Positions 1 through 64,000 of a stretch of 64,000 nucleotides of DNA are shown here, one piece after another; within the stretch, counting starts at the first letter, position 1; each line of letters starts with the position of its first letter. A program made the position numbers and the translations under genes. The notes beneath the pieces were generated by a model that did not search any database, was not told where the DNA came from, and saw nothing but the letters and a program-made list of their open reading frames with translations. This DNA is from Planctomycetota bacterium (GTDB lineage Bacteria > Planctomycetota > UBA1135 > UBA2386), in assembly GCA_016794425.1 (NCBI GenBank), contig JAEUHR010000043.1:128141-192140 (forward strand), written 5' to 3'.

Positions 1-1
1 C

Positions 2-1375
2 CCCGAAGGCACCCGCGTCGAGGTGCGCGACCTGTTCTTCAACGTGCCGGCGCGGCGGCGCTTCCTGAAGTCGGCCGGCGCCGAGCGCGCGCGCATCGAG
101 GAACTGGTCGCCGAGCTGTCCCTGGCGCGGCTCGAGGTCGACTTCACGCTGGTCGCCGACGGCCGCGAGCGGCTGCGCCTGCCGACCGGCGAGCCGCTGG
201 CGGAGCGCTTCGCGCGCTGCTTCGGCGCCGAACTGCGCCCGGGCCTCCTGGTCGCGGAGCGCGCGTTCCCGGGCCTTGCCGTCGCCGGCGTCGTTGCCGA
301 ACCGGACCTCGCGCGCCGCGACGGCAAGCTCGAGCTGATGTTCGTCAACGGCCGGCTCGCGCGCGAGAGCAGCGCGCTGCACGCGATCCGGCAGGCGTTC
401 CGCGAGTACCTGATGGGCGGGCGCTTCCCGGTCTACGCGCTGCAGGTGACGCTGCCGCCCGACCAGGTCGACGCGAACGTGCATCCGCGCAAGGCCGAGG
501 TGCGGTTCGTCGAAGCGCGCCGCGTCGCCGGTTGCCTGCACGAGACCGTGCGCTCGCTGCTGCAGGCGCGCGGCATCGGCCGCGCCGCCGCGGCCGGTGC
601 GGCGGGCGGCGTCGTGATCGCCGACGCGCTGCCGCGCGCGCGGTCCGGCTTCCCCGAGCTGCCGCGCGACCTGTTCGGCCCGGGCCCGGCGCCGTCGCTG
701 CCGCGCGCCGCGTCGCCGCCCGGGTTCGGCGACGAGGTGCGCGAACCGCCGGCTGCTGCTGCGGCGGCGCCCGCCGCCGCGCTGCCGAACCCGTTCCAGC
801 GCGTCTCCGGCCGCTTCCTGCAGGTGCTGGACCTCTACCTGCTGCTCGAAGGTCCGGACGGCCTCCTGGTGGTCGACCAGCACGCGCTGCACGAGCGCGT
901 CGTCTACGAACGCCTGCGCCGCGAGCACGCGGCGCGCGCGGTGCAGATACAGCGGCTGCTGGTGCCGGCCGTCGTCGACGTGACGCCTAGCGAACTGGCC
1001 TGGCTCGACGACGCGCGCGACGGCCTCGCTGCCCAGGGCCTGCTGGTCGAGCCGTTCGGGCCCGGCGCGGTGGCCGTGCAGGGTCTGCCGGCGGTGCTCG
1101 CCAAGGTCGATCCCAGGCGCCTGGTGCGCGACCTGCTGGCCGCCGGCGCCGAGGACGGCCGCACCGCGGTGCACGAGCGGATCGCCGAGCGCTTCCATTC
1201 GATGGCGTGCCGCGCCGCCGTGATGAGCGGCGACCGGCTCAACGAAGCCGAGATCGCCGCGCTGCTCGCCGAGGCCGCGACGCTCGAACACCCGCACAAC
1301 TGCCCGCACGGTCGACCCACCGTGCTGACGTTCGGCACCGCCGAGCTCGAGCGCTACTTCCGCCGCCGCTGCTGA
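2..1375 (+). CDS. mutL: DNA mismatch repair protein MutL, C-terminal ~450 aa (5' end lies outside the window)
   Basis: The frame is open from the window edge. Motifs FFNVPARRRFLKS, DQHALHERVVYERL (DQHA-x2-E-x4-E endonuclease motif), SMACRAAV and CPHGRPT are typical of endonuclease-type MutL. Confidence 0.9.
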   Translation, partial: PEGTRVEVRDLFFNVPARRRFLKSAGAERARIEELVAELSLARLEVDFTLVADGRERLRLPTGEPLAERFARCFGAELRPGLLVAERAFPGLAVAGVVAEPDLARRDGKLELMFVNGRLARESSALHAIRQAFREYLMGGRFPVYALQVTLPPDQVDANVHPRKAEVRFVEARRVAGCLHETVRSLLQARGIGRAAAAGAAGGVVIADALPRARSGFPELPRDLFGPGPAPSLPRAASPPGFGDEVREPPAAAAAAPAAALPNPFQRVSGRFLQVLDLYLLLEGPDGLLVVDQHALHERVVYERLRREHAARAVQIQRLLVPAVVDVTPSELAWLDDARDGLAAQGLLVEPFGPGAVAVQGLPAVLAKVDPRRLVRDLLAAGAEDGRTAVHERIAERFHSMACRAAVMSGDRLNEAEIAALLAEAATLEHPHNCPHGRPTVLTFGTAELERYFRRRC

Positions 1376-1394
1376 GCGCGCCGCGGCCGGTGCG

Positions 1395-2267
1395 TCACTG
1401 CGGCCGGTCGAAGTCCTCGACGCGCAGCTCGGGGCGCAGCGACAGTGACGTCAGCACCGCGCGGCTCTGCGGCCGCAGCGTGCCGTCGGCGGTGCGGAAC
1501 AGGTGCTCGATGCTGCGCGGCACCAGCAGGTCGTCCTGCTCGTGCAGGTCGACCAGGTGGATGCGTTCGAGCCGCGCCTCGTCGGGCTTGCCGTCGACGC
1601 GAGGGCACACGTCAGCGGTCAGCAGGCGGCCGGTCGCGGCATCGACCCAGACCTTCAGGTGCACCGGCGCGTCGTCGCCGCCCTGCTGCAGCAGCGGGAA
1701 CGCGGGCAGGTCGCCGGCCACGGTGTGGCAGGCGACGACGACCTGGCGCGCCCGCGGCAGCGACTCGTCCTGCACGGGTCCAGGGTTCTCCAGCGCGCGC
1801 AGCACCGCGCCGGGATCGAGGAAGCGCAGCAGCTGCCGGGCGAGGTTCGTGTGGCGCTGGCAGGCGGCGAGGTCGTCGACGAACTCGGCCTTGCGCAGGT
1901 CGGTCGCCTTGCCCTGGAACAACTGCCACGGGCCGTTGCGATCGCGGCCGCGCACGGCTTCGGCGCCGGCTTCGAGCACGTCGTAGCGGATCAGCGGTGC
2001 GGGCGGCTGGCGGCCCGTGGTCGGCCGCTGCAGGAACATCACGTCCAGCGCGACCATGCCGCGCCGTTCCTGTTCGCGGTCGACGACGTGCAGTTCGAGG
2101 TTGGCGCGCAGCGCCGTCACCGGTGCCACCGGGCCGTGCGGCCGGTGGGCGGCGTCGACGCGGGCGGCCAGCGCGGCGAGGTCGGACGGCGGGGCGGGTG
2201 GCGCGGCCGGCGGCGGTTCCTGCGGCAGCGGCAGCCAGAGACCGAGGAGCAGGGGGAGCACGTTCAT
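1395..2267 (-). CDS. hypothetical exported protein
   Basis: Start taken at the internal ATG (MNVLPLLLGLWLPLP, signal-like). The upstream part of the 334-aa ORF is Arg-rich shadow sequence. The rest has balanced composition. No family recognised. Confidence 0.55.
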   Translation of the reverse strand: MNVLPLLLGLWLPLPQEPPPAAPPAPPSDLAALAARVDAAHRPHGPVAPVTALRANLELHVVDREQERRGMVALDVMFLQRPTTGRQPPAPLIRYDVLEAGAEAVRGRDRNGPWQLFQGKATDLRKAEFVDDLAACQRHTNLARQLLRFLDPGAVLRALENPGPVQDESLPRARQVVVACHTVAGDLPAFPLLQQGGDDAPVHLKVWVDAATGRLLTADVCPRVDGKPDEARLERIHLVDLHEQDDLLVPRSIEHLFRTADGTLRPQSRAVLTSLSLRPELRVEDFDRPQ

Positions 2268-2422
2268 GGAGCGTCGGCGGCGGCGCACGTCGGGACCGCG
2301 CCCGCGGCACAGTAGTCGAGCGCGGGGTCGGGCGCCCGTGTTCGCCGGGGTCGGCGGCACCCGGACCGGCCCATACCGCCGCCGGCTCAAGCCCGGCACC
2401 CTCGCCGGCCGATCGCTGTCGC

Positions 2423-3238
2423 ATGTTCCGCCTCGTCGCCACGCTGCTCGTGTTGCTCACCGGGGCGATGCTCCGGGCTCAGGAACGGCCTGCCACGATC
2501 GAGCTGGCCGATGGCCAGGTGCTGCAGGGCACGCTGACGGCACTCGGGCTCGACGCGCTGCAGGTGCGCATCGGCCAGGAAGTGCGCACGGTGCCGGCCG
2601 AACAGGTGCGGGCCGTGCGCTTCCTGCCCGCCGTCGTCCCGCCGGCGCCGCCGGCCGCGCCGGCCGGCGAAGCGGCGCCGGCCGTGCCCGCCAAGGGCGG
2701 CGAGAACGGCAAGAGCGCCCCGCCTCTGCCGGCGAAGGCGCCCACGCGCGTGCCACCGCAGGAACCCGCGGCCGCCGCCGCCGACGAACCGGCCCAGCAG
2801 GGGCCGCCGCGGTCGCGGCTGCGCCAGCGGCTCGACGCGATCGACGAGGCCTATCCGTGGCTCGTGCCCGACGCGCCGACGCAGTGGATCAGCTGCGGTC
2901 TGCTGCTGTTCGCGTTCCTGTCGTTCCTGGTGCACGCTTCGGTGCACGTCATCGGCACCGAGTCGCCGGGTTTCGGCCGCAGCATGGCGCTGGCGCTCTG
3001 GTACGAGCTGACCGGTTTCCTGCAGATGGCGCTGGTGCCGTCCGTGCACGTCGCGACGTTCGCGATGCTGATCGGCAACACGGCGCTGGCGCTGTTCTGG
3101 CTGCGCAGCCTGTTCGGTGTCACGCGCGGCAGTGCCGTGGTCGCGTTCGTCGTGCAGCTCGGCTTCGTCGTGCTCGGTTACGGCGTGCTGGAGCTGGTCA
3201 CGTCGCTGCTGGCTTCGATCGAGCCCGTCCCGGCCTGA
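2423..3238 (+). CDS. hypothetical membrane protein (signal peptide, small beta-rich module, Pro/Ala linker, C-terminal multi-TM region)
   Basis: Only the last 271 codons of ORF 1445-3238 look coding. They start at MFRLVATLLVLLTGAMLRAQ and contain hydrophobic helices (WISCGLLLFAFLSFLV, VVAFVVQLGFVVLGYGVL). Confidence 0.6.
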   Translation: MFRLVATLLVLLTGAMLRAQERPATIELADGQVLQGTLTALGLDALQVRIGQEVRTVPAEQVRAVRFLPAVVPPAPPAAPAGEAAPAVPAKGGENGKSAPPLPAKAPTRVPPQEPAAAAADEPAQQGPPRSRLRQRLDAIDEAYPWLVPDAPTQWISCGLLLFAFLSFLVHASVHVIGTESPGFGRSMALALWYELTGFLQMALVPSVHVATFAMLIGNTALALFWLRSLFGVTRGSAVVAFVVQLGFVVLGYGVLELVTSLLASIEPVPA

Positions 3239-3261
3239 GGGCGGCGGCGCGGGGAGGAGAT

Positions 3262-3331
3262 ACCGGTCCGAGGCGCGGTCGCCTCTCTCACGCGTCCCGT
3301 CCCATACGGAACGCGTCGGCCTCGGACCGGT
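3262..3331. other. long nested inverted repeat / stem-loop
   Basis: Perfect 12-bp arms CCGGTCCGAGGC (3263-3274) and GCCTCGGACCGG (3319-3330), extendable by an A-T pair. The arms enclose a second imperfect palindrome, ACGCGTCCCGT...ACGGAACGCGT. No U-tract follows. Confidence 0.6.
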
Positions 3332-3434
3332 GCATCCCGCAGTCCAACATGCGTGCCACCGGGTTCGGGGCGACCCGCGGCGGGGCGGCGTGCCGGCGGC
3401 GTAGCGGGGGCGTAACGACAGGGCCGCGTCCGCA

Positions 3435-3463
3435 TTGACGGCGCCGGCCCAGCCTCCTACGAA
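3435..3463 (+). promoter_or_regulatory. candidate sigma70-type promoter (TTGACG-N17-TACGAA), possibly giving a leaderless mRNA
   Basis: TTGACG at 3435-3440, a 17-nt spacer, then TACGAA at 3458-3463. The ATG of the thioredoxin gene sits 7 nt downstream at 3470. Motif match only. Confidence 0.25.
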
Positions 3464-3469
3464 CGCGGC

Positions 3470-4246
3470 ATGCCATCGACCCACGTGCGCGAAGTGACCG
3501 CCGCCACCTTCCAGAAGGACGTCGTCGAGCAGTCGATGACGCGGCCGGTGCTGCTCGACTTCTGGGCAGCCTGGTGCGGCCCGTGCCGCACGCTCGGCCC
3601 CGTGCTCGAGAGTCTGGCCGAGGCATACGCCGGCGCGTTCGTGCTCGGCAAGGTCGACACGGAGCGGGAACAGGACCTCGCCTACGCGTTCGGTGTGCAG
3701 GGCATCCCGTTCTGCGTGCTGGTGGACGGCGGTCGGCCGGTGGACGCGTTCCAGGGCGCCTTGCCCGAAGCCGAGGTGCGCAAGTTCCTCGAGCGGAACG
3801 GCATCGAGCCGATGGTCGCCGCGCCGCCGCCACCGCCCGCGCCGGCCGCGGTCGACCCCGCGAGCCCGGCCGGCCGGTATGCGCGGGCCCTGGCCGCGGT
3901 TCGTGCCGGCGATGCGGCGACCGCTCGCACGCTGCTCGACGGCATCCCGGAGGAGGACGAACGGCATGCCGCGGCCGGCCGACTGCGCGGTGGGCTGGCC
4001 TGGTTCGAGGCGGCGCTGGCGCCGTCGGGGCCGCCGGCCGAAGCGGCGCTGGCGGCCGCACGCGCGCGCCTGCTCGCCGGCGACCTGCAGGGCGCGATGG
4101 ACGGGGTGCTGACGTCGGTCGCCGCCGACCGCAACTTCCGCGGCGGGCTCGCGCGGCAGGCGATGCTGCTCTGCTTCGCGCTGGTCGGCGAGGACGACGA
4201 GCGGCTCGACGACTACCGCCGGCGGCTCGCGACGCTGCTCTACTGA
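3470..4246 (+). CDS. thioredoxin-domain protein with C-terminal helical (TPR-like) domain, YbbN/CnoX-like co-chaperone
   Basis: Thioredoxin active site in LLDFWAAWCGPCRTLGP. A ~150-aa Ala/Leu-rich helical tail follows, as in YbbN-type proteins. Confidence 0.85.
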   Translation: MPSTHVREVTAATFQKDVVEQSMTRPVLLDFWAAWCGPCRTLGPVLESLAEAYAGAFVLGKVDTEREQDLAYAFGVQGIPFCVLVDGGRPVDAFQGALPEAEVRKFLERNGIEPMVAAPPPPPAPAAVDPASPAGRYARALAAVRAGDAATARTLLDGIPEEDERHAAAGRLRGGLAWFEAALAPSGPPAEAALAAARARLLAGDLQGAMDGVLTSVAADRNFRGGLARQAMLLCFALVGEDDERLDDYRRRLATLLY

Positions 4247-4247
4247 A

Positions 4248-4268
4248 GCCGGGCCGGGAACGCCCGGC
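4248..4268. terminator. GC hairpin between convergent genes (possible bidirectional terminator)
   Basis: GCCGGGC (4248-4254) and GCCCGGC (4262-4268) with a 7-nt loop. It lies between the stops at 4246 (+) and 4275 (-). There is no clear U-tract. Confidence 0.3.
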
Positions 4269-4274
4269 GCGGCG

Positions 4275-4994
4275 TCACGGCCCGTGCACGCCGGCCGGCT
4301 GGGCCGGCTCGGTCTCGCAGTAGACCACGTGCAGGCGCACCAGTTCGGCCAGCGTGCGCGCGCCGATCTTGCGCATCACGTTCGCGCGGTGGACTTCGAC
4401 GGTCTTCGGGCTGAGGCCCAGCTTGGCGGCGACTTCCTTGTTGGCCGCGCCCTGCACGACCAGCTCCATGACCTCGTGTTCGCGCGGCGACAGCGTGCCG
4501 AACCGCTTCAGCACGCTGGCGCGCTCGTCAGCGCGGTCGCGGCGGTCGCGGTCGACCTGGATCGCGCGCTGCAGCAGTTCGCGCATCCGCGTGATCTCGA
4601 ACGGCTTCTCGAGGAAGTCGATGCTGCCGAGCTTCAGCGCCTGCACGGCCTCGGCGACCTTGCCGATGCCGCTCATGAACACGACCGGCATGCCGTTGCC
4701 GGCCGACACGAGGTGTTGCAGCAGGTCGAGGCCGGTGCCGTCCGGCAACATCAGGTCGAACACGAAGCAGCCGGGCCGGTCCGGCCCGGGGCGCGACTCG
4801 AACTCGGTGATCGAACCGTAGGTCACGACGTCACAGCCGAGCTGCGCACCGAGCGTCCGCAACAATCCCTGGATGCCGACATCGTCGTCGACGACCTGGA
4901 TGCACGGGCGACCGCGGTGTTCCGCGAGCGTGGGGCCGTGATGAACGGGGTTGTGCATGCGTCTCTCCTCCCGGGACGGGCGCCGGGCACCCAT
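4275..4994 (-). CDS. FixJ/NarL-family response regulator (receiver + LuxR-type HTH)
   Basis: Receiver motifs [15 protein letters not shown] and KPF. HTH region [42 protein letters not shown]. The start could be the internal MHNP at 4958. Confidence 0.85.
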
Positions 4995-5081
4995 GCCATC
5001 GGCCGTGCGGCCCTGGCAGCTTGAGCGACTGTGCGAGAACTCGACGCCGCCAGCGTGCCGGTCCCGCCGCGAGCCAGGCGG

Positions 5082-5714
5082 TCACGCCGGTCGCCGGGCC
5101 GCGCGCCGCAGCCGCAGCGCGACGACGGCGCCGCTGACCAGCGAACCGGCGAACGCCAGCGCCATGTCCTTCTGTGCGTCGAACGGGTCGCCCTGCTGGC
5201 CGTTGTAGGCCTCGGCGGCCTCGGGGCTCAGCGCGACGGCGATGCCCCACTCGGCGAGTTCGTAGAGCTTGCTGATCACGCCGACGAACGCGACCGCGAC
5301 CAGCACCGTCCACAGCGGCTTCGGGGCGACGTGGCGGTGCACGAGTTCGGCGAGCACCGGCAGCACCGAGAGACCGAAGCACAGGTGCACGAACCGGTCG
5401 TAGTGGTTGCGCGTGGCCGCGAACAGGTCCGACGGCCGCACGCCGCACAGCGCTTCGCCCCACGCGTCGTACGGCACGCGCGAGTAGAGGAAGTGCGCGC
5501 CGACCACGTGCAGCAGCGTGAACACGAACAGCAGCGTGCAGAGGCCGTTGCCGAGCGGCACGCCGCCGCGGCGCCGCTCGTACCAGACCAGGAAGCCGAG
5601 TGCTGCCGCGGTCGGCAGGTGTTCGAGGCACCAGTCGCGGCGGTCGTACGGAGCGATCCCGCTGCCGGCGATCGCCAGCAGGACCAGCAGCAGCAGCCAC
5701 CCGCGGTACGGCAT
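5082..5714 (-). CDS. DUF2238 / YjdF-like inner-membrane protein
   Basis: Multi-TM protein. The strings RNHYDRFVH, LYELAEWG and AYNGQQGDPFDAQKDM match my memory of the YjdF family. Confidence 0.7.
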   Translation of the reverse strand: MPYRGWLLLLVLLAIAGSGIAPYDRRDWCLEHLPTAAALGFLVWYERRRGGVPLGNGLCTLLFVFTLLHVVGAHFLYSRVPYDAWGEALCGVRPSDLFAATRNHYDRFVHLCFGLSVLPVLAELVHRHVAPKPLWTVLVAVAFVGVISKLYELAEWGIAVALSPEAAEAYNGQQGDPFDAQKDMALAFAGSLVSGAVVALRLRRAARRPA

Positions 5715-5726
5715 CGCCGGCCCGCG

Positions 5727-6164
5727 TCACTCGGCCGCGAGCCGCGTCGGCGACGTGCGCTGCAGGAACTCGCCGACCGCCGCCATCTCGCGCGCCAGCA
5801 GCGCCAGCACGTCCTCGAGGCTGACGATGCCGACCATGCGTCCATCCGCGTCGACGACCGGCAGCCGCCGCACCGCTTCCTGGCGCATGCGCGCGAGCGC
5901 GGTCTCGATCGAGGCGTCCTCGCGCACGACCTCGACGTGGCCGGTCATCACGTCGGCGACCGTGATGCCGCGCGGGTGGTCGCCGGCGCCGACGACGCGC
6001 AGCGCCAGGTCGCGATCGGTCAGCATGCCGATCGGGCGGTCGTGCACGTCGACCACGACCAGCGTGCCGACGCAGCGGGTCGCCATGCGCTGCGCGGCGG
6101 TCTGCACGATCTCGGTCGGCAACGCCGTGTCGACCCGGCGCTGGCAGATGGAAGCGATCGTCAT
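5727..6164 (-). CDS. CBS-domain pair protein
   Basis: Internal ATG start (MTIASICQRR). There are two CBS-like repeats (VGTLVVVD...GMLTDRDL and RRLPVVDADGRMVGIVSLEDV). The upstream part of the 247-aa ORF is shadow sequence. Confidence 0.8.
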   Translation of the reverse strand: MTIASICQRRVDTALPTEIVQTAAQRMATRCVGTLVVVDVHDRPIGMLTDRDLALRVVGAGDHPRGITVADVMTGHVEVVREDASIETALARMRQEAVRRLPVVDADGRMVGIVSLEDVLALLAREMAAVGEFLQRTSPTRLAAE

Positions 6165-6285
6165 CGGGCACCTCCGATCGGGGCGCGAAGGCGCCCCGAT
6201 CGCGCCATCGTCGCACGGCCAGGGCCGGCTGGCGACGGGGCCCTTCGGCGCAGGTGCGCGCCGCCGTTCGTCCCCTCCGGCCCGG

Positions 6286-6786
6286 TCAGCGCACCGCCGC
6301 GATCGCCTTCGCGTAGTCGGGTTCCTGCGCGATCTCCGGCACCAGCTCGGTGTGCACGACCTTGCCCTTGGCGTCGAGCACGACCACCGCGCGCGCGAAC
6401 AGGCCTGCCAGCGGTCCGTCGGCCATCGTGACGCCGTAGGCCTGGCCGAAGTCCGGGCCGCGGAACGCACTGGCGGTCACGACCTGGTCGATGCCCTCGG
6501 CGCCGCAGAAGCGCTTCATCGCGAACGGCAGGTCCTTCGACACGCACAGCACGACCGTGTTCGGCATCGACGCCGCCTGCTGGTGGAACTTGCGCACCGA
6601 CGTCGCGCAGACGCCGGTGTCGATGCTCGGGAAGATGTTCAGCACGACGTTCTTGCCGGCGACGTCGCGGTTGCCGATCGCCGCGAGGTCGTTCTTCACC
6701 AGCGTGAACTCGGGCGCCGGGGTGCCGATGCGCGGAAGGTCGCCGACGGTGGCGACGGGATTGCCCTTGAACGTGATCTTGGCCAT
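6286..6786 (-). CDS. tpx: thiol peroxidase (atypical 2-Cys peroxiredoxin)
   Basis: [11 protein letters not shown]...PAPEFTLV...[12 protein letters not shown]...[15 protein letters not shown] is the classic Tpx layout, with both peroxidatic and resolving Cys. Confidence 0.9.
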
Positions 6787-6829
6787 GCCCGCACGCTAGG
6801 CGAACCCGCGTCCGCGCACCAGCCGCGCG

Positions 6830-7660
6830 TCAGGTGCCGAGCAGGCGCAGCGCCAGCTGCGGCTGCAGGTTGGCCTGCGCCAGCACGGCGACGGCGGCCT
6901 GCTGCAGGATCTGGTCGCGCGCCAGCTGCGCCGTCTCGCGCGCGATGTCGACGTCGCGGATCCGCGATTCGGCGGCAGCGAGGTTCTCGCTCTGCACGGC
7001 GAGGTTGCGGATCGTGCTCTCGAGGCGGTTCTGCATCGCGCCGAACGTGCCGCGCGTGCGCGACACGCTGTCGATCGCCTGGTCGATCGCGGCCAGCGAC
7101 GTCGTCGCCGCGCCGACGTTGGTGACGGCCAGCACGTCGAGACCGAGGCCCGTCGCCAGCACGGCGGTCAGGTTGGCGGCCATCGTGTCGACGCCGGTCT
7201 CGGTGCCGAAGCCGATCTGGAACACGACCGACGAGGCGGTGCCGTCGAGCAGCTTGATGCCGTTGAACTCGGTGCCGCGGCCGATGCGGTCGATCTCGTC
7301 GACCAGTTCCTGGAACTCCTCGTCGAGCGTCGAGCGGTCCTGCTGCGACACCGAGCCGTTCGCGGCCTGCACGGCGAGTTCGCGCAGGCGCAGCAGGATG
7401 TTGCCGACCTCGCTGAGCGCGCCTTCGCCGGTCTGCACCAGGGAGATGCCGTCGGCCGCGTTGCGCCGGGCCTGGTCGAGCGAGCGGACCTGCGCGCGCA
7501 GCCGTTCGGAGATCGCGAGCCCGGCCGCGTCGTCGGCGGCGGTCGCGATGCGCAGGCCGGTCGCGAGCCGCCGGTAGCTGCCGGCGAGCCGGTCCGTCAC
7601 CGTGCTGAGCGCGCGCTGCGCGGTCAGCGAGGCGATGTTGGTGTTGATGCGCAGGCCCAT
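6830..7660 (-). CDS. fliC: flagellin (short, 276 aa)
   Basis: N-terminus MGLRINTNIASLTAQRAL, then AADDAAGLAISERL. C-terminus GAMQNRLESTIRNL...ESRIRDVDIARE...QANLQPQLALRLL. The ATG at 7658-7660 was checked in frame. Confidence 0.9.
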   Translation of the reverse strand: MGLRINTNIASLTAQRALSTVTDRLAGSYRRLATGLRIATAADDAAGLAISERLRAQVRSLDQARRNAADGISLVQTGEGALSEVGNILLRLRELAVQAANGSVSQQDRSTLDEEFQELVDEIDRIGRGTEFNGIKLLDGTASSVVFQIGFGTETGVDTMAANLTAVLATGLGLDVLAVTNVGAATTSLAAIDQAIDSVSRTRGTFGAMQNRLESTIRNLAVQSENLAAAESRIRDVDIARETAQLARDQILQQAAVAVLAQANLQPQLALRLLGT

Positions 7661-7684
7661 GCGCGGTTCCCCACGCAGCCCATC

Positions 7685-7713
7685 GTCACTTCTCGGGGCA
7701 CCACTCAAGTGAC
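7685..7713. promoter_or_regulatory. inverted repeat GTCACTT-N15-AAGTGAC in the flagellin leader / GntR upstream region
   Basis: 7-bp perfect arms at 7685-7691 and 7707-7713. It could be an RNA hairpin in the flagellin 5' leader. Confidence 0.3.
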
Positions 7714-7715
7714 CA

Positions 7716-7737
7716 CCGTGCTAGGTCGATAGCACGG
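7716..7737. promoter_or_regulatory. palindrome CCGTGCTA-N6-TAGCACGG, candidate operator
   Basis: 8-bp perfect arms at 7716-7723 and 7730-7737. It ends 3 nt before the GTG start of the GntR-family gene. GntR regulators typically bind palindromes. Confidence 0.3.
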
Positions 7738-7740
7738 TTC

Positions 7741-8148
7741 GTGAACGTCCGCGTCGACCCGCACAGCCTGGTGCCGCCGAGCCAGCAGCTCGTCGCTGCC
7801 GTGCTCGATGCGATCGCGCGCGGCGAGCTCGGGCCCGGCGACCGGCTGCCGTCGGTGCGCGGCCTCGCCGCGCAGGCGCTGGTCAATCCGAACACCGTGA
7901 CGAAGGCGTGGCGCGACCTCGAGCACCTCGGTGCCACCGAGGGGCGCAACGGCTCGGGCGTCTACGTGACTGCGGCCGGCCCGGAGCTGGCGCGCGCGCT
8001 GCGGCTCGCGGAGACGCTGCGCGGCTTCGTCGACGCGGCGCGGCAGGCGTTGCGGGCAGGCCACGAGCCGGCTGCGCTCGCCACGGCGCTGCAGGCGGAA
8101 CAAGACCATTGGCAGGGCGCCGCGGTGGCGGCGCGGGGGGAACCATGA
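7741..8148 (+). CDS. GntR-family transcriptional regulator, short YtrA-like type
   Basis: Winged-helix motif GDRLPSVRGLAAQALVNPNTVTKAWRDLEHLG. At 135 aa it has no UTRA or FCD effector domain. Confidence 0.8.
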   Translation: MNVRVDPHSLVPPSQQLVAAVLDAIARGELGPGDRLPSVRGLAAQALVNPNTVTKAWRDLEHLGATEGRNGSGVYVTAAGPELARALRLAETLRGFVDAARQALRAGHEPAALATALQAEQDHWQGAAVAARGEP

Positions 8149-8312
8149 ACGGCGTGGTGCGCGTCGAAGGAGTCTCGTTCGGCTTCGGCCGGAAGCGCGA
8201 GGTCGTGGCGTTCGGCCCGGACGACACGCTGCTGCTGCGCGATGGCGCGCGCATCGACCGCGTCGACGTGGCGACCGGCGCGCGCACGACCTTGTTCCCG
8301 CGTTCGCGGTGA
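8145..8312 (+). CDS. 55-aa ORF overlap-coupled (ATGA) to the GntR gene; possible remnant of an ABC ATPase N-terminus
   Basis: The ATG at 8145 overlaps the TGA at 8146-8148. VVRVEGVSFGFGRKREV resembles the first strand of ABC ATPases, but no Walker A follows. Weak support. Confidence 0.25.
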   Translation: MNGVVRVEGVSFGFGRKREVVAFGPDDTLLLRDGARIDRVDVATGARTTLFPRSR

Positions 8313-8416
8313 CCACGCCCGCATCGGGCACCTTTTCCGCTCGGTGCCGGTGGCTTCCGCGCGCGCGGTCGCGACAATCCGGACGCCCAGACCATCTCCC
8401 CGGAGAGACGCCCCCG

Positions 8417-8791
8417 ATGCGCACGCGACCGATTCCCGCCGTCCTGATCCTGCCCCTGCTGCTCTTCGCCGCCTGCAGCGACGACCATCCGTTGGCCGGC
8501 AACTGGGCGCAGAAGACGCCCGACGGCAAGCCCGGCATGAGCCTCGAGTTCGACACCAAGGGCACGCGCCTGATGGTGCACACGGCGCCGCGGCCGGACG
8601 GCGGCCACGATCACGTCGAGGGCACGTACACCTGGGACGCCACGGCCAAGACGCTGGCCGTCAAGGCGGCCCTGCTCGGCCCTGCCAAGGCCGATTCGTG
8701 GACGGGCTCGATGAACGACTCGACCGTCGAACTGACTTCGCCGGACGGGAAGCTGCTGTTCCAGCGCGGCGGCAAGCCGCACGGCCACTAG
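8417..8791 (+). CDS. hypothetical small exported protein / possible lipoprotein
   Basis: Internal ATG start. The signal MRTRPIPAVLILPLLLFAACSDD has a Cys after FAA (non-canonical lipobox). Confidence 0.55.
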   Translation: MRTRPIPAVLILPLLLFAACSDDHPLAGNWAQKTPDGKPGMSLEFDTKGTRLMVHTAPRPDGGHDHVEGTYTWDATAKTLAVKAALLGPAKADSWTGSMNDSTVELTSPDGKLLFQRGGKPHGH

Positions 8792-8839
8792 GGGCCCCTC
8801 GCAATCGCCGCCGGTCCGCCTATCTTGCGCGTCCGCGCC

Positions 8840-9259
8840 ATGAGCACCTCGCCGCACTCGGACACGACGACCGCCGGCATCCGGATCCAGGCTGCCGCGG
8901 ACTTCCAGCCCACGCAGTCGGAACCGGCGCGCCGCCGGTTCGTGTTCCGCTACCACATCACGATGACCAACGTCGGCGCGCCGCCGGCGAAGCTGTTGTC
9001 GCGGCACTGGCTGATCGTCGACGGCGACGGCAAGCGCGAGGACGTGCGCGGCCCCGGCGTGGTCGGCGACAACCCGCAGCTCGCGATCGGCGAGAGCTAC
9101 AGCTACGTCAGCTACTGCTCGCTGGCGACGCCGTGGGGCACCATGGAAGGCACCTACACGTTCGAGCGCGGCGACGGCTCGCGCTTCGTCGTGCGCGTCG
9201 GCCGGTTCCTGCTGGTGCCGACGGCGCCGCCGCTGGCGCTCGAGTCGCCGCAGCACTGA
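8840..9259 (+). CDS. apaG: ApaG (DUF525) protein
   Basis: RRRFVFRYHITMTNVG...LLSRHWLIVDGDGKREDVRGPGVVG...GESYSYVSYC...PWGTMEGTY matches E. coli ApaG from memory. Confidence 0.85.
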   Translation: MSTSPHSDTTTAGIRIQAAADFQPTQSEPARRRFVFRYHITMTNVGAPPAKLLSRHWLIVDGDGKREDVRGPGVVGDNPQLAIGESYSYVSYCSLATPWGTMEGTYTFERGDGSRFVVRVGRFLLVPTAPPLALESPQH

Positions 9260-9314
9260 CCCGGGCGGACGCTGCGTTCTTGCCGGCCCACGGGGGCGCA
9301 GCTAGGTTCGGCGC

Positions 9315-10844
9315 GTGCCCACGATCCGCCTCGGCGACCCGTCGCTTCCCCTGACCACGCTCGTCCAGCTGAGCCGCCCGGGCCAGCGCATCGCGTTGTC
9401 GAAGCAGGCGCGGCAGAACGTGCAGCGGAGCCGCGCCGTGGTCGCGCGCGCCGTCGCGGCCGGCGGCACGATGTACGGCATCAACACCGGCTTCGGCAAA
9501 CTCGCCGGCGTCCGGATCCCCGACGACCAGCTGGCGCAGCTGCAGCAGAACCTGCTGCTGTCGCACGCGACCGGCGTCGGCGAGCCGCTGGGCCAGGACG
9601 CGAGCCGGCTCGCGTTCGCGCTGCGCATCCACAACCTCGCGCTCGGCTTCTCGGGCGTGCGGCTCGAACTGCTCGAGCAGGCGATCGCGCTGTGGAACGG
9701 CGGCTTCGTGCCGGTGATCCCGAGCCAGGGTTCGGTCGGTGCGTCCGGCGACCTGGCGCCGCTGAGCCACATGGCGCTGCCGCTGATCGGCCAGGGCTTC
9801 GTGCACGACGGCGACCGCGTCGTCACGGGTGCCGCGGCGCTGAAGCGGCTCGGCCGCGCGCCGCTGGTGCTGCGCGAGAAGGAAGGGCTCGCGCTGATCA
9901 ACGGCACCCAGATCATGACCGCGCTCGGCTGCCTCGCGGTGCACCGCGCGATGCTGCTGGCCAAGGCCGCCGACCTCGCCTGTGCGATGACCGTCGAGGC
10001 GCTGCGCGGCAGCGAGAAGCCGTTCCAGCAGCGGCTGCACGAGGTGCGTCCGCACGAGGGACAGCTCGCGACCGCGGCCAACCTGCGCGCGCTGCTGGCC
10101 GGCAGCGCCGTGATGCCGAGCCACGCCAACTGCGCCAAGGTGCAGGACGCGTACTCGCTGCGCTGCGCGCCGCAGGTGCACGGCGCCGCCAAGGACGGCA
10201 TCCGCTACGCGCTCGACGTGCTGGTCACCGAGGCCAACTCGGTCACCGACAACCCGCTCGTGTTCCCCGGCGGCGACGTGGTCAGCGGCGGCAACTTCCA
10301 CGGCCAGCCGGTCAGCCAGGCGCTCGACTTCCTGAAGATCGCGGTCAGCACGCTGGCGAACATCAGCGAGCGCCGCATCGAGCAGCTGGTCAACCCCGAC
10401 ATCTCGGGCCTGCCGCCGTTCCTGGCCAAGAACCCTGGCCTCGAGAGCGGCTTCATGATCCCGCAGGTCGTCGCGGCGGCGCTGGCCAGCGAGAACAAGA
10501 CGCTGGCGCATCCGGCCAGCGTCGACACGATCCCGACCTCGGCGAACCGCGAGGACCACGTGTCGATGGGGGTCACCGCCGCGCGCCACGCCGAACGCGT
10601 GGTCGCCAACACCGCCAAGGTGCTCGGCATCGAAGTGCTGTGCGCGGCGCAGGGGCTCGACCTCGGCGCGAAGCTGCGGCCTGGCGCCGGCGTCGCGGCC
10701 GCGTTCCGCGCACTGCGCAAGCGCGTGCCGATGCTCGCCCGCGACCGTTTCCTCGCACCGGATCTGGCGGCGGCCGAAACGCTGGTCACCGACGGTGTCC
10801 TGGTGGCCGCAGCCGAGCAGGCGGTCGGCGCGCTCGCGGTGTGA
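9315..10844 (+). CDS. hutH: histidine ammonia-lyase
   Basis: GTG start. MIO-forming motif GSVGASGDLAPLSH. YGINTGFG and NFHGQP are also present. Length 509 aa. Confidence 0.95.
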   Translation: MPTIRLGDPSLPLTTLVQLSRPGQRIALSKQARQNVQRSRAVVARAVAAGGTMYGINTGFGKLAGVRIPDDQLAQLQQNLLLSHATGVGEPLGQDASRLAFALRIHNLALGFSGVRLELLEQAIALWNGGFVPVIPSQGSVGASGDLAPLSHMALPLIGQGFVHDGDRVVTGAAALKRLGRAPLVLREKEGLALINGTQIMTALGCLAVHRAMLLAKAADLACAMTVEALRGSEKPFQQRLHEVRPHEGQLATAANLRALLAGSAVMPSHANCAKVQDAYSLRCAPQVHGAAKDGIRYALDVLVTEANSVTDNPLVFPGGDVVSGGNFHGQPVSQALDFLKIAVSTLANISERRIEQLVNPDISGLPPFLAKNPGLESGFMIPQVVAAALASENKTLAHPASVDTIPTSANREDHVSMGVTAARHAERVVANTAKVLGIEVLCAAQGLDLGAKLRPGAGVAAAFRALRKRVPMLARDRFLAPDLAAAETLVTDGVLVAAAEQAVGALAV

Positions 10845-10898
10845 ACCGCGGCCCATGCTGCGCTTGCAGCGCTCGGCGCGCCCGGCGACGCTAGCGGG

Positions 10899-12554
<1,656 letters not shown>

Positions 12555-12799
12555 CCGGCGCCGGCGGCGGGGGTGCGGCCATTGGCGCGGCGCCGTCGCC
12601 CGGGTATGACTTTGGGCCACCAAGTCCGGCCCTGCCGGGCTCGGCGCGTCGCTGCGTGCGCCCATGGCACGGGGCCGGCGCCGCCGCGCCACCGTCGGTC
12701 CCTGCCGCGCGTCTCTCGTCCGCCGCCGAAGTTGACCTCCCGAAACAAGTAGCCGCCGCCGGCGATCCGAAAGATCCCGAGCCGCCGGTCCGAGACGCG

Positions 12800-13576
12800 A
12801 TGTTCCGCCGCAATCCCAGAGCAGCCGACCCCGACCGGGACGCCGGTCTGCAAGAGGACATGGTCGTCATCGTCGACCAGTCCGTGAATCCGTACCTGGT
12901 GCTGTTCCACGAGCCGGCCGGCTACCGTGCCGAACAGGTGCGGGCGCTGCGCAACCGGCTGGTGGCGATGAACCCCGACGGCGAGCCGAAGACGCTGGTC
13001 GTGACGTCGGCGGTGCGTGACGAAGGCAAGACGATCGCTGCGCTGAACCTGGCGATGGCGATGGCCGAGCTCGAGCGGCAGCAGGTCGTGCTGATCGACG
13101 CCGACCTGCGGCGCCCGGGCTGCGAGCGCTACCTGAACCTGAACCCCGAGCCCGGCCTGACCGACGTGCTGCTCGGCCGCACGACCGTCGAGAAGGTGCT
13201 GCGCCCGGCGGGCTACCGGCAGCTGATGCTGATCGGACCCGGCACGCGCGTCGGCAATCCGGCCGAGGTGCTCAGCAGTTCGCGGCTCGACGAGCTGCTG
13301 CAGCGGCTCAAGGAGCGCTACCAGTACATCGTCGTCGACACGCCGCCGGTGCTGCCGTCGACCGACGCCGGCGTGCTGGCGTCGCGCACCGACGGCACGC
13401 TGGTCGTCGTGCGGCTCGAGAAGTCGATGAAGAAGCAGACGCGCGACGCGGTGCGGACGCTGCAGGACATGGGCGCCAACGTGCTCGGCTGCTTCGTCAC
13501 CGAGCTGCGCGGCGCCGATCCCGAGAGCGATCGGCGGCTCGCCTACGAGCCGCAGGCCGGTGAGGAGGGCACCTGA
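12800..13576 (+). CDS. soluble P-loop ATPase of the CpsD/CapB (BY-kinase) branch of MinD/ParA NTPases, lacking a C-terminal Tyr cluster
   Basis: Walker A VVTSAVRDEGKT, A' VVLIDADLRRP, Walker B YIVVDTPPV. The N-terminal EPAGYRAEQVRALRNRL is typical of the family. The tail ELRGADPESDRRLAYEPQAGEEGT has one Tyr only. The start is uncertain (12800 or 12860). Confidence 0.8.
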   Translation: MFRRNPRAADPDRDAGLQEDMVVIVDQSVNPYLVLFHEPAGYRAEQVRALRNRLVAMNPDGEPKTLVVTSAVRDEGKTIAALNLAMAMAELERQQVVLIDADLRRPGCERYLNLNPEPGLTDVLLGRTTVEKVLRPAGYRQLMLIGPGTRVGNPAEVLSSSRLDELLQRLKERYQYIVVDTPPVLPSTDAGVLASRTDGTLVVVRLEKSMKKQTRDAVRTLQDMGANVLGCFVTELRGADPESDRRLAYEPQAGEEGT

Positions 13577-13578
13577 CC

Positions 13579-14364
13579 GTGTCGGGCTTCAAGGAGACGT
13601 TGAAGGACGCGGTGCGGCAGATGTCGTTCCGCACCTCGTTGGACAGCCTGAAGAAGAAGGGCGTGCAGCAGGTCAACGTGCTCGGCATCGATCGCATCAT
13701 CGCGCTGATCGAGGCCGCCGTGCACCGCAGCCTGAAGTCGCGGCTGGTCGGCGTCGAACGCGAGGCCGTCGCCGACGCGACGAAGGCCGAGTTCCTGCGC
13801 ATGCTGCGGACCAACGAGGACCTGCAGCGGCAGAAGAGCGAGATCGAGCGGCAGAAGGAGATGGTCGAGGACGAGGTCGACCAATTGCGCCGCGAGATCG
13901 CCAGCCAGCAGCAGGCCCTCGAGCTGCGGCTCGAGGAGGGGGCGCTGTCGATGGCGGCGCGCTACGAGGGCGAGAACGCGGCGATCGCCGCGAAGGTGCA
14001 CGAGGTGCTGAAGGCGCTGGCCGCCGCCGGCAGCTCGTCGATCACCGACGCCGAGGAGCGCGTGATGGCGCTGGTCATGGACATCGTCTCGGTCGAGCGC
14101 CAGTCCGCCGACGAGGCACGCCGCGCGCTGCGCGACCGCGAGGTCGACACGCTGCAGCGCCGGATCAAGAAGCTGTCGGAATCGCTGGACCTGACCGAGC
14201 AGCGGCTGCAATCGGTCGCGGCGATGAAGAGCCTCGACGGCGGCATCTCGTCGATCTACCGCGAGGTGCAGGGCGTCGACTTCGGCGACGTCCAGGCCGG
14301 CAAGAAGAAGGAACTGATGGCCGAGATCTTCAAGGCGAACCTGAAACTGCAGAAGAAGCAGTGA
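13579..14364 (+). CDS. coiled-coil protein (261 aa), no recognised family
   Basis: GTG start 2 nt after the previous stop, preceded by GAGGAGGG (13562-13569). Heptad-rich, charged segments (EDLQRQKSEIERQKEMVEDEVDQLRREIASQQQALELRLEE; REVDTLQRRIKKLSESLDLTEQRL). Confidence 0.65.
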   Translation: MSGFKETLKDAVRQMSFRTSLDSLKKKGVQQVNVLGIDRIIALIEAAVHRSLKSRLVGVEREAVADATKAEFLRMLRTNEDLQRQKSEIERQKEMVEDEVDQLRREIASQQQALELRLEEGALSMAARYEGENAAIAAKVHEVLKALAAAGSSSITDAEERVMALVMDIVSVERQSADEARRALRDREVDTLQRRIKKLSESLDLTEQRLQSVAAMKSLDGGISSIYREVQGVDFGDVQAGKKKELMAEIFKANLKLQKKQ

Positions 14365-14398
14365 GCCCTGGGTCGGCCGTACTCACGAGACCACGAAC

Positions 14399-15472
14399 AT
14401 GAGCGACACGAAGCAGACGGAAGACGCGCCGAAGAAGGACCACGGCGTGCTGTACATCGGCATGGACCTCGGCACGTCGCGGACCTCGGTGTCCGCCAGC
14501 AACGGCGTGCGGGAGACCGTCTACTCGATGGTCGGCTACCCGAAGGACGTCGTCAGCATGAAGCTGCTGAAGAAGGAGGTCCTGTTCGGCAAGGAGGCGC
14601 TCGAGAAGCGTCTGTCGCTGAAGCTCTACAAGCCGCTCGAGAAGGGCGTGCTGAAGTACACCGGCGACGCCGCCAAGGACGCCGAGGCGAAGGCCAACCT
14701 GAAGGCCGCCCAGGACCTGATCGGCGAGGCGATCCGGCTGGCGAAGCCGCGCAAGGACGAGCTGGTCTACTGCGTGATCGGCGCGCCGGCCGAGGCGTCG
14801 GTGAAGAACCGCGAGGCGATCATCGAGGCGGCGCGCGCGCACGTCGACTCGGTGATGCTGTGCAGCGAGCCGTTCTCGGTCGCCTACGGGCTCGACTGGC
14901 TCGAGGACGTGCTGGTCGTCGACATCGGCGCCGGCACGACCGACCTGTGCCGCATGCACGGCACGATGCCCGAGGAGACCGACCAGGTGATGTACGACAT
15001 CGCCGGTGACGCGATCGACGAGGAGCTGTCGCGCCGGATCACCGAGACGTGCCCGGGCGCGCAGTTCACGATCCACATGGTCAAGGACATCAAGGAGCGC
15101 TACGGCTTCGTCGGCGACGCGCCGGAGCGCTGCATGGTCGACCTGCCGGTCGACGGCAAGCCGACCGCGTTCGACCTGACCGACCAGATCCGCGCGGCCT
15201 GCTCGATCCTGATCGACCCGATCGTCAAGGGCATCCACAAGCTGATCGCGTCGTTCGATCCGCAGTTCCAGACCAAGCTGAAGAACCGCGTGCTGCTCGC
15301 CGGCGGTGGCTCGATGGTCAAGGGCCTCGACAGCGCGGTCGAGAAGGCCATGAAGGAACGGCTCGGCGGCGGCAAGGTCATCCGCATCGAAGAACCGATC
15401 TACGGCGGCGCGAACGGTGCGCTGAAGATCGCGCACGACATGCCGGCGGACTTCTGGGAGCAGCTCAAGTAG
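14399..15472 (+). CDS. MamK-family bacterial actin-like protein
   Basis: Actin-fold motifs MDLGTSRTS, VIGAPAEAS, VVDIGAGTTDL, LLAGGGSMVKGL and GGANGALKIA. MamK-like strings recalled from Magnetospirillum MamK are VGYPKDVVSMKLL, SEPFSVAYGLD and the C-terminal PADFWEQL. Confidence 0.85.
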   Translation: MSDTKQTEDAPKKDHGVLYIGMDLGTSRTSVSASNGVRETVYSMVGYPKDVVSMKLLKKEVLFGKEALEKRLSLKLYKPLEKGVLKYTGDAAKDAEAKANLKAAQDLIGEAIRLAKPRKDELVYCVIGAPAEASVKNREAIIEAARAHVDSVMLCSEPFSVAYGLDWLEDVLVVDIGAGTTDLCRMHGTMPEETDQVMYDIAGDAIDEELSRRITETCPGAQFTIHMVKDIKERYGFVGDAPERCMVDLPVDGKPTAFDLTDQIRAACSILIDPIVKGIHKLIASFDPQFQTKLKNRVLLAGGGSMVKGLDSAVEKAMKERLGGGKVIRIEEPIYGGANGALKIAHDMPADFWEQLK

Positions 15473-15518
15473 GGCGCGGCGCTGCAGCGGGCGCGCTGCG
15501 CGCGCGGCTGAGCGCCGC

Positions 15519-15568
15519 GGGGCGGGTGGGAGGGGGTGGGGCGAGGGGGCGGCGGGCGGCGAGCGGGG
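15519..15568 (+). other. G-quadruplex-type G-tract cluster
   Basis: GGGG-C-GGG-T-GGG-A-GGGGG-T-GGGG-CGA-GGGGG (15519-15549), with further GGG/GGGG runs to 15568. It starts 47 nt after the MamK-like stop, on the sense strand. Confidence 0.6.
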
Positions 15569-15664
15569 CTCGCGCCCGGGGCTGACGCGGGGGTGGTTCC
15601 GGTGCTTTCGGCTGACCCAAACCGGGCCAAGCCAGTCAGGGCCTGGGCTTTGCGCCTGTGTTCT

Positions 15665-15694
15665 TGCCAGTGCCAGTGCCCGTGCCCGTGCCCG
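15665..15694. repeat. hexanucleotide tandem repeat (TGCCAG)2(TGCCCG)3
   Basis: Five head-to-tail hexamers read directly at 15665-15694, in the intergenic space between convergent genes. Confidence 0.8.
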
Positions 15695-15705
15695 CGGCGC
15701 CTCGC

Positions 15706-16428
15706 TCAGCGGACTTCGTACTGGGCTTCGAGGATCTCTTGCAGCTGGTAGAAGTCTTGGATGTCGTGGCTCGGCTCGGTCGCGCCGACCTCGTCGGTGT
15801 GGCGGCCGCCGCGGCGGATGCGGGCGGTCCACCAGCCTTCGGCGTTGCAGGGATCGATGTCGTGCGTCGGGTTGTCGCCGACGTAGAGGCAGCGGTTGGG
15901 TGGCAGGGCCAGGCGCTGCAGCACGCGGCGGTAGAGCTTCGGGTTCGGCTTGCTGAAGCCGACCTGGTCGGTGAAGAAGATCGCCGACGGGGTCAGGAAC
16001 TCGAGCACGTTGAGCCGGACGAGCTTCTCGGCCTGCTTGATCGTGATGCCGGCCGAGACGATGCCGCGCACGAGCTTGGTCGTCGCGAGCCACTTCAGGA
16101 CCTCGTAGACGTCGTCGTGGACCTTGAACTCGCGCCACTTGGTCTCGTGGTAGGCGGCGACGCCGGCGGCGACGATCACGGCGCGGTTGTGGCCGGCGGT
16201 CGATTCGGGACCCAGACGGTCGAGCACTTTGTCGAAGTGGCCGCCGTAGTTGCTCGAGAACTCGGCGATCACTTCGTCGAGTTCGCGCGTCGCCTCGTCG
16301 CGTTCGGCGCGCAGCCCGGCGGCGATCATCGCTTCGATCGCAGCGCGGCGGGCCTTGCCGGCGAACGCGGACGTCGAGAACAGCGTGTCGTCGATGTCGA
16401 AGAAGATCGCGTCGAGGCCTCGGCTCAC
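15706..16428 (-). CDS. HAD-superfamily hydrolase
   Basis: Motif I FFDIDDTLF, motif II-like VSAG, motif III-IV SKPNP...YVGDNPTHDI. The GTG start at 16428 forms a GTGA overlap with the upstream gene's stop (16425-16427). Confidence 0.8.
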   Translation of the reverse strand: MSRGLDAIFFDIDDTLFSTSAFAGKARRAAIEAMIAAGLRAERDEATRELDEVIAEFSSNYGGHFDKVLDRLGPESTAGHNRAVIVAAGVAAYHETKWREFKVHDDVYEVLKWLATTKLVRGIVSAGITIKQAEKLVRLNVLEFLTPSAIFFTDQVGFSKPNPKLYRRVLQRLALPPNRCLYVGDNPTHDIDPCNAEGWWTARIRRGGRHTDEVGATEPSHDIQDFYQLQEILEAQYEVR

Positions 16429-16904
16429 GGCGGCAGTTGTCCGCCATCGGCTCCGGCCTCGCAACCCCTCTCGGGGCGCTGGCGCCGCGGGGCCAGGTCG
16501 ATGCCCGGTGCCGGGTGCCGGATCAGCCAGAAGGCGGCGGCGGTGCCGAGCACGTTCAGCCCGGCGTCACGCAGCGTGTCGAACGTGTCGCGTTCGGCGA
16601 CCGGCCAGAGCCACTGGCCGGCCTCGTGCAGCAGCGTGATCACCAGCGGGCAGCTGCAGCCGATCCACAGGGCCGCCCGACGCTGGGCGGTGCTGGTGGC
16701 GCGGTGCACGCCGACGAGCCACGTCGTGCCCAGCGTGGCCGCCACCAGCGCGAAGAAGTGCAGGCCCCAGGAGCGCAGGAACACGTGCCAGCGCACGAAC
16801 AGGACCAGGTCGATGCCGACGACCATCGCGGTCGAACCGAGCATCGCGGCGACCCAGCGGCGCGTGTAACGGCGCCGCGCTCGATCGAACTCCGGGCGGG
16901 CCAT
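16425..16904 (-). CDS. hypothetical integral membrane protein
   Basis: Four hydrophobic helices (e.g. AAMLGSTAMVVGIDLVLFV, HFFALVAATLGTTWLVGV). Overlap-coupled to the HAD gene. No family recognised. Confidence 0.5.
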   Translation of the reverse strand: MARPEFDRARRRYTRRWVAAMLGSTAMVVGIDLVLFVRWHVFLRSWGLHFFALVAATLGTTWLVGVHRATSTAQRRAALWIGCSCPLVITLLHEAGQWLWPVAERDTFDTLRDAGLNVLGTAAAFWLIRHPAPGIDLAPRRQRPERGCEAGADGGQLPP

Positions 16905-17012
16905 GCCTTGCGGATGCGGGAGGCGGTCGGCCGCCTGCGCCCGGGCGGCCGCCGATGCGGCGCCGCCGGGTGCCCTGTGGTCAGGGCCGGGTGGTCAGGG
17001 CCGGCGCAGCCC

Positions 17013-19583
17013 TCAGGGCTTGCGCACGTCGGTGATGTGCGCCTGCACCATCACCATCAGGCTGCGGTTCTCGTCGGCCGAGCCTTCCTGCTTGAACAGG
17101 AACGAGACCAGCGGCAGCCGGGCCAGGATCGGCACTTCGGCGCGGCGCTCCTTGGTCAGCACCTGGCGCAGGCCGCCGATCAGCACCGTGCCGCCGTCCG
17201 GCACCTTCGCGGTGGTCGAGAAGTCGGTCACCGTGAGGTTCGGCAGCTGCAGCGTCACCGGCAGCGTCGAGCCGGCCAGCGACGTCGTGAACGTCGGGAT
17301 CGGGCGCTGCAGTTCGGCGACGGTCGGGTTCAGGTTCAGCGTGATGTACTTGCGGTCGTGGTGGATGACCGGCGTCACGTCCAGCACGATGCCGTCCTGG
17401 ATCACGTCGATCTTCGGGTCGGCGATGAACGCCGCCTGCGCCACTTCGACGTCGAAGTCGCGCACGTAGGCGGTCTGGTTGATCACTGCGACGTGGCCGC
17501 GCTCGCGGTTCAGCACCGACAGGATCTGGCTGTTCATGATCTCCGCGTCCTGCCGCTTCTCGACGGCGCGCAGGATCATGTTCAGCTGGATGTCGTCGAT
17601 CAGCGTCCAGCCGGCGGTCATGCCGCCGGTCGGGCTCAGCACGCGGCCGAGGTCGTTGGCGAAGAAGTTCTCGGTGCGGGCGCGCACGTCGCCATCGCCG
17701 CCGTCGTTGAAGAACATGCCGGCCAGCGGGTTGGCGGCCGGGTCACCGGTGCCGCCGTTGTCGAAGCCGCGCGAAGCGTTGTTCTGCAGGCCGCTGGTGA
17801 GGTCGTCGGTCGTGACCGTGTCGCCCTTGTTGCCGGAGCCGCCGAGGCCGCGGAAGTCGACGCCGATCTCGGTCAGGAAGTTGCGCGAGATGGTCAGGAA
17901 CTTCGAGTCGATCGTGACGATCGGCGTCGCGAAGCGGCGCATGTCGTTCAGGACCTGGATCACCTTCGCGTGCATCTCCGGGCTCGCCTGCACGGACAGC
18001 AGGCCGGTCTCCTCGGGGTTGATCGCGACGCCTTCCGACTCCCAGTACTTCGGGTCGGTGGCTTCCTTCAGGTTGGTCACCAGGTCGGCGAGCTCGATGC
18101 CGGCGACCGGGTCGTCGCCTTCGCTGCCGGTGCGCGGCGTGTCGTCGCTGCTCTCACCGGGGATCGTGTCGATGCGCGGCGGCAGGAACTGCGTGCGCTT
18201 GAAGATCAGATCCTTCACCGGGTAGATGTCGCTGACGATCGTGCCGGCGGCTTCCGACTTGTTGCCGATCACGACGACGCCGTTCTTCACGGTCCAGGCG
18301 AGGTTCTGGCTGCGCCCGATCATGAAGTTCAGGAAGTTCTCGAGGGTCAGCGAGCCGGCGAGCTCGATCACGACCTTGAGGCTCTCGCTGCCGATGATCT
18401 CGCGCGCCTGCGGCGTGGTCAGGATCTGCACGCCGGTGATCAGGTTCAGGTTCTTGACGACTTCGAGGAAGTCGCCGGTCTCCTCGGTGTAGGTCAGCTT
18501 GCCGACCTGCTCGGTGCGGATCTTGTCCCACACGGCCTGGTCCTGCGGGTCGACGACCTTGATCTTGGCGTTGCGCGCCGCGCGGCCGTTGGCCTTCTCC
18601 CACGTCGCCTGGTCGAGGTTCAGGATCGCCGTCTGCGGGATCTTCAGCTCACCATCGGACTCGATCATCGCGCGGATCGCCTTCGCGCGCTCGTCGTACC
18701 AGCGGGTGGTGACGTCGTTGCGGCCGGCCTTGACCGCCGCGTTGTGCATCTCGAACGCGATGCTGTTGTGCGGCTCGATCTCGAGCGCGCGGGCGGCGAG
18801 CTCCTGCGACCGGCTGAACGCACGCTGCTCGAACGCGAGCTGTGACTCCTGGATGTAGCCGTCGACCTTGGCGCGGCGGCGCGCCTCCAGCTCGGCGTTC
18901 TCCTGGCGCAGGCGTTCGGCCAGTTCGGCGTTCTGCTTGGCGACGTTCTCGCGCTGCTGGTCGTCGTAGAGCCGCTGCGCTTCGTCCGTGGCCGCGCGCA
19001 CGTCCTGCGGCAGCTGAGCCCAGTCGTAGTCGTCCTTCAGTTCGATCGTCAGCGCGGCGATGCGCAGTTCCTCGAGCGCGCCGGCGTAGTTCTTCGCCGC
19101 CATCGCCTCGCGGGCGGTCTGCAGCTTCGCCATCACTTCGGCGCGCGCGCGTTCCTCGCCGATCTGGCGCAGGCGCATCTGCTCTTCGCCGAACGTGTTG
19201 ATGCGGCCGATCGGCTCACCGAGTTCGGCCTGCACCGACGCGAGCAGCGTGCGGACCTGTTCGTCGGCGGGCATCAGCTCCTTCGCGCGCAGCAGTTCGC
19301 TCTTGGCCGCTTCGAGCTGGCCGTTCGCGCGCAGGTTCTGCGCGTTCTCGAGGTACTTCGCGACCAGCGCGCGCTGGCGCTCGTTGCGCACGCGCTCCTC
19401 GAGCGTGCCGCCCTGCGGATCCTGGCTCTGCACGCCGCGGCCGCCGGTGCCCGAATCGGTGGTCGGCGTGCCGGCGGGACTGGAGTCCTGAGGCGTGTTC
19501 GACTCGGGCGGAGTCGAGCACGAGGAGCCGAGAACGGCCGCGGTCAGGGAAGCAGCGAGAAGGCGCGGGTGTTCGAGAGCCAT
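17013..19583 (-). CDS. secretin-family outer-membrane channel (paralogue 1) with long N-terminal helical extension
   Basis: C-terminal secretin domain (LNMILRAVEKRQDAEIMNSQILSV...VPDGGTVLIGGL...VPILARLPLVSFLFKQ). N0/N1-like modules (ENFLNFMIGRSQNLAWTVKNGVVVIG). Signal ending LGSSC (non-canonical lipobox). About 270 aa of helical repeat follow the signal. ATG checked at 19581-19583. Confidence 0.85.
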   Translation of the reverse strand: MALEHPRLLAASLTAAVLGSSCSTPPESNTPQDSSPAGTPTTDSGTGGRGVQSQDPQGGTLEERVRNERQRALVAKYLENAQNLRANGQLEAAKSELLRAKELMPADEQVRTLLASVQAELGEPIGRINTFGEEQMRLRQIGEERARAEVMAKLQTAREAMAAKNYAGALEELRIAALTIELKDDYDWAQLPQDVRAATDEAQRLYDDQQRENVAKQNAELAERLRQENAELEARRRAKVDGYIQESQLAFEQRAFSRSQELAARALEIEPHNSIAFEMHNAAVKAGRNDVTTRWYDERAKAIRAMIESDGELKIPQTAILNLDQATWEKANGRAARNAKIKVVDPQDQAVWDKIRTEQVGKLTYTEETGDFLEVVKNLNLITGVQILTTPQAREIIGSESLKVVIELAGSLTLENFLNFMIGRSQNLAWTVKNGVVVIGNKSEAAGTIVSDIYPVKDLIFKRTQFLPPRIDTIPGESSDDTPRTGSEGDDPVAGIELADLVTNLKEATDPKYWESEGVAINPEETGLLSVQASPEMHAKVIQVLNDMRRFATPIVTIDSKFLTISRNFLTEIGVDFRGLGGSGNKGDTVTTDDLTSGLQNNASRGFDNGGTGDPAANPLAGMFFNDGGDGDVRARTENFFANDLGRVLSPTGGMTAGWTLIDDIQLNMILRAVEKRQDAEIMNSQILSVLNRERGHVAVINQTAYVRDFDVEVAQAAFIADPKIDVIQDGIVLDVTPVIHHDRKYITLNLNPTVAELQRPIPTFTTSLAGSTLPVTLQLPNLTVTDFSTTAKVPDGGTVLIGGLRQVLTKERRAEVPILARLPLVSFLFKQEGSADENRSLMVMVQAHITDVRKP

Positions 19584-19988
19584 CGGTTCACGCTCGATGC
19601 GTACGAGATTGCGGGGAGCACCGCGGGGACGGTGTTCTGTCACGTGGCGGCGACAAGCGACCGGTGAACGAAACGGCGGAGGGCACCGCCGCCGATCCGG
19701 AGGGGGACGTTCGGAACCGGGCCGGTCGAGAGGGACTTGCAGCCGACACGTGAGCGGACAGTCCTGTCGGGCCCGGAACGGGCGCGGCAGGGGAGGCGCA
19801 AAGTAGCCACGTCAGCACCCTTGTGCCAGTCCTTTTCGTGCCCTGCCATGGCCCGCTCGCGGGCCGTGCCCGGCCGCGGCAGCCCGCCAACCGTCGGGGT
19901 TCCAGCGGCCCCGGTCCGCTCGGCCGACCGGCGCAACCACCGACGCAAAACGACCGGACCAGCAACGACGCGGCCCACCGCGCCGCGT

Positions 19989-20046
19989 GGGCGGGGTGGG
20001 CCGGGTCGGGGCTGCCGGGGGCTGCCGGGTGGGCTCGCTGGGGTGG
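19989..20046 (+). other. G-tract cluster on the + strand (C-rich on the minus-strand transcript), directly after the exbD stop
   Basis: Nine G3-G5 runs between 19989 and 20043. On the minus-strand RNA this is a C-rich, G-poor stretch 3' of exbD (stop at 20053-20055), similar to a Rho-utilisation site. Confidence 0.45.
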
Positions 20047-20052
20047 CGCTGG

Positions 20053-20601
20053 TTACTTGGCGCCGAGGCCGCCGCCGTAGTTGACCTCCGTGAAGCCGGC
20101 TTCCGCGCACGCGTCGGTCGTCTTGGCGACGTCCTCGTAGTAGGTGCCCGGGTAGGCCTCGATGACACAGGCCATCAGCTTCTTGCCGCCGGTTGCCTTG
20201 TCCGGCACCTGGCTCGACGGATCGGCCGCGATGCGCTTCAGCTCCTTCAGCACGTCGTCGAGGTTGTAGAGCGGCTTCGGTCCCACTTCCCACTTCACGC
20301 GGTGGTCGCGCAGCTTGAAGCGGAACGGACGCCCGGTGTTCGGGTTGACCGCACCAGCCGAGCCGCCCGCGGCATACTCGGGCGTGCCGGCGCTCTCGAC
20401 GTAGATCTTCACCGAGAGCTGCTCCTGCGGCTCGACGACCGAGCTCTGGCTGCCCTTGTCCTTGGGCAGGTAGGCCGACAACTTCGACTCGAGCACTTTG
20501 AAGTCGATGCAGATGAAGAAGATGATCATCAAGAACACGACGTCGATCATCGGCGTCATGTCCGGCTTGACCTCTTCCTGGGCGTCGTCGAGCGCGCTCA
20601 T
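20053..20601 (-). CDS. exbD: ExbD/TolR-family protein (paralogue 2, 182 aa)
   Basis: KPDMTPMIDVVFLMIIFFI N-terminal TM motif. ATGA overlap with the upstream exbD (20598-20601). The periplasmic domain is longer than usual. Confidence 0.85.
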   Translation of the reverse strand: MSALDDAQEEVKPDMTPMIDVVFLMIIFFICIDFKVLESKLSAYLPKDKGSQSSVVEPQEQLSVKIYVESAGTPEYAAGGSAGAVNPNTGRPFRFKLRDHRVKWEVGPKPLYNLDDVLKELKRIAADPSSQVPDKATGGKKLMACVIEAYPGTYYEDVAKTTDACAEAGFTEVNYGGGLGAK

Positions 20602-21134
20602 TTCGTCAACCTCGGGTTCTTCTCACCGGTTTCCTTGTCCTGCTCCGACATCGCGAGCTCGACCTTCCAGAAGGCGATCTCCGGCTGGCTGCACTGCTTC
20701 ATGATCTCGCCGATGTAGTGCCACTCGGTCCACTTGTCGGCGCGGATCAGGATCGGGTCGTCGATCAGTGGCACCATCCTGCCGCCGATGTCCTCTTCCT
20801 TCAGCTTGAGGCGTCCGGTGTTGAGGCCCTGCTGCCGGATGTCCAGCAGCAGCTGCTTGATCGGGGCGAAGTTCTTGCCGTGCACCGCCGGGTCGTAGGC
20901 AACCTGCTTCTCGAACACCACCGAGCCGTTCTGCAGCACGTTGATGATCGGCCGGTTCTCCGGCGGCGTGTCGTCGGGCTCCTGGTAGACCGCCCGCGGC
21001 AGGATCAGGTCTTCGAGGTTCTTCTGGCTCAGGTCGATGACCAGAACGAAGAAGATCATCAGCAGGAACACGCAGTCGATCATGGGCGTCATGTCCATCT
21101 CGACGTTCTGCTGCACCAGTTTTCGGACGTCCAT
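20598..21134 (-). CDS. exbD: ExbD/TolR-family protein (paralogue 1, 178 aa)
   Basis: The internal ATG (MDVRKLVQQNVEMDMTPMIDCVFLLMIFFVLV) was checked at 21132-21134. ExbD TM motif present. Confidence 0.85.
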   Translation of the reverse strand: MDVRKLVQQNVEMDMTPMIDCVFLLMIFFVLVIDLSQKNLEDLILPRAVYQEPDDTPPENRPIINVLQNGSVVFEKQVAYDPAVHGKNFAPIKQLLLDIRQQGLNTGRLKLKEEDIGGRMVPLIDDPILIRADKWTEWHYIGEIMKQCSQPEIAFWKVELAMSEQDKETGEKNPRLTK

Positions 21135-21259
21135 TCGAGGTCTCCTTGGAGTGGGGCCGCCGCGGAGGCGGCCCGTCATCACATCCGCGGCACGTTCCCA
21201 ACGGCCGGGAGGATGCTCAGTTCAGTGGCTCCGTTTGCCGAGGGGGATGCGCCGGGGGC

Positions 21260-21985
21260 TCACTTGCCGCGGAAGCGCTCGAACAGGTCTTCGCTGATCG
21301 CGTTGATCTCGGTGGACGTCTTGATGACGCGATTGCGCAGGTAGAAGAAGGAGACACCGACCGGGATCGCGACCGAGAGGCCGAAGATCGTCGTGATGAG
21401 GGCCATCTTGATACCGCCTGCCAGGGTTGCCGGGCTGACCGAGCCGCCGGCGTCGGCGATCGTGCCGAACGTGACGAACATGCCGGACACCGTGCCGAAC
21501 AGGCCCATCATTGGTGCGATGGCGGACAACAGCGACAGCCAGCCGATCTTCTGGAACAACTTGACCGACTCCTCGGTCTGCATTTCGCGCAGCGACACCT
21601 GCATCGTCTCGAACGAGTGGCCGAGCTTCGACAGGCCGGCGCCGACGCAGTTCGTCAGGTAGTTCTTCTCCTGCTCGCACAGCTCGACCGCTTCCTGGAA
21701 GTTCTCGGCGTCGAACAGCGCCTCGAGTTCGCCGATCAGGTCCGGCGGCGCGAGCTTCTCGCGCTTGATCGTCATGAAGTTCTCGATGATCAGCGCGACG
21801 GCGACGATCGACATCACGATGATCAGGTAGCCGATGAGGCCGGCGTTCTCGTAGGCAAACACGTCCGCGATGGTGCTGCGCTTCCTGGGCGCGGCGGCGT
21901 CGCCCTGGGCGAGCAGGCCGGTGGCCAGGAGCAGCGGAGCGCTGACGGCAAGGAAGCGGACGAACGGCACTTGGACGCGGATCAT
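21260..21985 (-). CDS. exbB: MotA/TolQ/ExbB-family proton channel with N-terminal signal peptide
   Basis: LLSAIAPMMGLFGTVSGMFVTF and GGIKMALITTIFGLSVAIPV channel motifs. Signal MIRVQVPFVRFLAVSAPLLLATGLLAQG. ATG checked at 21983-21985. Confidence 0.9.
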   Translation of the reverse strand: MIRVQVPFVRFLAVSAPLLLATGLLAQGDAAAPRKRSTIADVFAYENAGLIGYLIIVMSIVAVALIIENFMTIKREKLAPPDLIGELEALFDAENFQEAVELCEQEKNYLTNCVGAGLSKLGHSFETMQVSLREMQTEESVKLFQKIGWLSLLSAIAPMMGLFGTVSGMFVTFGTIADAGGSVSPATLAGGIKMALITTIFGLSVAIPVGVSFFYLRNRVIKTSTEINAISEDLFERFRGK

Positions 21986-22105
21986 GGGGAGCTGGGACTC
22001 CTGCGCTTGGCTATGCAGGTGGTGGGGAGAGGGGCGGATTCGAAAAGGGGGTGCGGAAGTCTGCTGGACACCGTGCACCCTGTGAAGGGGGCACCGGCGA
22101 AAGTT

Positions 22106-23227
22106 CTATTTGGCTTGCTCGGCCTTTGCGGCGGCGGCCCACGGCGACGCCGGGTAGCCGTCGATCACGTTCTGGAAGTAGCCGTTCGCGCGTGCCTTGA
22201 AGCTGTCGCCTTCGCGCTCGGGCCCGAGTGCCAGGAGGCACCGGCCGAGGTAGTAGTTGGCCTTGGCGCTGGCCTCGCCGCTGGTGACGTCGAACGCGCA
22301 GGCCTTGGCCAGCGCCAGTTGCGCGCGGCGGAAGTCGTCGGGCCGGTTGTTGGCGACCGCGGCCAGCAGGATCGCTTCGCCCTCGCCGGCGTGGCCGGCC
22401 GCCACGAGTTCCTGCTGGTCGCTGCTGGTCAGCGCGCGGAAGAACTGCTCGGCGCGGTCGAAGTCGCGTTCGCCGAGGTAGGTCTCGCCTTCGCCGACGC
22501 GGGCCTGGATCTTCAGCGCGCGCAGTTCGGCGTCGTCGGGCGACGGCGTGCCGAGCGCGGCGTCGATCGCCGACGCGGCGGCCTGGAACGCCGAGCGCGC
22601 CTCCGGCGCTTTGCCGTCGGCCAGCAGCGTCAGCGCCAGCTCCGACTTCGCGCGGGCGCTCCAGATCGCGCCGAAGCCCTCGCGGGTGGCGCGATCGTCG
22701 AGCTCGCGCAGCGTCGTCGCGGCCTGGCCGCCGACACCGGCGAGGCGCTCGGCGCGGCCCGCGAGCAGCAGCGCTTCGGGCGTGCGCCAGTGGTTGGCAT
22801 TGGCGGTCAACCAGGCCTTCGCGCGCTCGCCGGCGGTCGCGGCAGCGCCCTTGTCGGCACCGATCGCGGCGACGGCGCACTTGACCAGGAAGAACTCGGC
22901 GTCGACCTTGACCAGCGCGCGGTCGGTCTGGTTCTGGGCCTCGCCGAACATCTGCGCCGCGTGGCGGAAGTCGCCCTTCTCCATCGCGGCGCGGCCGACC
23001 AGGTAGGCATCGGGCAGGTTGCTCCACTCGATCGCGAGCACCTGGTGCGCCGGCACTTCGACGCTGTCGTTGCCGCGCTTGGCGCGCACGCCCGACAGCA
23101 GGAACTCGGTGATCTCGAGGCCACGCACGCGCGCACCGTCCTTCTTGACGATGGTGTCGTTGACCTTCTGCGCGGTGGCGAACGGCGCCAGCAGCGCGCC
23201 GGCGACCAGGATGGGGAGGTAGCGCAT
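22106..23227 (-). CDS. exported TPR-like helical-repeat protein (373 aa)
   Basis: Signal MRYLPILVAGALLAPFATAQ. A small beta module is followed by Ala-rich helical repeats (ANYYLGRCLLALG, GETYLGERDFDRAEQFFRAL). Confidence 0.7.
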   Translation of the reverse strand: MRYLPILVAGALLAPFATAQKVNDTIVKKDGARVRGLEITEFLLSGVRAKRGNDSVEVPAHQVLAIEWSNLPDAYLVGRAAMEKGDFRHAAQMFGEAQNQTDRALVKVDAEFFLVKCAVAAIGADKGAAATAGERAKAWLTANANHWRTPEALLLAGRAERLAGVGGQAATTLRELDDRATREGFGAIWSARAKSELALTLLADGKAPEARSAFQAAASAIDAALGTPSPDDAELRALKIQARVGEGETYLGERDFDRAEQFFRALTSSDQQELVAAGHAGEGEAILLAAVANNRPDDFRRAQLALAKACAFDVTSGEASAKANYYLGRCLLALGPEREGDSFKARANGYFQNVIDGYPASPWAAAAKAEQAK

Positions 23228-23243
23228 CGGAGGGATCGGTGGG

Positions 23244-26111
23244 TCAGCGGTTGAAGTTGAAGTAGCTCAGCAGCTTCAGGCCGTCGGCGCCGTGCCCGCG
23301 CAGGGTCTCGAAGTTGTCGGTGGCCCTGGCGATGCGGTAGAGCTTGTCGGCGTACTCCTTGTACTCGCCGTTCTTCGCACCGGCCTGCTTGGCGAACCAG
23401 TACGCCTCCCAGTGGAAGCGGTACCAGTCGAGACTGTACTTCTTGACGTCGGGGCGCAGGCCCCAGGTGCGGTACTCGCCGAAGTACTTGTTGTAGGCTT
23501 CCGCCGGCTTGTCGAGGCCGACGATGCGCACCGGCGCGCCGGTGCCCGAGATCTCGAACCAGCCGCCCAGCGCGCGGCAGATCTGGCGCTTGATCTCCCA
23601 CTGCTGCGGGTTCGCCTTCTCGGCGGCGACCAGCATGTCGTAGGCCTCCTGGAACTTCTGCTGGCGCAGCAGCGCCTCGCCGATCATCGGCCGCACCAGT
23701 TGGTCGACGACGCGCACGACGCTCTCGGTCTTGTCGGCGCCGTAGAGGTCGAGCGTCTTGCGCGCGACCTCGTCGACGCGCTGCCACTGGCCGAGCTGCT
23801 CGGCGGCCTGCATCGTGCCGACCAGCACGGCGAGCTGCGGCTTCGGCGAGTTCGCGATGTAGGAGATACCGAGCGACAGCAGCTTGCCGCGCACCGCGTC
23901 GACCGCGGCCTGCGCGGCCGCGATCTTGCCGTCTTCGGCCTTCTTCGCGATCGCCTGGTCCAGTTCCTTGGTCAGCGCGGTGATCTGGTCCTGGTAGGCC
24001 TTGAACAGTTCGGTCGCGAGGCGCGAGCCGCGCACCTCGTCGAGCGCACGCAGCTGGGCGTAGACCTCTTCGGCCTTGTCGAACTCGCCGAGGTCGGCGT
24101 GCAGGCGGCCCAGGTAGGCGAGCACCGCCGGCAGATTGGCCTCACCGCCCTTGGCGAAGTTCGTGACGTAGGTGCGCGCCGCTTCGACTGCGGCCGGGTA
24201 CTTGGTCAGGTCCTTGGCCAGCTTCAGTTCGTCGTCGCCGCGGGCCTCGGCGTAGGTCATCTGCACCTCGGTGTAGGCGGCCTCGGCCTGCGCGTTGGCG
24301 CGCGCCTGCTGCTTGCCGTTGTCCTTCGCATCGATCGCGTTCTGCCCGCTCCACTCGCGGTAGGCCTGCAGCGCCTGCCGCGCCGACGCGAAGTCGCCCT
24401 GCTGCGCGTGCGCCTTGGCGATGCGCACGCGGGCCTGTTCGTAGAACACGAAGGCCGGCCCGACGTTGCCGTACTGCGTGATCGCGTCGGCGAACTTCTT
24501 GTCGTTGAACGCGTCGTTGCCGGCCTTCCAGAACAGCTTGTCGCCAACCGTGCTGGAGTACTGCGTGATCCCGACCGTGGCCTCGGCGTAGAGCGGGTCG
24601 AAGAACGGGTCGTTCTTGGTTGCGCGCTTGAGCTGCGTCATGGCGCGGTCGAGCGTGTCGGCGGCGTCGGCGGCGCGCTTGGTGTCGGTAGGGCCGTAGC
24701 GCCTCAGGCCCTCGTTGAGCGCCAGCACCGATTCGAGGTAGCGGTCGGTGACGCCGAACGCGGTGCCCAGCAGCTGCCAGGCCTCGAGGCCGAGCTTCTG
24801 CTGCTCGTCCTGGTTCATCGCGCCGATCGCGCGGCGCAGGCGCTTGATCGCCTCCTCGTAGTTCTTGTTCTGGAACTCGCCCTTGCCGATCTCGAACAGC
24901 AGCGTGCCGGACACCAGCCCGCTCTGCACCGCGAGGATGTCGCGCAGCACGGCCTTGGCCTTGACGCCGACGTAGTCGCTCGGGTGCTTGTCGTTGATGC
25001 GCTGGGTCATCGCGAGCGCCTGCGCGACCTTCTGCGCGTCGCCGGACTCGGCGAGGAAGCGCGACTCGGCCAGCAGCATCTGGTGGCCCCACTGCTCGCC
25101 GACGACGTCGAACAGGTCGGCGCCCTTCTCGCCGAACTTCGTCATGTGCTCACGGAACTTCGTGAACAGCGCGGCCGTGTCGGCCGAGCCTTCGCGGATC
25201 ATGACCTCCGCGGTGCGCACGTAGACCTCCTGCAGCATCTCGAACAGGAAGCCCTGCATCTCGCCGGTCAGACCGAGTTCGTCGCTGCTCTCGAGCGACT
25301 TGGCGATCTGGTCGACGGTGCCCTTGTAGAGGTCGATCGCGTCGCCGACCTTGCCGTCGACTTCGTGGCACTGCGCGATCTCGAACAGGCCACGCAGGCC
25401 GATCGCGGTTTCTTCGCCGGCCTCGAGCACCATCTCGGTCAGGTCCTCGATCGCGCGCGCGACGTAGACGCTGCGGTCCGTCTTGACCGCGCGCGCCTGC
25501 TCGCGGCTCAGCACGCCGCGGCGCATCCACATCAGGTAGTACTCGATGTCCTTCTCGGGGTCCTTCCGCAGCGGCCGCAGGTGGTCCATCACCTTCGTGC
25601 ACGCGTCGATGCCGGCGCGGAACACCGTCGCCGCCTCCTCCTCGAGTTCCTTGACGCGCTCGGGGTCCGACTCGCGCGCGATGTCGAGCTCCTCGACCAG
25701 GAACTGGCCGAACTCCTGCGACGCGTTGGCGAGCGTCGAGCGGGCCTCGATCTGCACGCCGGTGTCCGACGAGCGTTCGACCAGCTCCTTCGACTTGTCG
25801 ATCGCCTCCTTGAACAGCTGGCGCTGCTGGGTGCGGTCGCTGCGCGAACGCGCGCCGTAGTAGGCGACTTCGACCGCGAGCTGCGCGATCTTGTCCTGGT
25901 CCGAGGCGCCGCGGAACTCGCCGGCGAGGCGCTCGGCCTCCTCCTTGGCGAGCTCGATGAAGCGCATCTCGCGCGCCAGGGAGCGCACGAACGAGATCTC
26001 GCGGTCGAGCTTCTGCTGTTGCGCGAACAGCGCCGGCGACAGCGAACCGAGGGCGAGGAGCAGGAGCCCACTTTGGCCGCAGGTGCGGCGCGGGCAGAAG
26101 CGTGCAGTCAC
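23244..26111 (-). CDS. large exported helical-repeat (TPR-like) protein (955 aa)
   Basis: GTG start with signal GLLLLALGSLSPALFAQ. All-helical repeat composition throughout and balanced K/E/A/L usage, unlike shadow ORFs. It begins 16 nt upstream of the next gene. Confidence 0.7.
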   Translation of the reverse strand: MTARFCPRRTCGQSGLLLLALGSLSPALFAQQQKLDREISFVRSLAREMRFIELAKEEAERLAGEFRGASDQDKIAQLAVEVAYYGARSRSDRTQQRQLFKEAIDKSKELVERSSDTGVQIEARSTLANASQEFGQFLVEELDIARESDPERVKELEEEAATVFRAGIDACTKVMDHLRPLRKDPEKDIEYYLMWMRRGVLSREQARAVKTDRSVYVARAIEDLTEMVLEAGEETAIGLRGLFEIAQCHEVDGKVGDAIDLYKGTVDQIAKSLESSDELGLTGEMQGFLFEMLQEVYVRTAEVMIREGSADTAALFTKFREHMTKFGEKGADLFDVVGEQWGHQMLLAESRFLAESGDAQKVAQALAMTQRINDKHPSDYVGVKAKAVLRDILAVQSGLVSGTLLFEIGKGEFQNKNYEEAIKRLRRAIGAMNQDEQQKLGLEAWQLLGTAFGVTDRYLESVLALNEGLRRYGPTDTKRAADAADTLDRAMTQLKRATKNDPFFDPLYAEATVGITQYSSTVGDKLFWKAGNDAFNDKKFADAITQYGNVGPAFVFYEQARVRIAKAHAQQGDFASARQALQAYREWSGQNAIDAKDNGKQQARANAQAEAAYTEVQMTYAEARGDDELKLAKDLTKYPAAVEAARTYVTNFAKGGEANLPAVLAYLGRLHADLGEFDKAEEVYAQLRALDEVRGSRLATELFKAYQDQITALTKELDQAIAKKAEDGKIAAAQAAVDAVRGKLLSLGISYIANSPKPQLAVLVGTMQAAEQLGQWQRVDEVARKTLDLYGADKTESVVRVVDQLVRPMIGEALLRQQKFQEAYDMLVAAEKANPQQWEIKRQICRALGGWFEISGTGAPVRIVGLDKPAEAYNKYFGEYRTWGLRPDVKKYSLDWYRFHWEAYWFAKQAGAKNGEYKEYADKLYRIARATDNFETLRGHGADGLKLLSYFNFNR

Positions 26112-26239
26112 GGGCAGACTCCGGGATTGGCTAGGCTGCGTTCGTACGGGCGATGCCGCGGCCGTCGCGCGACGGCCTGGGCGCGGATTCGGCGCGCGGG
26201 GAGGGGGCTGCCACAGCGCGCCACAGAGGGGAACGGCCG

Positions 26240-26267
26240 ACTATAGCGACGCGTTCACTCGTTCCAA
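26240..26267 (-). promoter_or_regulatory. candidate sigma70-type promoter TTGGAA-N16-TATAGT (minus strand)
   Basis: The reverse complement of 26262-26267 is TTGGAA and that of 26240-26245 is TATAGT. It lies about 130 nt upstream of the 955-aa gene start. Motif match only. Confidence 0.3.
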
Positions 26268-26380
26268 CCGCGTGCTGTCCGTTGCGCGGTGCGCGGTCGG
26301 CCGGGCCGGAAACGACCGCGGCCGCCGTCGCCCGGGGGCGCCGGCGGCCGCGGGCCGCGTTGGGTGCGAGCGAGCGCCGC

Positions 26381-29110
26381 TCAGCGGGTCGCCGTCGCCA
26401 TCGGCTGCGGCAGCGTCGCCGCGTTCGGCTCGAACTCCTCCATCAGGATGATCTTGGCGCGGATCAGGATCAGGATCTTGCGGTTCTGCTCCGACGTGCC
26501 GTTGCGGCTGAACAGCCAGCTGAGGCCCGGCAGGCTGCCCAGCAACGGCACCGAGCTGCGCAGGTTCTGCCGCTCCACCAGGCGCATGCCGCCGAGCATC
26601 ATCGTGCCGCCGTCCGGGATCGTGACGGTCGTACGGACGACCTGCAGCGTGACTTCCGGCAGTTGGATCGAGATCGGCTGGCCGACGCCCAGCGTCGTCG
26701 TGAAGGTCGGGATCGGCAGCTGCAGCGTCATCACGGTGGGGCGCAGCTCCATCGTGACGAAGCGCAGGTCGCTGTCGACCACCGGCCGCACGTCGAGCGC
26801 GACGCCGTCGTGCACGGTGCCGATCACCGGGTTCGCGACTGCGGCCGCCTGCGCGATTTCGACTTCGAAGTCGCGGATGTAGGCGAGGTTGCGCAGGAAG
26901 TACATCGACGCCCGCGTGTTGTTGTAGATCAACAGCCGCGGCGCCTCGATCTGCTCGCTGCGCTCCTGCTTCGACACCGCGCGCAGCACGATCTCGACTT
27001 CGGTGTCGTCGAGGAAGGCGTACTGCAGCGACAGGCCGCCGGCGTTGGTCAACCGGCCGGTGCGCCCCGCGAACGTCTGGTCGGCCTGCACGTCGCCGTT
27101 GGTCAGGCCGCTGTTGTTGGCGCCGAACGTGTTGTTGCCGCCGAGCGTCTGGTCGTAGAGGTTCTCGATGCGGGCCATGACGTCGCCGTCACCGCCGTCG
27201 TCGAAGAACAGGCCCGGCTCGGTGCCGGTGCCGACTTCGCCGGGCGCCGCCGGGTTCTGCTGCTGGCGCGGGCCGAAGTCGTCGAAGCCGGCGTTGGGCC
27301 GGTTGCTGTTCTTCTCGAGGCCGCGGCCGGCGAGGCCCTGCGACGCCTGGTTGCCGAGGCCGCGCATGTCGATGCCGACGTCCTCGAGGAAGTTGTCCTC
27401 GACCTTCAGGAAGCGCGATTCGACGTCGACCTGGATGCCGACGTGCCGGCGCAGGTTCTGGACCAGCTCGTCGACCTGCTGGTGCGTTTCGCGGTCGGCG
27501 CGCACGAACAGGATGCCGGCCTGCGGCGTGATCGTGAACGGGCTGCCGTCCCACTTGTCGGTCGCGACGGTCGTCTTGATCAGGTCGATCAGGCGGCCTT
27601 CGTCGACCACGGACGGCTGCGGATCCTCTTCCTCGGCTTCGATCAGCGGGCGGTCGTCGCCCGGCGTCGGCAGCCGCAGGATCGGGCCGGGCTTGCCGAC
27701 GACGCCCTGCACGAGGTCCTGGACCTTGTAGGTCTCGAGGTAGAGCTGGCCGATCGCGTTGGCCGGGCTCACGAGGTGCACCATGCCGTCGCGCACGCGG
27801 TAGGCGACGCCGGTGGCGACCTGGATCGCGCGCAGCGCTTCGGCCACCGACCGCCGCGTCAGGCGGAAGTCGGTCAGCGTCGTCGTCTCGGCAGGCATCT
27901 CGCGCACTTCGGCGGTGGGGAAGAACGTCACGCCGGTGACCTGGCTGTAGTAAGCAGCCCAGTCCTGCACGGTCGCGCTCGAGAAGTTGTGCTCGAGCTG
28001 CGTCTCTTCGAGCAGCTTGGTCACGGCCTGGTTCTCGGGCGAGTCCAGGTCCTGCGGCTGCGAGTACTGCGTCGGCTCCCGCTGCGACACCACGGCCCAG
28101 CGCGCCGGGTCGAACACGACGGTGTCGCTCTGCGGCTTCAGGCTGTGCTGCAGCTCGAGGAACGTCTTGTTCCACTCGGTGCGGAAGCGCTGGCTGTTGG
28201 TGTCGACCGCGAGGTTGTGCCGCGCCATGTCGGCGACGTTGCGCAGCTCGAGCGCCATCGGGTTGGTCGGATCCTGCAGCAGCGCCTGGTCGACCAGCGC
28301 CAGCGAGCGCTGGTAGTCACTGGCCTGGAAGCTCAGGTTCGCCTGCTCCAGCAGGCGCGCGACGCGGCCTTCGCGCTGCACTTCGTTCTCGCGCTGCATG
28401 CGCTGCAGTTCGGCCTCGCTGGCCTGCTTGGCGCGGTCGATCGCTTCGCGCTCGGCGTTGCGCTTGGCATCGCGCGCCTTGGCCAGCATCTCCTCGGCCT
28501 GGCGGCGCAGCGGCTCGTTCTCCTGCGCGTAGGCCGAGAACCGCATCGCGGTCGCGGCGCGCTCGAAGTTGTCGATCGCGCGGCCGAAGTTGCCGAGCTC
28601 CATCTCGGCTGAGCCGAGCTGCAAGTCCTTCTCGACCAGCGAACGCTCGCGCTCGAGCCGGATGCGGTCCTGGATGATCGCGTCGCCGACCACGTCGCGC
28701 AGCGGCACGCCCGAGCCGTCGCCGAGGATCTGGTTGCAGCGCAGCAGGATCTCGCGCGCCTCCGCCTGGTTGTTGTCGAGTTCCAGCGCGTAGGCGGCCT
28801 CGTTGCGCGCGTCTTCGAACAGGCGCAAGTCGAACGACTTCCGCGCGTTCTCGACCACCTTGCGCACCAGCGCGGCGCGGTCCTGCGGGTCCTGGCCCTG
28901 CGGCTCCTGCGTGCGGCGGCCGCGCGACGCCGAAGCGTCCGCCGCCATGCCGCGCGAGCCGGCGCTCGCATCGGCAGCGCCGGTCATCGGCGCGCCGTCG
29001 GGGGACTGCGAAACTTCTTGGACGCCAGCGGTGGTGCCCGAACAGGCGGCGAGGGCGAGCAGGGACGACGCGCAGAGGCCGCGCAAGCGCAGGGTCTGGA
29101 CCTTGATCAT
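26381..29110 (-). CDS. secretin-family outer-membrane lipoprotein (paralogue 2) with long N-terminal helical extension
   Basis: Canonical lipobox LLALAACS. Helical region about 300 aa. N0/N1-like modules. Secretin domain (EIVLRAVSKQERSEQIEAPRLLIYNN...IPDGGTMMLGGM...VPLLGSLPGLSWLFSR). ATG checked at 29108-29110. Confidence 0.85.
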   Translation of the reverse strand: MIKVQTLRLRGLCASSLLALAACSGTTAGVQEVSQSPDGAPMTGAADASAGSRGMAADASASRGRRTQEPQGQDPQDRAALVRKVVENARKSFDLRLFEDARNEAAYALELDNNQAEAREILLRCNQILGDGSGVPLRDVVGDAIIQDRIRLERERSLVEKDLQLGSAEMELGNFGRAIDNFERAATAMRFSAYAQENEPLRRQAEEMLAKARDAKRNAEREAIDRAKQASEAELQRMQRENEVQREGRVARLLEQANLSFQASDYQRSLALVDQALLQDPTNPMALELRNVADMARHNLAVDTNSQRFRTEWNKTFLELQHSLKPQSDTVVFDPARWAVVSQREPTQYSQPQDLDSPENQAVTKLLEETQLEHNFSSATVQDWAAYYSQVTGVTFFPTAEVREMPAETTTLTDFRLTRRSVAEALRAIQVATGVAYRVRDGMVHLVSPANAIGQLYLETYKVQDLVQGVVGKPGPILRLPTPGDDRPLIEAEEEDPQPSVVDEGRLIDLIKTTVATDKWDGSPFTITPQAGILFVRADRETHQQVDELVQNLRRHVGIQVDVESRFLKVEDNFLEDVGIDMRGLGNQASQGLAGRGLEKNSNRPNAGFDDFGPRQQQNPAAPGEVGTGTEPGLFFDDGGDGDVMARIENLYDQTLGGNNTFGANNSGLTNGDVQADQTFAGRTGRLTNAGGLSLQYAFLDDTEVEIVLRAVSKQERSEQIEAPRLLIYNNTRASMYFLRNLAYIRDFEVEIAQAAAVANPVIGTVHDGVALDVRPVVDSDLRFVTMELRPTVMTLQLPIPTFTTTLGVGQPISIQLPEVTLQVVRTTVTIPDGGTMMLGGMRLVERQNLRSSVPLLGSLPGLSWLFSRNGTSEQNRKILILIRAKIILMEEFEPNAATLPQPMATATR

Positions 29111-29274
29111 GCTGGGAAAGCCTGCCAGATAGCGATCGGGGAGAGGGGCGATGCCACCGCGCTCGACGTCACCGGCCTGCATGCCACAGGAACCCGGAAG
29201 AGGGCGGCGAGAATGGCGGTTCCGGACGATTCCTCGCGCGTTCGTGGGAGCTTCGCACGGGCGAGGGACGCCGG

Positions 29275-29303
29275 ACGGTAGCGAGCCCTTCCCGCAGGGT
29301 CAA
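29275..29303 (-). promoter_or_regulatory. candidate promoter TTGACC-N17-TACCGT (minus strand) upstream of secretin paralogue 2
   Basis: The reverse complement of 29298-29303 is TTGACC and that of 29275-29280 is TACCGT. Motif match only. Confidence 0.25.
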
Positions 29304-29319
29304 GGCTGGTTCAGGCGCT

Positions 29320-30147
29320 TCAACCGTTGGTCTTGCCGGGCACTTCGGGCCGTCCGAGCAGGCGGTTCACGCGCTTGATGTCGTCCCAGGTCTCGCGCTT
29401 GTGCGACGGGTCGCGCAGCAGGTACGCGGGGTGCCAGGTGACCACGACCGGCGTGCCCTCGTAGGCCAGGTCGCGGCCGCGCAGCGCGCGCATCGGTTCG
29501 GCGGTCCCGAGCAGGTTGTGGGCGGCGACGCGGCCGAGGCAGACGATCACACGCGGCTGCAGGATCGCGATCTGCCGGCGCAGGAACGGCAGGCAGGCGG
29601 CGACCTCGTCGGGCTCCGGGTTGCGGTTGCCGGGCGGGCGGCACTTGTTGAGGTTGGCGATGTAGACGTCGCTGCGCTGCAACCCCATCGCTCCAGCGAG
29701 GATGCGTTCGAGCAGCTGGCCGGCGGGGCCGACGAACGGCCGGCCGGTCTGGTCCTCGACGGCGCCGGGTGCCTCACCGACGAACAGCACCTCGGGGCGG
29801 GCATTGCCCTCGCCGAACACGGCGTGCGTGCGGCCCTGGTGCAGCTTGCAGCGCGTGCACGGCATCACCTCGGCGCGCAGCGCCAGCAGTGCCGCGGCGG
29901 CGTCGGCGTCGGCGGCCGCCGGTCCGGCGGTCGAGGGCGTTCGCGGTGCAGGCGGCGTCGGGCTCCCCGCGGGCGGCGCCGGTGCGGCCCCCGGCGCGCG
30001 CGCCGCGGCGACGGGGGGCGGCGCCGGGGCCGAGGCGGCGGCCCGCGGCGGCGCCACCGCGGTGCCGCGCGGCAGCACCAGGTCGGTGCCATAGGCCTCG
30101 GCGACCCGTTCGAGGTGCTGCCGCAGCGCTGTCGGGTCGACCGCCAC
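29320..30147 (-). CDS. uracil-DNA glycosylase, family 4, with Pro/Ala-rich N-terminal extension
   Basis: CTRCKL...[33 protein letters not shown]...[13 protein letters not shown]...HPAYLLR are hallmark family-4 UDG motifs. Confidence 0.9.
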
Positions 30148-30157
30148 GGCGGCCGTT

Positions 30158-31255
30158 CTACCGCGGTTCCGGGTCGGCGGCCATCGGGTAGTCGGCCTCG
30201 CGCGGGAACAGCCCGTAGCTGTGGGCGAGGCTCGGCCGCGGTCCGAGCGCGATCACCGAGTGCCAGGCAACGTCGTCGATGCCTTGCGAAGGCAAGAGGA
30301 TCACGTCGCCGGCGCGCAGCACGAACAGCGCGCCGTGGGCGGCCAACCGGGCCGTGAACGCCGCGTCGCGGTTCAGGCGCCGGTAGAGCTGTCGATCGTC
30401 GCCGCGGTCGAGTGCGTCCATCGCGCGCTGCACCGCGCGCGGCGAGCGGTCGTTGGCCAGCAGCGCGGCGAGCCGGCGCTTGCCGAGCGCGAGCCATGCC
30501 GTGTGGCCTTCGAGCTGGCTGAACACGACGCCGAGCTGGCCCGGCTCGGCATCGTGGTGGAACACCGCGCCGCCGTTCGGCGCGTTGTTGTAGACGATGC
30601 GCTCGCTGAGCCGGTGCGGCCGCTGCAGCAGCTGCGCCAGCAGCCGCCGCAGCGGCGCGCAGCGCAGCACCGCGTCGCATTCGGGGAACGCGCGCGCTGC
30701 GAACTGGTCGACCCAGCCGGCGGTCAGATCGGACGCCTGCATCCACTCCTCGAGCTGCTCGAGGCCGGCCGAGAAGCGGATCCGCAGCGATCGATCGCAG
30801 GCATCGTCGGCGATCCACGTCAGCTTGGCCCACAGATCCTTCGCCACCACGCGGCCGTCGACCTCGGCGTCGACGAACACGCGTTCGATCTCGCGCGGGT
30901 CGTTGCGGTCCTTGGTGCTGCCGGCGTAGCGCAGCTCGTGGTCGGCGCGCAGGCGCCGGTCCAGTTCGGCGAGGAACGCGCCGCCGCGCCGCAGCCGGTC
31001 GAACATGCGCAGCGTCGCCGCGATCGCGGCGGCGTGGCGCGCCGGGCCCTGGCCGAGCATGCCGGGCAGGAACACCGCCTCGCTGCGCTGCCAGCGCGCC
31101 AGCGCCCGGGCGGCGTCCGGCGGCGTGCGGTCGACGGCGACCGCGAAGCCGAGGTCGGCGTCGCGGCGGCGCAGCGGCCAGACCGCGCGGCCGCGGCGGC
31201 GCAGCGCGCGGGCCGTACCGTCGGCACCGGCGGCGAGGTGGCGGGCGGTGTACAC
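30158..31255 (-). CDS. hypothetical protein, possible cupin/JmjC-like Fe(II) oxygenase fold
   Basis: Only the C-terminal ~366 codons of the 1354-aa ORF look coding. There is an HxD...H candidate triad (AVFHHDAEPG ... VAWHSVIALG). The GTG start at 31255 is a guess. Confidence 0.5.
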   Translation of the reverse strand: MYTARHLAAGADGTARALRRRGRAVWPLRRRDADLGFAVAVDRTPPDAARALARWQRSEAVFLPGMLGQGPARHAAAIAATLRMFDRLRRGGAFLAELDRRLRADHELRYAGSTKDRNDPREIERVFVDAEVDGRVVAKDLWAKLTWIADDACDRSLRIRFSAGLEQLEEWMQASDLTAGWVDQFAARAFPECDAVLRCAPLRRLLAQLLQRPHRLSERIVYNNAPNGGAVFHHDAEPGQLGVVFSQLEGHTAWLALGKRRLAALLANDRSPRAVQRAMDALDRGDDRQLYRRLNRDAAFTARLAAHGALFVLRAGDVILLPSQGIDDVAWHSVIALGPRPSLAHSYGLFPREADYPMAADPEPR

Positions 31256-31339
31256 GCGCGCACAGCGTGCCGGCCGCGCCGCGCCGTGCAAGTGCGCACC
31301 TTGACCCGGTGGCGTCCGCTCGCATCCTTGTCCGGCCCG

Positions 31340-34138
31340 ATGCACGACCCCTCGATCGAACCGGACGACGCCCGCGCACTGCCGTGGTGGGCTGCCGCCG
31401 CGGCGATGGTCGGGCTCGTGCTGGTCGCGTACCTGCCGGCGGCGCTGCGCGCGCAGTTCCTGAACTTCGACGATCCGTTCTTCTTCGGCCCGCAGAACCC
31501 CGAGTTCACGGCCGGGCTCGGCGCGGTGCTCGACCCGTCGCGGCCGATCGCCAACGCCTGGCTGCCGGTCGCGCACGCGTCGCTGTGGTTCGACTGGTGG
31601 CTCGGCGGCGGCCGGCCGCTGCTGCCGCACCTGTCGTCGCTGCTGCTGCACGCGCTGGCCGCGACCGTGCTGGTCCGGTTGTGCTTCGCGCTGACCGCGC
31701 GGCGCGGGTTGTCGCTCGCGGTCGGCGCCGTGTTCGCCGTGCATCCGGCGCTCGCCGAATCGGTGGCCTGGGTCAGCGGCCGCAAGGACGTGCTCAGCGG
31801 CCTGTTCGTGTTCGCGGCGCTGCTGCTGACGGTGCGCCAGGGCGAACGGCCGCGCGCGTGGCGGCTCGCGGCGATCGCGCTGTGCGGCGCACTGGCGATG
31901 TACGCGAAGGCCACGGCGGTGGTCGCGCCGCTGCTGGCACTGCTGTGCTGCGTCGCCGCCGGGCGCGCGCGGCAGCGCTGGCTCGCGCCGGCCGTGCTGC
32001 TGCTGGTCACGGTGCCGATCGCGTGGCACCACCAGACCGTCGCCGCCGCCGAAGGCACGCTGGCCGGCGGTGCGCCGAGCGAGCGCCTGCTGCAGGTGCC
32101 GGGCGCGTTCTGGCACTACACAGCGACGACGCTGTGGCCTGTGCGGCTGAACGTGCTGTATCCCGAGGTCGACACGCTGGCGCGGTTCCGCGCGCTGCTG
32201 GTGCCGGGCGGCCTCGCGCTGGCGGCGGTGGCGGCGCTGCTGCTGCTCGCGTGGTGGCGGCCGCGCTGGCGCGCCGCGGCGGCCGGCGCGGTGGCGTTCG
32301 TGCTCGCACTGCTGCCGTTCAACACCGCGTTCCCGGCGTCGTCGATCGCCGCGGCCGATCGGTATCTCTACCTGGCGGTGCCCGGCGCGGCGCTGGCGCT
32401 GTTCGCGGCGCTGCAACAGGTCGCACCGCGCGGGTTGCCGTGGGGCGCGGCGGCTCTGCTGCTGCCGCTGCTGTGGTGGTGCGGCGGCCGTGCGCACGAC
32501 TTCGGCGACAGCGAGACGCTGTGGCGGCAGAGCCTCGCGGTCGAGCCGGTGAACGCGGTCGCGCAGCTGAACCTCGTCAGCGACCTGCTGCAGCGCGGAC
32601 CGACCGCCGCCGACGAGCTGCAGCGCCCGCTGCTGGCGGCCGTCGCGGCGGCGCGCTATCCGATCCACGAACTGCGCGCGCGGCTCCTCCTGGTGCGCAT
32701 CGGCCTCGCCGGCGCCGACTACGCAGCCGCGGCCGAGCATGCGCGCGCCGCGATCGCCGCCGCCGAACGCCAGCTCGCGGCGGAAGTGGCGCCACGGCGG
32801 CGCGCCGAGGCGCAGGTCTGGCTGCTGCAGGCGTGCCTGGCGGCGTTCGAGCCGCTGCAGAAGGCCGGTGACACGGCCGGCGGCGAAGCGGCCTGGGAGC
32901 GCGCGCGCACGCTGGTGCCGGCACATCCCGACGTGGTCGCGTTCGCGCAGCTGCGCGAACTGTCGCTGGCGCTCGGCGTGCCGCCGCGGCCGTTGGCCGA
33001 CGACGACCCGCGCGGCGCCGCTGCCGATGCCGCGCTGGCCGCGGCGCGGGACGCGGCGCCCGAGCACGCGGGGCTGTGGTGCACGCAGGCCGCCTGGCAC
33101 GCCGCGCGCGGCCGCGTGCTGCCGGCGCTGCACGCCTACCGCCGCGCGTTCGCGGCCGATCCCGACTGCATCGATGCGTGGCTCGGCGCGGCGCGCCTGC
33201 TGCGCGAGCGCGACAACTGCGCCGACGCCGAGACCTACGCGCGCCGCGGGCTCGAGCGGCGGCCCGATCCCGCCCTGCGGCAGGAGCTCGCGCTGGCGCT
33301 GGTGGGGCAGGGGCGGCTCGACGACGCGATCCTGCACCTCGAAGCGTGCTTGCGGCTGCGCCCCGATGCGGACACCGCGAAGGTGCTCGCGAACGTGCTG
33401 ATCGGCCGCGCCTACGAGCGGCTGTCGACGCGCGACGGCGACCGCACCGAAGTGCTGCGGCTGGTCGAACGCGCGCTGCAGTGCAATCCGAACGAAGCCA
33501 AGGCGCACCTCGTGCTCGGTCGGCTCGCGCGCGAGCAACGCCAGTTCGCGACGGCGGTGCAGCACCTCGAGATCGCACACCGTCTGCTGCCCGACTTCGC
33601 CGACGCGCGGCACCTGCTGGCGCAGAGTCTCGCCGACCTCGGCCTCGAGCGTGTGCTGGCCCACGACGACGAAGCGGCCGGCACCGCGTTCCGCCGCTGC
33701 CTCGACATCGCGCCGCCGGACTTCGTCACCGACGGTGCCCGGCTGCAACTGACCGCGATCTGGCGGCGCAGCGAGGCGCGCGGCGTCGAGTGCCTGCGCA
33801 CCGGCGACCGCGCCGGCGCCGAGGCGGCCTTCCGGCGCTGCCTGCAGCTCGAACCGGACCAGCACTGGGCGGCGTGGCTCCTGGCGACGACGCTGCACGA
33901 ACGCGCCGACGCCGACCTCGCCGAGCTCGAGCGGCTGTGCCGGCAGGCGGTCGCGTGGCAGCGGCAGAACGGCCTCGACCGCAGCCAGCAGGTCTACCTG
34001 CTGGCGGCGACGCTGGCGCGCGCCGGCAACGCCGATGCGGCGCGCGCCGCCGCGCGCGAGCTGCTCGCCGACGCCGATGCCGCGGCGGCCGCGCCGCCGG
34101 CCGTGCGCGCCGCGCTGCAGCGCTTCGCCGCCGACTGA
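31340..34138 (+). CDS. polytopic membrane protein with C-terminal TPR array; TMTC/PMT-like (GT-C fold) glycosyltransferase candidate
   Basis: Internal ATG at 31340 (MHDPSIEPDD). About 10 TM helices carry a first-loop FLNFDDPFFF motif. About 500 aa of TPR follow (AWLGAARLLRERDNCADAETYARRGLE...). The upstream 373 codons of the ORF are shadow sequence. Confidence 0.7.
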   Translation: MHDPSIEPDDARALPWWAAAAAMVGLVLVAYLPAALRAQFLNFDDPFFFGPQNPEFTAGLGAVLDPSRPIANAWLPVAHASLWFDWWLGGGRPLLPHLSSLLLHALAATVLVRLCFALTARRGLSLAVGAVFAVHPALAESVAWVSGRKDVLSGLFVFAALLLTVRQGERPRAWRLAAIALCGALAMYAKATAVVAPLLALLCCVAAGRARQRWLAPAVLLLVTVPIAWHHQTVAAAEGTLAGGAPSERLLQVPGAFWHYTATTLWPVRLNVLYPEVDTLARFRALLVPGGLALAAVAALLLLAWWRPRWRAAAAGAVAFVLALLPFNTAFPASSIAAADRYLYLAVPGAALALFAALQQVAPRGLPWGAAALLLPLLWWCGGRAHDFGDSETLWRQSLAVEPVNAVAQLNLVSDLLQRGPTAADELQRPLLAAVAAARYPIHELRARLLLVRIGLAGADYAAAAEHARAAIAAAERQLAAEVAPRRRAEAQVWLLQACLAAFEPLQKAGDTAGGEAAWERARTLVPAHPDVVAFAQLRELSLALGVPPRPLADDDPRGAAADAALAAARDAAPEHAGLWCTQAAWHAARGRVLPALHAYRRAFAADPDCIDAWLGAARLLRERDNCADAETYARRGLERRPDPALRQELALALVGQGRLDDAILHLEACLRLRPDADTAKVLANVLIGRAYERLSTRDGDRTEVLRLVERALQCNPNEAKAHLVLGRLAREQRQFATAVQHLEIAHRLLPDFADARHLLAQSLADLGLERVLAHDDEAAGTAFRRCLDIAPPDFVTDGARLQLTAIWRRSEARGVECLRTGDRAGAEAAFRRCLQLEPDQHWAAWLLATTLHERADADLAELERLCRQAVAWQRQNGLDRSQQVYLLAATLARAGNADAARAAARELLADADAAAAAPPAVRAALQRFAAD

Positions 34139-34322
34139 GGTCGCCGCATTCGCCGGCGGCAGTCCATTGCACCGCTGCCTCGGGCTCGCTAGCCTGCGGC
34201 GCTGCGGCTCGGTCAGCCGCAACTCGGTCAGCCCGTCGCGGTACCGCCGCGCGGGTGCTTCTGCTGGTCCATCTTCGTTTCGCTAGCCGGCGCCCGCACA
34301 GACGGGGCGCGGGGGTTTCCAC

Positions 34323-34958
34323 GTGGCGCGCAAATCCGCCGACATGATCCTGCTGCTCGGTTCGCGCGGGCAGTATCGCGGTCGCAAGTCCAGTTTCCTG
34401 AGCTCGTTGGGGGCTTCGCTCAGCGGTCTCTTCGGCCGCGCCACCGCCGGTCGGTCGAGCCTGCGCGGCAGCCGCGCCAGCAGTTCGACGCCGAGCCGGG
34501 CCGGCAACCTGGTGCTGCTGGCCGTGCTGCTGGTCGGTTTCGCCGGTGGCTTCTTCGTGCGCGGGCACTTCGCCGCGGCCGCACCGGCCGATGGCTCCGC
34601 CGGTCTGCAGGCGACACCGCGGTCGCCGAGCATCGTCGGCGAGATCGACGCGGCCCCGCTGGCGAACGAGGCGTTCATCGTCTCGGCCTACCCGGGCCTG
34701 CCGGCGCCGGAAGCGCAGCAGCGCGCCAAGGAGCTGGCCGAATGGCTGCGCGGGCAGGAACTGCGCCGCGCCCGGCCGTTCGAGTACCAGGCCCAGAGCG
34801 GACCCCTGTGGGTGGTGGCGGTCTACTTCGACGGCGAGGCCGAGAAGGCCGCGACCGCCGAGCGCCTGCGCGGTCTGCCGCAGGAGGTGCCGGACGCCAT
34901 GTTCGCCCACTTCAGAAAGTCGGACTCGGACTGGCCGAAACCGCTGACCATCCGGTAG
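34323..34958 (+). CDS. membrane-anchored protein with C-terminal SPOR-like domain (tentative)
   Basis: GTG start, one TM helix (NLVLLAVLLVGFAGGFFV). The C-terminal FIVSAYPG...AKELAEWL...LWVVAVYFDGEAEKAATAERL resembles a SPOR fold pattern. Confidence 0.5.
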   Translation: MARKSADMILLLGSRGQYRGRKSSFLSSLGASLSGLFGRATAGRSSLRGSRASSSTPSRAGNLVLLAVLLVGFAGGFFVRGHFAAAAPADGSAGLQATPRSPSIVGEIDAAPLANEAFIVSAYPGLPAPEAQQRAKELAEWLRGQELRRARPFEYQAQSGPLWVVAVYFDGEAEKAATAERLRGLPQEVPDAMFAHFRKSDSDWPKPLTIR

Positions 34959-34996
34959 GATCCTCCGCCCTTTTCCGCCCGTAGACCGAGTTCGAC

Positions 34997-35239
34997 ATGA
35001 CGATCCACAGCAGCCTCCGGCTCGCCGGTACGACCGGTGGCCAACGCAACGTCTGGACCCGCATGGAGCGCCTGCTCGCGCTGAAGAAGACGGGTTCCTG
35101 GAAGGAAGGTGACCGGGTCGAGGGCCTGCGCAAGGTGCGCACCTCGTTCAAGGCCAAGGCCAAGAAGAAGGCCGCCGAGCCCGCCGCCGATGCCGCCAAG
35201 CCCGCCGCAGCGGCGTCGGCCGCGCCGGCCAAGAAGTAG
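34997..35239 (+). CDS. small basic protein (TIGR04137-like)
   Basis: 80 aa. MTIHSSLRL...GGQRNVWTRMERLLALKKTG plus a Lys/Ala-rich tail, as I recall for the PVC-type small basic protein family. Confidence 0.6.
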   Translation: MTIHSSLRLAGTTGGQRNVWTRMERLLALKKTGSWKEGDRVEGLRKVRTSFKAKAKKKAAEPAADAAKPAAAASAAPAKK

Positions 35240-35263
35240 CGCCGGCGCACGTCAGGACCGCCG

Positions 35264-36448
35264 GTGAGCGAGCCCAGGAAGTCGAGCGGCCAGGGTGCCG
35301 ACGCAGCACGGCTCGCCGACCGCGTGCGCGGCATCGAGCCGAGCGGGATCCGTCGCATCTTCGAACTGATGGCGACGATGGAGGACCCGATCAACCTGTC
35401 GATCGGGCAGCCGCACTACGACCCGCCGGTGGAACTCGTCGAGGCGGCGTGCCGCGCGATCCGCGCCGGCAAGAACCGCTACACGGTCACGCAGGGTCTG
35501 CCGGAGCTGAACGCGCGCGTGCTCGACGACGTCGCCAGGCGCTACGGCCATCGGCCGGAGACGTGCCTGTTGACCGCCGGCGTCTCAGGCGGGCTCGTGC
35601 TGACGTTCCAGTGCCTGTTGAACCCGGGCGACGAGATCCTGCTGCCCGATCCGGGCTTCGTGATGTACCGGCACCTCGCGACGCTGTGCGGCGCGACGGT
35701 CCGCTACTACGACCTCTATCCGAAGCAGCCCGGCCAGCGTTTCGGCGTCGACCTCGCCGAGATCGAGGCGCTGTGCGGCCCGCGCACGAAGATCGTGTTC
35801 GTGAACTCGCCGAGCAACCCGACCGGCGCCGTGCTGACGCGGGCCGAGATCGAGGGCGTCTGCGCGATCGCCAACCGCTGCGGCGCCTACGTCGTCAGCG
35901 ACGAGATCTACGACTTCTTCTGCTTCACCGACGACTACGCGTCGCCGGTCAGCTACGCGGAACGCTGCATCCAGCTCGGCGGCTACAGCAAGACCTACGG
36001 CATCCCCGGCTGGCGCATGGGCTACGCGACCGGCCCGGCGAACGTGCTGGACGCGATGAAGACGCTGCAGCAGTTCTCGTTCGTCTGCGCGCCGGCGCCG
36101 TTCCAGTACGCGCTGCTCGAGGCCGAGCCGAGCATCGACCTGTCGCCGTACTTCGCCGAGTACCGGCAGAAGCGCGACTTCGTCGCCCGCGAGCTGCACC
36201 CGGTCTATGCGCTGAGCCCGCCGGAGGGTTCGTTCTACGCGTTCCCGCAGCTGCCCACGCCGGCGGACGGCCGCGCCGGTGACGCCGGCGCGTTCCTGCA
36301 GGCGGCGCTGGACCACAAGCTGCTGATCGTGCCGGGCAAGTCGTTCTCGCGGCGCGACACGCACTTCCGGATCTCGTTCGCGGCCGACGACGAACTGCTG
36401 GCGCGCGGCATCGCGGTCCTCAACGAGCTGGCGCCGCGGTTCGCCTGA
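35264..36448 (+). CDS. pyridoxal-phosphate-dependent aminotransferase, class I/II
   Basis: NLSIGQPHYDPP, NRYT...G, FVNSPSNPTG, DEIY and the PLP-lysine motif YSKTYGIPGWRMGY. Confidence 0.9.
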   Translation: MSEPRKSSGQGADAARLADRVRGIEPSGIRRIFELMATMEDPINLSIGQPHYDPPVELVEAACRAIRAGKNRYTVTQGLPELNARVLDDVARRYGHRPETCLLTAGVSGGLVLTFQCLLNPGDEILLPDPGFVMYRHLATLCGATVRYYDLYPKQPGQRFGVDLAEIEALCGPRTKIVFVNSPSNPTGAVLTRAEIEGVCAIANRCGAYVVSDEIYDFFCFTDDYASPVSYAERCIQLGGYSKTYGIPGWRMGYATGPANVLDAMKTLQQFSFVCAPAPFQYALLEAEPSIDLSPYFAEYRQKRDFVARELHPVYALSPPEGSFYAFPQLPTPADGRAGDAGAFLQAALDHKLLIVPGKSFSRRDTHFRISFAADDELLARGIAVLNELAPRFA

Positions 36449-36494
36449 CCGTGGATCTGGTCTGACCGTGGATCTGGCCTGACGTGGACCTGAA
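36445..36494. repeat. 17-bp tandem triplication CTGACCGTGGATCTGG(T/C) x2 plus a degenerate third copy
   Basis: Units at 36445-36461, 36462-36478 and 36479-36494. Unit 1 contains the aminotransferase TGA stop. Unit 3 contains the first possible queE GTG (36484). Confidence 0.85.
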
Positions 36495-37341
36495 GCGCGC
36501 GCTCCAGGGACTGCAGCCGCAGTCACGCCGCGGCGACGACGCGGCGCGCCGCGCGGTGCCGCGCGCACCGCTGATCGAGGTGTTCCACTCGGTGCAGGGC
36601 GAAGGCCGCTTCGTCGGCGTGCCGATGACCTTCCTGCGCACCGCGACGTGCCCGCTGCGCTGCCTCTACTGCGACACGCCGCACAGCTACACCGCGGCCG
36701 CGACGTTCCCGGTGCGCTTCGGCCACCGCACCGCCGCCGAGCCGAACCCGGTCGCCGCCGACCGTGCGGCCGAACTGGTGCGTCAGGTCGCCGCGGCCGA
36801 CACCGGCTGCCGCACGCCGCGGCTCAGCATCACCGGTGGTGAGCCGCTGGTGTTCCCCGAGTTCGTGCGCGACCTCGGCCAGGCGGTGCGGCAGCGCGGC
36901 ATGCGCGTGCACCTCGAGACCGCCGCGATCCACCCGGCCGCGCTGGCGGTCTGCGTCGAGCAGGTCGACCACCTCAGCGCCGACTACAAGCTGCCGGAGA
37001 CGCTCGGCGCGCCGGCCGACGGCCTGGCCGCGACGCCGCCCGCCGGTTTCGGCGCGCGCCATCGCGAGTGCTGCGAACTGGCGCTGCGGCGCGGCGCCAC
37101 GGTCGACGTCAAGGTCGTGCTGACCGACCGCGTGCTCGACCCGTCGTTCGAACGCGTGCTCGAGGACCTGGCGCCGGTCCGCGACCGGATCCTGCTGGTG
37201 CTGCAGCCGGTGACGCCGTTCGGTGCCGCCAAGGCGCCCGTGGCGCGGACCGAACTCGAACGCTTCGCCGCCGCGGCGGTGCGCGCGTCGTTCGACGTCC
37301 GCGTGCTGCCGCAGGTGCACAAGGTGCTGCAGCTGCCGTGA
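36484..37341 (+). CDS. queE: 7-carboxy-7-deazaguanine synthase (radical SAM)
   Basis: VFHSVQGEGRFVGVPMTFLRTATCPLRCLYCDTPHSY is the QueE CX14CX2C-type cluster region. The true start may be the GTG at 36556. Confidence 0.8.
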   Translation: MDLKRALQGLQPQSRRGDDAARRAVPRAPLIEVFHSVQGEGRFVGVPMTFLRTATCPLRCLYCDTPHSYTAAATFPVRFGHRTAAEPNPVAADRAAELVRQVAAADTGCRTPRLSITGGEPLVFPEFVRDLGQAVRQRGMRVHLETAAIHPAALAVCVEQVDHLSADYKLPETLGAPADGLAATPPAGFGARHRECCELALRRGATVDVKVVLTDRVLDPSFERVLEDLAPVRDRILLVLQPVTPFGAAKAPVARTELERFAAAAVRASFDVRVLPQVHKVLQLP

Positions 37342-37370
37342 CCACCGCGGCCGCGCTACGCTTCTGCGCG

Positions 37371-38537
37371 ATGTCGAAGGTCGGCATGCTGGTGGCTCTG
37401 TTGGCGGTGGCTTCGGCGTCGGCGCAGGAGCCGCCACCGGCGCCGACGCCGAGCTGCCGCTCGTGCGCCGACCGCGGCACGCTCCCCTGCGGCAAACACG
37501 GCAAGGACCTCGGCCCCGAGGCCGACGCGGCGGTGCGGCTGTGCAGCGTGGCTGCGGAGTGCAAGGCCTGTGGCGGTGCGCTGGCCGTCGATTGCCGATC
37601 GTGCCGCAACGGACCCGCCGAGCAGGCTCTGGCGGCGCGGCAGCAGCTGGTGCACGACTGGCTCGAGCAGCGGCGCAAGGCCGTCGACGACACCCTCGGC
37701 GAACGCTCGCTGCTGCACCTGGAGACGACGCACTGCGACCTGGTGTTCGGCCTGCGCGCGCTGACGGTCGGCAAGCAGAAGCTCGACCCGCACGCGCTGA
37801 TGCACCTGTACGGCCAGCGCATCGAGTCGCTGCGCGAGGACTTCCGCACGCTGTTCGAGCTGACCGACGCGGACCTGCCCGGCCGGCTGCGCGTCTACAT
37901 GTTCCGCGACCAGAAGCACCACGGCGTGATCGGCCCGCGCGAGACCGGCCTCGGCAGCGCGTCGTCGATCGGCCTGAAGCAGATGGGGCCGGAGTTCGTC
38001 TACAGCATGTGGCACGACCAGCGCAGCCTCGCGGCCGACGACGCCCTGCACCGCAACATCGTGCACAACGTCGCGCACCTGCTGCTGAGCCAGATGCTGC
38101 CGGTGCAGTGGATCGGCAACCGTTCGCACGGCTGGATCGACGAAGGCCTGGCGCACTGGTTCGAGGATCGCACCAACGGCAAGTGCACGAACTACTGCTA
38201 CGAGGAGATCCTGACCATGCCGGGCGCCGGCTGGAAGAACGGCGTCTGGCGGCCGCACGTGCGCAAGCTGCTCGAGGACGGCGGCCTGCCGACGTTCGCG
38301 CAGCTGTCGACGCGCAACACCGACCAGCTGACGTTCCCCGAACACGCCGCCGCGTTCGCCTGGGTCGACCACCTGCTGACCGCGCACGGCGGCGCGCGCT
38401 TTCGTGACCTCGTGCGGGCGCTGAAGGCCGGGCAGGCGACGCGCGACGCGCTGCAGGCCGTCTACCAGTTGAACCCGTTGACCATCGAGGCGCCGTTCCA
38501 GGCATGGTTGCGCGAGCACTATCCGTTGCCCCACTGA
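37371..38537 (+). CDS. exported protein: DnaJ-type Cys-rich zinc-finger-like module + MA-clan-peptidase-like (DUF1570-like) domain with HNxxH in place of HExxH
   Basis: Signal MSKVGMLVALLAVASASAQ. CxxC repeats (CRSCADRG, CKACGG, CRSCRNG). NIVHNVAHLL sits at the expected metal-site helix, with WIDEGLAHWFE downstream. Confidence 0.65.
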   Translation: MSKVGMLVALLAVASASAQEPPPAPTPSCRSCADRGTLPCGKHGKDLGPEADAAVRLCSVAAECKACGGALAVDCRSCRNGPAEQALAARQQLVHDWLEQRRKAVDDTLGERSLLHLETTHCDLVFGLRALTVGKQKLDPHALMHLYGQRIESLREDFRTLFELTDADLPGRLRVYMFRDQKHHGVIGPRETGLGSASSIGLKQMGPEFVYSMWHDQRSLAADDALHRNIVHNVAHLLLSQMLPVQWIGNRSHGWIDEGLAHWFEDRTNGKCTNYCYEEILTMPGAGWKNGVWRPHVRKLLEDGGLPTFAQLSTRNTDQLTFPEHAAAFAWVDHLLTAHGGARFRDLVRALKAGQATRDALQAVYQLNPLTIEAPFQAWLREHYPLPH

Positions 38538-40006
38538 TCGCCGTGTTGGCGGCCGCTGCGGCGGCGCAGGGACCGGTCTACCGCGAACGCTGGGGCTACC
38601 TGCACCTCGAACAGCGCCGCGCCGAGCTGCTGCACGCGCTGCGCGGGGCCGACGAAGACACCCTGCGCCGCGCGGCCGACGTGCTGGCCGGTCCCGACGA
38701 CGGCGTGCCGTTCGTGCCGGTCGCGCGCGCGCTGGCCGCGCAGCGTGGCGTGACCGCCGACGCGACGTTCCAGCTGCGTTCGCTGCTGTCGGCGTACGTG
38801 TTGCCCGAGATCGCCGACCCGGACGGCAGCAACGAGGCCTGCCGGCGGATCAACGTGACGCTGTTCGCGCCGTTCGCGATGCCGCTGCCCGGGGCGCTGG
38901 TGTTCGACTTCGAGCTGATCGCCGCCGACGGTTCGCGCGTCTGGTCGGCGCAGCTCGACCTCGCGCCGACGCTCGAGGACCTGCGCATGGCGCGGCTGGT
39001 CGCCCCGATCCCGACCGCCGAACTGCCGGACGGCACCTACTTCGTGCGCGTCGTCACGCGCGTCGACGGCGCCGCCCCCGGCCCACACGACCCGACGCTG
39101 CAGTGGCGCTGCCACGTGCTGCGCGGTTACCAGTCCCGCAGCGAAGCGGCGTTCGCGGCGCTGCCGGGCGCGCTGGAGCGCTGCTCGGTGGCGGACCGCC
39201 CGCTGCTGGCCGGCATCGCGCACGAGGTGCGACGCGCCTACTCCGGCGACGCGTTCGACGGCGACAGCGACGCGGTCGGCGACCTGCAGCGGCTCGAACG
39301 CGCGCTGCAGAACGTGGCCGACGAACGTCCGGTGCTGGCCGGCATCACCGGGTTCGTGCCGGTCTGGCTCGATGCCGGTGAGCCGCGCGGCTTCGCGGCC
39401 GTCGTGCGGCTGCCGGCGGACTTCGCGCCGGGCCAGCGCCGCGGGCGTCCGCTGGTGGTGTTCGCCGCGGCCACGCCGGCCTACGACACGTCGCCGCGCC
39501 GACCGACCGCGCCGGGCTCGCGCGGGCCGCGCTGGGGGGCACGGGAGCTGGGCGACTTCGGTGCGGCGTTGGGCTGCGACGCGGCGTGGCTCGAGTCGCC
39601 CGGCGAGCTGCGGGACTATCCGGCGCGGTTGCGCGCCGCGCTGGCCGCGCTGCGCGACCTGTTCGGCAGCGGCGACGCAGAGGTGTTGCTGGTGTGCGAC
39701 GGCGAAGCGGCGGCGGTCGCGGCGCTGCACATCGGATCGCTGCAGGCGCAGCTGCAGGGGCTCGTGCTGGTCGGCTCGGGCGCCCTCAGCGGCAAGGCGA
39801 TCGACGGCCTCGGTGCGCTGCCGGTGCGCCTGCAGCCGGTGCCCGGCCGGCCCGGCAGCGAAGGCCTCGAACGGTCGCTGGCCTACGCGGCCGGTCGCGA
39901 CGTCGACGTGGCTCGACTGGGCACGCGGCCGGTGCCGTGGCCGCTGGCGCTGCCGCTGCTGCAGTCGGACCTCGAGGCGTTCGCCGCGCGCGTCCTGGCG
40001 CGCTGA
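38504..40006 (+). CDS. hypothetical exported protein (500 aa)
   Basis: The ATG lies within the 3' end of the previous gene (34-nt overlap). Signal VAPLIAVLAAAAAAQG. No family recognised. The C-terminal part could be an alpha/beta-hydrolase-like fold. Confidence 0.5.
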   Translation: MVARALSVAPLIAVLAAAAAAQGPVYRERWGYLHLEQRRAELLHALRGADEDTLRRAADVLAGPDDGVPFVPVARALAAQRGVTADATFQLRSLLSAYVLPEIADPDGSNEACRRINVTLFAPFAMPLPGALVFDFELIAADGSRVWSAQLDLAPTLEDLRMARLVAPIPTAELPDGTYFVRVVTRVDGAAPGPHDPTLQWRCHVLRGYQSRSEAAFAALPGALERCSVADRPLLAGIAHEVRRAYSGDAFDGDSDAVGDLQRLERALQNVADERPVLAGITGFVPVWLDAGEPRGFAAVVRLPADFAPGQRRGRPLVVFAAATPAYDTSPRRPTAPGSRGPRWGARELGDFGAALGCDAAWLESPGELRDYPARLRAALAALRDLFGSGDAEVLLVCDGEAAAVAALHIGSLQAQLQGLVLVGSGALSGKAIDGLGALPVRLQPVPGRPGSEGLERSLAYAAGRDVDVARLGTRPVPWPLALPLLQSDLEAFAARVLAR

Positions 40007-40456
40007 TCACTCGGCGTCGCCGAGGAACTCGCGCACGACCGAAACCAGGTGGCGCGGCTTCACCGGCTTGGTCAGCCAGATGCCGGGCCACAACTCGGCC
40101 GCGCCGAGGTCGGTCTCGGCGCGCGAACTGCCGCTGACGACGACGATCGGCAGCCGCGCGTGGCCGTCGGCACGCAGGCGACGCACGAGTTCGGCGCCGG
40201 AAACCGCCGGCAGGCTCATGTCGAGCACCACCAGCGACGGTGCGTTGTCCTGCATGCGGCGCAGCGCCTGCAGGCCGTCGCGCGCGACGTCGACGCGGTG
40301 GCCGTCGCGCGCGAGGGCGCGCGCGAACACCTCGGCGGTCAGCGGTTCGTCCTCGACCAACAGCACTCTGGAACCGCGGTGCAGCTGCGCCGGAGCATCG
40401 CTGCGTTGCGTCGCGCGTGCCGGGTCTTGCAGCGGTTGCAGGATCGTAGGGGGCAT
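40007..40456 (-). CDS. single-domain response regulator (CheY-like receiver)
   Basis: RVLLVEDEP, VVLDMSLPAVSG and TKPVK receiver motifs. There is no output domain. Confidence 0.8.
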   Translation of the reverse strand: MPPTILQPLQDPARATQRSDAPAQLHRGSRVLLVEDEPLTAEVFARALARDGHRVDVARDGLQALRRMQDNAPSLVVLDMSLPAVSGAELVRRLRADGHARLPIVVVSGSSRAETDLGAAELWPGIWLTKPVKPRHLVSVVREFLGDAE

Positions 40457-40522
40457 CCTGGGTCTCTCCTCGGGACGGCCATCGGCCGCCCGGCGTGCAC
40501 GAATGAAGCGGTGGCGCCGGAT

Positions 40523-41233
40523 TCAGCGCGCGGCCCGGCGGCACAGCACCAGCGTCTGCTCGGCCAGGAAGCGCCGCAGGGCGCGGACTGCCACGACTTC
40601 GAGCCCCGCGGCGCGCAGTTCGGCCAGGAACACGTGCCGCGCGACTGCCGAACGGCCCGACACCCGCTTGCCGAACCGTCGCCGCAGTCGACGCCGCAGG
40701 TGTTGCAGGCTGCACGCGTCGAAGAACGACACGACGATCGGGCCGCGCGCGACGCGGCCGAGTTCGCGCAGGATGTCGCGGCGTTCGACGGCTGTCGGAA
40801 TGTGCTGCAGCAGCCGGTGGCACAGCACGCCGGCGAACGCGTCGTCGCGGAACGGCAGCGCGTGCACGCTGGCGCAGACCCGCGCGTGGCCGGGATCGCA
40901 GGCGGCGACCATCGTCGGGTCGCGGTCGACCTGGACCACCGCGCCCGGCAGTGCTGCCGACATGCGACCGGCACCACTCGGCGCATCGAGCCACGGTCCG
41001 TCCGGCCACGTCGCCTGTGCCAGCAGCGCCGCGAGCGCGCGGCGCTCGCGCGCATCGGTGCCGGCGCCGCTGCCGGTCCGGAAGCGCCGGTCGCGGTAAC
41101 GGGCCGCGTAGCCTGGCTCGCGTTCGTACGGGGTCTCGCGCACGGCGCGCACGATAGCGCCGGCGCTTCGGGGTTCAGTCGGTTGCGCCGAACGGCCGAT
41201 GGCACCGCCGGAGACCGACCATGGTGGATGCAC
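40523..41233 (-). CDS. class I SAM-dependent methyltransferase (type 11-like)
   Basis: WLDAPSGAGRM (motif I-like), ALPFRDDAFAGVLCHRLLQHI and GPIVVSFF. This is the maximal ORF. Likelier GTG starts at 41152 or 41143 would remove the overlap with the PilZ gene. Confidence 0.65.
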   Translation of the reverse strand: MHPPWSVSGGAIGRSAQPTEPRSAGAIVRAVRETPYEREPGYAARYRDRRFRTGSGAGTDARERRALAALLAQATWPDGPWLDAPSGAGRMSAALPGAVVQVDRDPTMVAACDPGHARVCASVHALPFRDDAFAGVLCHRLLQHIPTAVERRDILRELGRVARGPIVVSFFDACSLQHLRRRLRRRFGKRVSGRSAVARHVFLAELRAAGLEVVAVRALRRFLAEQTLVLCRRAAR

Positions 41234-41499
41234 ACACGACCGCCAACCAGCGCCGCGAACCGCGGGTGCCGCTCGACGCCACCGTGACGGTCGAAGTGCC
41301 GGCCACGGAGATCCAGGGTTCGGGCGAGAACATCTCGAGCCAGGGCGTGTTCTTCACCGCGGCGGGTCGGCTGCAGGTCGTCGTGCACATCGGCGGCCAC
41401 GGCCGGACCGTTGCCGGCGAACTGGTGCGCTGCGAGACGATGGGGGACGGGCGCGTCGGCATCGCGATCCGCTTCCTCGAGCCGCTGGCCGACGCCTGA
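41221..41499 (+). CDS. PilZ-domain protein (92 aa)
   Basis: c-di-GMP motifs RREPR (RxxxR) and ENISSQG (D/NxSxxG). Confidence 0.75.
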   Translation: MVDAHTTANQRREPRVPLDATVTVEVPATEIQGSGENISSQGVFFTAAGRLQVVVHIGGHGRTVAGELVRCETMGDGRVGIAIRFLEPLADA

Positions 41500-41529
41500 A
41501 GGGTGCAGGCGCGCCGGCTGCGCGCTAGC

Positions 41530-42042
41530 ATGCGCGGCGTGAGCCTGCGCGACCAGTTCAAGAAGGCGAACCTGCTGTCGGACAAGGACCAGAAGCGCCT
41601 CGCGCACGAGGCGCGCGTCGAGCGCGCCACCAAGGGCCAGCAGGCGCTCGACGCGGAAGGTGCGGCGCGCCAGCGCGAACTCGAGGCACTGCAGGCACAG
41701 GCGCGCGAGCGCGACCGCCGCGAGCAGGAACGGCTCGAAGCCGAGCGCAAACAGCAGGAGGAGCGCCTGGCCGTGCAGACGCTGCTGGCCGAGGCGAAGA
41801 AGCCCGGACCGGGCGCGGTGAAGTTCTACTTCGAGGCGGGAGACGGCTCGCTGCCGTGGCTGGAGTTGTCGCCGCGCGAAGCGCAGGAAGTCCGGGCGGG
41901 CGCATTGTGCGTCGTTCGCGGCGGTGCCGTCGGCACGCACGACTACCGGCTGCTCGGCCTCGAAGCCACCAAACGCGTCGCGCGCGTGGTGCCCGAGGTG
42001 GTCGTGCTGGCGCCGCGCGGCGTCGTGCCACGCGAGGCCTGA
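41530..42042 (+). CDS. DUF2058 (YaiL-like) protein
   Basis: SLRDQFKKANLLSDKDQKR N-terminus, a charged Lys/Glu/Arg/Gln-rich middle and a C-terminal beta region. This layout matches YaiL as I recall it. Confidence 0.6.
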   Translation: MRGVSLRDQFKKANLLSDKDQKRLAHEARVERATKGQQALDAEGAARQRELEALQAQARERDRREQERLEAERKQQEERLAVQTLLAEAKKPGPGAVKFYFEAGDGSLPWLELSPREAQEVRAGALCVVRGGAVGTHDYRLLGLEATKRVARVVPEVVVLAPRGVVPREA

Positions 42043-42165
42043 GCAAGGACCGTTCGCCGGGCGCCGGGCAAGATCGGACCTTTCGCCGGCTTGTCGAAAC
42101 CAGCGCCTGCGTATCGTCTCGACCCGCGGCACCGGCGCGTCCGCGCCGGGCCAGGAGAAATTGCC

Positions 42166-42732
42166 ATGAAGACCCGACTCACCCTTTCCCTGCTCGCACT
42201 GTTCACCTTCGTTCCCGCCGCGCTGGCGCAGGAAGGGCCGCCGCAGCCCGGCCCGCAGCACAAGGCGCTGGCGATGGCCGAAGGCGTCTGGGACGCCAAG
42301 GTCGAAGGCATGGGGCCGGAGCCGGCCACCGGCACGTCGACGATGAAGATGGTGCTCGGCGGCTTCTGGCTCGAGGACACCTTCTCGTGCGACTTCGGCG
42401 GCATGAAGTTCGAGGGCCGCGGCATGACCGGCTACGACCCGATCAAGGGCAAGTATGTCGGCACGTGGACCGACAACATGTCGCCGGCGCTGATGGTGAC
42501 CGAGGGCACCTATGACGAGAAGACGCGCACGCTGACGATGGTCGGCGACGGCTACGACCAGACCGGCGCGAAGGTGAAGATGCGCCTGCTGACGATCCAC
42601 AAGGACGCCAACACGGTCGTGTTCGAGATGCACCAGACCGGCGCCGACGGCAAGGAAGCGAAGATGATGACGATCACCTACACGCGCCACGTCGAGAAGC
42701 CCGCCGGCAAGCCGGCGCAGCCGATGAAGTGA
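42166..42732 (+). CDS. DUF1579-like exported protein
   Basis: ATG preceded by AGGAGAAA. Signal MKTRLTLSLLALFTFVPAALAQ. GGFWLEDTF...FEGRGMTGYDPIKGKYVGTWTDNMSP is the pattern of that family. Confidence 0.6.
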   Translation: MKTRLTLSLLALFTFVPAALAQEGPPQPGPQHKALAMAEGVWDAKVEGMGPEPATGTSTMKMVLGGFWLEDTFSCDFGGMKFEGRGMTGYDPIKGKYVGTWTDNMSPALMVTEGTYDEKTRTLTMVGDGYDQTGAKVKMRLLTIHKDANTVVFEMHQTGADGKEAKMMTITYTRHVEKPAGKPAQPMK

Positions 42733-42819
42733 CCGTCCGCGTCGGCCGGCGGCGGGTCGGTGTGCCCGACCCCGCCGGCCCGACCCAGTCGGCGCGCTAA
42801 GTCGGCCCGGCCCAGTCGA

Positions 42820-44904
42820 TCAGTACTCGATCTGCGCGTCGTCGACGCCCAGCGCCTGGCGTCGCGACAAACGCAGGCGGCCGCGGTCGTCCGCACCGAG
42901 CACCGCGACGACCATCTCTTCGCCCTCGCGAGCGACGTCGCCGGCACGGCGTACCGGCTGGCGGTCGAGTTCTTCCAGCGGCACGAGCCCTTCGTTGACC
43001 GCGTTGATGCGCACGAACGCGCCGAACTCCTTCACGCCGGTCACGGTGCCGCGGTAACAGCGGCCCACCTTCAGCACGCCGGCCGATCGCTGCACCAGGA
43101 TCGACGCGCGCTGCGCGGCGGTCCCCTCGGTGGCGTAGATCAGCACTTCGCCCGAATCGTCGACGCTGACGCGCGCGCCGGTGCTCTCGGTGATGCCCTT
43201 GATGTTGGCGCCGCGGGCGCCGATCAGCGCGCCGACCGCGTCGGGCAGGATCGCGAGCCGCAGCGCGCGCGGCACGAATCGCGAGGGTTCGGCCGCCGCG
43301 GCGATGGTCTTGGCCATCTCGCCGAGGATGTGCAGGCGGCCGTCGCGCGCCTGTGCCAGCGCCTGCGCCAGCACGGCCTCCTGCAGGCCGCCCAGCTTGT
43401 TGTCGAGCTGGATCGCGGTGATGCCGCGTTCGGTGCCGACCACCTTGAAGTCCATGTCGCCGAGGTGGTCCTCGTCGCCGAGGATGTCGCTGAGCACGAC
43501 GTGCCGCGTGCCGTCGCCGACGAGCCCCATCGCGATGCCGGCCACCGGCCGCCGCAGCGGTACGCCGGCGTGCAGCATCGCCATCGTGCCGCCGCAGACC
43601 GTCGCCATCGACGAGCTGCCGTTGCTCTCGGTGATCTCCGACTCGATGCGGATCGTGAACGGGAAGTCCTCAGCCGACGGCAGCGCGCAGCGCAGGCCGC
43701 GTCGCGCGAGCGAGCCGTGGCCGATCTCGCGCCGGCCGGGGCCACGCAAGGCGCGGATCTCGCCGACCGAGTACGGCGGGAAGTTGTAGTGCAGCAGGAA
43801 CCGCTCGGTCGCGCCGTCGGCGGCGATGCCGTCGATGCGCTGCGCGTCGTCGGGGCTGCCGAGCGTGCAGGTCACGATCGCCTGCGTCTCGCCGCGCGTG
43901 AACAGCGCCGAACCGTGCGCCCGGGGCAGCAGCCCGACCTCGCTCCAGATCGGCCGGATCTGCACCGGCGTGCGGCCGTCGAGCCGGTGCCCGGCCAGCG
44001 CCAGTTCGCGCGTCGTGCGCCAGGTCGCGTCGGCGAATGCGGCGCGCGCCGCCGCCGTCGCCTCGGGCGCCAGCGCTGCGAGCCAGTCGGCTTCCGCGGC
44101 AGCGACGGCAGCGCGTCGGTCGGCCTTCGTGCCGAGCCGCAGGGCCTGTTCGAGTGCGGCCTGCGTCGCCGGTGGCAGCGCCGGCAGGGCCGGTGCCTCG
44201 GGCAGCGCCTGCTTCGGCTTGCCGGCTGCTTGCCGCAGCTCTTCGAACGCCTTCTGGCAGCGCGCGATCCACTGCCCGGCTTGTGCGATCGCCGCCAGCG
44301 CGTCGGCTTCCGCGACCTCGGCGGCCTCGCCTTCGAGCATCACGAGGCCGTCCGGCCCGAAACCGACCGAGAACTCGAGGTCGGCATGCTGGCGCTGCAG
44401 CGCGCCGGCAAACGCGACCCACTGACCGTGCACGCGCTGGATGCGCAGGCCGCCGGCGGGGCCCTTGGCCGGCACCGGGCTCACGTGCAGCGCCGCACAC
44501 GCGGCGAGCAGCGCCAGGCTCTCGAGATCGCTGGTCGGTTCCGCGCTGAACACCTGCACCTGCACCTGCACTTCGTTGTGGTAGCCGTCGGGGAACAGCG
44601 AACGCAGCGTGCGGTCGATCAGCCGGCTGACCAGCACTTCGTGGTCGGTGATGCGGCCCTCGCGCCGACCGAAACCGCCCGGGATGCGGCCGGCGGCGGC
44701 GAACTTCTCGCGGTACTCGACGGTCAGCGGCAGGAAGTCGGTGCCGGGTTTCGCGGCTGCCGCTGCCGTGACGGTCGCCAGCACGACGTTGTCGCCGCAG
44801 CGTGCCCACACCGATCCGTGCGCCTGCCGCGCGATACGGCCGGTTTCGAACTCGACGTCGGTGCCGGCGATCCTGACGGTCGTGCGATGGGCCGTGGGCT
44901 GCAT
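42820..44904 (-). CDS. pnp: polyribonucleotide nucleotidyltransferase (PNPase)
   Basis: Two RNase PH domains (FETGRIARQAHGSV; REIGHGSLARR), KH (GARGANIKGITESTG) and S1 (GTVTGVKEFGAFV). ATG checked at 44902-44904. Confidence 0.95.
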   Translation of the reverse strand: MQPTAHRTTVRIAGTDVEFETGRIARQAHGSVWARCGDNVVLATVTAAAAAKPGTDFLPLTVEYREKFAAAGRIPGGFGRREGRITDHEVLVSRLIDRTLRSLFPDGYHNEVQVQVQVFSAEPTSDLESLALLAACAALHVSPVPAKGPAGGLRIQRVHGQWVAFAGALQRQHADLEFSVGFGPDGLVMLEGEAAEVAEADALAAIAQAGQWIARCQKAFEELRQAAGKPKQALPEAPALPALPPATQAALEQALRLGTKADRRAAVAAAEADWLAALAPEATAAARAAFADATWRTTRELALAGHRLDGRTPVQIRPIWSEVGLLPRAHGSALFTRGETQAIVTCTLGSPDDAQRIDGIAADGATERFLLHYNFPPYSVGEIRALRGPGRREIGHGSLARRGLRCALPSAEDFPFTIRIESEITESNGSSSMATVCGGTMAMLHAGVPLRRPVAGIAMGLVGDGTRHVVLSDILGDEDHLGDMDFKVVGTERGITAIQLDNKLGGLQEAVLAQALAQARDGRLHILGEMAKTIAAAAEPSRFVPRALRLAILPDAVGALIGARGANIKGITESTGARVSVDDSGEVLIYATEGTAAQRASILVQRSAGVLKVGRCYRGTVTGVKEFGAFVRINAVNEGLVPLEELDRQPVRRAGDVAREGEEMVVAVLGADDRGRLRLSRRQALGVDDAQIEY

Positions 44905-44970
44905 GGGGTGCGATCTTGCCCGCCGGCGGCGGCACTCGCCACGGCGCACGCGCTGCGAACAACGGCACAC

Positions 44971-44999
44971 TTGCATCGCGGCGCCAGGACCGGCATCAT
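44971..44999 (+). promoter_or_regulatory. candidate promoter TTGCAT-N17-CATCAT upstream of feoAB
   Basis: TTGCAT at 44971-44976, a 17-nt spacer, then CATCAT at 44994-44999. The -10 element is weak. Motif match only. Confidence 0.25.
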
Positions 45000-45004
45000 C
45001 CGGA

Positions 45005-45023
45005 ATTGAGACCTGATCTCAAT
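45005..45023. promoter_or_regulatory. 19-bp AT-rich palindrome ATTGAGA-CCTGA-TCTCAAT, candidate metal-regulator operator
   Basis: Perfect 7-bp arms at 45005-45011 and 45017-45023. It lies just downstream of the candidate -10 element and 16 nt before the feoA ATG. It is one of the most AT-rich spots I noticed in the window. Confidence 0.45.
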
Positions 45024-45038
45024 ACTAGCGCTGCGCCG

Positions 45039-45332
45039 ATGCCGTCGAGTCAGTCCGAGATCCCCGTTCCGACGGCCGCGCCGACGCCCGTCACGCTCAT
45101 CGAAGCCTTGGCCGGTGGCGCGACCGTGCACGAAGTGGTGGCCGTGCAGGGCGACGATCCGCTGGCCCGACGGCTGCAGACGGCCGGCGTCTGGCCGGGC
45201 GCGCGGCTCGAACTGCTGGCGCGGGCGCCGTTCGGCGACCCGCTGTTGTTCCGCGTGCACGGCTTCCGGCTGGCGCTGCGGCGCAGCGAGGCCCAGCGCG
45301 TGCTGGTGGTTGCCGGCGGAGCCGGGTCGTGA
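45039..45332 (+). CDS. feoA: FeoA-family protein
   Basis: SH3-like FeoA pattern (L..L..G....V..V.GDDPLARRLQTAGVWPGARLELL...PFGDPLLFRVHGFRLALRRSEA). Overlaps the feoB start. Confidence 0.85.
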   Translation: MPSSQSEIPVPTAAPTPVTLIEALAGGATVHEVVAVQGDDPLARRLQTAGVWPGARLELLARAPFGDPLLFRVHGFRLALRRSEAQRVLVVAGGAGS

Positions 45333-47266
45333 ACGCGGTCGCACCCGTCAGCGGTGGCGCCGTGGGCACGCGGCGCCGCGTCGCCCTGGTCGGTCGTGCC
45401 AACGCCGGCAAGACGTCGCTGCTGATGCACCTGACCGGTCGACTGCAGCGACCGGTGAACTTCCCGGGCACCTCGGTCGAGTGCGTCGAGGGTGACGTCG
45501 CGGCGGGCGGCTGCACGCTATGCCTGGTCGATCTGCCGGGCATCGGTTCGCTGGAAGCGCACAGCCGCGACGAACAGGAGGCGCTGCGCTACCTGCGCGA
45601 TCCGGATCGCGGCGTGGCCCTGCTGTGTGCCGTCGTCGACGCCAGCAAGCTCGTCGTCGAGCTGCGGTTGCTGGCCGAATTGCGGCGGCTCGGGTTGCCG
45701 ATCGTGGTGGCGCTCAGCAAGGTCGACGTGGCGGCAGCCGAGGGCTTCCCGGTCGACGTCGACCGGTTGCGGTCGGCGCTCGGTCTGCCGCTGCTGGTCG
45801 TCAACGGTGCGACCGGCGAGGGTGTCGAAGCACTGCGTCAGCGCCTCGCCGGCGACCTGCCGCCGGTCGAGCCGCTCGCAGTGGCCGGTGGCGGGCCCGC
45901 CGCACCGGCGGTCGCGGCGCGGTCGGTGCGCCGGTCGCGCACGGATCGGCTCGACGCGCTGCTGCTGCATCCGCTCGCGGGCCCGGTCTGCCTGGCGCTG
46001 GTGCTGCTGGCGATGTTCCAGCTCGTGTTCGTGGTGGCGGACCCGTTCATGGGCTGGATCGAGGCCGCGCAGGAATGGGCGAGCGGCGCGATCGCAGCGG
46101 CGGTGCCCGACGGCACGCTGCGGAGCTTCCTCGTCGACGGCATCGTGAACGGCGTCGGTTCGGCGCTGGTCTTCGTGCCGCAGATCGCGCTGCTGTTCGC
46201 CTTCGTCACGGTCGTCGAGGCGTCGGGCTACATGGCGCGCGCGGTGTTCCTGCTGGACCGGTTGCTGCGCAAGGTGGGCCTGTCGGGCAAGAGCTTCGTG
46301 CCGCTTGCCAGCAGCTTCGCGTGCGCGATCCCGGCGATCGTCGCGAGCCGCATCCTCGACGACGAACGCGACCGGCTGGCGACGATCGCCGTCGCGCCGT
46401 TGATGTCGTGTTCGGCCAGACTGCCGGTCTACGTCGTGCTGCTGGCGGCGTTCTTCCCGCCGCACCAGGCCGGGCTGCTGTTGTTCCTGCTCTACCTGCT
46501 CGGTGTGCTCGCGGCCGCGGTGACCGCGCTGGTGCTGCGGCGTACCGTGCTGCGCGGCGGCGTCTCGATGCTGGCGATGGAGCTGCCGGTCTACGAGCGG
46601 CCGCGGCTGCGCGTCGTCGGCGCGCACACCTGGCACGCGGTGCGGTCGTTCCTGCGCACGGCGGGCAGTGTGATCCTGGTCGCGGCAGTCGTCGTCTGGG
46701 CGCTCGGGTACTTCCCGCGGCCGGTGGCGATCCACGAGCAGTACGAGGCGTTGCGGGCCGGGGTGCCGGCGACGGTGGCAGGCGACGAAGAGCGGCAGCG
46801 GCTCGACGCGCGGGAAGCAGCAGCCTACCTCGAACAGAGCTGGCTCGCTTCGCTGGGCCACGCCGTGCAGCCGGTGTTCGCGCCCGCCGGCTTCGACTGG
46901 CGCACGACGGTCGGCGTGCTGGCGGCGTTCCCGGCGCGCGAACTGATCGTGCCGACGCTCGGCACGCTGCACAGCCTGGGCGAGGTCGAAGCGTCGACCG
47001 ACGCCCCCGACGCACGGTTGACCGAGGCGCTGCGCAGCGCCAAGGGGCCGGATGGACGACCGGTCATGAACGGCCTCGTGGCGCTGGCACTGATGGCGTT
47101 CTTCGCGCTGTGCAGCCAGTGCGCCGGCACGCTGGCGGCGATCCGGCGCGAGACGCACTCGTGGCGCTGGCCGGTGTTCACGTTCGTCTACATGACGGCA
47201 TTGGCCTGGGCCGTCGCCGTGGCGATCTACCAGATCGGCAGCTGGCTCGGCTACGCGCCGCAGTGA
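45329..47266 (+). CDS. feoB: ferrous iron transporter FeoB
   Basis: N-terminal G domain (ALVGRANAGKTSL, DLPG, SKVD) followed by a polytopic membrane domain. GTGA overlap with feoA. Confidence 0.9.
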   Translation: MNAVAPVSGGAVGTRRRVALVGRANAGKTSLLMHLTGRLQRPVNFPGTSVECVEGDVAAGGCTLCLVDLPGIGSLEAHSRDEQEALRYLRDPDRGVALLCAVVDASKLVVELRLLAELRRLGLPIVVALSKVDVAAAEGFPVDVDRLRSALGLPLLVVNGATGEGVEALRQRLAGDLPPVEPLAVAGGGPAAPAVAARSVRRSRTDRLDALLLHPLAGPVCLALVLLAMFQLVFVVADPFMGWIEAAQEWASGAIAAAVPDGTLRSFLVDGIVNGVGSALVFVPQIALLFAFVTVVEASGYMARAVFLLDRLLRKVGLSGKSFVPLASSFACAIPAIVASRILDDERDRLATIAVAPLMSCSARLPVYVVLLAAFFPPHQAGLLLFLLYLLGVLAAAVTALVLRRTVLRGGVSMLAMELPVYERPRLRVVGAHTWHAVRSFLRTAGSVILVAAVVVWALGYFPRPVAIHEQYEALRAGVPATVAGDEERQRLDAREAAAYLEQSWLASLGHAVQPVFAPAGFDWRTTVGVLAAFPARELIVPTLGTLHSLGEVEASTDAPDARLTEALRSAKGPDGRPVMNGLVALALMAFFALCSQCAGTLAAIRRETHSWRWPVFTFVYMTALAWAVAVAIYQIGSWLGYAPQ

Positions 47267-47272
47267 GGCCGG

Positions 47273-47569
47273 TCACTCGAGGTCGAACGGGTTGCGCGGC
47301 CGTTCGTCGGGGTCCTTCTGGGCCTCCTCCTTGGCGCGGCGCAGCTTCTGCTCGAGCTGTTCGTTGCGGCGCGCTTCGAGGTCCTTGGCCTGCGAGAACA
47401 GGTCGCCGAGCCGATCGGCATCGCGACGCTGGGCGGACAGCAGATCGTCGAGATTGCGGCCGCCTTTGGCTTCCTCGGGCCGCGCCGCGCGCGCCTTGCC
47501 GGAGCGCGTGTCGACCTCGATCAGCTTGTTGCAGCACGGGCACGGGAAGGTGAACACGGTTTCGGCCAT
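47273..47569 (-). CDS. small Cys-motif protein with charged helical tail (98 aa)
   Basis: Internal ATG (MAETVFTFPCPCCNKLIEVD), followed by a Lys/Glu/Arg-rich helix. No family recognised. Confidence 0.5.
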   Translation of the reverse strand: MAETVFTFPCPCCNKLIEVDTRSGKARAARPEEAKGGRNLDDLLSAQRRDADRLGDLFSQAKDLEARRNEQLEQKLRRAKEEAQKDPDERPRNPFDLE

Positions 47570-47823
47570 GGCACGCAGTGTAGACCCCGCGTCCTGGTCC
47601 GCGCTCGCTCGCGGTGACGTCGGCGTCGCTGCGCCGCGCTCGCCGCGGTATCCTGCGCGCCGCGGCAACCGTGCGGCGCGCCGCGCCGCGCGTTCGTGAT
47701 CCCGCGCCGTTCGAACCCGTGAGCGCCGAGAAAAAGCCTGCCGCCGATGGAACCCCGCAGGGGGTGAAGCGTCTGTCGACCGGTGCCCAGCCGGGGTCGC
47801 GCTGGGCGCCTGCACGCGACGAC

Positions 47824-48435
47824 ATGGGACCGACGGCAAACGACACCGCCGCGGTCGACCCGGCGCGCGAGCCGATGCTCGCGGCCCAGCGGGGTGACAT
47901 GGACGCGTTCCGGACCCTGCTCGTGATGTTCCAGGATCGGGTGATGCGGGTGATGACCTCCGTGCTGCACTGTGACCGCGCGATGGCCGAAGACCTCTGC
48001 CAGGAGGTGTTCCTGCGCGTGCACAAGGGGCTGCCGACCTTCGACGGGCAAGTGCGGTTCGTGACGTGGCTGCACACGATCGCGATGAACGTCGCGATCA
48101 GCGAATACCGTCGCCGCCGCGCCCAGAAGCGCGACCGCCGCACGCTGTCGATCGATGCGCCGGTGCCCGGCACGGACGACTTGCACGTCACGCCGGTCGG
48201 GCGCGAGATCGACCCGGGCGAGCAGGCCCACCAACGGGAGTTCCTCGCGCGCGTGCGGGAGTGCGTGCACCGGCTGCCGGACGAATACCGCGTGGTCGTC
48301 GTGCTGCGCGACATGGAATCGCTGTCGTACGAGGAGATCGCGCAGGTGCTGGACCTGCCGATCGGCACCGTGCGATCGCGCATCCACCGTGGGCGCCTGT
48401 TGCTGCAGGACATGTTGAAGGAGTTCGTGCGATGA
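47824..48435 (+). CDS. ECF-type RNA polymerase sigma factor (sigma-70 family group 4)
   Basis: Region 2 (DLCQEVFLRVHKGLPTFD...FVTWLHTIAMNVAISEYRRR) and region 4 (VVVLRDMESLSYEEIAQVLDLPIGTVRSRIHRGR). The start is uncertain. Confidence 0.85.
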   Translation: MGPTANDTAAVDPAREPMLAAQRGDMDAFRTLLVMFQDRVMRVMTSVLHCDRAMAEDLCQEVFLRVHKGLPTFDGQVRFVTWLHTIAMNVAISEYRRRRAQKRDRRTLSIDAPVPGTDDLHVTPVGREIDPGEQAHQREFLARVRECVHRLPDEYRVVVVLRDMESLSYEEIAQVLDLPIGTVRSRIHRGRLLLQDMLKEFVR

Positions 48436-49859
48436 GGCCCGAACGCGAAGTGGACGACCGCATCGCCGACTGGGTCGACGGCAGGCTCGTCGGCAAGGAC
48501 CTGGAGCGTTTCGAGGCGGAGCTCCGCGTCAATCCGCAGCTGCGGCGGGACCTCGAGGCGTACGAGCGAACGGTTGCCACCGTGCGCCAGGCCCTGCAGC
48601 AGCCGGGCGAACCGGTGCAGCTGGCCGATCGCGTGCTCGCCGCCATTGCGGCCGGGGCACAGCCGAAGCCGAGGCAACCGGTGGTGCTGCGGTGGCGTCC
48701 CTGGCTCTGGAGCCTGGCGACCGCCGCCGCGCTGCTCGTGGTGGCGCTGCTGGTCGACGCGTGGTGTGGCAAGCCGGAGGCGGATCTTCGGGTGCAGGCC
48801 GATTTCGACGGGGTGCCGGCCAACGCGCCGGCCGGGACCGCTGGCTTGGAAGGGAAGGACCAGATCCCACCCCGGACGGGGCCAGGCGACACGATGCCGC
48901 AGAAGGACCTCGATGCCCAGAAGGCGCGAGCCGGCAACGTCGTCGAGGTCCAGCGGGACGCCGCTGCCGGTGGCCCGGCGTCGGCGCCGACTGCGCCGGC
49001 GGCGCCGGCCGGCAGGTCCGACGAACCAGCCGGTGCGCCAGTGCCCGGTGCGGCAGCCGGACCCGGATCGCCACCGCTCGGGGGCGCACGCGCGCAGGAT
49101 CGCGAAACGGGCAGTCGAGGGGCGGACGACCACCGTGGCGTCCAGCCGACGGCGCCGGCAACCGTGCCGCAGGGACTCGGCGAAGAGCTGCCGCCGGCAG
49201 CCGAGGGTGAGGCCGCGAAGGTCGAGCAGCAGCAGGCGAAGGACGCAGTGCCGCCGCAAGTACCGCTCGAGCTGCTGCCGTTGGTCGTCCTGCAGGGGCC
49301 GGTGCCCGCTTCGGCCGACCAGTTTTCGCGCCGGTTGCGCGAACGCGCCGGCCGGGCCGCGGGTGGTGCCGAACGCGACAAGGACGCGAGCAAGGGGCTG
49401 AACCAGCGCACCAAGGGCGACCTCGGGCAACGCATCGACGAGTTCCTGACCGCGCAGGTCGCCCAGCTCGGAGCGCCGCCGTCGCGCGACAGCGCCAAGG
49501 ACAAGAAGGCCGCGGCGGATCGCGGCGTGGTGGTGCCCGCGGCGCCGGGCTGGGTTGCCGTTGCCGACCTGCGCCTGCACGCGATCGACCGGTCCGGCGC
49601 TGCCGATCCGGCTGCGGCGGTGTCGGCCACCGGCGCAGCGCCCGAGCCGCGGTGGATCGAGCGGGACTGGCTCGTCGAGGGGGCGCGCGAAGATGTCGCC
49701 GCGCTGCTGCAGCGCTTGGCCACCTTCGCTCGCGCTTCCGAGATGCAGGTGCTGACCGGTGAGACGACGGCGGCGCCGCCCGCGACCGAAGCGGTGCGCG
49801 ATGCGGTAGTGGCGCCGGCCGAACGCTTGGTGCTGCGCTTCCGCCTGCAGGCTCGCTGA
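48432..49859 (+). CDS. anti-sigma factor (single TM, Pro/Ala-rich extracytoplasmic region)
   Basis: ATGA overlap with the sigma gene. N-terminal anti-sigma helix pattern (IADWVDGRL...FEAELRVNPQLRRDLEAY) and one TM helix (LWSLATAAALLVVALLV). Confidence 0.7.
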   Translation: MRPEREVDDRIADWVDGRLVGKDLERFEAELRVNPQLRRDLEAYERTVATVRQALQQPGEPVQLADRVLAAIAAGAQPKPRQPVVLRWRPWLWSLATAAALLVVALLVDAWCGKPEADLRVQADFDGVPANAPAGTAGLEGKDQIPPRTGPGDTMPQKDLDAQKARAGNVVEVQRDAAAGGPASAPTAPAAPAGRSDEPAGAPVPGAAAGPGSPPLGGARAQDRETGSRGADDHRGVQPTAPATVPQGLGEELPPAAEGEAAKVEQQQAKDAVPPQVPLELLPLVVLQGPVPASADQFSRRLRERAGRAAGGAERDKDASKGLNQRTKGDLGQRIDEFLTAQVAQLGAPPSRDSAKDKKAAADRGVVVPAAPGWVAVADLRLHAIDRSGAADPAAAVSATGAAPEPRWIERDWLVEGAREDVAALLQRLATFARASEMQVLTGETTAAPPATEAVRDAVVAPAERLVLRFRLQAR

Positions 49860-49873
49860 CGCCACGCAGAGGC

Positions 49874-51067
49874 TCACGGGCAAGGCAGCGAGCGAGTGAT
49901 CCGGTCGCCGGGCTGCATCGGCACGACGTAGGTCGCGGTCGGTCCCTGCAACAGGATGGTGCGCGGGCGCTGGTCGACGGTTGCACGCAGGTGCACCGTG
50001 GCCCGCAGTCGCCGACTGCCGACCGTGCTGGCGAGCGCCGCCTCGCCGAGTTCGTCGGGCTCCAGGGCGCCGCTGCGCACCGTCAGCTCGAGGTCGAGGC
50101 TGGCGCCCTCGCCTCGCAGGTCGTCGCAGCGGAGCCATCGCACGTCCGGCGGCAGCCAGGGACGCAGGCGCACGCCGTGTTCGTCGACGCCGGCGCCGGT
50201 GGCCAGCCGCAGCCCGGTCAGGGCGAACAGGGCCGCGTCGAGGACCGCGCCGTGCGCTGCACCGCGCACGTCGAACGGCAGCCGTTGCCATGCCGCGTCG
50301 AGGTGGGCGCGCTCGCCGAGCTGGGCCGCGGCGGCGAGTTGCCAGGCGGCCGCACGCGCGTCGGCAACCGGCGCCGCCAGCAACGCGGGCAGCGCGGAGC
50401 GCAGGTGGCCCTCGAAGCGGTCGCCGGTCGCTACGAGCCAGCCTGCCGCCGCCGGGGCCAACACGGAGTCGTCGGGCCGTTCCGGCAGGCGCAGAGCCCC
50501 GTTCGTCGGCAGCGGCCGGTAGTGGCCGCGACCGGGCTGCCAGGTCTGCCGTTCGAGTTCCAGCCAGACCTGCAGGGCGCGTTCGCGCCACGACTGCGTC
50601 GCGCCGGTTGGTTCGCCGAGGCGTTCGCCGAGCGCTGCGAACGCGAACCGGGCGTGCGCCTGCAGCGCGCCGGCGGCGAACGACGGCGGTGGATCCGCGT
50701 CGGCTACGGTCTGCTCGAGCCCGCGCCGCAGGCGCGGCCAGCGCGCGCGCACGGTCGCCGCATCCCCGGTGGCCCGCAGGTACCAGAAGTGCGCGATCGC
50801 ATCCCATTGGGCCGCGTCCGGCCCGTCGATCGGTGCGGCCCACAGCGCCGCCGCGCCCGCCGGATCGCCGAGCCGCAGGCGCGCCAGCGTCGCCTCGGCG
50901 GTCGCGCGTGGCTCGCGGCTGCAAGGTGAGGCCGCGCGGGCGCGCGCCAGCAGCGTCGCCAGCGCGGCTGGTGCGCCGTCGACGCGGAGCCCTTGGCCGG
51001 GCGCAGGCGCCGCGGCAACGAGCAGGCAGAACGCCAGCGACGACACGCGGAACGAGGCGGTGCGCAT
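49874..51067 (-). CDS. hypothetical exported protein (397 aa), possibly (alpha/alpha)-toroid-like
   Basis: Internal ATG with signal MRTASFRVSSLAFCLLVAAAPAPGQG. Helical Ala/Trp-rich body. No family recognised. Confidence 0.5.
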   Translation of the reverse strand: MRTASFRVSSLAFCLLVAAAPAPGQGLRVDGAPAALATLLARARAASPCSREPRATAEATLARLRLGDPAGAAALWAAPIDGPDAAQWDAIAHFWYLRATGDAATVRARWPRLRRGLEQTVADADPPPSFAAGALQAHARFAFAALGERLGEPTGATQSWRERALQVWLELERQTWQPGRGHYRPLPTNGALRLPERPDDSVLAPAAAGWLVATGDRFEGHLRSALPALLAAPVADARAAAWQLAAAAQLGERAHLDAAWQRLPFDVRGAAHGAVLDAALFALTGLRLATGAGVDEHGVRLRPWLPPDVRWLRCDDLRGEGASLDLELTVRSGALEPDELGEAALASTVGSRRLRATVHLRATVDQRPRTILLQGPTATYVVPMQPGDRITRSLPCP

Positions 51068-51141
51068 GCCTCTGGGCACGTCACCCGTCGACTTCTGCAC
51101 GGATTTTTCCTCGCTGCCGGCGATCGGGTAGAAGCGGCGTC

Positions 51142-52395
51142 TTGGATTCCGGCGGGCGCAACTTCCACGCGGTGTGGCCGAGCCTGTTCGCCACCTCGAT
51201 GGGCCTGATGGCCTTCCTGCCGGTGCTCGTGCTCTACGTGCAGGAGCGCTTCGGCATCGACGACCCGGTCGAGCTGGCGTTCTGGGGCAGCACGATCTAC
51301 GGCGTGGCGCCGTTCTGCGCCGCCGTGGTCGGGCCGCTGTGGGGCGGCCTCGGTGACCGCGTCGGCAAGAAGCCGATGGCGATCCGCGCCAACCTCGCGA
51401 TCGCGCTGTCGACCGCGTTGATGCCGCTGGCGCCGACCCCGCTGGTGCTGCTGCTGATGCGCTCGCTGCAGGGTGCGCTGGCCGGCTACGTTGCGCCGGC
51501 GATGGCGCTCGCCACGGCGGAGGCGCCGCGCGCCGAGCACGGCGTGCTGATCGCGCGCCTGCAGGTGGCGATGGCGGTCGGCTCGTTCTGCGGGCCGCCG
51601 CTCGGGGCGCTGGCGACCCACTTCGGCGGTCGCGAGTCGATCTTCTGGGTCACCAGCGCGCTGTCGGGCCTCGCCGCCCTGTGGCTGCACCTGCGCGCCG
51701 TCGAGACCGTGGGGCCGCGCGCAGCGACGTCGTTCCTGCGCGACTTCGTGCGCAGCAGCCGCGAGCTGCTCGGCAACCACGTGTTCGCCTGGTTGCTGCT
51801 GCTGGTCTGGCTGCTGCGCCTGGGCCAGAACATGCTGGAGCCGTTCGTCGCGCTGTTCGTGCGCGAACTCGGCACCTGGCCGTGGCTCGCTGCGGCCTGC
51901 TCGACGCCGGAACTGGCGCTCGACCTGACCGTCGCCGCGGCGTTCGGCGTGCTGGCGCTGGCGCAGGTCGGCTTCACGACGCGGTGGGGGCGGTTGGCCG
52001 ATCGGTTCGGGCCGCTGCGGTGCCTCGCGGCACTGGGCATCGCGCTGGCGGTGGTGCTGTTCGCGTCCGCCGTCGTGGCGACGATCGGGCAGTTCCTGCT
52101 GCTGCGTACGCTGGCGGCGATCGTGATGGCCGGATCGATGGCGCTCGCCTACGCGGCCGCCAGCAAGCGCGTCGACGACCGGCAGCGCACGCTGGCGTTC
52201 TCGATGGTGCAGAGCTGCATGCAGCTGGGCTTCGCGTTCGGGCCGGTGCTGGGCGGACAGGTCGCGGTGGCCGCCGCGGCCGGCGCCGTGAACTACCGCC
52301 GCACGTTCGTGGCCGCCGCGCTGTTGTGCCTGGTGGCCGGGGTCGGCATGTTGCTGCTGCGGCGCCTGTCGACGCGGCGCGGCGCCGCGTTGTGA
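51142..52395 (+). CDS. MFS transporter
   Basis: About 12 TM helices and the MFS loop motif GGLGDRVGKKPM. The start is uncertain (TTG 51142, GTG 51172 or ATG 51199). Confidence 0.8.
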   Translation: MDSGGRNFHAVWPSLFATSMGLMAFLPVLVLYVQERFGIDDPVELAFWGSTIYGVAPFCAAVVGPLWGGLGDRVGKKPMAIRANLAIALSTALMPLAPTPLVLLLMRSLQGALAGYVAPAMALATAEAPRAEHGVLIARLQVAMAVGSFCGPPLGALATHFGGRESIFWVTSALSGLAALWLHLRAVETVGPRAATSFLRDFVRSSRELLGNHVFAWLLLLVWLLRLGQNMLEPFVALFVRELGTWPWLAAACSTPELALDLTVAAAFGVLALAQVGFTTRWGRLADRFGPLRCLAALGIALAVVLFASAVVATIGQFLLLRTLAAIVMAGSMALAYAAASKRVDDRQRTLAFSMVQSCMQLGFAFGPVLGGQVAVAAAAGAVNYRRTFVAAALLCLVAGVGMLLLRRLSTRRGAAL

Positions 52396-52417
52396 GCGAC
52401 TGCCGCGCCCGCCCGCC

Positions 52418-53158
52418 ATGTGCATCCTGATCGTGCTGCGCGGTTTCCACGCCAGCCATCCACTCGTGCTCGCCGGCAACCGCGACGAGCGAACCGACCG
52501 GCCGTCGTCGCCGCCGGGCCTGTGGGTCGGCGCGCAGAGCCGCATGCTGTCGCCGCGCGACCGCCGCGCCGGCGGCACCTGGCTCGCCGTCGATGCCTCG
52601 GGACGGTTCGCCGGCATCACCAATCTGGCCGCGGTGGCACCGGTTCCCGACGCGCCGTCGCGCGGCCACCTGCCGCACCTGGCACTCGACCAGCCGACGC
52701 TCGAGGCGGCGGTCGCCGCGGTCCGGGCGCGGCTGGCCACGGACCGCCACGGCGGCTTCCAGCTCGTGCTCGGCGATCGCGAACGCACGCTCGTGCTGCG
52801 CCACGGCCAACACGGGCTCGAGCTCGTCGAGTGGCGCGATCCGGTGCTCGTGGTCACCAACGAACACGGGCCCGGCGAACTCGTGCCGGGTGGCCTCGCA
52901 CCGGCGCTGGCACCCGCGCACGACGTGCCGCGGCGGCTCGACCTGCTGACCGCGCTGCTGCGCGACCGCGGCGGCCCGGGGCAACACGCGATCTGCAAGC
53001 ACGGCAAGGACTACGGCACCGTCTCGAGCTCGCTGATCGCGGTGCCGGCGCACGACCCGCAGCAGCTGGTCTGGCGCTACGCGCCGGGACCGCCCGACGT
53101 GACCGCCTACCGCGACTACGGCAACCTCGGGCGACGGCTGCTGCCCGAGGCGCCGTAG
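52418..53158 (+). CDS. NRDE-family (TANGO2-like) protein
   Basis: N-terminal MC nucleophile, AGNRDE motif, GGTWL and TNEHGP are hallmark strings of the family. Confidence 0.8.
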   Translation: MCILIVLRGFHASHPLVLAGNRDERTDRPSSPPGLWVGAQSRMLSPRDRRAGGTWLAVDASGRFAGITNLAAVAPVPDAPSRGHLPHLALDQPTLEAAVAAVRARLATDRHGGFQLVLGDRERTLVLRHGQHGLELVEWRDPVLVVTNEHGPGELVPGGLAPALAPAHDVPRRLDLLTALLRDRGGPGQHAICKHGKDYGTVSSSLIAVPAHDPQQLVWRYAPGPPDVTAYRDYGNLGRRLLPEAP

Positions 53159-53161
53159 CGG

Positions 53162-54763
53162 TCACTGCGGCAGCGCCGCGAGGTTCTTGCGCGCGTCGGT
53201 CCGCGCCTGTTCGGCGCGCTGCCGCAGCGCCGGGCCGAGCCGGTCGCCGGCGAGCTGTTCGTCGGCGAGGCGGATCGCGCGTTCGTACAGCCGGCGTGCT
53301 TCCTGCAGGTTGTTCGGGTCGGTCGCCAGGTGGTACTGCAGCACGACCGCGGTGTCGTTCAGCAGCTGCGGCGAGTCGGGCTCCTTCTCGAGGGCGCTGC
53401 GGTAGGACGCCAGCGCCGCCTCGAACTGGCCGGTCTCGCGGCACAGGAACGCGTGGTTGTTCCACGCGTCGGCCGAGTCCGACAGGCAGGCGATCACGTG
53501 GTTCAGATCGCGGCTCGCGACGACGTTGCCGGCGCGGAACGCGCGATCGGCCAGGAACTGCACGATCGCGCCGACCTCGGCGCGCCGTTCGGACGGCAGC
53601 GCGCGCACGACGTCCGCGAACGCGGCGGCGCCGACGGCCGTGTAGGCGGCGGCGGACTGCGTCGCCGCGTCGTGGTCGCCGAGCTGCCAGTGGCACAGCA
53701 AGAGGTAGTAGTGGCAGTTCGTCGCGCCGGGGTTGTCGGCCAGCGCCGCGGCGAACGCATCGCGCGCCGCGGCCCACTCGCCGCCGTCGTAGAGCGCGCG
53801 TGCCACGTACCAGCGCAGCGTCGCGCGCTTGGCGCCGGTCGCGTCGGGGCGGGCGGCATAGCGCTGCAACGCGGTCGTGTAGGCGTCCCGGCGCTGGCGC
53901 CAATCCAGCTCGCGCTCGAACACCGAGTGGTCCAGCGCGGTGTCGGGGTCGATCGCCAGGGCATCGACGAAGTGCCGGCGCACCTGGTCGGTCTTGTGGT
54001 CGACCGCGGCGAGCTGGCCCAGCGCGACGTGCGGGTGGGCGCGCTGCGGGTCGAGTTCGGCCGCGCGTTCGAACGAGCGCCGCGCCAGCTGGCGCTGCAC
54101 GTCGATCGCCGCGACCAGATCCGCCTCGGCCTGCGGGTCGCGGCCACCGGCGGCGTGTTCGCGCAGCAGCCTGGCGAACCGGTCGCTGGCGATGCGGCCG
54201 AGCAGCACGTGCGCACCGGCGCGCTGCGGATGGCGCCGTACGGCCTCTTCGGCCTCGCGCACCGCGCGCTGCCAGTCGCCGAGCAGGTAGGTCGCCTGTG
54301 CCAGGATCAGCCGGCAATCCTCGTCGTCGGGCTGCACGCGCAGCACACCCTCGGCGAGCTCGGCCGCGTCGGCCCAGCGCACCTCGGGCGCGATCGTGTC
54401 CGGCGACTCGGCCTGCAGCAGGAACGCCTTCGCCAGCACCGTGTCGATCTCGATCGAACCGGGGAAGCGCGAGCGCGCCGCCTGCAGCAGGTCGACGGCT
54501 TCGGCGAAGCGGCCGGCGCGCGCGAGGCACCGGCCGGCGGCGACGACCCAGTCGTGGTGCTGCGGTTCGGCTTGCGCGAGCCGCAACCAGGCCGCCGCGG
54601 CCGAGGCCATGTCGCCGCGCGACTCGAGCGCCTGCGCGGCCGCGGCGGCGGCATGGTCCGTCGGCGCCGGCGCGGGTGGCGCCGGCGGCGGTGGTGCCTG
54701 GCAGCCGGCGGCCGCGCTGCAGGCCAGCAGTGCCGAGGTCAGCAGCAGGGCGCGCACGGTCAC
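53162..54763 (-). CDS. TPR-repeat protein, probable lipoprotein (534 aa)
   Basis: The GTG start at 54763 forms a GTGA overlap with the upstream gene's stop. Signal VTVRALLLTSALLACS. Many TPR units follow (WNNHAFLCRETGQFEAALASYRSALEKEPD...). Confidence 0.75.
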   Translation of the reverse strand: MTVRALLLTSALLACSAAAGCQAPPPPAPPAPAPTDHAAAAAAQALESRGDMASAAAAWLRLAQAEPQHHDWVVAAGRCLARAGRFAEAVDLLQAARSRFPGSIEIDTVLAKAFLLQAESPDTIAPEVRWADAAELAEGVLRVQPDDEDCRLILAQATYLLGDWQRAVREAEEAVRRHPQRAGAHVLLGRIASDRFARLLREHAAGGRDPQAEADLVAAIDVQRQLARRSFERAAELDPQRAHPHVALGQLAAVDHKTDQVRRHFVDALAIDPDTALDHSVFERELDWRQRRDAYTTALQRYAARPDATGAKRATLRWYVARALYDGGEWAAARDAFAAALADNPGATNCHYYLLLCHWQLGDHDAATQSAAAYTAVGAAAFADVVRALPSERRAEVGAIVQFLADRAFRAGNVVASRDLNHVIACLSDSADAWNNHAFLCRETGQFEAALASYRSALEKEPDSPQLLNDTAVVLQYHLATDPNNLQEARRLYERAIRLADEQLAGDRLGPALRQRAEQARTDARKNLAALPQ

Positions 54764-57700
54764 TTGCCCCGCAGCAACCGGTCGGCGGCCTGCAGGTGGC
54801 GCTGCGCGCCGGGGCGGCGTTCGCCGGGGAAGTACTTCAGGCTGGCGGTCGCGGCGTCCTTGGCGGCCTTGCCGTCCTTGCCGTGCTTCAAGTGCCACAG
54901 CGCCAGGTTCTCGTAGCAGTCGCCGACCGCCTCCTCGAGCTGCTGGCGTTCGTTCGGGTCGTCGGGCGGTGCGTCGCGCAGCTGCTTCTCGCCGTCGGCG
55001 ATCGCCGAGTCGAGCAGCTGGCGGCTCTGCTCCCAGTCGCGGTCGAGGTGCCAGATCGCGATCAGCGCGCAGTCGTTGCGCAGCCGCACGTTGGCCGGAT
55101 CGAGCTGCTGCGCCTTGCGGTAGGCCTTGTAGCTCTGCTCGTACATCTCGTCGGCCTGCTTCCGCTTGCCGTCGCGTTCGAGCTGGTTGCCGTAGTCGCG
55201 CGCGAACAGGCCGGCGTTGTTCTGCAGGTCGACGTCACCGGCGGCGGCTTCGGCGGCGGCGCGGCTGATGGCCTCGACCTTCGCCAGGTCGTTGCGCTTC
55301 AGGAAGCGGTCGACCAGGAACAACAGCGAGCGCTTGGTCGACTCGCCGTCGCCGAGATCCTCGGCGATGCGGTCGGGCCGCAGCCGCGCCGACTCGAGCA
55401 GCCAGGTCTCGGCCTTGGCATCGTCGTCGGCGTGGTAGGCGATCGCGCCCTTCTTGCCGAGGCACATCGCCAGCCACTGTTCGCAGCTGTCGCGGTAGGC
55501 GGGGTTCTGCTGCATCGACTGCGCGAACGCGCTGCGCGCCTCGTCGAGCAGCTGCTGCGCGCGTTCGGCCTGACCGGCCGTGCGTTCGGCGCCGGCGAGC
55601 AGGTAGCGCGCCTTGCCGAGGTACCAGCCTGCGGTCGCGTCGGTGCGCTGGGCCAGCGCGTCGACGACCAGCGGCAGCTGCTTCTGCGCGGCGGCGGTGT
55701 CGACCGCCTGGCCCAGCATCGCCTGGTCGTCCGGTGTGCGCTGCAGCGCACGCAGCCAGACGTTGACGGCTTCGGCCGGCGCACCGGCCCACTGTTCGGT
55801 GTTCGACCACGTCGACAGCAGGTCCGGCGTCAGCATCTGTTCCTGCTCGAGCTGGCGCAGCGACGCGCGGGCCTGCGTCAGCAGGTCGGTCGCGTCGTCG
55901 CCGGCGGCCTTCGCGGTCATGTAGGCGCGTGCGGCGGCGTTGGCGCGCACCGTGTGCGCGGCGAGCAGCTGCTCGCGCGTGCCGCCGCCCTGCGACTGCA
56001 GGTGCAGCAGCAGCGCCGATGCGACGGCGGCCGCGCCGGCGGTGTCGCCGGACTCGTAGGTCGCCTCGGCCAGCAGCTGCCGCGGTGCGGCGGGTTCGCT
56101 GTCGAGTTCGACCGCGCGCTTCAGTGCGCCGAGCGCATCCTGGTAGAAGAAGTCGACGCCGCGGCGGCCCTGGTCGCGCGTCTGGCGCGCGAGCGCCAGG
56201 TTCAGTTCGCCGCGCCGCAGCTGGAACGGGGCGTGGTCCTTGCACTCCTTGGCGATCGTGTCGAGCAGCGCCAGCGCGCCGTCGAAGTCGCCGGCGGTGG
56301 CCTTCGCGTCGACGCCGGCTCTGACCTTCGCCATCGCCTCGGCGGCGCCGCCCTGGGCGGCGGCGTCGGCGGCGCCGGCCGGCTGGCCGGCCGTGCGCAG
56401 CAGCGCCGCAGCTTCCCGGCGTTCGTACGGGTAGTAGCGCACGGCGCGTTCGAGGAACGGCCGCGCGGCGTCGAATCCGGCGCCCTGGTCGCGCAGCAGC
56501 ACGGCGATGTTCTGCAACGCGTCGCCGAGCGCCTCCTCGACCTGTTCGCGCTGCTGCGGTTCGGCGTCGGCGGGCAGCGCCGCCAGCTGCGCTTCGCCGA
56601 GCGCGGTGGCGCGGTCGAACAGCTCGCGCGCGCGCGCCGGGTCCCGGTGCAGGTGGTAGACCAGCATCAGGCCGCAGTCGTTGACGATGCGCGGGTCGTT
56701 CGGCTCGAGCGCGACGGCGCGCTCGTACCAGGCGTAGCTGCGTTCCCACAGGTCGCGCGCCGCCGCGTCGTCGCCGGCGTTGGCTCGCTGCACGCCGAGG
56801 TCGCGCGCCACCAGCGCGGCGTTGTTGTAGGCGAAGCCCCAGCGGTCGGGGTGCCGCGCCAGCAGCCGCTCGGCGAACGCCAGCGTGCGCGGCAGCGCGT
56901 CCGGGCCGCTCTCGGCGAATCGCTGGTGCAGTGCGAACGCCAGTCCCGCGTAGGTCCGCACCCGGGCTTCGTCGCCGTCGGCGGCGCCGAAGTCGGCGGC
57001 CGCGAACAACTGGTCGCGCGCCGCGTCGAGCAGGCCCAGCTCGAGCGCCATCGCGGCCTCCGACAGCGCGCAGCCGGCGCGCCACTGGTTTGCCGCATCG
57101 GCGTGCGCGGGCACCATCGCCAGGTACTGGCCGAACGCGTCGCGCGCGCGGGCGTAGCCGTCCGCGGCGGCCGCGAAGTTGCCGACGCCGCGCTGGCGGT
57201 CGGCGCGCGCCGCCAGCGCGCGGCCCTGGTGCCAGCGCAGGATCGGCACGCCGGGCTGTTCGCGCACGAAGCGGGCGTAGGCGCCGACCAGCGCGTCGAA
57301 CTGGTCGTTGTCGCGGTACCAGGTCAGGTAGGCATCGTGCACTTCGGTCGCATCGGGGGCGGCGCGCAGGCCGCGCTCGAGTTCGCGCAGCGCCTCGGCG
57401 CTCTGGCCGAGCCACAGGCGGATCTGCGCCAGCCGCGTCGCGGCTTCGGCCGGGAAGGTGCCGTGCACGGCTTCGAACCGCAGGGCTGCGGTCTCGGCGA
57501 GCCGCGCCGTGTCGCCGCCGACCGGGGGCCGCTCACGCAGGTCGGGCGGTGCGGCGTCGAGTTCGGCCTGACGCGCGGCCGCGAACAGCCGGTAGTCGGC
57601 CTGCGCGGCCAGCAGCAGCGCGGCCTCGGCATCGCGGTTGGCGGCGCCGGTGCCGATCGCGCGGAAGCCCTCGGTCGCGCGCACCGCGAACGCGCTGCAC

Positions 57701-58068
57701 CGTTCCCACTCGCCGAGTTCGAACAGGCAGTCGGCCAGCTGGCGGCAGGCGGCCGGCGCGTCGCCGCGCGGCCGGTCCTCGAGCCCGAGCTCGAAGTGGC
57801 GCACCGCGTCCTGCAGCAGCAGTTCGGCGTTGCCGCCGGAGCCGCGGCGGAACAGCGCCAGCGACCCCTCGCCGGCCAGCAGCCGGGCTTCGCGCAGGTC
57901 CGGGTGGTCGCGCAGGACCTGGTCGACGATCTGCAGCGCTCCTTCGGGGTCGGTCGCGAGTCGCGCGCGCGCGGCGTCGAGCCGGACGGCCTCGGCGGCG
58001 GTAGGGGCGGGAACGCTGGCGCAGGCCGCCGCGATCGCGGCGACATAGAGGAGGGTCTTGGGCTTCAT
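54760..58068 (-). CDS. very large TPR-repeat exported protein (1102 aa)
   Basis: ATG checked at 58066-58068. Signal MKPKTLLYVAAIAAACASVPA. TPR-like repeats throughout (YNNAALVARDLG..., NDCGLMLVYHL..., NNAGLFARDYG..., NDCALIAIWHL...). Confidence 0.75.
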   Translation of the reverse strand: MKPKTLLYVAAIAAACASVPAPTAAEAVRLDAARARLATDPEGALQIVDQVLRDHPDLREARLLAGEGSLALFRRGSGGNAELLLQDAVRHFELGLEDRPRGDAPAACRQLADCLFELGEWERCSAFAVRATEGFRAIGTGAANRDAEAALLLAAQADYRLFAAARQAELDAAPPDLRERPPVGGDTARLAETAALRFEAVHGTFPAEAATRLAQIRLWLGQSAEALRELERGLRAAPDATEVHDAYLTWYRDNDQFDALVGAYARFVREQPGVPILRWHQGRALAARADRQRGVGNFAAAADGYARARDAFGQYLAMVPAHADAANQWRAGCALSEAAMALELGLLDAARDQLFAAADFGAADGDEARVRTYAGLAFALHQRFAESGPDALPRTLAFAERLLARHPDRWGFAYNNAALVARDLGVQRANAGDDAAARDLWERSYAWYERAVALEPNDPRIVNDCGLMLVYHLHRDPARARELFDRATALGEAQLAALPADAEPQQREQVEEALGDALQNIAVLLRDQGAGFDAARPFLERAVRYYPYERREAAALLRTAGQPAGAADAAAQGGAAEAMAKVRAGVDAKATAGDFDGALALLDTIAKECKDHAPFQLRRGELNLALARQTRDQGRRGVDFFYQDALGALKRAVELDSEPAAPRQLLAEATYESGDTAGAAAVASALLLHLQSQGGGTREQLLAAHTVRANAAARAYMTAKAAGDDATDLLTQARASLRQLEQEQMLTPDLLSTWSNTEQWAGAPAEAVNVWLRALQRTPDDQAMLGQAVDTAAAQKQLPLVVDALAQRTDATAGWYLGKARYLLAGAERTAGQAERAQQLLDEARSAFAQSMQQNPAYRDSCEQWLAMCLGKKGAIAYHADDDAKAETWLLESARLRPDRIAEDLGDGESTKRSLLFLVDRFLKRNDLAKVEAISRAAAEAAAGDVDLQNNAGLFARDYGNQLERDGKRKQADEMYEQSYKAYRKAQQLDPANVRLRNDCALIAIWHLDRDWEQSRQLLDSAIADGEKQLRDAPPDDPNERQQLEEAVGDCYENLALWHLKHGKDGKAAKDAATASLKYFPGERRPGAQRHLQAADRLLRGK

Positions 58069-58261
58069 CGGGGTCGGGTGGGAACCTGGGCCGCGACGGA
58101 CCGCAGGCCCGGCGCGTGGACGCGACGCGCGAGAGAGGGAGCGACCGCCGGCGATTGTGACCCGGCGCGGCGGCGAACGGAAGCCTGGAACCTCCGTCGA
58201 CCCGGTCAAGGTGCTGGCCCGACCGGCCGATAGGACCGGGCGCAGGCAGGCGAGGCAGCGA

Positions 58262-59344
58262 GTGAGCCATCCCACGATCACGGCGACGAGCCAGCTCGAC
58301 CGGTCGACGGTCACCCAGCTGGTCGCGGACCTCGAGCGCGAGCTGCGTTCGCGGCCGGCGCGCGTCACGCTGGACCTCGGCGCGGTCGAAGCGTTCGACT
58401 CGGCCGGGCTCGGCGGCGTCGTGCAGGGCATGCGCGCCGCCAGCGCCGCCGGCGTCGAGCTGAAGCTGCGCGGCCTCAGCCAGTCGATGCTGGACTTCTT
58501 CTCGCTGGTGTCCGTGCAGCGGCTTTGCGCCAGCGAGCCGCCGGCGGTGCGGCCCGATCCGGTGACGCGGATCGGCATGTTCGTCGAGCCGATGCTGGAG
58601 AGCGCCGGCGCGGTGCTGCGGCTGGCCGGCGAGACGCTGCGCGAACTGGTCACCGGTCCGTTCCGCCGCCGCTGGCTGCGGCTCGACCGCACCGCGATCG
58701 AGGTCGACCACTGCGCCGCCGGCGCGCTGCCGATCGTCGCGCTGATCGCGTTCCTGCTCGGTCTGATCCTGGCGATGCAGGCCTACGTGCAGCTGCGCGT
58801 CTGGGGCGCCGAGATCTACATCGCCGACATGGTCGGCGTGTCGGTGTTGTCCGAGATCGGGCCGCTGATGACCGCGATCGTGCTGGCCGCTCGCAGCGGC
58901 AGCAGCAACGCGGCGCAGCTCGGCGCGATGGTGGCCAGCGAGGAGATCGCCGCGCTCGAGCAGATGGGCATCCGCCCGCTCGGCTTCCTGGTCGCGCCGA
59001 AGGTGGTCGCGTGCGCGTTCGCGGCGATCACGCTCGGCATCGTGTTCGACGTCACCGCGATCTGCGGCGGGGCGCTGTTCGCGTGGGCGATCGCCGACAT
59101 CCAGCTCGACGCGTTCGGCGAGCAGCTGCGCACCGCCCTGTCGCTGTCGGACTTCGTCGTCGCCCTGGCGAAGTGCGCCACGTTCGGCGGCGCCGTCGGC
59201 GTCGTCGGCTGCGCGCTGGGCCTGCGCGTGCGCGACGGCAGCGAGGGCGTCGGCCGCGCGACCACGAACGCGGTCGTGCTCGGCATCTTCCTGATCATCG
59301 TCGTCGACGCCGTGTTCGTGACCTGGCAACGCATGCTGGCCTGA
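58262..59344 (+). CDS. mlaE: MlaE-family ABC permease with fused N-terminal STAS (MlaB-like) domain
   Basis: STAS region (LDLGAVEAFDSAGLGGVVQGMRAASAAGVELKLRGLS), then MlaE motifs (LSEIGPLMTAIVLAARSGSSNAAQLGAMVASEEIAALEQMGI). The GTG start is uncertain. Confidence 0.8.
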   Translation: MSHPTITATSQLDRSTVTQLVADLERELRSRPARVTLDLGAVEAFDSAGLGGVVQGMRAASAAGVELKLRGLSQSMLDFFSLVSVQRLCASEPPAVRPDPVTRIGMFVEPMLESAGAVLRLAGETLRELVTGPFRRRWLRLDRTAIEVDHCAAGALPIVALIAFLLGLILAMQAYVQLRVWGAEIYIADMVGVSVLSEIGPLMTAIVLAARSGSSNAAQLGAMVASEEIAALEQMGIRPLGFLVAPKVVACAFAAITLGIVFDVTAICGGALFAWAIADIQLDAFGEQLRTALSLSDFVVALAKCATFGGAVGVVGCALGLRVRDGSEGVGRATTNAVVLGIFLIIVVDAVFVTWQRMLA

Positions 59345-59346
59345 CC

Positions 59347-60168
59347 ATGGACCTCGCCTCGATCCTGTCGCCGCAGCCGCGCCGCACCGACGACCTGGTG
59401 CGCGCCGTCGCGCTGTCGACGGTGTTCGGCGAACGCACGGTGCTCGAGGGCGTCGATCTGGCGATCCGGCGCGGCGAGGTGTTCGTGATCATGGGGCCGT
59501 CCGGCTGCGGCAAGACGACGCTGCTGCGCAACCTCTGCGGTCTGTTGCCGCCGACGCTCGGTTCGGTCTCGGTCGCCGGCCACGACGTCTACTCGGCCTC
59601 GCCGGAGCTGCTGCAGCACCTGCGGCTGCGCACCGGGCTGTCGTTCCAGGGCGGCGCGCTGCTGGGCAGCCTGACGGTGCTCGACAACGTCGCGCTGCCG
59701 CTGCGCGAGAACACGACCTTGCCCGACGACGTGATCGTCGCCACCGCGCGCATGAAGCTCGACATGGTCGGCCTGCTGCACGCGGCGGACCTGCTGCCGA
59801 GCTCGCTGTCGGGCGGCATGAAGAAGCGCGCCGCGATCGCGCGCGCGATCGCGCTCGACCCCGACATCGTCTACTTCGACGAGCCGTCGGCCGGTCTCGA
59901 CCCGATCACCGCCGCCGAGGTCGACAACCTGATCATGAAGCTGAACAAGGTGTTCGGCATCACGATGGTCGTCGTGACCCACGATCTGCCGTCGGCCTAC
60001 ACGATCGCCGACCGCATCGTCGTGCTGCTCGGCGGCCACGTCGCGGCGCTCGGCGACCGCGACGAGGTCTGGCACCACCGCGATCCGCGCATCCGCGACT
60101 TCATCGAACGGCGCCTGTCTGCCGAAGACAGCCGTGGCATGGACGTGATCGCGCACATGGAGGTCTGA
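59347..60168 (+). CDS. mlaF: ABC transporter ATP-binding protein, MlaF-like
   Basis: Walker A GPSGCGKTT, signature LSGGMKKR, Walker B IVYFDEPSAGLD, H-loop VTHDL. Confidence 0.9.
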   Translation: MDLASILSPQPRRTDDLVRAVALSTVFGERTVLEGVDLAIRRGEVFVIMGPSGCGKTTLLRNLCGLLPPTLGSVSVAGHDVYSASPELLQHLRLRTGLSFQGGALLGSLTVLDNVALPLRENTTLPDDVIVATARMKLDMVGLLHAADLLPSSLSGGMKKRAAIARAIALDPDIVYFDEPSAGLDPITAAEVDNLIMKLNKVFGITMVVVTHDLPSAYTIADRIVVLLGGHVAALGDRDEVWHHRDPRIRDFIERRLSAEDSRGMDVIAHMEV

Positions 60169-60170
60169 CC

Positions 60171-61007
60171 TTGGACCGTCGCTCGAGGCGCTTCCGGCTC
60201 GGTCTCTACGTGCTCGGCACCGGCGGGCTGTTCGTCGGTCTGCTCGGCTTCATCCTGCAGAAGAGCCTGCGCCGCGAGTCGGCCGCCTACTTCATCCTGT
60301 TCCAGGAGAACGTGAAGGGCATGGTGGTCGGCAGCCGCGTGAACTTCCAGGGCGTGCCGATCGGCGTCGTCAAGGACATGCGGTTCCAGGACGGCAAGAC
60401 GATGGTCGAACTCAGCGTCGATCCGTCGCGCGCCAGCATCCAGGACATCACGTGCGCGCGCATGGACCGGCTGCTGGTGACCGGCCAGGTCACGGTCGAA
60501 CTCGAGGGCTACGGGCCCGAGGGCAAGCCGCTGCAGCCGGGCGCGTTCATCCAGCCGAAGGAGGACCCGCTGCACGCGCTGACCGGCAGCCTGCCCGAGG
60601 TGGTCGACCGCGCCGCCAAGGTGCTCGATCGCATCGACCGCGTGTTGCAGGGCGCCGAACAGGTGCTCGGTGCCGACAACCAGGCCCACGTCACCGCGCT
60701 GCTGGCGAACTGCGAACGGCTGACCGCGCAGCTCGCCGACGAGGTCGCGCCGGCGGCCGTCGCGACGCTGCGGCAGGCGCAGGCGTCGGCGCGCGACCTG
60801 GGCGCCCTGTCGCCCGAAGTCGCGGCGTTGCTGCGCGAGACCACGGCGCTGGCCGCGGGTCTGCGCGGGCCAGCCCAGGCGGCCCTGGCCAACTTCCGCA
60901 CCGCGCTCGAGGACGTGCGCGGCCTGGCGCGGCAGCTGAAGCTCGCGCCCGACAGTCTGCTGTTCGGCGTGCGCCAGCCGGCGGCGCCGATCGGAGGCGA
61001 ACGATGA
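60171..61007 (+). CDS. mlaD: MCE/MlaD-family substrate-binding protein
   Basis: TTG start, N-terminal TM helix. MCE core (GMVVGSRVNFQGVPIGVVKDMRF) and a long helical C-terminus. Confidence 0.8.
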   Translation: MDRRSRRFRLGLYVLGTGGLFVGLLGFILQKSLRRESAAYFILFQENVKGMVVGSRVNFQGVPIGVVKDMRFQDGKTMVELSVDPSRASIQDITCARMDRLLVTGQVTVELEGYGPEGKPLQPGAFIQPKEDPLHALTGSLPEVVDRAAKVLDRIDRVLQGAEQVLGADNQAHVTALLANCERLTAQLADEVAPAAVATLRQAQASARDLGALSPEVAALLRETTALAAGLRGPAQAALANFRTALEDVRGLARQLKLAPDSLLFGVRQPAAPIGGER

Positions 61008-61627
61008 GCCGGTTCCCGTTCCTGTTCGCGCTCACGGCGGTGGGCGCGCTGGCCGCGTGCGGCAGCGTCGAGCTGCCGCGCGAGCACTTCTACCGCCTCG
61101 ACCTGCCGGTCGCGCGGCGGCCCGATCCGGGGCGCGCCGGCGTGCTGCGCGTGCAGGACCTGCAGCTCGGCACCGCGCTCGACGGCGATTGCCTGTCGGT
61201 GCAGCGCGGCGTCGAGGTGGAGCCGCGCCCGTTCGACCGCTGGATCGCTCCGCTCGACCGCCTGGTCACCGATGCGCTGGTGCTAAGCCTGTCGCGCGCG
61301 CGTGTGTGCGACCTGGTGAAGGGCGCCGCCGACGCCGGCGCCGAGCACTGGACCCTGCACGGCCGCATCGTCGAGTTCGGCGAGGCGCGCGGCGCCGACG
61401 GCGCGGCCGAGGCGCGCATCGCGCTCGAACTGTGGCTCGAGCAGCACGGCGAACTGGTGTTCCACGACGAGTTCCGGATCGCCGAGCCGCTGGCGAACGG
61501 CGGGCCCGAGGCCACCGTCGCCGGCCTGTCGCAAGGCCTCGTGCGGGTCGTCGACGACGTCGTCGCGCGCATGCAGGCGCGCGGCTTGTTCGCGGCCGCC
61601 CGGCCGCCGGCAGCGGCGCCGCGCTGA
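61004..61627 (+). CDS. ABC-transport auxiliary lipoprotein (DUF330/PqiC-like)
   Basis: ATGA overlap with mlaD. Canonical lipobox GALAACG. The size and position match auxiliary lipoproteins of MCE systems. Confidence 0.6.
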   Translation: MSRFPFLFALTAVGALAACGSVELPREHFYRLDLPVARRPDPGRAGVLRVQDLQLGTALDGDCLSVQRGVEVEPRPFDRWIAPLDRLVTDALVLSLSRARVCDLVKGAADAGAEHWTLHGRIVEFGEARGADGAAEARIALELWLEQHGELVFHDEFRIAEPLANGGPEATVAGLSQGLVRVVDDVVARMQARGLFAAARPPAAAPR

Positions 61628-61685
61628 GGCCGTGATGCCGGCTTCGCCGGTCGCTACCATGCCTGTGCCGACGGGAGGTCTCCGC

Positions 61686-63119
61686 ATGCCGTTCGTTCGT
61701 CCGTTCGTCCGCCTGCTCGCCCTGATCTGTGGTGCCCCGCTGCTGTCGCAGTGCCTGCCCGGCACCGAGGTCGCGGCGCCGTCCTGGCGGCACTGGGTGC
61801 TCGGTGAGCCGGTCGCGGTCGGCGGGGACGCGGCGCCGGCGGCGACCGCCTACGTGTTCTGCACGCGCCGGCCGGCGATGCTGGTCGAGGACGCCGGCTA
61901 TCTGCGTGGGCTGCAGCAGCGCTTCGGCGCGCGCGGCTTCGTGGTCGTCGCGGTGGTCGGCGATCTGCCCGCCGACCGCGACGCCGTGGCGAAGGCGTGG
62001 GACGGCTGCCGCATCGTGCTGGACCAGGACGGCAGCGTCTCGTCGGCGTGGCTCGGCCGCGACACGGCGCCGTGGAACGTCGTGCTGCTGGACCGCCAGG
62101 GCATGGTGGCGTTCGTCGGCACCAGCGACGCCGGGCTCGTCGATGTGATCGAGCCGGTGCTGGACGGCAAGCCGCGCCTCGACGGCGAGCGCGTCGCGTT
62201 CTCGCTGCGCGCGGAGATCCAGGCCGGCTACGACGACCTCGACGGCGACGACCTCGTGCGCCAGCTCGACCGCCTGTTGCAACACGCCCCGCACGACGGC
62301 ATCGCGCACGGCCTGCGCTACGTCACCGAGATCCAGAAGCGGCTCGCACCCGACGCGGCGCAGCAGGCGCGCACGGCGGCGCTCCTGCAACTGGCGGCCG
62401 AACCGCGGCCGCTGGCGGCGTTCGCCGACCTCGCGCTGCGCTGCGACCCGCACGGTGACGGGCTCGCCGCGGCGCTGCTGGAGCCGCTGGCCGCGGCCGT
62501 GAAGGCGGTGCCCGACGACACGGTGGTGCGGCTCGCGCACCTGCGCGCCAGCGTGCTGGTCGGCGACAGCCGCGAAGTCGGCCGCGCCGCGATGCGGATG
62601 CAGAAGGCGGTGCTGCGTTCGGCCGATGCGTGCCTCGACTTCGTCGCCGTGCTGGCGACCGACAAGGACGCCGTCGTGCACCGCGACCTGGCGCAGCGCA
62701 CGCTGGCGCGTGCCGAACAGCTCGGCGCCAACCCGCGCCTCCTCGCTGCAGCCCGCTACGCGGCGGCCGTGCGCTGCCAGGAGGACGCGGCGGCGGCCAA
62801 GCGCCTGATGGACGAGTACCTCGGCGACGATGGCGCGGCCAACCTGAACAACGACTGCTGGTACCTGATGACCGACCTTGCGACGATGGGGCGGTTCGAC
62901 TGGTTCGCGCACGGCCTCGCCGAACGCATGCTGGCGCAGCGCGACGCGATGCAGAGCCACGAGTTCGACACCGCGGCACTGGCGATGTTCCAGGTCGGCC
63001 GCGTTGCCGACGCGATCGAACTGCAGCAGACCGCGATCGCCAAGGGCGGCAACGGACCGGACTACCGCATGCGCCTGCAGCGCTACCAGAAGGCCGCGGC
63101 CGCGATGCCGCCGAAGTGA
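61686..63119 (+). CDS. exported protein: thioredoxin-fold-like N-domain without CxxC + helical-repeat C-domain
   Basis: Signal MPFVRPFVRLLALICGAPLLSQC. TlpA-like pattern (YVFCTRRP...GFVVVAVVGD...WNVVLLDRQGMVAF) with a single Cys. The C-terminal half is helical. Confidence 0.55.
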   Translation: MPFVRPFVRLLALICGAPLLSQCLPGTEVAAPSWRHWVLGEPVAVGGDAAPAATAYVFCTRRPAMLVEDAGYLRGLQQRFGARGFVVVAVVGDLPADRDAVAKAWDGCRIVLDQDGSVSSAWLGRDTAPWNVVLLDRQGMVAFVGTSDAGLVDVIEPVLDGKPRLDGERVAFSLRAEIQAGYDDLDGDDLVRQLDRLLQHAPHDGIAHGLRYVTEIQKRLAPDAAQQARTAALLQLAAEPRPLAAFADLALRCDPHGDGLAAALLEPLAAAVKAVPDDTVVRLAHLRASVLVGDSREVGRAAMRMQKAVLRSADACLDFVAVLATDKDAVVHRDLAQRTLARAEQLGANPRLLAAARYAAAVRCQEDAAAAKRLMDEYLGDDGAANLNNDCWYLMTDLATMGRFDWFAHGLAERMLAQRDAMQSHEFDTAALAMFQVGRVADAIELQQTAIAKGGNGPDYRMRLQRYQKAAAAMPPK

Positions 63120-63140
63120 CGCCGGGCGCGCCGGCGGGGC

Positions 63141-64000
63141 TCAGCGGCCGATCACGCAACGTAGGCCGCGGCTGGCGACCATCTGCGCCGGGTTGGCGCC
63201 CGTTTCGATGGCGATGCCCTGCACGAAGAACTCGAGGCCGTAGAGCGCCGGCAGCCACGGCAGCGGGAACGGCGGGCTGAAGCCGTCGACGTTGTGCCAC
63301 AGCAGCCAATCGCCCGAGGACAGCAGCTGGCACCCGGGCATGCCGAGGAAGTCGAGCGGCAAGGGCAGCGGCGTGCTGCCGAGCATCGTGCGCGAGGCGC
63401 CGACCAGCGTCAGTCTGGCCACCGTCGTCGGCGCGGTGGTCGCCAGGTAGCTGACGAACGCCTGGCCGATGCGCGGCTTCGTCTCGGTGCGCAGGAACGG
63501 CACGCCGGCGCTGCCCGGGCAGCCGGTGCCGTACTGCTCGGCCCAGCCGTCGTCGCGGATCTGCTCGAGCCGCGTCATCAGGTCGTAGTAGTAGAACTGC
63601 GAGATCCAGTTCATTCCCGCGGCCAGCAGGTCGGTGGTCGCGTTCGGGTCGGCGACGAGGTTGTAGAACTCCTGGTGTTCGGGCAGGTTCGCCGTGTAGC
63701 GCACGAGCCGGTGCAACGCCGAGCGCAGCGTGTAGCCGCCGCCGAGCGGTGTGCCGGTGATCTCGCAGTAGACGAACGGCCGGCCGTAGCCCGGCTGGCC
63801 GGCGAGGGCCGGCAGCACCGATTGGCCGTCGAGCGGCAGCGCGGTCGCCGCCAGCGACGGCGGCGGATAGCTGCCGGCGCCGCACATCGCCAGCAGGGTC
63901 GGGAACAGGTCGACCGCGGCCACCAGTTCGGTCGCGACGGTGCCGGGTGCGGTGACCGCGGGGCCGCGGACCAAGAGCGGCACGTTGCCGCCGCCGTCGA
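63141..64000 (-). CDS. sulfatase-family enzyme, C-terminal part plus an extra ~150-aa C-terminal domain (5' end outside window)
   Basis: The frame stays open to the window edge (DGGGNVPLLVRGP...VDLFPTLLAMCG is the typical sulfatase C-terminal region). An extra domain follows (GTGCPGSAGVPFL...LPLPLDFLGMPGCQLL...). Confidence 0.7.
   Translation of the reverse strand, partial: DGGGNVPLLVRGPAVTAPGTVATELVAAVDLFPTLLAMCGAGSYPPPSLAATALPLDGQSVLPALAGQPGYGRPFVYCEITGTPLGGGYTLRSALHRLVRYTANLPEHQEFYNLVADPNATTDLLAAGMNWISQFYYYDLMTRLEQIRDDGWAEQYGTGCPGSAGVPFLRTETKPRIGQAFVSYLATTAPTTVARLTLVGASRTMLGSTPLPLPLDFLGMPGCQLLSSGDWLLWHNVDGFSPPFPLPWLPALYGLEFFVQGIAIETGANPAQMVASRGLRCVIGR

Follow-up and report, generated by a model that had tools for sequence, protein, structure and literature searches.

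The closest described relative of the actin reported here is MamK (PDB 5jyg, 5ljv), the organiser of magnetosome chains, which works with MamJ, MamY or McaAB as partners. Its known coiled-coil partners include McaB of AMB-1, which binds MamK filaments directly (PMC13170167), and a Mad coiled-coil network that acts with MamK in RS-1 (10.1101/2025.02.24.639979) and whose proteins are encoded in magnetosome gene clusters (PMC12748827). MamK-related actins are also described from other bacteria. BeeR, from the Verrucomicrobiota, is a MamK-related three-stranded tubular actin (PMC11929497, PDB 8r2n), and saltatorellin, a MamK-like protein from Saltatorellus ferox Poly30, forms filaments in E. coli and Magnetospirillum, as shown by fluorescence in these heterologous hosts (bioRxiv 10.1101/817700). 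That preprint does not discuss an adaptor or an ATPase, the words "operon" and "neighbo(u)r" being absent from it.

The locus examined here lies in a 64,000-nucleotide stretch of planctomycetotal DNA, referred to throughout as the window. Its actin is of an already known kind, homologues being labelled "MamK family actin-like protein" by NCBI. The two partner proteins encoded with it, a coiled-coil adaptor and an ATPase, appear to be undescribed; a literature search found no paper describing their partnership with a MamK-like actin, as had been suspected when the DNA was read without database searches (the sequence-only reading). Our preferred reading, held with roughly even confidence, is that the locus is a chromosomal, non-magnetosome actin cytoskeleton module composed of a filament, an adaptor and a kinase-type regulator.

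Module layout and the MamK-family actin

Three co-directional genes occupy positions 12800-15472 of the window, in the order ATPase, coiled-coil adaptor and MamK-family actin, and an ORF check of the sequence recovered all three just as the sequence-only reading had them. The BY-kinase-type P-loop ATPase, a soluble protein of 258 aa, runs from an ATG at 12800 to a stop at 13576 (12800..13576, + strand). The gene for the adaptor (261 aa; 13579..14364, +) opens with a GTG placed 2 nt past the ATPase TGA and preceded by GAGGAGG, in agreement with the strong GGAGG site claimed earlier, and is followed by that for the actin (357 aa; 14399..15472, +). Between the end of hutU (12554) and the ATPase start lie 245 nt (12555..12799, +) that are presumed, from the gap itself, to contain the promoter; promoter and repeat scans found neither a sigma-70-like site nor a direct-repeat (iteron) array in this region. 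A GC-rich inverted repeat (15475..15519, +) that begins 3 nt past the actin stop, with arms of 22 nt (77% complementary) and a 1-nt spacer, is a possible terminator, which the consensus terminator scan missed because it has no T tract.

The adaptor and actin frames have a third-position GC of 0.96, as expected for coding sequence in a genome of 72% GC. The three genes are not chance ORFs; the coiled-coil ORF alone has 279 database homologues, of which the best 120 are all at least 67% identical to it. The module sits in the chromosome between hut genes and a HAD hydrolase gene. This conserved housekeeping context is found again in a 7.19-Mb contig and in other MAGs, and the hutU and HAD flanks are retained in the closest clade only.

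When compared with family models, the actin scored 407.3 bits against the NCBIfam MamK model NF040964 (cut-off 400), as against 202 bits for BeeR (cut-off 530), 59 for MreB and 37 for salactin. Searches of PDB sequences gave the same ranking, with MamK (5jyg) at E 2.7e-72, BeeR at 9e-41 and MreB at 1e-11. The earlier assignment of this ORF to the MamK family, and not to MreB, ParM, FtsA or Hsp70, is upheld by both searches. All five of the actin-fold motifs proposed for it were found in place (MDLGTSRTS, VIGAPAEAS, VVDIGAGTTDL, LLAGGGSMVKGL and GGANGALKIA), as were the MamK-like strings VGYPKDV, SEPF..YGLD and DFWEQL, which align with MamK of PDB 5jyg. Catalytic residues are kept, E157 (SEPF) corresponding to MamK E143 and D175 (VVDIGAG) to MamK D161, and the protein is proposed to be an ATP-dependent filament former. 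The backbone of the actin tree was not resolved.

Alignment of the window actin with the MamK chain (347 residues) spans chain residues 11-341, and the C-terminal P..(F/Y)W.QL is retained, but the window protein has 8 residues inserted behind the GVL motif relative to MamK and is encoded with a BY-kinase and a soluble coiled-coil adaptor, in contrast to the MamK partners named above. Like BeeR it is a MamK-related actin of non-magnetotactic PVC-group bacteria, but it falls far below the 530-bit cut-off of the BeeR model and lacks the BeeR-defining disordered N-terminal domain. Saltatorellin is likewise a MamK-like actin from non-magnetotactic, high-GC planctomycete relatives. Here the comparison is one of primer sequences only: the published reverse primer ends the protein in YWEQLK-stop, where the window has DFWEQLK-stop and a related locus (L001) DYWEQLK-stop, and the published forward primer had no match among the loci compared.

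The BY-kinase-type ATPase

The ATPase passed the TIGR01007 model for the polysaccharide tyrosine-autokinase domain (123.5 bits, cut-off 108) and scored 162 bits against TIGR03018, under its cut-off of 230. Its best PDB matches were BceF, CapA/CapB, VpsO, Etk and Wzc at E 1e-29 to 1e-21, with MinD/FleN at 1e-8. MinD models gave 34-39 bits (cut-offs >200) and ParA gave 25 (cut-off 180). ParA/MinD membership was rejected, as these models score below cut-off and the Walker A sequence SAVRDEGKT is without the signature lysine (KGGxxGK[ST]). On the PDB E-values and the absent lysine, the part of the sequence-only reading that placed the protein in the CpsD/CapB (BY-kinase) branch stands, whereas the part that made it a ParA/MinD-like positioning ATPase does not.

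The full BY-kinase motif set is present and visibly conserved in an alignment of 22 sequences. It comprises Walker A, TSAVRDEGKT, of the AxxxxGKT form (aa 69-78; 13004..13033, +), Walker A', VVLIDADLRRP, hhhhDxDxR (aa 96-106; 13085..13117, +), Walker B, YIVVDTPPV, hhhhDTPP (aa 176-184; 13325..13351, +), and the ExxRxxR motif AEQVRALR (aa 44-51; 12929..12952, +). ExxRxxR mediates ring oligomerisation in Wzc and CapB. Within it, E45, Q46, R48 and R51 were invariant in a 9-sequence alignment of actin-linked orthologues, the motif being visibly retained in the 22-sequence alignment too, and D100, D102 and R104 of Walker A' were also invariant among nine sequences. The MFRR start is common to the aligned orthologues. 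A conserved N-terminal strand was also observed at aa 20-30.

The C-terminal tail RRLAYEP (13532..13552, +) carries a single tyrosine, Y249, as a candidate autophosphorylation site, and a tail tyrosine is retained in 16/16 aligned crown-clade orthologues. Tails of relatives read YYYPY (L034, L037) or YY (L041, L043), with one tyrosine in L044 and none in the actin-linked L045 and L049. The earlier label "Tyr-cluster-less" fits the window protein. Because the crown clade keeps its tail tyrosine and relatives carry YYYPY or YY, the ATPase is more likely a minimal kinase than a non-kinase; autophosphorylation cannot be universal, since the L045 and L049 tails are without tyrosine.

The fold family and every catalytic motif are shared with the CapB/PtkA-type BY-kinases and with the kinase domains of Wzc, Etk, BceF and VpsO. 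The differences are a tail with one tyrosine in place of a cluster, the lack of nearby polysaccharide genes and of any membrane activator of the CapA, TkmA or Wzz type, and the obligate linkage of the ATPase gene to the actin-adaptor pair. Soluble BY-kinases normally need a transmembrane activator. Pfam scans of 46 ORFs across the 64-kb window, the three module genes included, found no CapA/TkmA/Wzz-type activator gene for this soluble protein and no Wzz, Wza, GNVR-type or glycosyltransferase gene, as the sequence-only reading had also noted for the activator and the polysaccharide neighbourhood.

The same absences among the 46 ORFs favour an alternative in which the ATPase would not be a kinase but an ATP-switched oligomer, positioning or patterning the adaptor-filament system by MinD/ParA-like logic. 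BY-kinases and MinD/ParA do have a common P-loop fold, the window protein is without the tyrosine cluster and two relatives (L045, L049) are without any tail tyrosine. We nevertheless regard a non-kinase role as unlikely, given the missing ParA/MinD signature lysine, MinD scores of 34-39 bits where 200+ are required, intact BY-kinase ExxRxxR, A' and B motifs, the tail tyrosine kept in the crown clade and the YYYPY tails of relatives.

The coiled-coil adaptor and its C-terminal helix

The adaptor matched no Pfam or NCBIfam family and no DNA-binding domain. Its initial description as heptad-rich was right as to the coiled coil but incomplete, the protein being a member of a family with a sequence-specific C-terminal motif. 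An AlphaFold2 model consists mostly of long helices (59-128, 132-150 and 155-221). The N-terminal domain (aa 1-78, core KKGVQQVNVLGIDRIIALIEAAV; 13579..13812, +) is conserved in the family and was modelled with low confidence. This domain was considered as a receptor for the ATPase, an idea that was rejected on its presence in 22 ATPase-less loci. In the family alignment, a linear motif, GISSIYREVQG (aa 222-232; 14242..14274, +), falls in a flexible linker (residues 218-237 have pLDDT <50 in the AlphaFold2 model), with VQG as the part that 69 diverse members of the family have kept. Beyond this disordered linker AlphaFold2 predicts a separate helix at 240-260, which coincides with the C-terminal amphipathic helix KKKELMAEIFKANLKLQKKQ (aa 242-261, core LMAEIFKANLKL; 14302..14361, +), a putative filament-binding peptide.

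This C-terminal helix, LMxxIFxANLxL, is the hallmark of the adaptor family. A regular expression for the motif gave 99 matches in 1.5 million residues of six-frame ORFs, and 63/99 fell within the last 60 residues of the ORF immediately 5' of an actin, where only ~0.1 matches would be expected by chance; the enrichment is partly circular, because the expression was written after the sequences had been seen. The iterated coiled-coil HMM may also drift, the sole counter-argument being the strict positional specificity. IFxxN is retained across phyla, with a near-universal Asn within the hydrophobic face of the helix, and three tandem copies of the motif occur in one adaptor (L046). At the other end of the protein, adaptors of other lineages carry GGDEF (L024, L032), PilZ (L063, L074) or PAS (L067) domains, or two receiver domains (L064).

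McaB (PMC13170167) and Mad20/23/25/26 (PMC12748827) resemble the adaptor in being small coiled-coil proteins, and they attach to MamK filaments or organise them and change filament dynamics, but both are specific to magnetosomes, and McaB has a membrane anchor. The window adaptor showed no sequence relationship to the McaB/Mad proteins, the BW-1 Mad10 sequence is without the adaptor motif spacing, and the LMxxIFxANLxL motif is not mentioned in the consulted passages of the McaB (PMC13170167) and Mad (PMC12748827) papers.

The helix might instead be a membrane-targeting sequence of the kind found in MinD and FtsA, with the actin bound through the coiled coil or VQG. It is amphipathic, lysine-flanked (KKKELMAEIFKANLKLQKKQ) and placed after a flexible linker, an arrangement typical of membrane-targeting helices in bacteria. 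Such helices conserve amphipathicity and not sequence, however, whereas here IFxxN and its Asn are kept across phyla. With three tandem copies in L046, and with actin as the sole partner that always co-occurs, membrane targeting seems rather unlikely, and filament binding remains the preferred role of the helix.

In plasmid-type segregation by ParM and ParR, the C-terminal helix of ParR docks on ParM. The window has a similar logic of parts, an actin-like filament protein and a small adaptor encoded upstream with a C-terminal helix that would dock on it, and could thus be read as a ParMRC-like (type II) DNA segregation system in which the coiled-coil protein is a ParR-like, centromere-bound adaptor. 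That reading is very unlikely. Centromere repeats are lacking, no direct-repeat or iteron array flanking the module (zero direct-repeat families in 12500-12850 and just one 2-copy 9-mer in 15440-15760), and no DNA-binding fold was detected in the adaptor by domain matching. The context is chromosomal and of a housekeeping kind, from hut genes to HAD hydrolase, the actin belongs to another subfamily, scoring as MamK and not ParM, and adaptors elsewhere have signalling domains.

Gene linkage, proposed mechanism and significance

A coiled-coil gene was found directly 5' of a MamK-family actin in 76/82 genome loci, over a range of actin identity from 92% down to ~45%, and dozens of Planctomycetota MAGs have the adaptor-actin pair between flanking genes that are unrelated. 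The motif is also present 5' of mamK in three loci from MAGs of magnetotactic bacteria (L054, L068 and L081). For one of these, L081, an extension (L165) confirmed that the locus is a magnetosome gene cluster, as it contains a MamE-like protease, a CDF transporter, FeoB, a HEAT protein and a second actin.

The ATPase was found only in the window's broader clade. It is present in 14/15 crown-clade loci, the remaining one being a truncated contig, and in a further 8 genome loci of more distant relationship, of which 3 have it co-directional and 5 divergent. In metagenomes, 50/50 ATPase relatives of at least about 45% identity on a sufficient contig had the adaptor next, followed by the actin where the contig reaches. 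Unlinked relatives of the ATPase form a separate clade (98.5% NJ bootstrap), with no polysaccharide genes among the ORFs tested. Most loci with 57-73% actin identity are without the ATPase within 7 kb, and it is therefore dispensable for the core system. The trio proposed in the sequence-only reading is syntenic in related genomes, including those with changed hutU and HAD flanks, and its linkage is strict within that broader clade; what forms the conserved unit is the pair of coiled-coil and actin genes, of much greater age and wider distribution than the trio. Judged from this distribution, the ATPase is a clade-specific later addition to an old coiled-coil/actin core.

An ordinary exopolysaccharide BY-kinase adjoining the actin by accident, as passing TIGR01007 might suggest, is scarcely plausible when 50/50 metagenomic relatives (at least about 45% identity, with room) have the adaptor next, when the linkage survives flank turnover and inversion, and when Wzz, Wza and glycosyltransferase genes are missing from the 46 scanned window ORFs and no polysaccharide gene occurs in the tested ORFs of the unlinked sister clade. 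Passing the MamK model, and the adaptor motif lying 5' of mamK in magnetotactic-bacterium MAGs, one of them a confirmed cluster, would be in keeping with a remnant or satellite of a magnetosome gene cluster in an organism that is or was magnetotactic, but we give this little credence, since 0/46 scanned window ORFs are of mam type (no cation-diffusion (MamB/M), MamE/O-type protease or LemA (MamQ) gene was found by Pfam in the 64 kb, in line with the earlier remark on the lack of magnetosome context, and the actin differs in this from MamK as chain organiser), the housekeeping context recurs in the 7.19-Mb contig and other MAGs, and the pair turns up amid unrelated flanks in dozens of MAGs of Planctomycetota.

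Within the reading of the locus as filament, adaptor and kinase-type regulator, the analysis shows family memberships, motif conservation, gene linkage and the modular architecture of the adaptor; we infer the helix-actin contact, the kinase activity with its target, and the cellular role. The 357-aa MamK-family protein would form an ATP-dependent filament, and the 261-aa adaptor, dedicated to this actin, would dimerise through its long coiled coils. On a flexible tether, the adaptor's C-terminal helix (LMAEIFKANLKL) may dock on the actin, much as the ParR C-terminal helix does on ParM or as McaB binds MamK, leaving the N-terminal part to face a cargo or regulator. The soluble BY-kinase-type ATPase probably joined the operon in the window's clade and would provide the regulatory input for which adaptors of other lineages have fused GGDEF, PilZ, receiver or PAS domains. 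It would most likely act by ATP-dependent autophosphorylation on its tail tyrosine, or by phosphorylating the adaptor or actin on tyrosine, and either event could alter filament dynamics or adaptor engagement. Candidate cellular roles are shape change, organelle positioning and FtsZ-independent division.

A wider proposal, possible but doubtful, is that a MamK-family filament and a modular adaptor, docking by a near-universal LMxxIFxANLxL helix at its C-terminus, make up an ancient, widespread two-part cytoskeleton of Planctomycetota and neighbouring phyla that has been variously wired to signalling. If so, the inputs would be c-di-GMP (GGDEF/PilZ), two-component receivers, PAS domains and, in the window's clade, a dedicated cytosolic tyrosine kinase, and MamK as found in the magnetosomes of deep-branching magnetotactic bacteria would be one specialised branch in which the adaptor motif has been retained. 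In that case the window would contain the first bacterial actin system under tyrosine-kinase control, and the system might be what drives shape-shifting or FtsZ-less division in the Saltatorellus-like clade.

The module and its surroundings

Three genes lie in the same direction on the plus strand of the window, which has a GC content of 72%. As read from their ORFs, they encode an ATPase (258 aa; 12800–13576), a helical middle protein, here termed the adaptor (261 aa; 13579–14364), and an actin-fold protein (357 aa; 14399–15472). The adaptor gene has a GTG start 2 nt past the ATPase stop codon, with GAGGAGG ahead of the start, and the adaptor and actin frames have a third-position GC of 0.96. 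The three-gene module proposed in the sequence-only reading was thus recovered in full, and every motif string quoted there is present in the sequence. The module is flanked upstream by hutH/hutU and downstream by a convergent HAD hydrolase gene. A sigma-70-type promoter was not detected in the 245-nt gap upstream of the ATPase gene, and a GC-rich hairpin lies 3′ of the actin stop codon. No iteron-like repeats were found flanking the module, a result that speaks against a partition cassette of the ParMRC kind.

Domain scans of 46 window ORFs, the three module genes included, returned matches to housekeeping or envelope genes (mutL, thioredoxin, a response regulator, flagellin, ApaG, hutHU, the HAD hydrolase, two secretins, ExbB/ExbD, TPR proteins, UDG, PNPase, FeoB, an ECF sigma factor, an MFS transporter, and MlaE). 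As had been anticipated, neither magnetosome genes nor polysaccharide-export genes were found among these 46 ORFs. The gene for the ferrous-iron transporter FeoB (45029–47263, ∼30 kb from the module) was not counted as magnetosome context because FeoB is frequent in non-magnetotactic genomes. Downstream of the module, a minus-strand cluster (17013–29299) contains two large secretin genes (17013–19643 and 26384–29299), two ExbD genes, one ExbB gene, a 386-aa ORF of no assigned kind, and a gene for a 998-aa TPR protein; its secretin, ExbD, and ExbB part also adjoins the module in two other loci (L001 and L004). At 30095–34282, long ORFs of 1347 aa (plus strand) and 1374 aa (minus strand) overlap nearly fully, with domain matches (TPR) only in the former; the latter is probably a high-GC shadow ORF.

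The actin-fold protein scored 407.3 bits against the NCBIfam MamK family model (curated cut-off 400), compared with 202 bits for BeeR (cut-off 530) and 59 for MreB, with salactin, FtsA, and DnaK also far behind, and its earlier assignment to the MamK family therefore stands. MamK was likewise its best solved relative (E 2.7e-72, aligned over residues 11–341 of a 347-residue chain), followed by BeeR (9e-41) and MreB (1e-11), and the equivalents of MamK Glu-143 and Asp-161 are kept. Several close homologues already carry the NCBI name "MamK family actin-like protein," and saltatorellin, the MamK-like actin of Saltatorellus ferox (bioRxiv 10.1101/817700), is related to the window actin, although not the identical gene. 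The window actin is therefore of a known kind, a new member of a family whose occurrence outside a magnetosome context has already been published.

The adaptor family and its C-terminal motif

The middle ORF, which has no match in Pfam or NCBIfam, shares 100% identity with a hypothetical protein from a "Planctomycetes bacterium" MAG in NCBI. Of its 279 database homologues, the best 120 are all at least 67% identical, a degree of conservation that is unusually high for a protein that is no more than a coiled coil. An AlphaFold2 model built from a 42-sequence alignment (mean pLDDT 68.8, pTM 0.29, N terminus below pLDDT 50) predicted long helices at residues 59–128, 132–150, and 155–221, a low-confidence linker at 218–237, and a separate C-terminal helix at 240–260. 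The original description of this ORF as heptad-rich was correct in its length and in the start 2 nt after the preceding stop, but the protein is more than a coiled coil: alignment of 69 diverse family members revealed sequence-specific conservation of LxRRIxKL…TE, of S..+.VQG, and of a terminal L(M)xxIFxxNxxL. A regular expression for the C-terminal motif had 99 matches across six-frame ORFs totaling 1.5 million residues, and 63 of them lie within the C-terminal 60 residues of the ORF directly 5′ of the actin, where ∼0.1 would be expected; the expression was composed after the sequences had been inspected, so the size of this enrichment is optimistic. The position-specific signal itself is not in doubt.

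In other lineages, adaptors retain the C-terminal motif along with the coiled coil while the N-terminal domain varies, with interchangeable signaling domains: GGDEF (L024:5754–6869 and L032:4874–6916), PilZ (L063:4779–6851 and L074:4743–6821), two receiver domains (L064:3451–6954), or PAS (L067:5896–6870). Judged from domain content, these fusions link MamK-like filaments to c-di-GMP and two-component signaling in other lineages. In one ORF upstream of an actin (L046:6034–6915), a variant motif (GGMLAGLVQENAKLR) occurs three times in tandem in place of the single terminal copy. A separate set of long MamK-like proteins from low-GC organisms outside the window (P0247–P0269; 520–1230 aa) combines a conserved N-terminal coiled-coil domain with a C-terminal MamK-like domain (45–49% identical to the window actin), the two being separated by a long acidic or proline-rich disordered region; these proteins form one clade (99% neighbor-joining bootstrap). 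These were considered as Rosetta-stone fusions of adaptor and actin, but their N termini did not match the adaptor HMMs and they are retained as an analogy only.

The C-terminal motif likewise terminates the product of the gene directly 5′ of mamK in loci from MAGs of magnetotactic bacteria (L054, L068, and L081). The last of these, extended as L165, is a genuine magnetosome cluster with a MamE-like protease, a CDF transporter, FeoB, a HEAT-repeat protein, and a second actin. In this Desulfovibrionales cluster, a 216-aa protein (L165:8477–9127, equivalent to L081:6292–6957) ends in the motif MLRIIVEDNKLL as in the window adaptor, with mamK directly 3′ of it (L165:9156–10205). Segments of the form YS.A.V.Y.GLV..KRSGG recur in it, alongside a short coiled coil, and, apart from the protein itself, a database search recovered a single unnamed homologue. 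Its identity with Mad10 was rejected, as Mad10 of BW-1 (supplement, PMC13039770) is unrelated and its motif spacing is different. Coiled-coil proteins that bind or organize MamK have been described, namely McaB (PMC13170167) and Mad20/23/25/26 (10.1101/2025.02.24.639979); the portions of this literature consulted make no mention of a kinase partner, of the C-terminal motif, or of an adaptor family outside magnetotactic bacteria. Searches of the literature likewise returned nothing linking motif, adaptor family, or kinase partner to a MamK-type actin, and the adaptor family with its putative docking motif appears to be undescribed.

Identity and linkage of the ATPase

The ATPase had been described as carrying motifs of the CpsD/CapB branch and listed as a ParA/MinD-like NTPase, and the latter reading was not upheld. 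It passed the BY-kinase domain model TIGR01007 (123.5 bits, cut-off 108) and scored 162 bits against the PEP-CTERM-associated autokinase model, under that model's cut-off, whereas MinD/ParA models gave 25–39 bits (cut-offs about 200). Solved BY-kinases (BceF, CapA/CapB, VpsO, Etk, and Wzc) were matched at E 1e-29 to 1e-21, compared with 1e-8 for MinD/FleN. In 22 aligned orthologues, the Walker A, A′, and B motifs are conserved, as is ExxRxxR, and the ParA/MinD signature lysine is absent. The C-terminal tyrosine cluster is missing, as had been noted; the tail holds one tyrosine, Tyr-249 in RRLAYEP, the equivalent of which is present in 16 of 16 orthologues of the alignment from the crown clade (loci with actins at least 74% identical to that of the window). 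More distant actin-linked ATPases have tails with YYYPY, YY, one tyrosine, or none. We therefore interpret the protein as a BY-kinase whose tail is reduced, not as an ATPase of the MinD type, its kinase activity being putative; alternatively, it could function as an ATP-switched oligomer and lack kinase activity.

To survey relatives of the module, one genome per GTDB species was scanned with a 27-sequence actin alignment, which returned 80 loci with actin identities from 92% down to 45%. An adaptor-type gene lay directly upstream of the actin in 15 of 15 loci at actin identities of at least 74%, 30 of 31 at 57–73%, and 31 of 36 below 57%; the ATPase gene was present in 14 of 15 (the exception being a truncated contig), 7 of 31, and 1 of 36, respectively. 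The expected synteny of the trio thus holds broadly for the adaptor–actin pair, but for the ATPase it holds only in the broader clade of the window. Beyond the crown clade, the ATPase gene is co-directional in L020, L034, and L037; in L041, L043, L044, L045, and L049 it lies 5′ of the adaptor gene in divergent orientation. The hut and HAD genes were rejected as module components because they occur only at actin identities of at least 74% and are flanks, and the distant ATPase-bearing loci consequently provide independent evidence of linkage. All-against-all clustering of the locus ORFs yielded no additional neighbor family both common among the loci and independent of the module genes. The remaining large clusters resembled shadow ORFs or merged groups, the HAD hydrolase being the one case checked. 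Six MAGs with near-identical module copies (L006, L007, L016, L071, L074, and L075) are labeled Brocadiaceae, Kuenenia, or Singulisphaera, which is implausible given actins 88–92% identical and contigs of about 70% GC, and these taxon labels are not to be trusted.

In the reverse direction, metagenome contigs were scanned with a 4-sequence ATPase alignment. Relatives down to about 45% identity were found in 53 loci (L085–L137), and the adaptor follows the ATPase in 50 of the 50 with enough contig, with the actin next wherever the contig reaches. A further 27 loci (L138–L164; ATPases 37–46% identical) have neither adaptor nor actin, and their ATPases form a separate clade (98.5% neighbor-joining bootstrap). 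The crown actin clade has 100% bootstrap, and the backbones of both the actin and the ATPase trees are without resolution. In view of the strict adaptor linkage and the separate clade of unlinked relatives, the ATPase is neither an incidental copy of an exopolysaccharide-operon kinase, an outcome the sequence-only reading had allowed for, nor part of the ancient adaptor–actin core. Its obligate partnership with the actin–adaptor pair in this clade appears to be undescribed. The unlinked sister clade (e.g. L145:2870–5636, L148:2526–5651, and L163:2768–5639) consists of soluble BY-kinase-like proteins with no tyrosine cluster in the seven tails examined, encoded downstream of a 640–800-aa ORF without a Pfam domain in the five loci inspected. 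Their placement in polysaccharide operons was rejected, as no Wzz/Wza matches were found among the neighbors tested.

Proposed mechanism and significance

For the working of the module, we infer that the tethered C-terminal adaptor helix would dock on the filament, the actin being the only partner that always co-occurs, although the helix could instead bind the membrane. The coiled coil would make the adaptor bivalent, and the BY-kinase may provide in trans the regulatory input that is fused to the adaptor in other lineages. The adaptor N-terminal domain was considered as the ATPase receptor: a narrow HMM (residues 1–78) found it in 22 of 24 ATPase-plus locus entries and, among ATPase-minus loci of the 57–73% band, only in L036. 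The idea was rejected because a broadened HMM found the domain in 22 ATPase-minus loci; it found none among partners of the unlinked ATPases. In the cell, the module may serve to change shape, to position a cargo, or to bring about division independently of FtsZ.

Cell division and shape change in planctomycetes proceed without FtsZ. To our knowledge, no partner, cargo, or function is known for MamK-type actins of bacteria that are not magnetotactic. The occurrence of the motif upstream of mamK suggests that the machinery for positioning magnetosomes may have been taken over from a general cytoskeletal system or passed on to one. The conserved adaptor with its short putative docking motif offers a direct experimental handle on the function of MamK-type filaments and the strictly linked tyrosine-kinase-type regulator a second.

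Follow-up and report, generated by a model that had tools for sequence, protein, structure and literature searches.

A deeply conserved module of uncultured Planctomycetota brings together two PilQ-type secretins, an ExbB/ExbD motor and two TPR proteins

What could two secretins be doing on either side of an ExbB/ExbD motor, in a genome region that carries neither TonB nor the ATPase, platform protein and pilins of a pilus machine? This question is raised by positions 17013–29110 of a stretch of 64,000 nucleotides from a Planctomycetota bacterium (the whole stretch is called the window below). The original prediction, made from the DNA sequence alone, placed there two secretins, ExbB, two ExbD paralogues and two exported helical-repeat proteins. 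This gene content is borne out by Pfam scores above thresholds: the Secretin, MotA_ExbB, ExbD and TPR profiles all pass, and the C-termini of the two secretins lie well above the PF00263 gathering cut-off of 27.5 bits. The module consists of seven genes:

26381–29110, minus strand: secretin A ("secretin 2" of the original prediction), 909 aa; Pfam PF00263, 79.8 bits
23244–26111, minus strand: TPR955, exported protein of 955 aa with TPR/helical repeats; Pfam TPR_2, 39.4 bits
22106–23227, minus strand: p373, exported protein of 373 aa with weak TPR sequence matches and an AlphaFold2 TPR solenoid
21260–21985, minus strand: ExbB, proton-channel protein of the ExbB/TolQ family; Pfam MotA_ExbB, 83.9 bits
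20598–21182 (probable start 21134), minus strand: ExbD1; Pfam ExbD, 54.1 bits
20053–20601, minus strand: ExbD2; Pfam ExbD, 53.0 bits
17013–19583, minus strand: secretin B ("secretin 1" of the original prediction), 856 aa; Pfam PF00263, 87.3 bits

The start codons proposed for the secretins agree with the conserved N-termini of their orthologues, and that of ExbB was chosen by comparison with orthologues. The predicted ATGA overlap of ExbD1 and ExbD2 is found at 20598–20601 and the spacer of 469 bp at 19584–20052. Cysteine lipoboxes on both secretins and signal peptides on ExbB, TPR955 and p373 can be read directly in the sequence and are kept in distant orthologues. One predicted member did not hold: the membrane-protein gene is an ORF of 159 aa (16425–16904) that has a homologue only in one related locus (L045) and therefore lies outside the conserved set. 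Pfam scans of the plausible ORFs of the 64-kb window detected no GspE/PilB, GspF/PilC or pilin and no other ATPase or platform protein of a T2SS, T4P or T3SS, and no gsp gene is present within it. Neither TonB nor a TonB-dependent receptor is found in the cluster, elsewhere in the window or in flanks of 10 kb around related loci, and none of the cluster proteins carries a TonB-like membrane anchor. By the Pfam scans, TolA, TolB and Pal are likewise missing from both the cluster and the window. The absence of TonB, its receptors, a T2SS/T4P ATPase, a platform protein and pilins, as originally noticed, is thus confirmed with the window as its scope.

The gene arrangement is conserved far beyond chance. 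Among 57 loci from GTDB genomes, every one that is long enough displays the order secretin A, TPR protein of about 960 aa, TPR protein of about 375 aa, ExbB, ExbD, ExbD and secretin B, and the identical seven-gene order recurs in seven much more distant loci (L062–L068), in which identity falls to 21–27 % for the large TPR protein, 26–32 % for p373, 31–40 % for the secretins and 47–59 % for ExbB. The order is thus kept far beyond close relatives. The GC content of the loci spans 46–72 %. Secretins A and B, as well as ExbD1 and ExbD2, form separate orthologue groups in every lineage and keep their positions, which indicates that each of the four paralogues is of old origin and has been retained in its own right. 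UDG and HAD genes border the module in most lineages, and the genes beyond them vary from lineage to lineage (MamK/ParA, an ABC transporter, an RND pump, EamA/PFL, GDSL lipases). In two lineages, a gene encoding a sulfatase-TPR lipoprotein is inserted into the module. Searches of the literature for secretins together with ExbD/TolQ in Planctomycetes, or for crateriform structures, returned no description of such a cluster; these seven genes constitute a previously undescribed, deeply conserved module of uncultured Planctomycetota.

By their architecture, both secretins are of the PilQ type known from the PVC superphylum, that is, lipoproteins with a TPR/pilotin-like N-terminus, N0/N1-like domains and a secretin pore. 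Secretin A begins with a lipobox (LLALAAC), followed by a low-complexity linker, a helical TPR-like region, N-domains and the secretin domain. Secretin B has a nearly invariant lipobox Cys22, a highly conserved Gly/Asp/Asn-rich insert and a secretin domain; its AlphaFold2 model places a helical TPR-like domain at residues 61–312 (pLDDT 80–95) and alpha/beta N-domains at about 358–445 and 487–565. Foldseek matches this model to InvG, to GspD including N0-N1, to the TPRs of the PilF pilotin and to those of BamD. The likeness to GspD N0-N1 exists at the level of the fold only, as the N-domains have no Secretin_N or STN match in Pfam, even at E 10. The two secretins are full-length paralogues of each other (29 % identity, E 2e-101). 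Secretin A orthologues are present in all lineages, those of secretin B share 61–84 % identity within the core clade, and nearly invariant loops stand out within the well-conserved secretin domains. Secretin A remains under every NCBIfam subfamily cut-off, and the two proteins reach only 64.7 and 56.0 bits with the GspD equivalog TIGR02517 (cut-off 351), 76.5 and 63.6 bits with PilQ TIGR02515 (cut-off 284) and 70.1 and 55.2 bits with the Amuc_1098 family NF042912 (cut-off 750), of which just the C-terminal 130 model positions are aligned. They nevertheless have the architecture of Amuc_1098, the PilQ of Akkermansia, which combines a TPR/pilotin-like N-terminus with a secretin C-terminus (PMC4960237), in about 900 aa. 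We considered whether the signal peptide of secretin B could be TonB-like and rejected this: its n-region has a conserved His without the SHLS spacing, and the lipobox Cys follows.

The motor genes belong to the ExbB and ExbD families by the Pfam scores given above and reach no equivalog: ExbB scores 67 bits against TolQ (cut-off 221) and 50.8 against ExbB TIGR02797 (cut-off 206), and ExbD1 and ExbD2 score 24.7 and 20.7 bits against TolR (cut-off 127). Both ExbDs have the transmembrane Asp (MTPMIDCVF in ExbD1, MTPMIDVVF in ExbD2), and their mutual likeness is confined to the transmembrane segment. TPR955 is the signature protein of the module. It has no match in NCBIfam and no relative in the PDB by profile search; its close homologues (n=140) all come from Planctomycetota MAGs, and it is represented by 338 clusters at 50 % identity among 1.84 billion representatives. 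The AlphaFold2 model of p373 (pLDDT 91.4, pTM 0.83) consists of a five-stranded N-terminal beta domain (residues 24–67) and a TPR solenoid of 15 helices, for which Foldseek returns generic TPR folds. These include PflB, the periplasmic scaffold of the Campylobacter jejuni flagellar motor, whose structure (PDB 9hmf) offers a precedent for a periplasmic TPR scaffold of 5:2 stators. In sequence, p373 is weakly YbgF/CpoB-like (30.7 bits against a YbgF cut-off of 90; marginal PDB matches to CpoB/YbgF, E 0.04), and the JGI name of some orthologues is 'TolA-binding protein'. A role as membrane-anchored transducers was also considered for TPR955 and p373 and rejected because cleavable AXA-type signal peptides are conserved in both proteins in all lineages.

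The five genes from TPR955 to ExbD2 make up one tight operon: across loci, the median gaps between them are 40, 75, 55 and 3 nt, the last of these from 54 loci. The secretin genes are set apart from this operon by about 318 and 411 nt, in gaps that are conserved and contain promoter-like motifs, and all three transcription units carry such conserved motifs. The regulatory features of the window are the following:

29275–29303, minus strand: promoter-like motif of secretin A, TTGACC (29303–29298), 17 nt, TACCGT (29280–29275)
29142–29204, minus strand: part of the secretin A leader with two CCCTCT sites (29199–29204 and 29142–29147)
26240–26267, minus strand: sigma-70-like promoter motif of TPR955, TTGGAA, 16 nt, TATAGT, kept in 54 loci
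26225–26230, minus strand: CCCTCT in the TPR955 leader, present in 19 loci
22028–22033, minus strand: CCCTCT in the p373–ExbB intergenic leader, about 45 nt 5' of the ExbB start, present in 47 of 65 loci
19800–19829, minus strand: promoter-like motif of secretin B, CTGGCAC ... GCTACTTT
19653–19740, minus strand: structured RNA of 88 nt in the 5' leader of secretin B (covariance model R1)

The promoter-like motif of secretin A is conserved in an alignment of 47 distinct UDG–secretin A spacers (from 52 loci before removal of duplicates). A leader motif with the consensus CCCCTCTCCC is found about 37 nt 5' of the secretin A start, and CCCTCT occurs in the secretin A leader of 43 of the 65 loci. 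This hexamer is rare in the 64-kb window (7 occurrences against 20.6 expected), and the leaders of secretin A, TPR955, ExbB and secretin B contain 5 of the 7, all in coding-strand orientation, within about 0.8 % of strand positions (binomial P about 1e-9). Over the 65 loci, these four leaders account for 190 of the 305 coding-strand occurrences and the HAD leader for only 4. Such a near confinement to the leaders of the module argues for co-regulation, and the module therefore appears to be co-regulated. The leader RNA of secretin B, whose structure is supported by covariation, folds into helices P1–P4 with a three-way junction and C-rich loops, including an invariant UCCCUCU. Model R1 finds it in 30 loci, as one copy per locus at a constant position; 87.7 % of cells are paired and 18 of 26 pairs are changed on both sides, values that none of 500 shuffles reaches (slid controls give 26–46 %). 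It has no matching family in Rfam, and the RNA model detects no second copy 5' of secretin A or TPR955. A scan for intrinsic terminators in the cluster gave a count not above chance.

Order kept down to 21–40 % identity, paralogue pairs held in place and a common leader motif link the secretins functionally to the TPR–ExbBD operon, and the region could be understood as one dedicated, co-regulated machine of the cell envelope of an uncultured Planctomycetota lineage. Its operation may be pictured as follows: the two ancient PilQ-type lipoprotein secretins, each with its TPR/pilotin-like domain and N0/N1-like rings, would form the outer-membrane part; ExbB and an ExbD1/ExbD2 heterodimer would constitute an inner-membrane motor of the 5:2 type, driven by protons; and TPR955 and p373 would serve as a periplasmic scaffold that bridges motor and secretins in place of a transducer of the TonB/TolA type. 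The proton-motive force would then allow the motor to do work on the secretin complex, by opening its gate, by assembling or positioning it, or by moving cargo through it. The action might be comparable to that of PocAB-TonB3 on the type IV pili of Pseudomonas or of AglRQS on the Glt complex of Myxococcus. Physical contacts, energy coupling, cargo and transport direction are, in this proposal, what we infer, and the motor may gate or energise the pores and could have a role in import. That a TonB-less motor driven by the proton-motive force uses TPR scaffolds to act on a secretin complex of the PilQ type has, in our judgement, an even chance of being right.

Several known systems share parts of this layout. 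In Pseudomonas aeruginosa, the ExbB, ExbD and TonB homologues PocA, PocB and TonB3 are needed for the assembly and polar placement of type IV pili, and the likeness of the N0 domain of PilQ to the signalling domain of the TonB-dependent receptor FpvA led to the proposal that N0 is their contact (PMC5285504). An ExbB/ExbD-type motor is functionally tied to a PilQ secretin machine in this system. However, Poc includes a TonB, which the planctomycetal module does not, and the poc genes lie away from pilQ, whereas the module hard-wires the linkage and adds two secretins and two TPR proteins. The core of the Agl-Glt/Nfs machinery of Myxococcus and its relatives, which is thought to cross the envelope, comprises one TolQ-like and two TolR-like proteins with exported TPR proteins in a cluster (PMC3169522). 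Its AglR, AglQ and AglS and its TPR proteins GltD, GltE and GltC are matched in layout by the single ExbB, the two distinct ExbDs and the large exported TPR proteins, clustered together, but its core includes a TonB-like GltG, which the module lacks, and its outer-membrane partners are beta-barrel proteins or lipoproteins rather than secretins. In the PVC superphylum itself, clusters with a TPR gene, one tolQ-like gene and two unlike tolR-like genes have been put forward as force transducers of a novel kind (Mol Biol Evol 2025, PMC12204202). These have the same motor layout, but their output is a membrane-anchored vWA protein with a TonB-like SHLS motif; the module encodes neither a vWA protein nor an anchored transducer, and its operon is flanked by secretins. 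As in the TonB-ExbB-ExbD system, an inner-membrane proton motor with the transmembrane Asp of ExbD kept is presumed to work on an outer-membrane channel. In contrast, the module has two ExbD paralogues and no TonB or TonB-dependent receptor, TPR proteins replace the transducer and a multimeric secretin would be the partner in the outer membrane.

The original prediction had regarded the secretins as lacking partners, a view that does not hold for the family as a whole. Their architecture is that of PVC PilQ proteins, and in four distant lineages (L062, L064, L067 and L068) a PilM-like gene (Pfam PilM_2, 43 bits in L068) and two genes for membrane or exported proteins lie directly 5' of secretin A. 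This trio, of which the last two genes (g2 and g3) have no relatives in the PDB, Pfam or NCBIfam, creates a pilMNOPQ-like layout that makes the system kin to the type IV pilus machinery. Such operons are commonly located apart from pilBCD and pilA, and genes for a pilus ATPase and pilins may be present at other sites of the genome. The closest parallel is the pili-like cluster Amuc_1098–1102 of Akkermansia muciniphila, with the PilQ Amuc_1098 and the PilM/FtsA-like Amuc_1101, as the long variant of the module also runs PilM-like gene, two genes, secretin (PMC4960237, PMC5332112). The two nevertheless differ: NCBIfam cut-offs are missed (70 and 55 bits against 750, and 34–84 against 650), ExbBD, a large TPR protein and a second secretin are absent from the five genes described in Akkermansia, and the lineage of the window has no local PilM-like genes. 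The secretins may thus primarily serve a pilus machine, and it is possible, though we hold it to be somewhat doubtful, that they are the ordinary channels of a T4P/T2SS-like filament machine of the PVC group encoded elsewhere, next to which TPR-ExbBD would be an accessory for localisation or assembly, as Poc is, or an independent neighbour, without powering transport. The Amuc_1098-like architecture (with the PilF and GspD folds and the partial NCBIfam matches), the PilM-like trio and the secretins' own promoter-like motifs are consistent with this explanation. However, the window and all core-clade loci lack both the trio and pilMNOP, and the synteny of secretins and ExbBD-TPR persists where the trio is missing. 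Moreover, the CCCTCT motif joins the secretin genes to ExbB and TPR955, and the bracketing of the motor by two secretins in every lineage would not be expected of unrelated neighbours.

Among the profiles, TolQ (67 bits), TolR and YbgF fit ExbB, the ExbDs and p373 best, if weakly, and these scores, together with the 'TolA-binding protein' label, could point to a Tol-Pal/CpoB-like system of envelope integrity or division in which secretin-like lipoproteins would be anchors that replace Pal and TolB instead of pores. Every score is far under its equivalog cut-off, however, TolA, TolB and Pal are missing, and the conserved secretin domains with their nearly invariant loops are typical of functional channels, so that this alternative appears improbable. 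The presence at the conserved borders of UDG and HAD, for which a role in the envelope is not evident, could even suggest mere historical adjacency of unrelated genes in a slowly rearranging segment. Such an explanation is disfavoured and very improbable, as every distant lineage has the seven genes in unchanged order despite rearranged flanks past UDG and HAD, and the leader motif is common to the module with scarcely any occurrence in the HAD leader. The reading of a motor that acts on the secretins also has points against it: part of the synteny could be inertia, since UDG and HAD are kept adjoining too, although these two lack the leader motif; each secretin gene forms a transcription unit of its own; genes for TonB, pilus ATPases, a platform protein and pilins may exist in other parts of the genome; p373 is missing from two loci (L026 and L049); and the TPR proteins have only generic fold matches. 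A more far-reaching version of this same reading, which we regard as unlikely, is a TonB-independent secretin translocon with no cytoplasmic ATPase, in which ExbB-ExbD1-ExbD2 would open or drive the pair of PilQ-type secretins through the two TPR scaffolds, maybe for the uptake of macromolecules (polysaccharide, DNA) into the planctomycetal periplasm.

How motors of the TonB/ExbBD type affect type IV pili and secretins is a question posed by Poc-TonB3 of Pseudomonas and by TonB2 in the transformation of Acinetobacter. Here, such a motor is welded to two PilQ-type secretins and two TPR scaffolds with no TonB in the module, an arrangement by which a pore of the pilus type may be coupled to the proton gradient. 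With its seven proteins, the module is a minimal and well-defined set of parts for structural models and reconstitution, and it widens the range of outputs of 5:2 proton motors. The newly found leader RNA, together with the shared C-rich motif, suggests a layer of regulation in planctomycetal envelope machines that has not been described so far. A TonB-independent secretin translocon driven by the proton-motive force would, if true, be a new class of envelope transport machine, and for the envelope structures with which Planctomycetota handle macromolecules, the module offers a concrete candidate.

On its minus strand the window (GC content about 72%) carries seven consecutive genes whose products may form one envelope-spanning machine, in which a proton motor would act on a secretin complex via TPR proteins; we hold this reading with middling confidence. 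The original prediction of two secretins lying in a row with an ExbB-ExbD-ExbD set and large TPR genes agrees with Pfam:

26381-29110, minus: secretin A (Pfam Secretin, 79.8 bits)
23244-26111, minus: TPR955, exported TPR protein of 955 aa (Pfam)
22106-23227, minus: p373, exported protein of 373 aa
21260-21985, minus: ExbB (Pfam, 83.9 bits)
20598-21182, minus: ExbD1 (Pfam, 54.1 bits)
20053-20601, minus: ExbD2 (Pfam, 53.0 bits), ATGA overlap with ExbD1
between ExbD2 and secretin B: spacer of 469 bp
17013-19583, minus: secretin B (Pfam Secretin, 87.3 bits)

A "membrane protein" had also been counted in this cluster. This hydrophobic 159-aa ORF, located between secretin B and the HAD gene (16425-16904, minus), is coding-like (GC3 0.89) but does not belong to the conserved set, because its sole homologue among related loci is found in L045 (47%). 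The ORF is an insertion specific to its lineage and no part of the module.

The sequence of TPR955 is identical (100%) to that of JNL08_15460, a protein from a "Planctomycetes bacterium" MAG. Its close homologues number 140, each about 955 aa long, and all the named ones are Planctomycetota MAG proteins. When one genome per GTDB species was scanned with a profile, 57 loci emerged, and these were compared with the window proteins by tblastn. In every locus that is long enough, the order is UDG, secretin A, TPR955, p373, ExbB, ExbD1, ExbD2, secretin B and HAD, with few variants: p373 is absent from L026 and L049, insertions are found in L022 and L025, and a third ExbD is present in L053 and L061. 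When 1.84 billion representative proteins were searched exhaustively with a TPR955 HMM, 338 clusters reached E <= 1e-3, almost all of them with lengths of 940-1010 aa. Genomic context was retrieved for seven distant members (L062-L068), and all seven encode a secretin, a TPR protein of ~970 aa, a TPR protein of ~376-433 aa, ExbB, two ExbD and a secretin. Their identity to the window proteins is 21-27% for the large TPR protein, 26-32% for p373, 31-40% for the secretins and 47-59% for ExbB, and the GC content of the loci spans 46% to 72%. All module members come from uncultured organisms. Secretins A and B are paralogous over their full length (29% identity, E 2e-101), and the likeness of ExbD1 to ExbD2 is confined to the transmembrane helix. 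As each of these four proteins forms its own orthologue group across all lineages, both duplications are older than the divergence of the lineages and the copies were kept in place.

One MAG, HK-STAS-PLAN-33, harbors two divergent copies of the whole block (L053 and L061), each including three ExbD genes and flanked by UDG and HAD, with TPR proteins 35% and 29% identical to that of the window, which reflects either a true duplication or a mixed bin. Upstream of the module, the long ORFs found on either strand at 30158-34222 are high-GC artefacts; comparison with relatives points to a ~383-aa minus-strand gene upstream of UDG and a plus-strand gene for a ~930-aa TM+TPR protein. The former encodes a radical-SAM protein in distant relatives, giving the known pair of radical-SAM protein and family-4 UDG. 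On the other side, three genes in a row adjoin the module in the core clade only and are absent beside the modules of distant lineages, the host being a non-magnetotactic planctomycete:

12602-13576, plus: ParA/MinD-like ATPase
13579-14364, plus: coiled-coil protein of 261 aa
14399-15472, plus: MamK-family actin-like protein (NCBIfam MamK, 407 bits for a cut-off of 400)

In all lineages, both secretins start with a signal peptide ending at a lipobox cysteine (LLALAAC; VLGSSC, with a nearly invariant Cys22), followed by a low-complexity linker. The AlphaFold2 model of secretin B, built from a 44-sequence alignment (mean pLDDT 62), includes a confident helical-repeat domain (residues 61-312, pLDDT 80-95) and two alpha/beta domains (~358-445 and ~487-565); the barrel is poorly modelled, as expected of a monomer. 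Foldseek against the PDB retrieves InvG and GspD, including N0-N1 crystal structures, and, for the N-terminus, TPR proteins such as BamD and the pilotin PilF. The 907-aa Akkermansia PilQ, Amuc_1098, has been published with this same architecture of a TPR/pilotin-like N-terminal domain and a C-terminal secretin domain (PMC4960237). An almost invariant Gly/Asp/Asn-rich insert of ~80 aa separates the last N-domain of secretin B from the secretin core (residues ~574-654, window ~17620-17860, minus). It includes FFNDGGDGDVRARTENFF, also found in secretin A, and AlphaFold2 gave no model of it; its DGGDGD stretch looks like a Ca-binding loop. TPR955 and p373 carry cleavable AXA-type signal peptides in every lineage. 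The high-confidence p373 model (pLDDT 91.4) combines a five-stranded beta domain with a 15-helix TPR solenoid. By fold, p373 matches TPR proteins of a generic kind, including PflB, which serves as periplasmic scaffold in the flagellar stator ring of Campylobacter. An N-terminal signal peptide is present on ExbB, and both ExbDs keep the transmembrane Asp.

Median intergenic distances across loci are short from TPR955 to ExbD2 (TPR955-p373 40 nt, p373-ExbB 75, ExbB-ExbD1 55, ExbD1-ExbD2 3) and longer between secretin A and TPR955 (~318 nt) and between ExbD2 and secretin B (~411 nt). A conserved promoter-like motif precedes each of the three predicted transcription units:

29303-29275, minus: before secretin A, TTGACC-17-TACCGT
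26267-26240, minus: before TPR955, TTGGAA-16-TATAGT
19829-19800, minus: before secretin B, CTGGCAC...GCTACTTT

Copies of the hexamer CCCTCT are scarce in the window, numbering 7 over both strands vs 20.6 expected. Five of these occur in module leaders, on the coding strand:

29199-29204, minus: secretin A leader
29142-29147, minus: secretin A leader
26225-26230, minus: TPR955 leader
22028-22033, minus: ExbB leader
19729-19734, minus: secretin B leader

These four leaders make up ~0.8% of strand positions (binomial P about 1e-9, our own calculation). Across 65 loci, the four leaders account for 190 of the 305 coding-strand copies (present before ExbB in 47 loci, before secretin A in 43, before secretin B in 36 and before TPR955 in 19) and only 4 precede HAD, a distribution suggesting that UDG and HAD are bystanders. 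The extended consensus, CCCCTCTCCC, lies ~40 nt 5' of the secretin A and ExbB starts. This motif, common to the leaders and otherwise avoided, provides the strongest new argument for joint regulation of the secretins and the TPR-ExbBD operon.

The leader of secretin B also contains a structured RNA of 88 nt:

19653-19740, minus: structured RNA in the secretin B 5' leader

It consists of P1 (GCAAG/CUUGY), an invariant UCCCUCU internal loop, P2 (CGAYYGG/CCRRUCG) and a three-way junction from which hairpins P3 and P4 extend, each with a C-rich loop. When 25 sequences were folded independently by MFE, the architecture was the same, though the P3 stems are wholly different. In each of 30 loci, a covariance model detects exactly one copy, at a constant position. 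In the model-fitted alignment, which leans to structure by construction, 87.7% of cells pair vs 79.3 +/- 0.8 in shuffles (slid controls 26-46%) and 18 of 26 pairs have changes on both sides, observed values that 0 of 500 shuffles attain; covariation of P2 and P4 is also seen in a plain MAFFT alignment. Backed by strong covariation, the RNA matches no Rfam family and is possibly a new cis-regulatory element.

Four distant loci show a kinship to pilus machinery, with three additional genes directly 5' of secretin A:

L062, 3552-6908: PilM-like trio
L067, 3881-7190: PilM-like trio
L068, 2724-6392: PilM-like trio
L064 (partial locus), 1-1032: third trio gene, g3, only

The PilM-like protein (509-535 aa; Pfam PilM_2 43 bits vs a cut-off of 27 in L068) also matches the NCBIfam Amuc_1101-family and PilM models, under their cut-offs, and is homologous in L062, L067 and L068. 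No relatives were detected for the two other proteins (membrane or exported); g3 is homologous in all four loci, and no similarity is detectable between the second genes. The same layout (PilM-like, two genes, secretin) occurs in the pili-like cluster Amuc_1102-1098 of Akkermansia (PMC5332112) and, more generally, in pilMNOPQ. L062 (16079-17971) and L068 (17067-18932) encode, between ExbD2 and secretin B, a sulfatase/alkaline-phosphatase-superfamily lipoprotein with C-terminal TPRs, a possible hint of a role in handling polysaccharides or in modifying the envelope. As tblastn finds neither the trio nor the sulfatase-TPR gene in the window, nor in the loci of the core clade, the module comes in two forms, a long pilus-like one and a short one; that of the window is the short one.

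Such a kinship is compatible with secretins that work in a pilus or secretion filament, with its ATPase and pilins encoded elsewhere and the motor as an accessory, a reading that we find possible but doubtful. The nearest NCBIfam families of the secretins are MshL, PilQ, GspD and Amuc_1098, every score being far under the equivalog cut-offs, and when every remaining plausible ORF of the 64 kb was scanned with Pfam, no T2SS, T4P or T3SS ATPase, platform protein or pilin came up. The same scans found no TonB or TonB-dependent receptor, so that the predicted lack of all these partners in the window stands; they identified flagellin, a PilZ protein, MutL, PNPase, FeoB, histidine-degradation enzymes and similar genes. 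With a flagellin gene (6830-7720, minus) and a PilZ-domain gene (41158-41499, plus), this organism is probably motile and makes use of c-di-GMP signalling. A Tol-Pal-like role in envelope integrity appears unlikely: TolQ and TolR are the nearest NCBIfam families of the motor, again far under all equivalog cut-offs, and TonB/TolA-like anchors and TonB_C domains are absent from all module proteins. That synteny inertia alone holds the genes together is very improbable; beyond UDG and HAD the neighbouring genes vary by lineage.

The reading as a single motor-driven secretin machine builds on observed family membership, deep synteny, paralogue retention, a leader motif in common and domain architecture. 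It can be viewed as follows: an ExbB pentamer with an ExbD1/ExbD2 heterodimer would convert proton flow into mechanical work, and TPR955 and p373, as soluble periplasmic solenoids, would link this motor to the TPR and N0 domains of both lipoprotein secretins. The work would serve to gate, assemble, position or drive the secretin complex. We infer the stoichiometry, all the contacts and the energy coupling. This logic is credible because it has precedents. PocAB-TonB3 is required in type IV pilus assembly and was suggested to touch the PilQ N0 domain, itself similar to the signalling domain of a TonB-dependent receptor (PMC5285504); AglR-AglQ-AglS and the exported TPR proteins GltD/E/C constitute a conserved core complex (PMC3169522); and PVC genomes carry TPR-tolQ-tolR-tolR-vWA clusters proposed to be new force transducers (PMC12204202).

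No description of a secretin-ExbBD-TPR module was found in the literature searched, and databases name its proteins "hypothetical", "GspD", "TolA-binding protein" or "TPR protein". All the families of its parts are already known, as is the general logic of a 5:2 motor, a TPR scaffold and an outer-membrane endpoint. What is new is a secretin as the endpoint, the absence of TonB from the module, the pairing of secretins and the hard-wired linkage.
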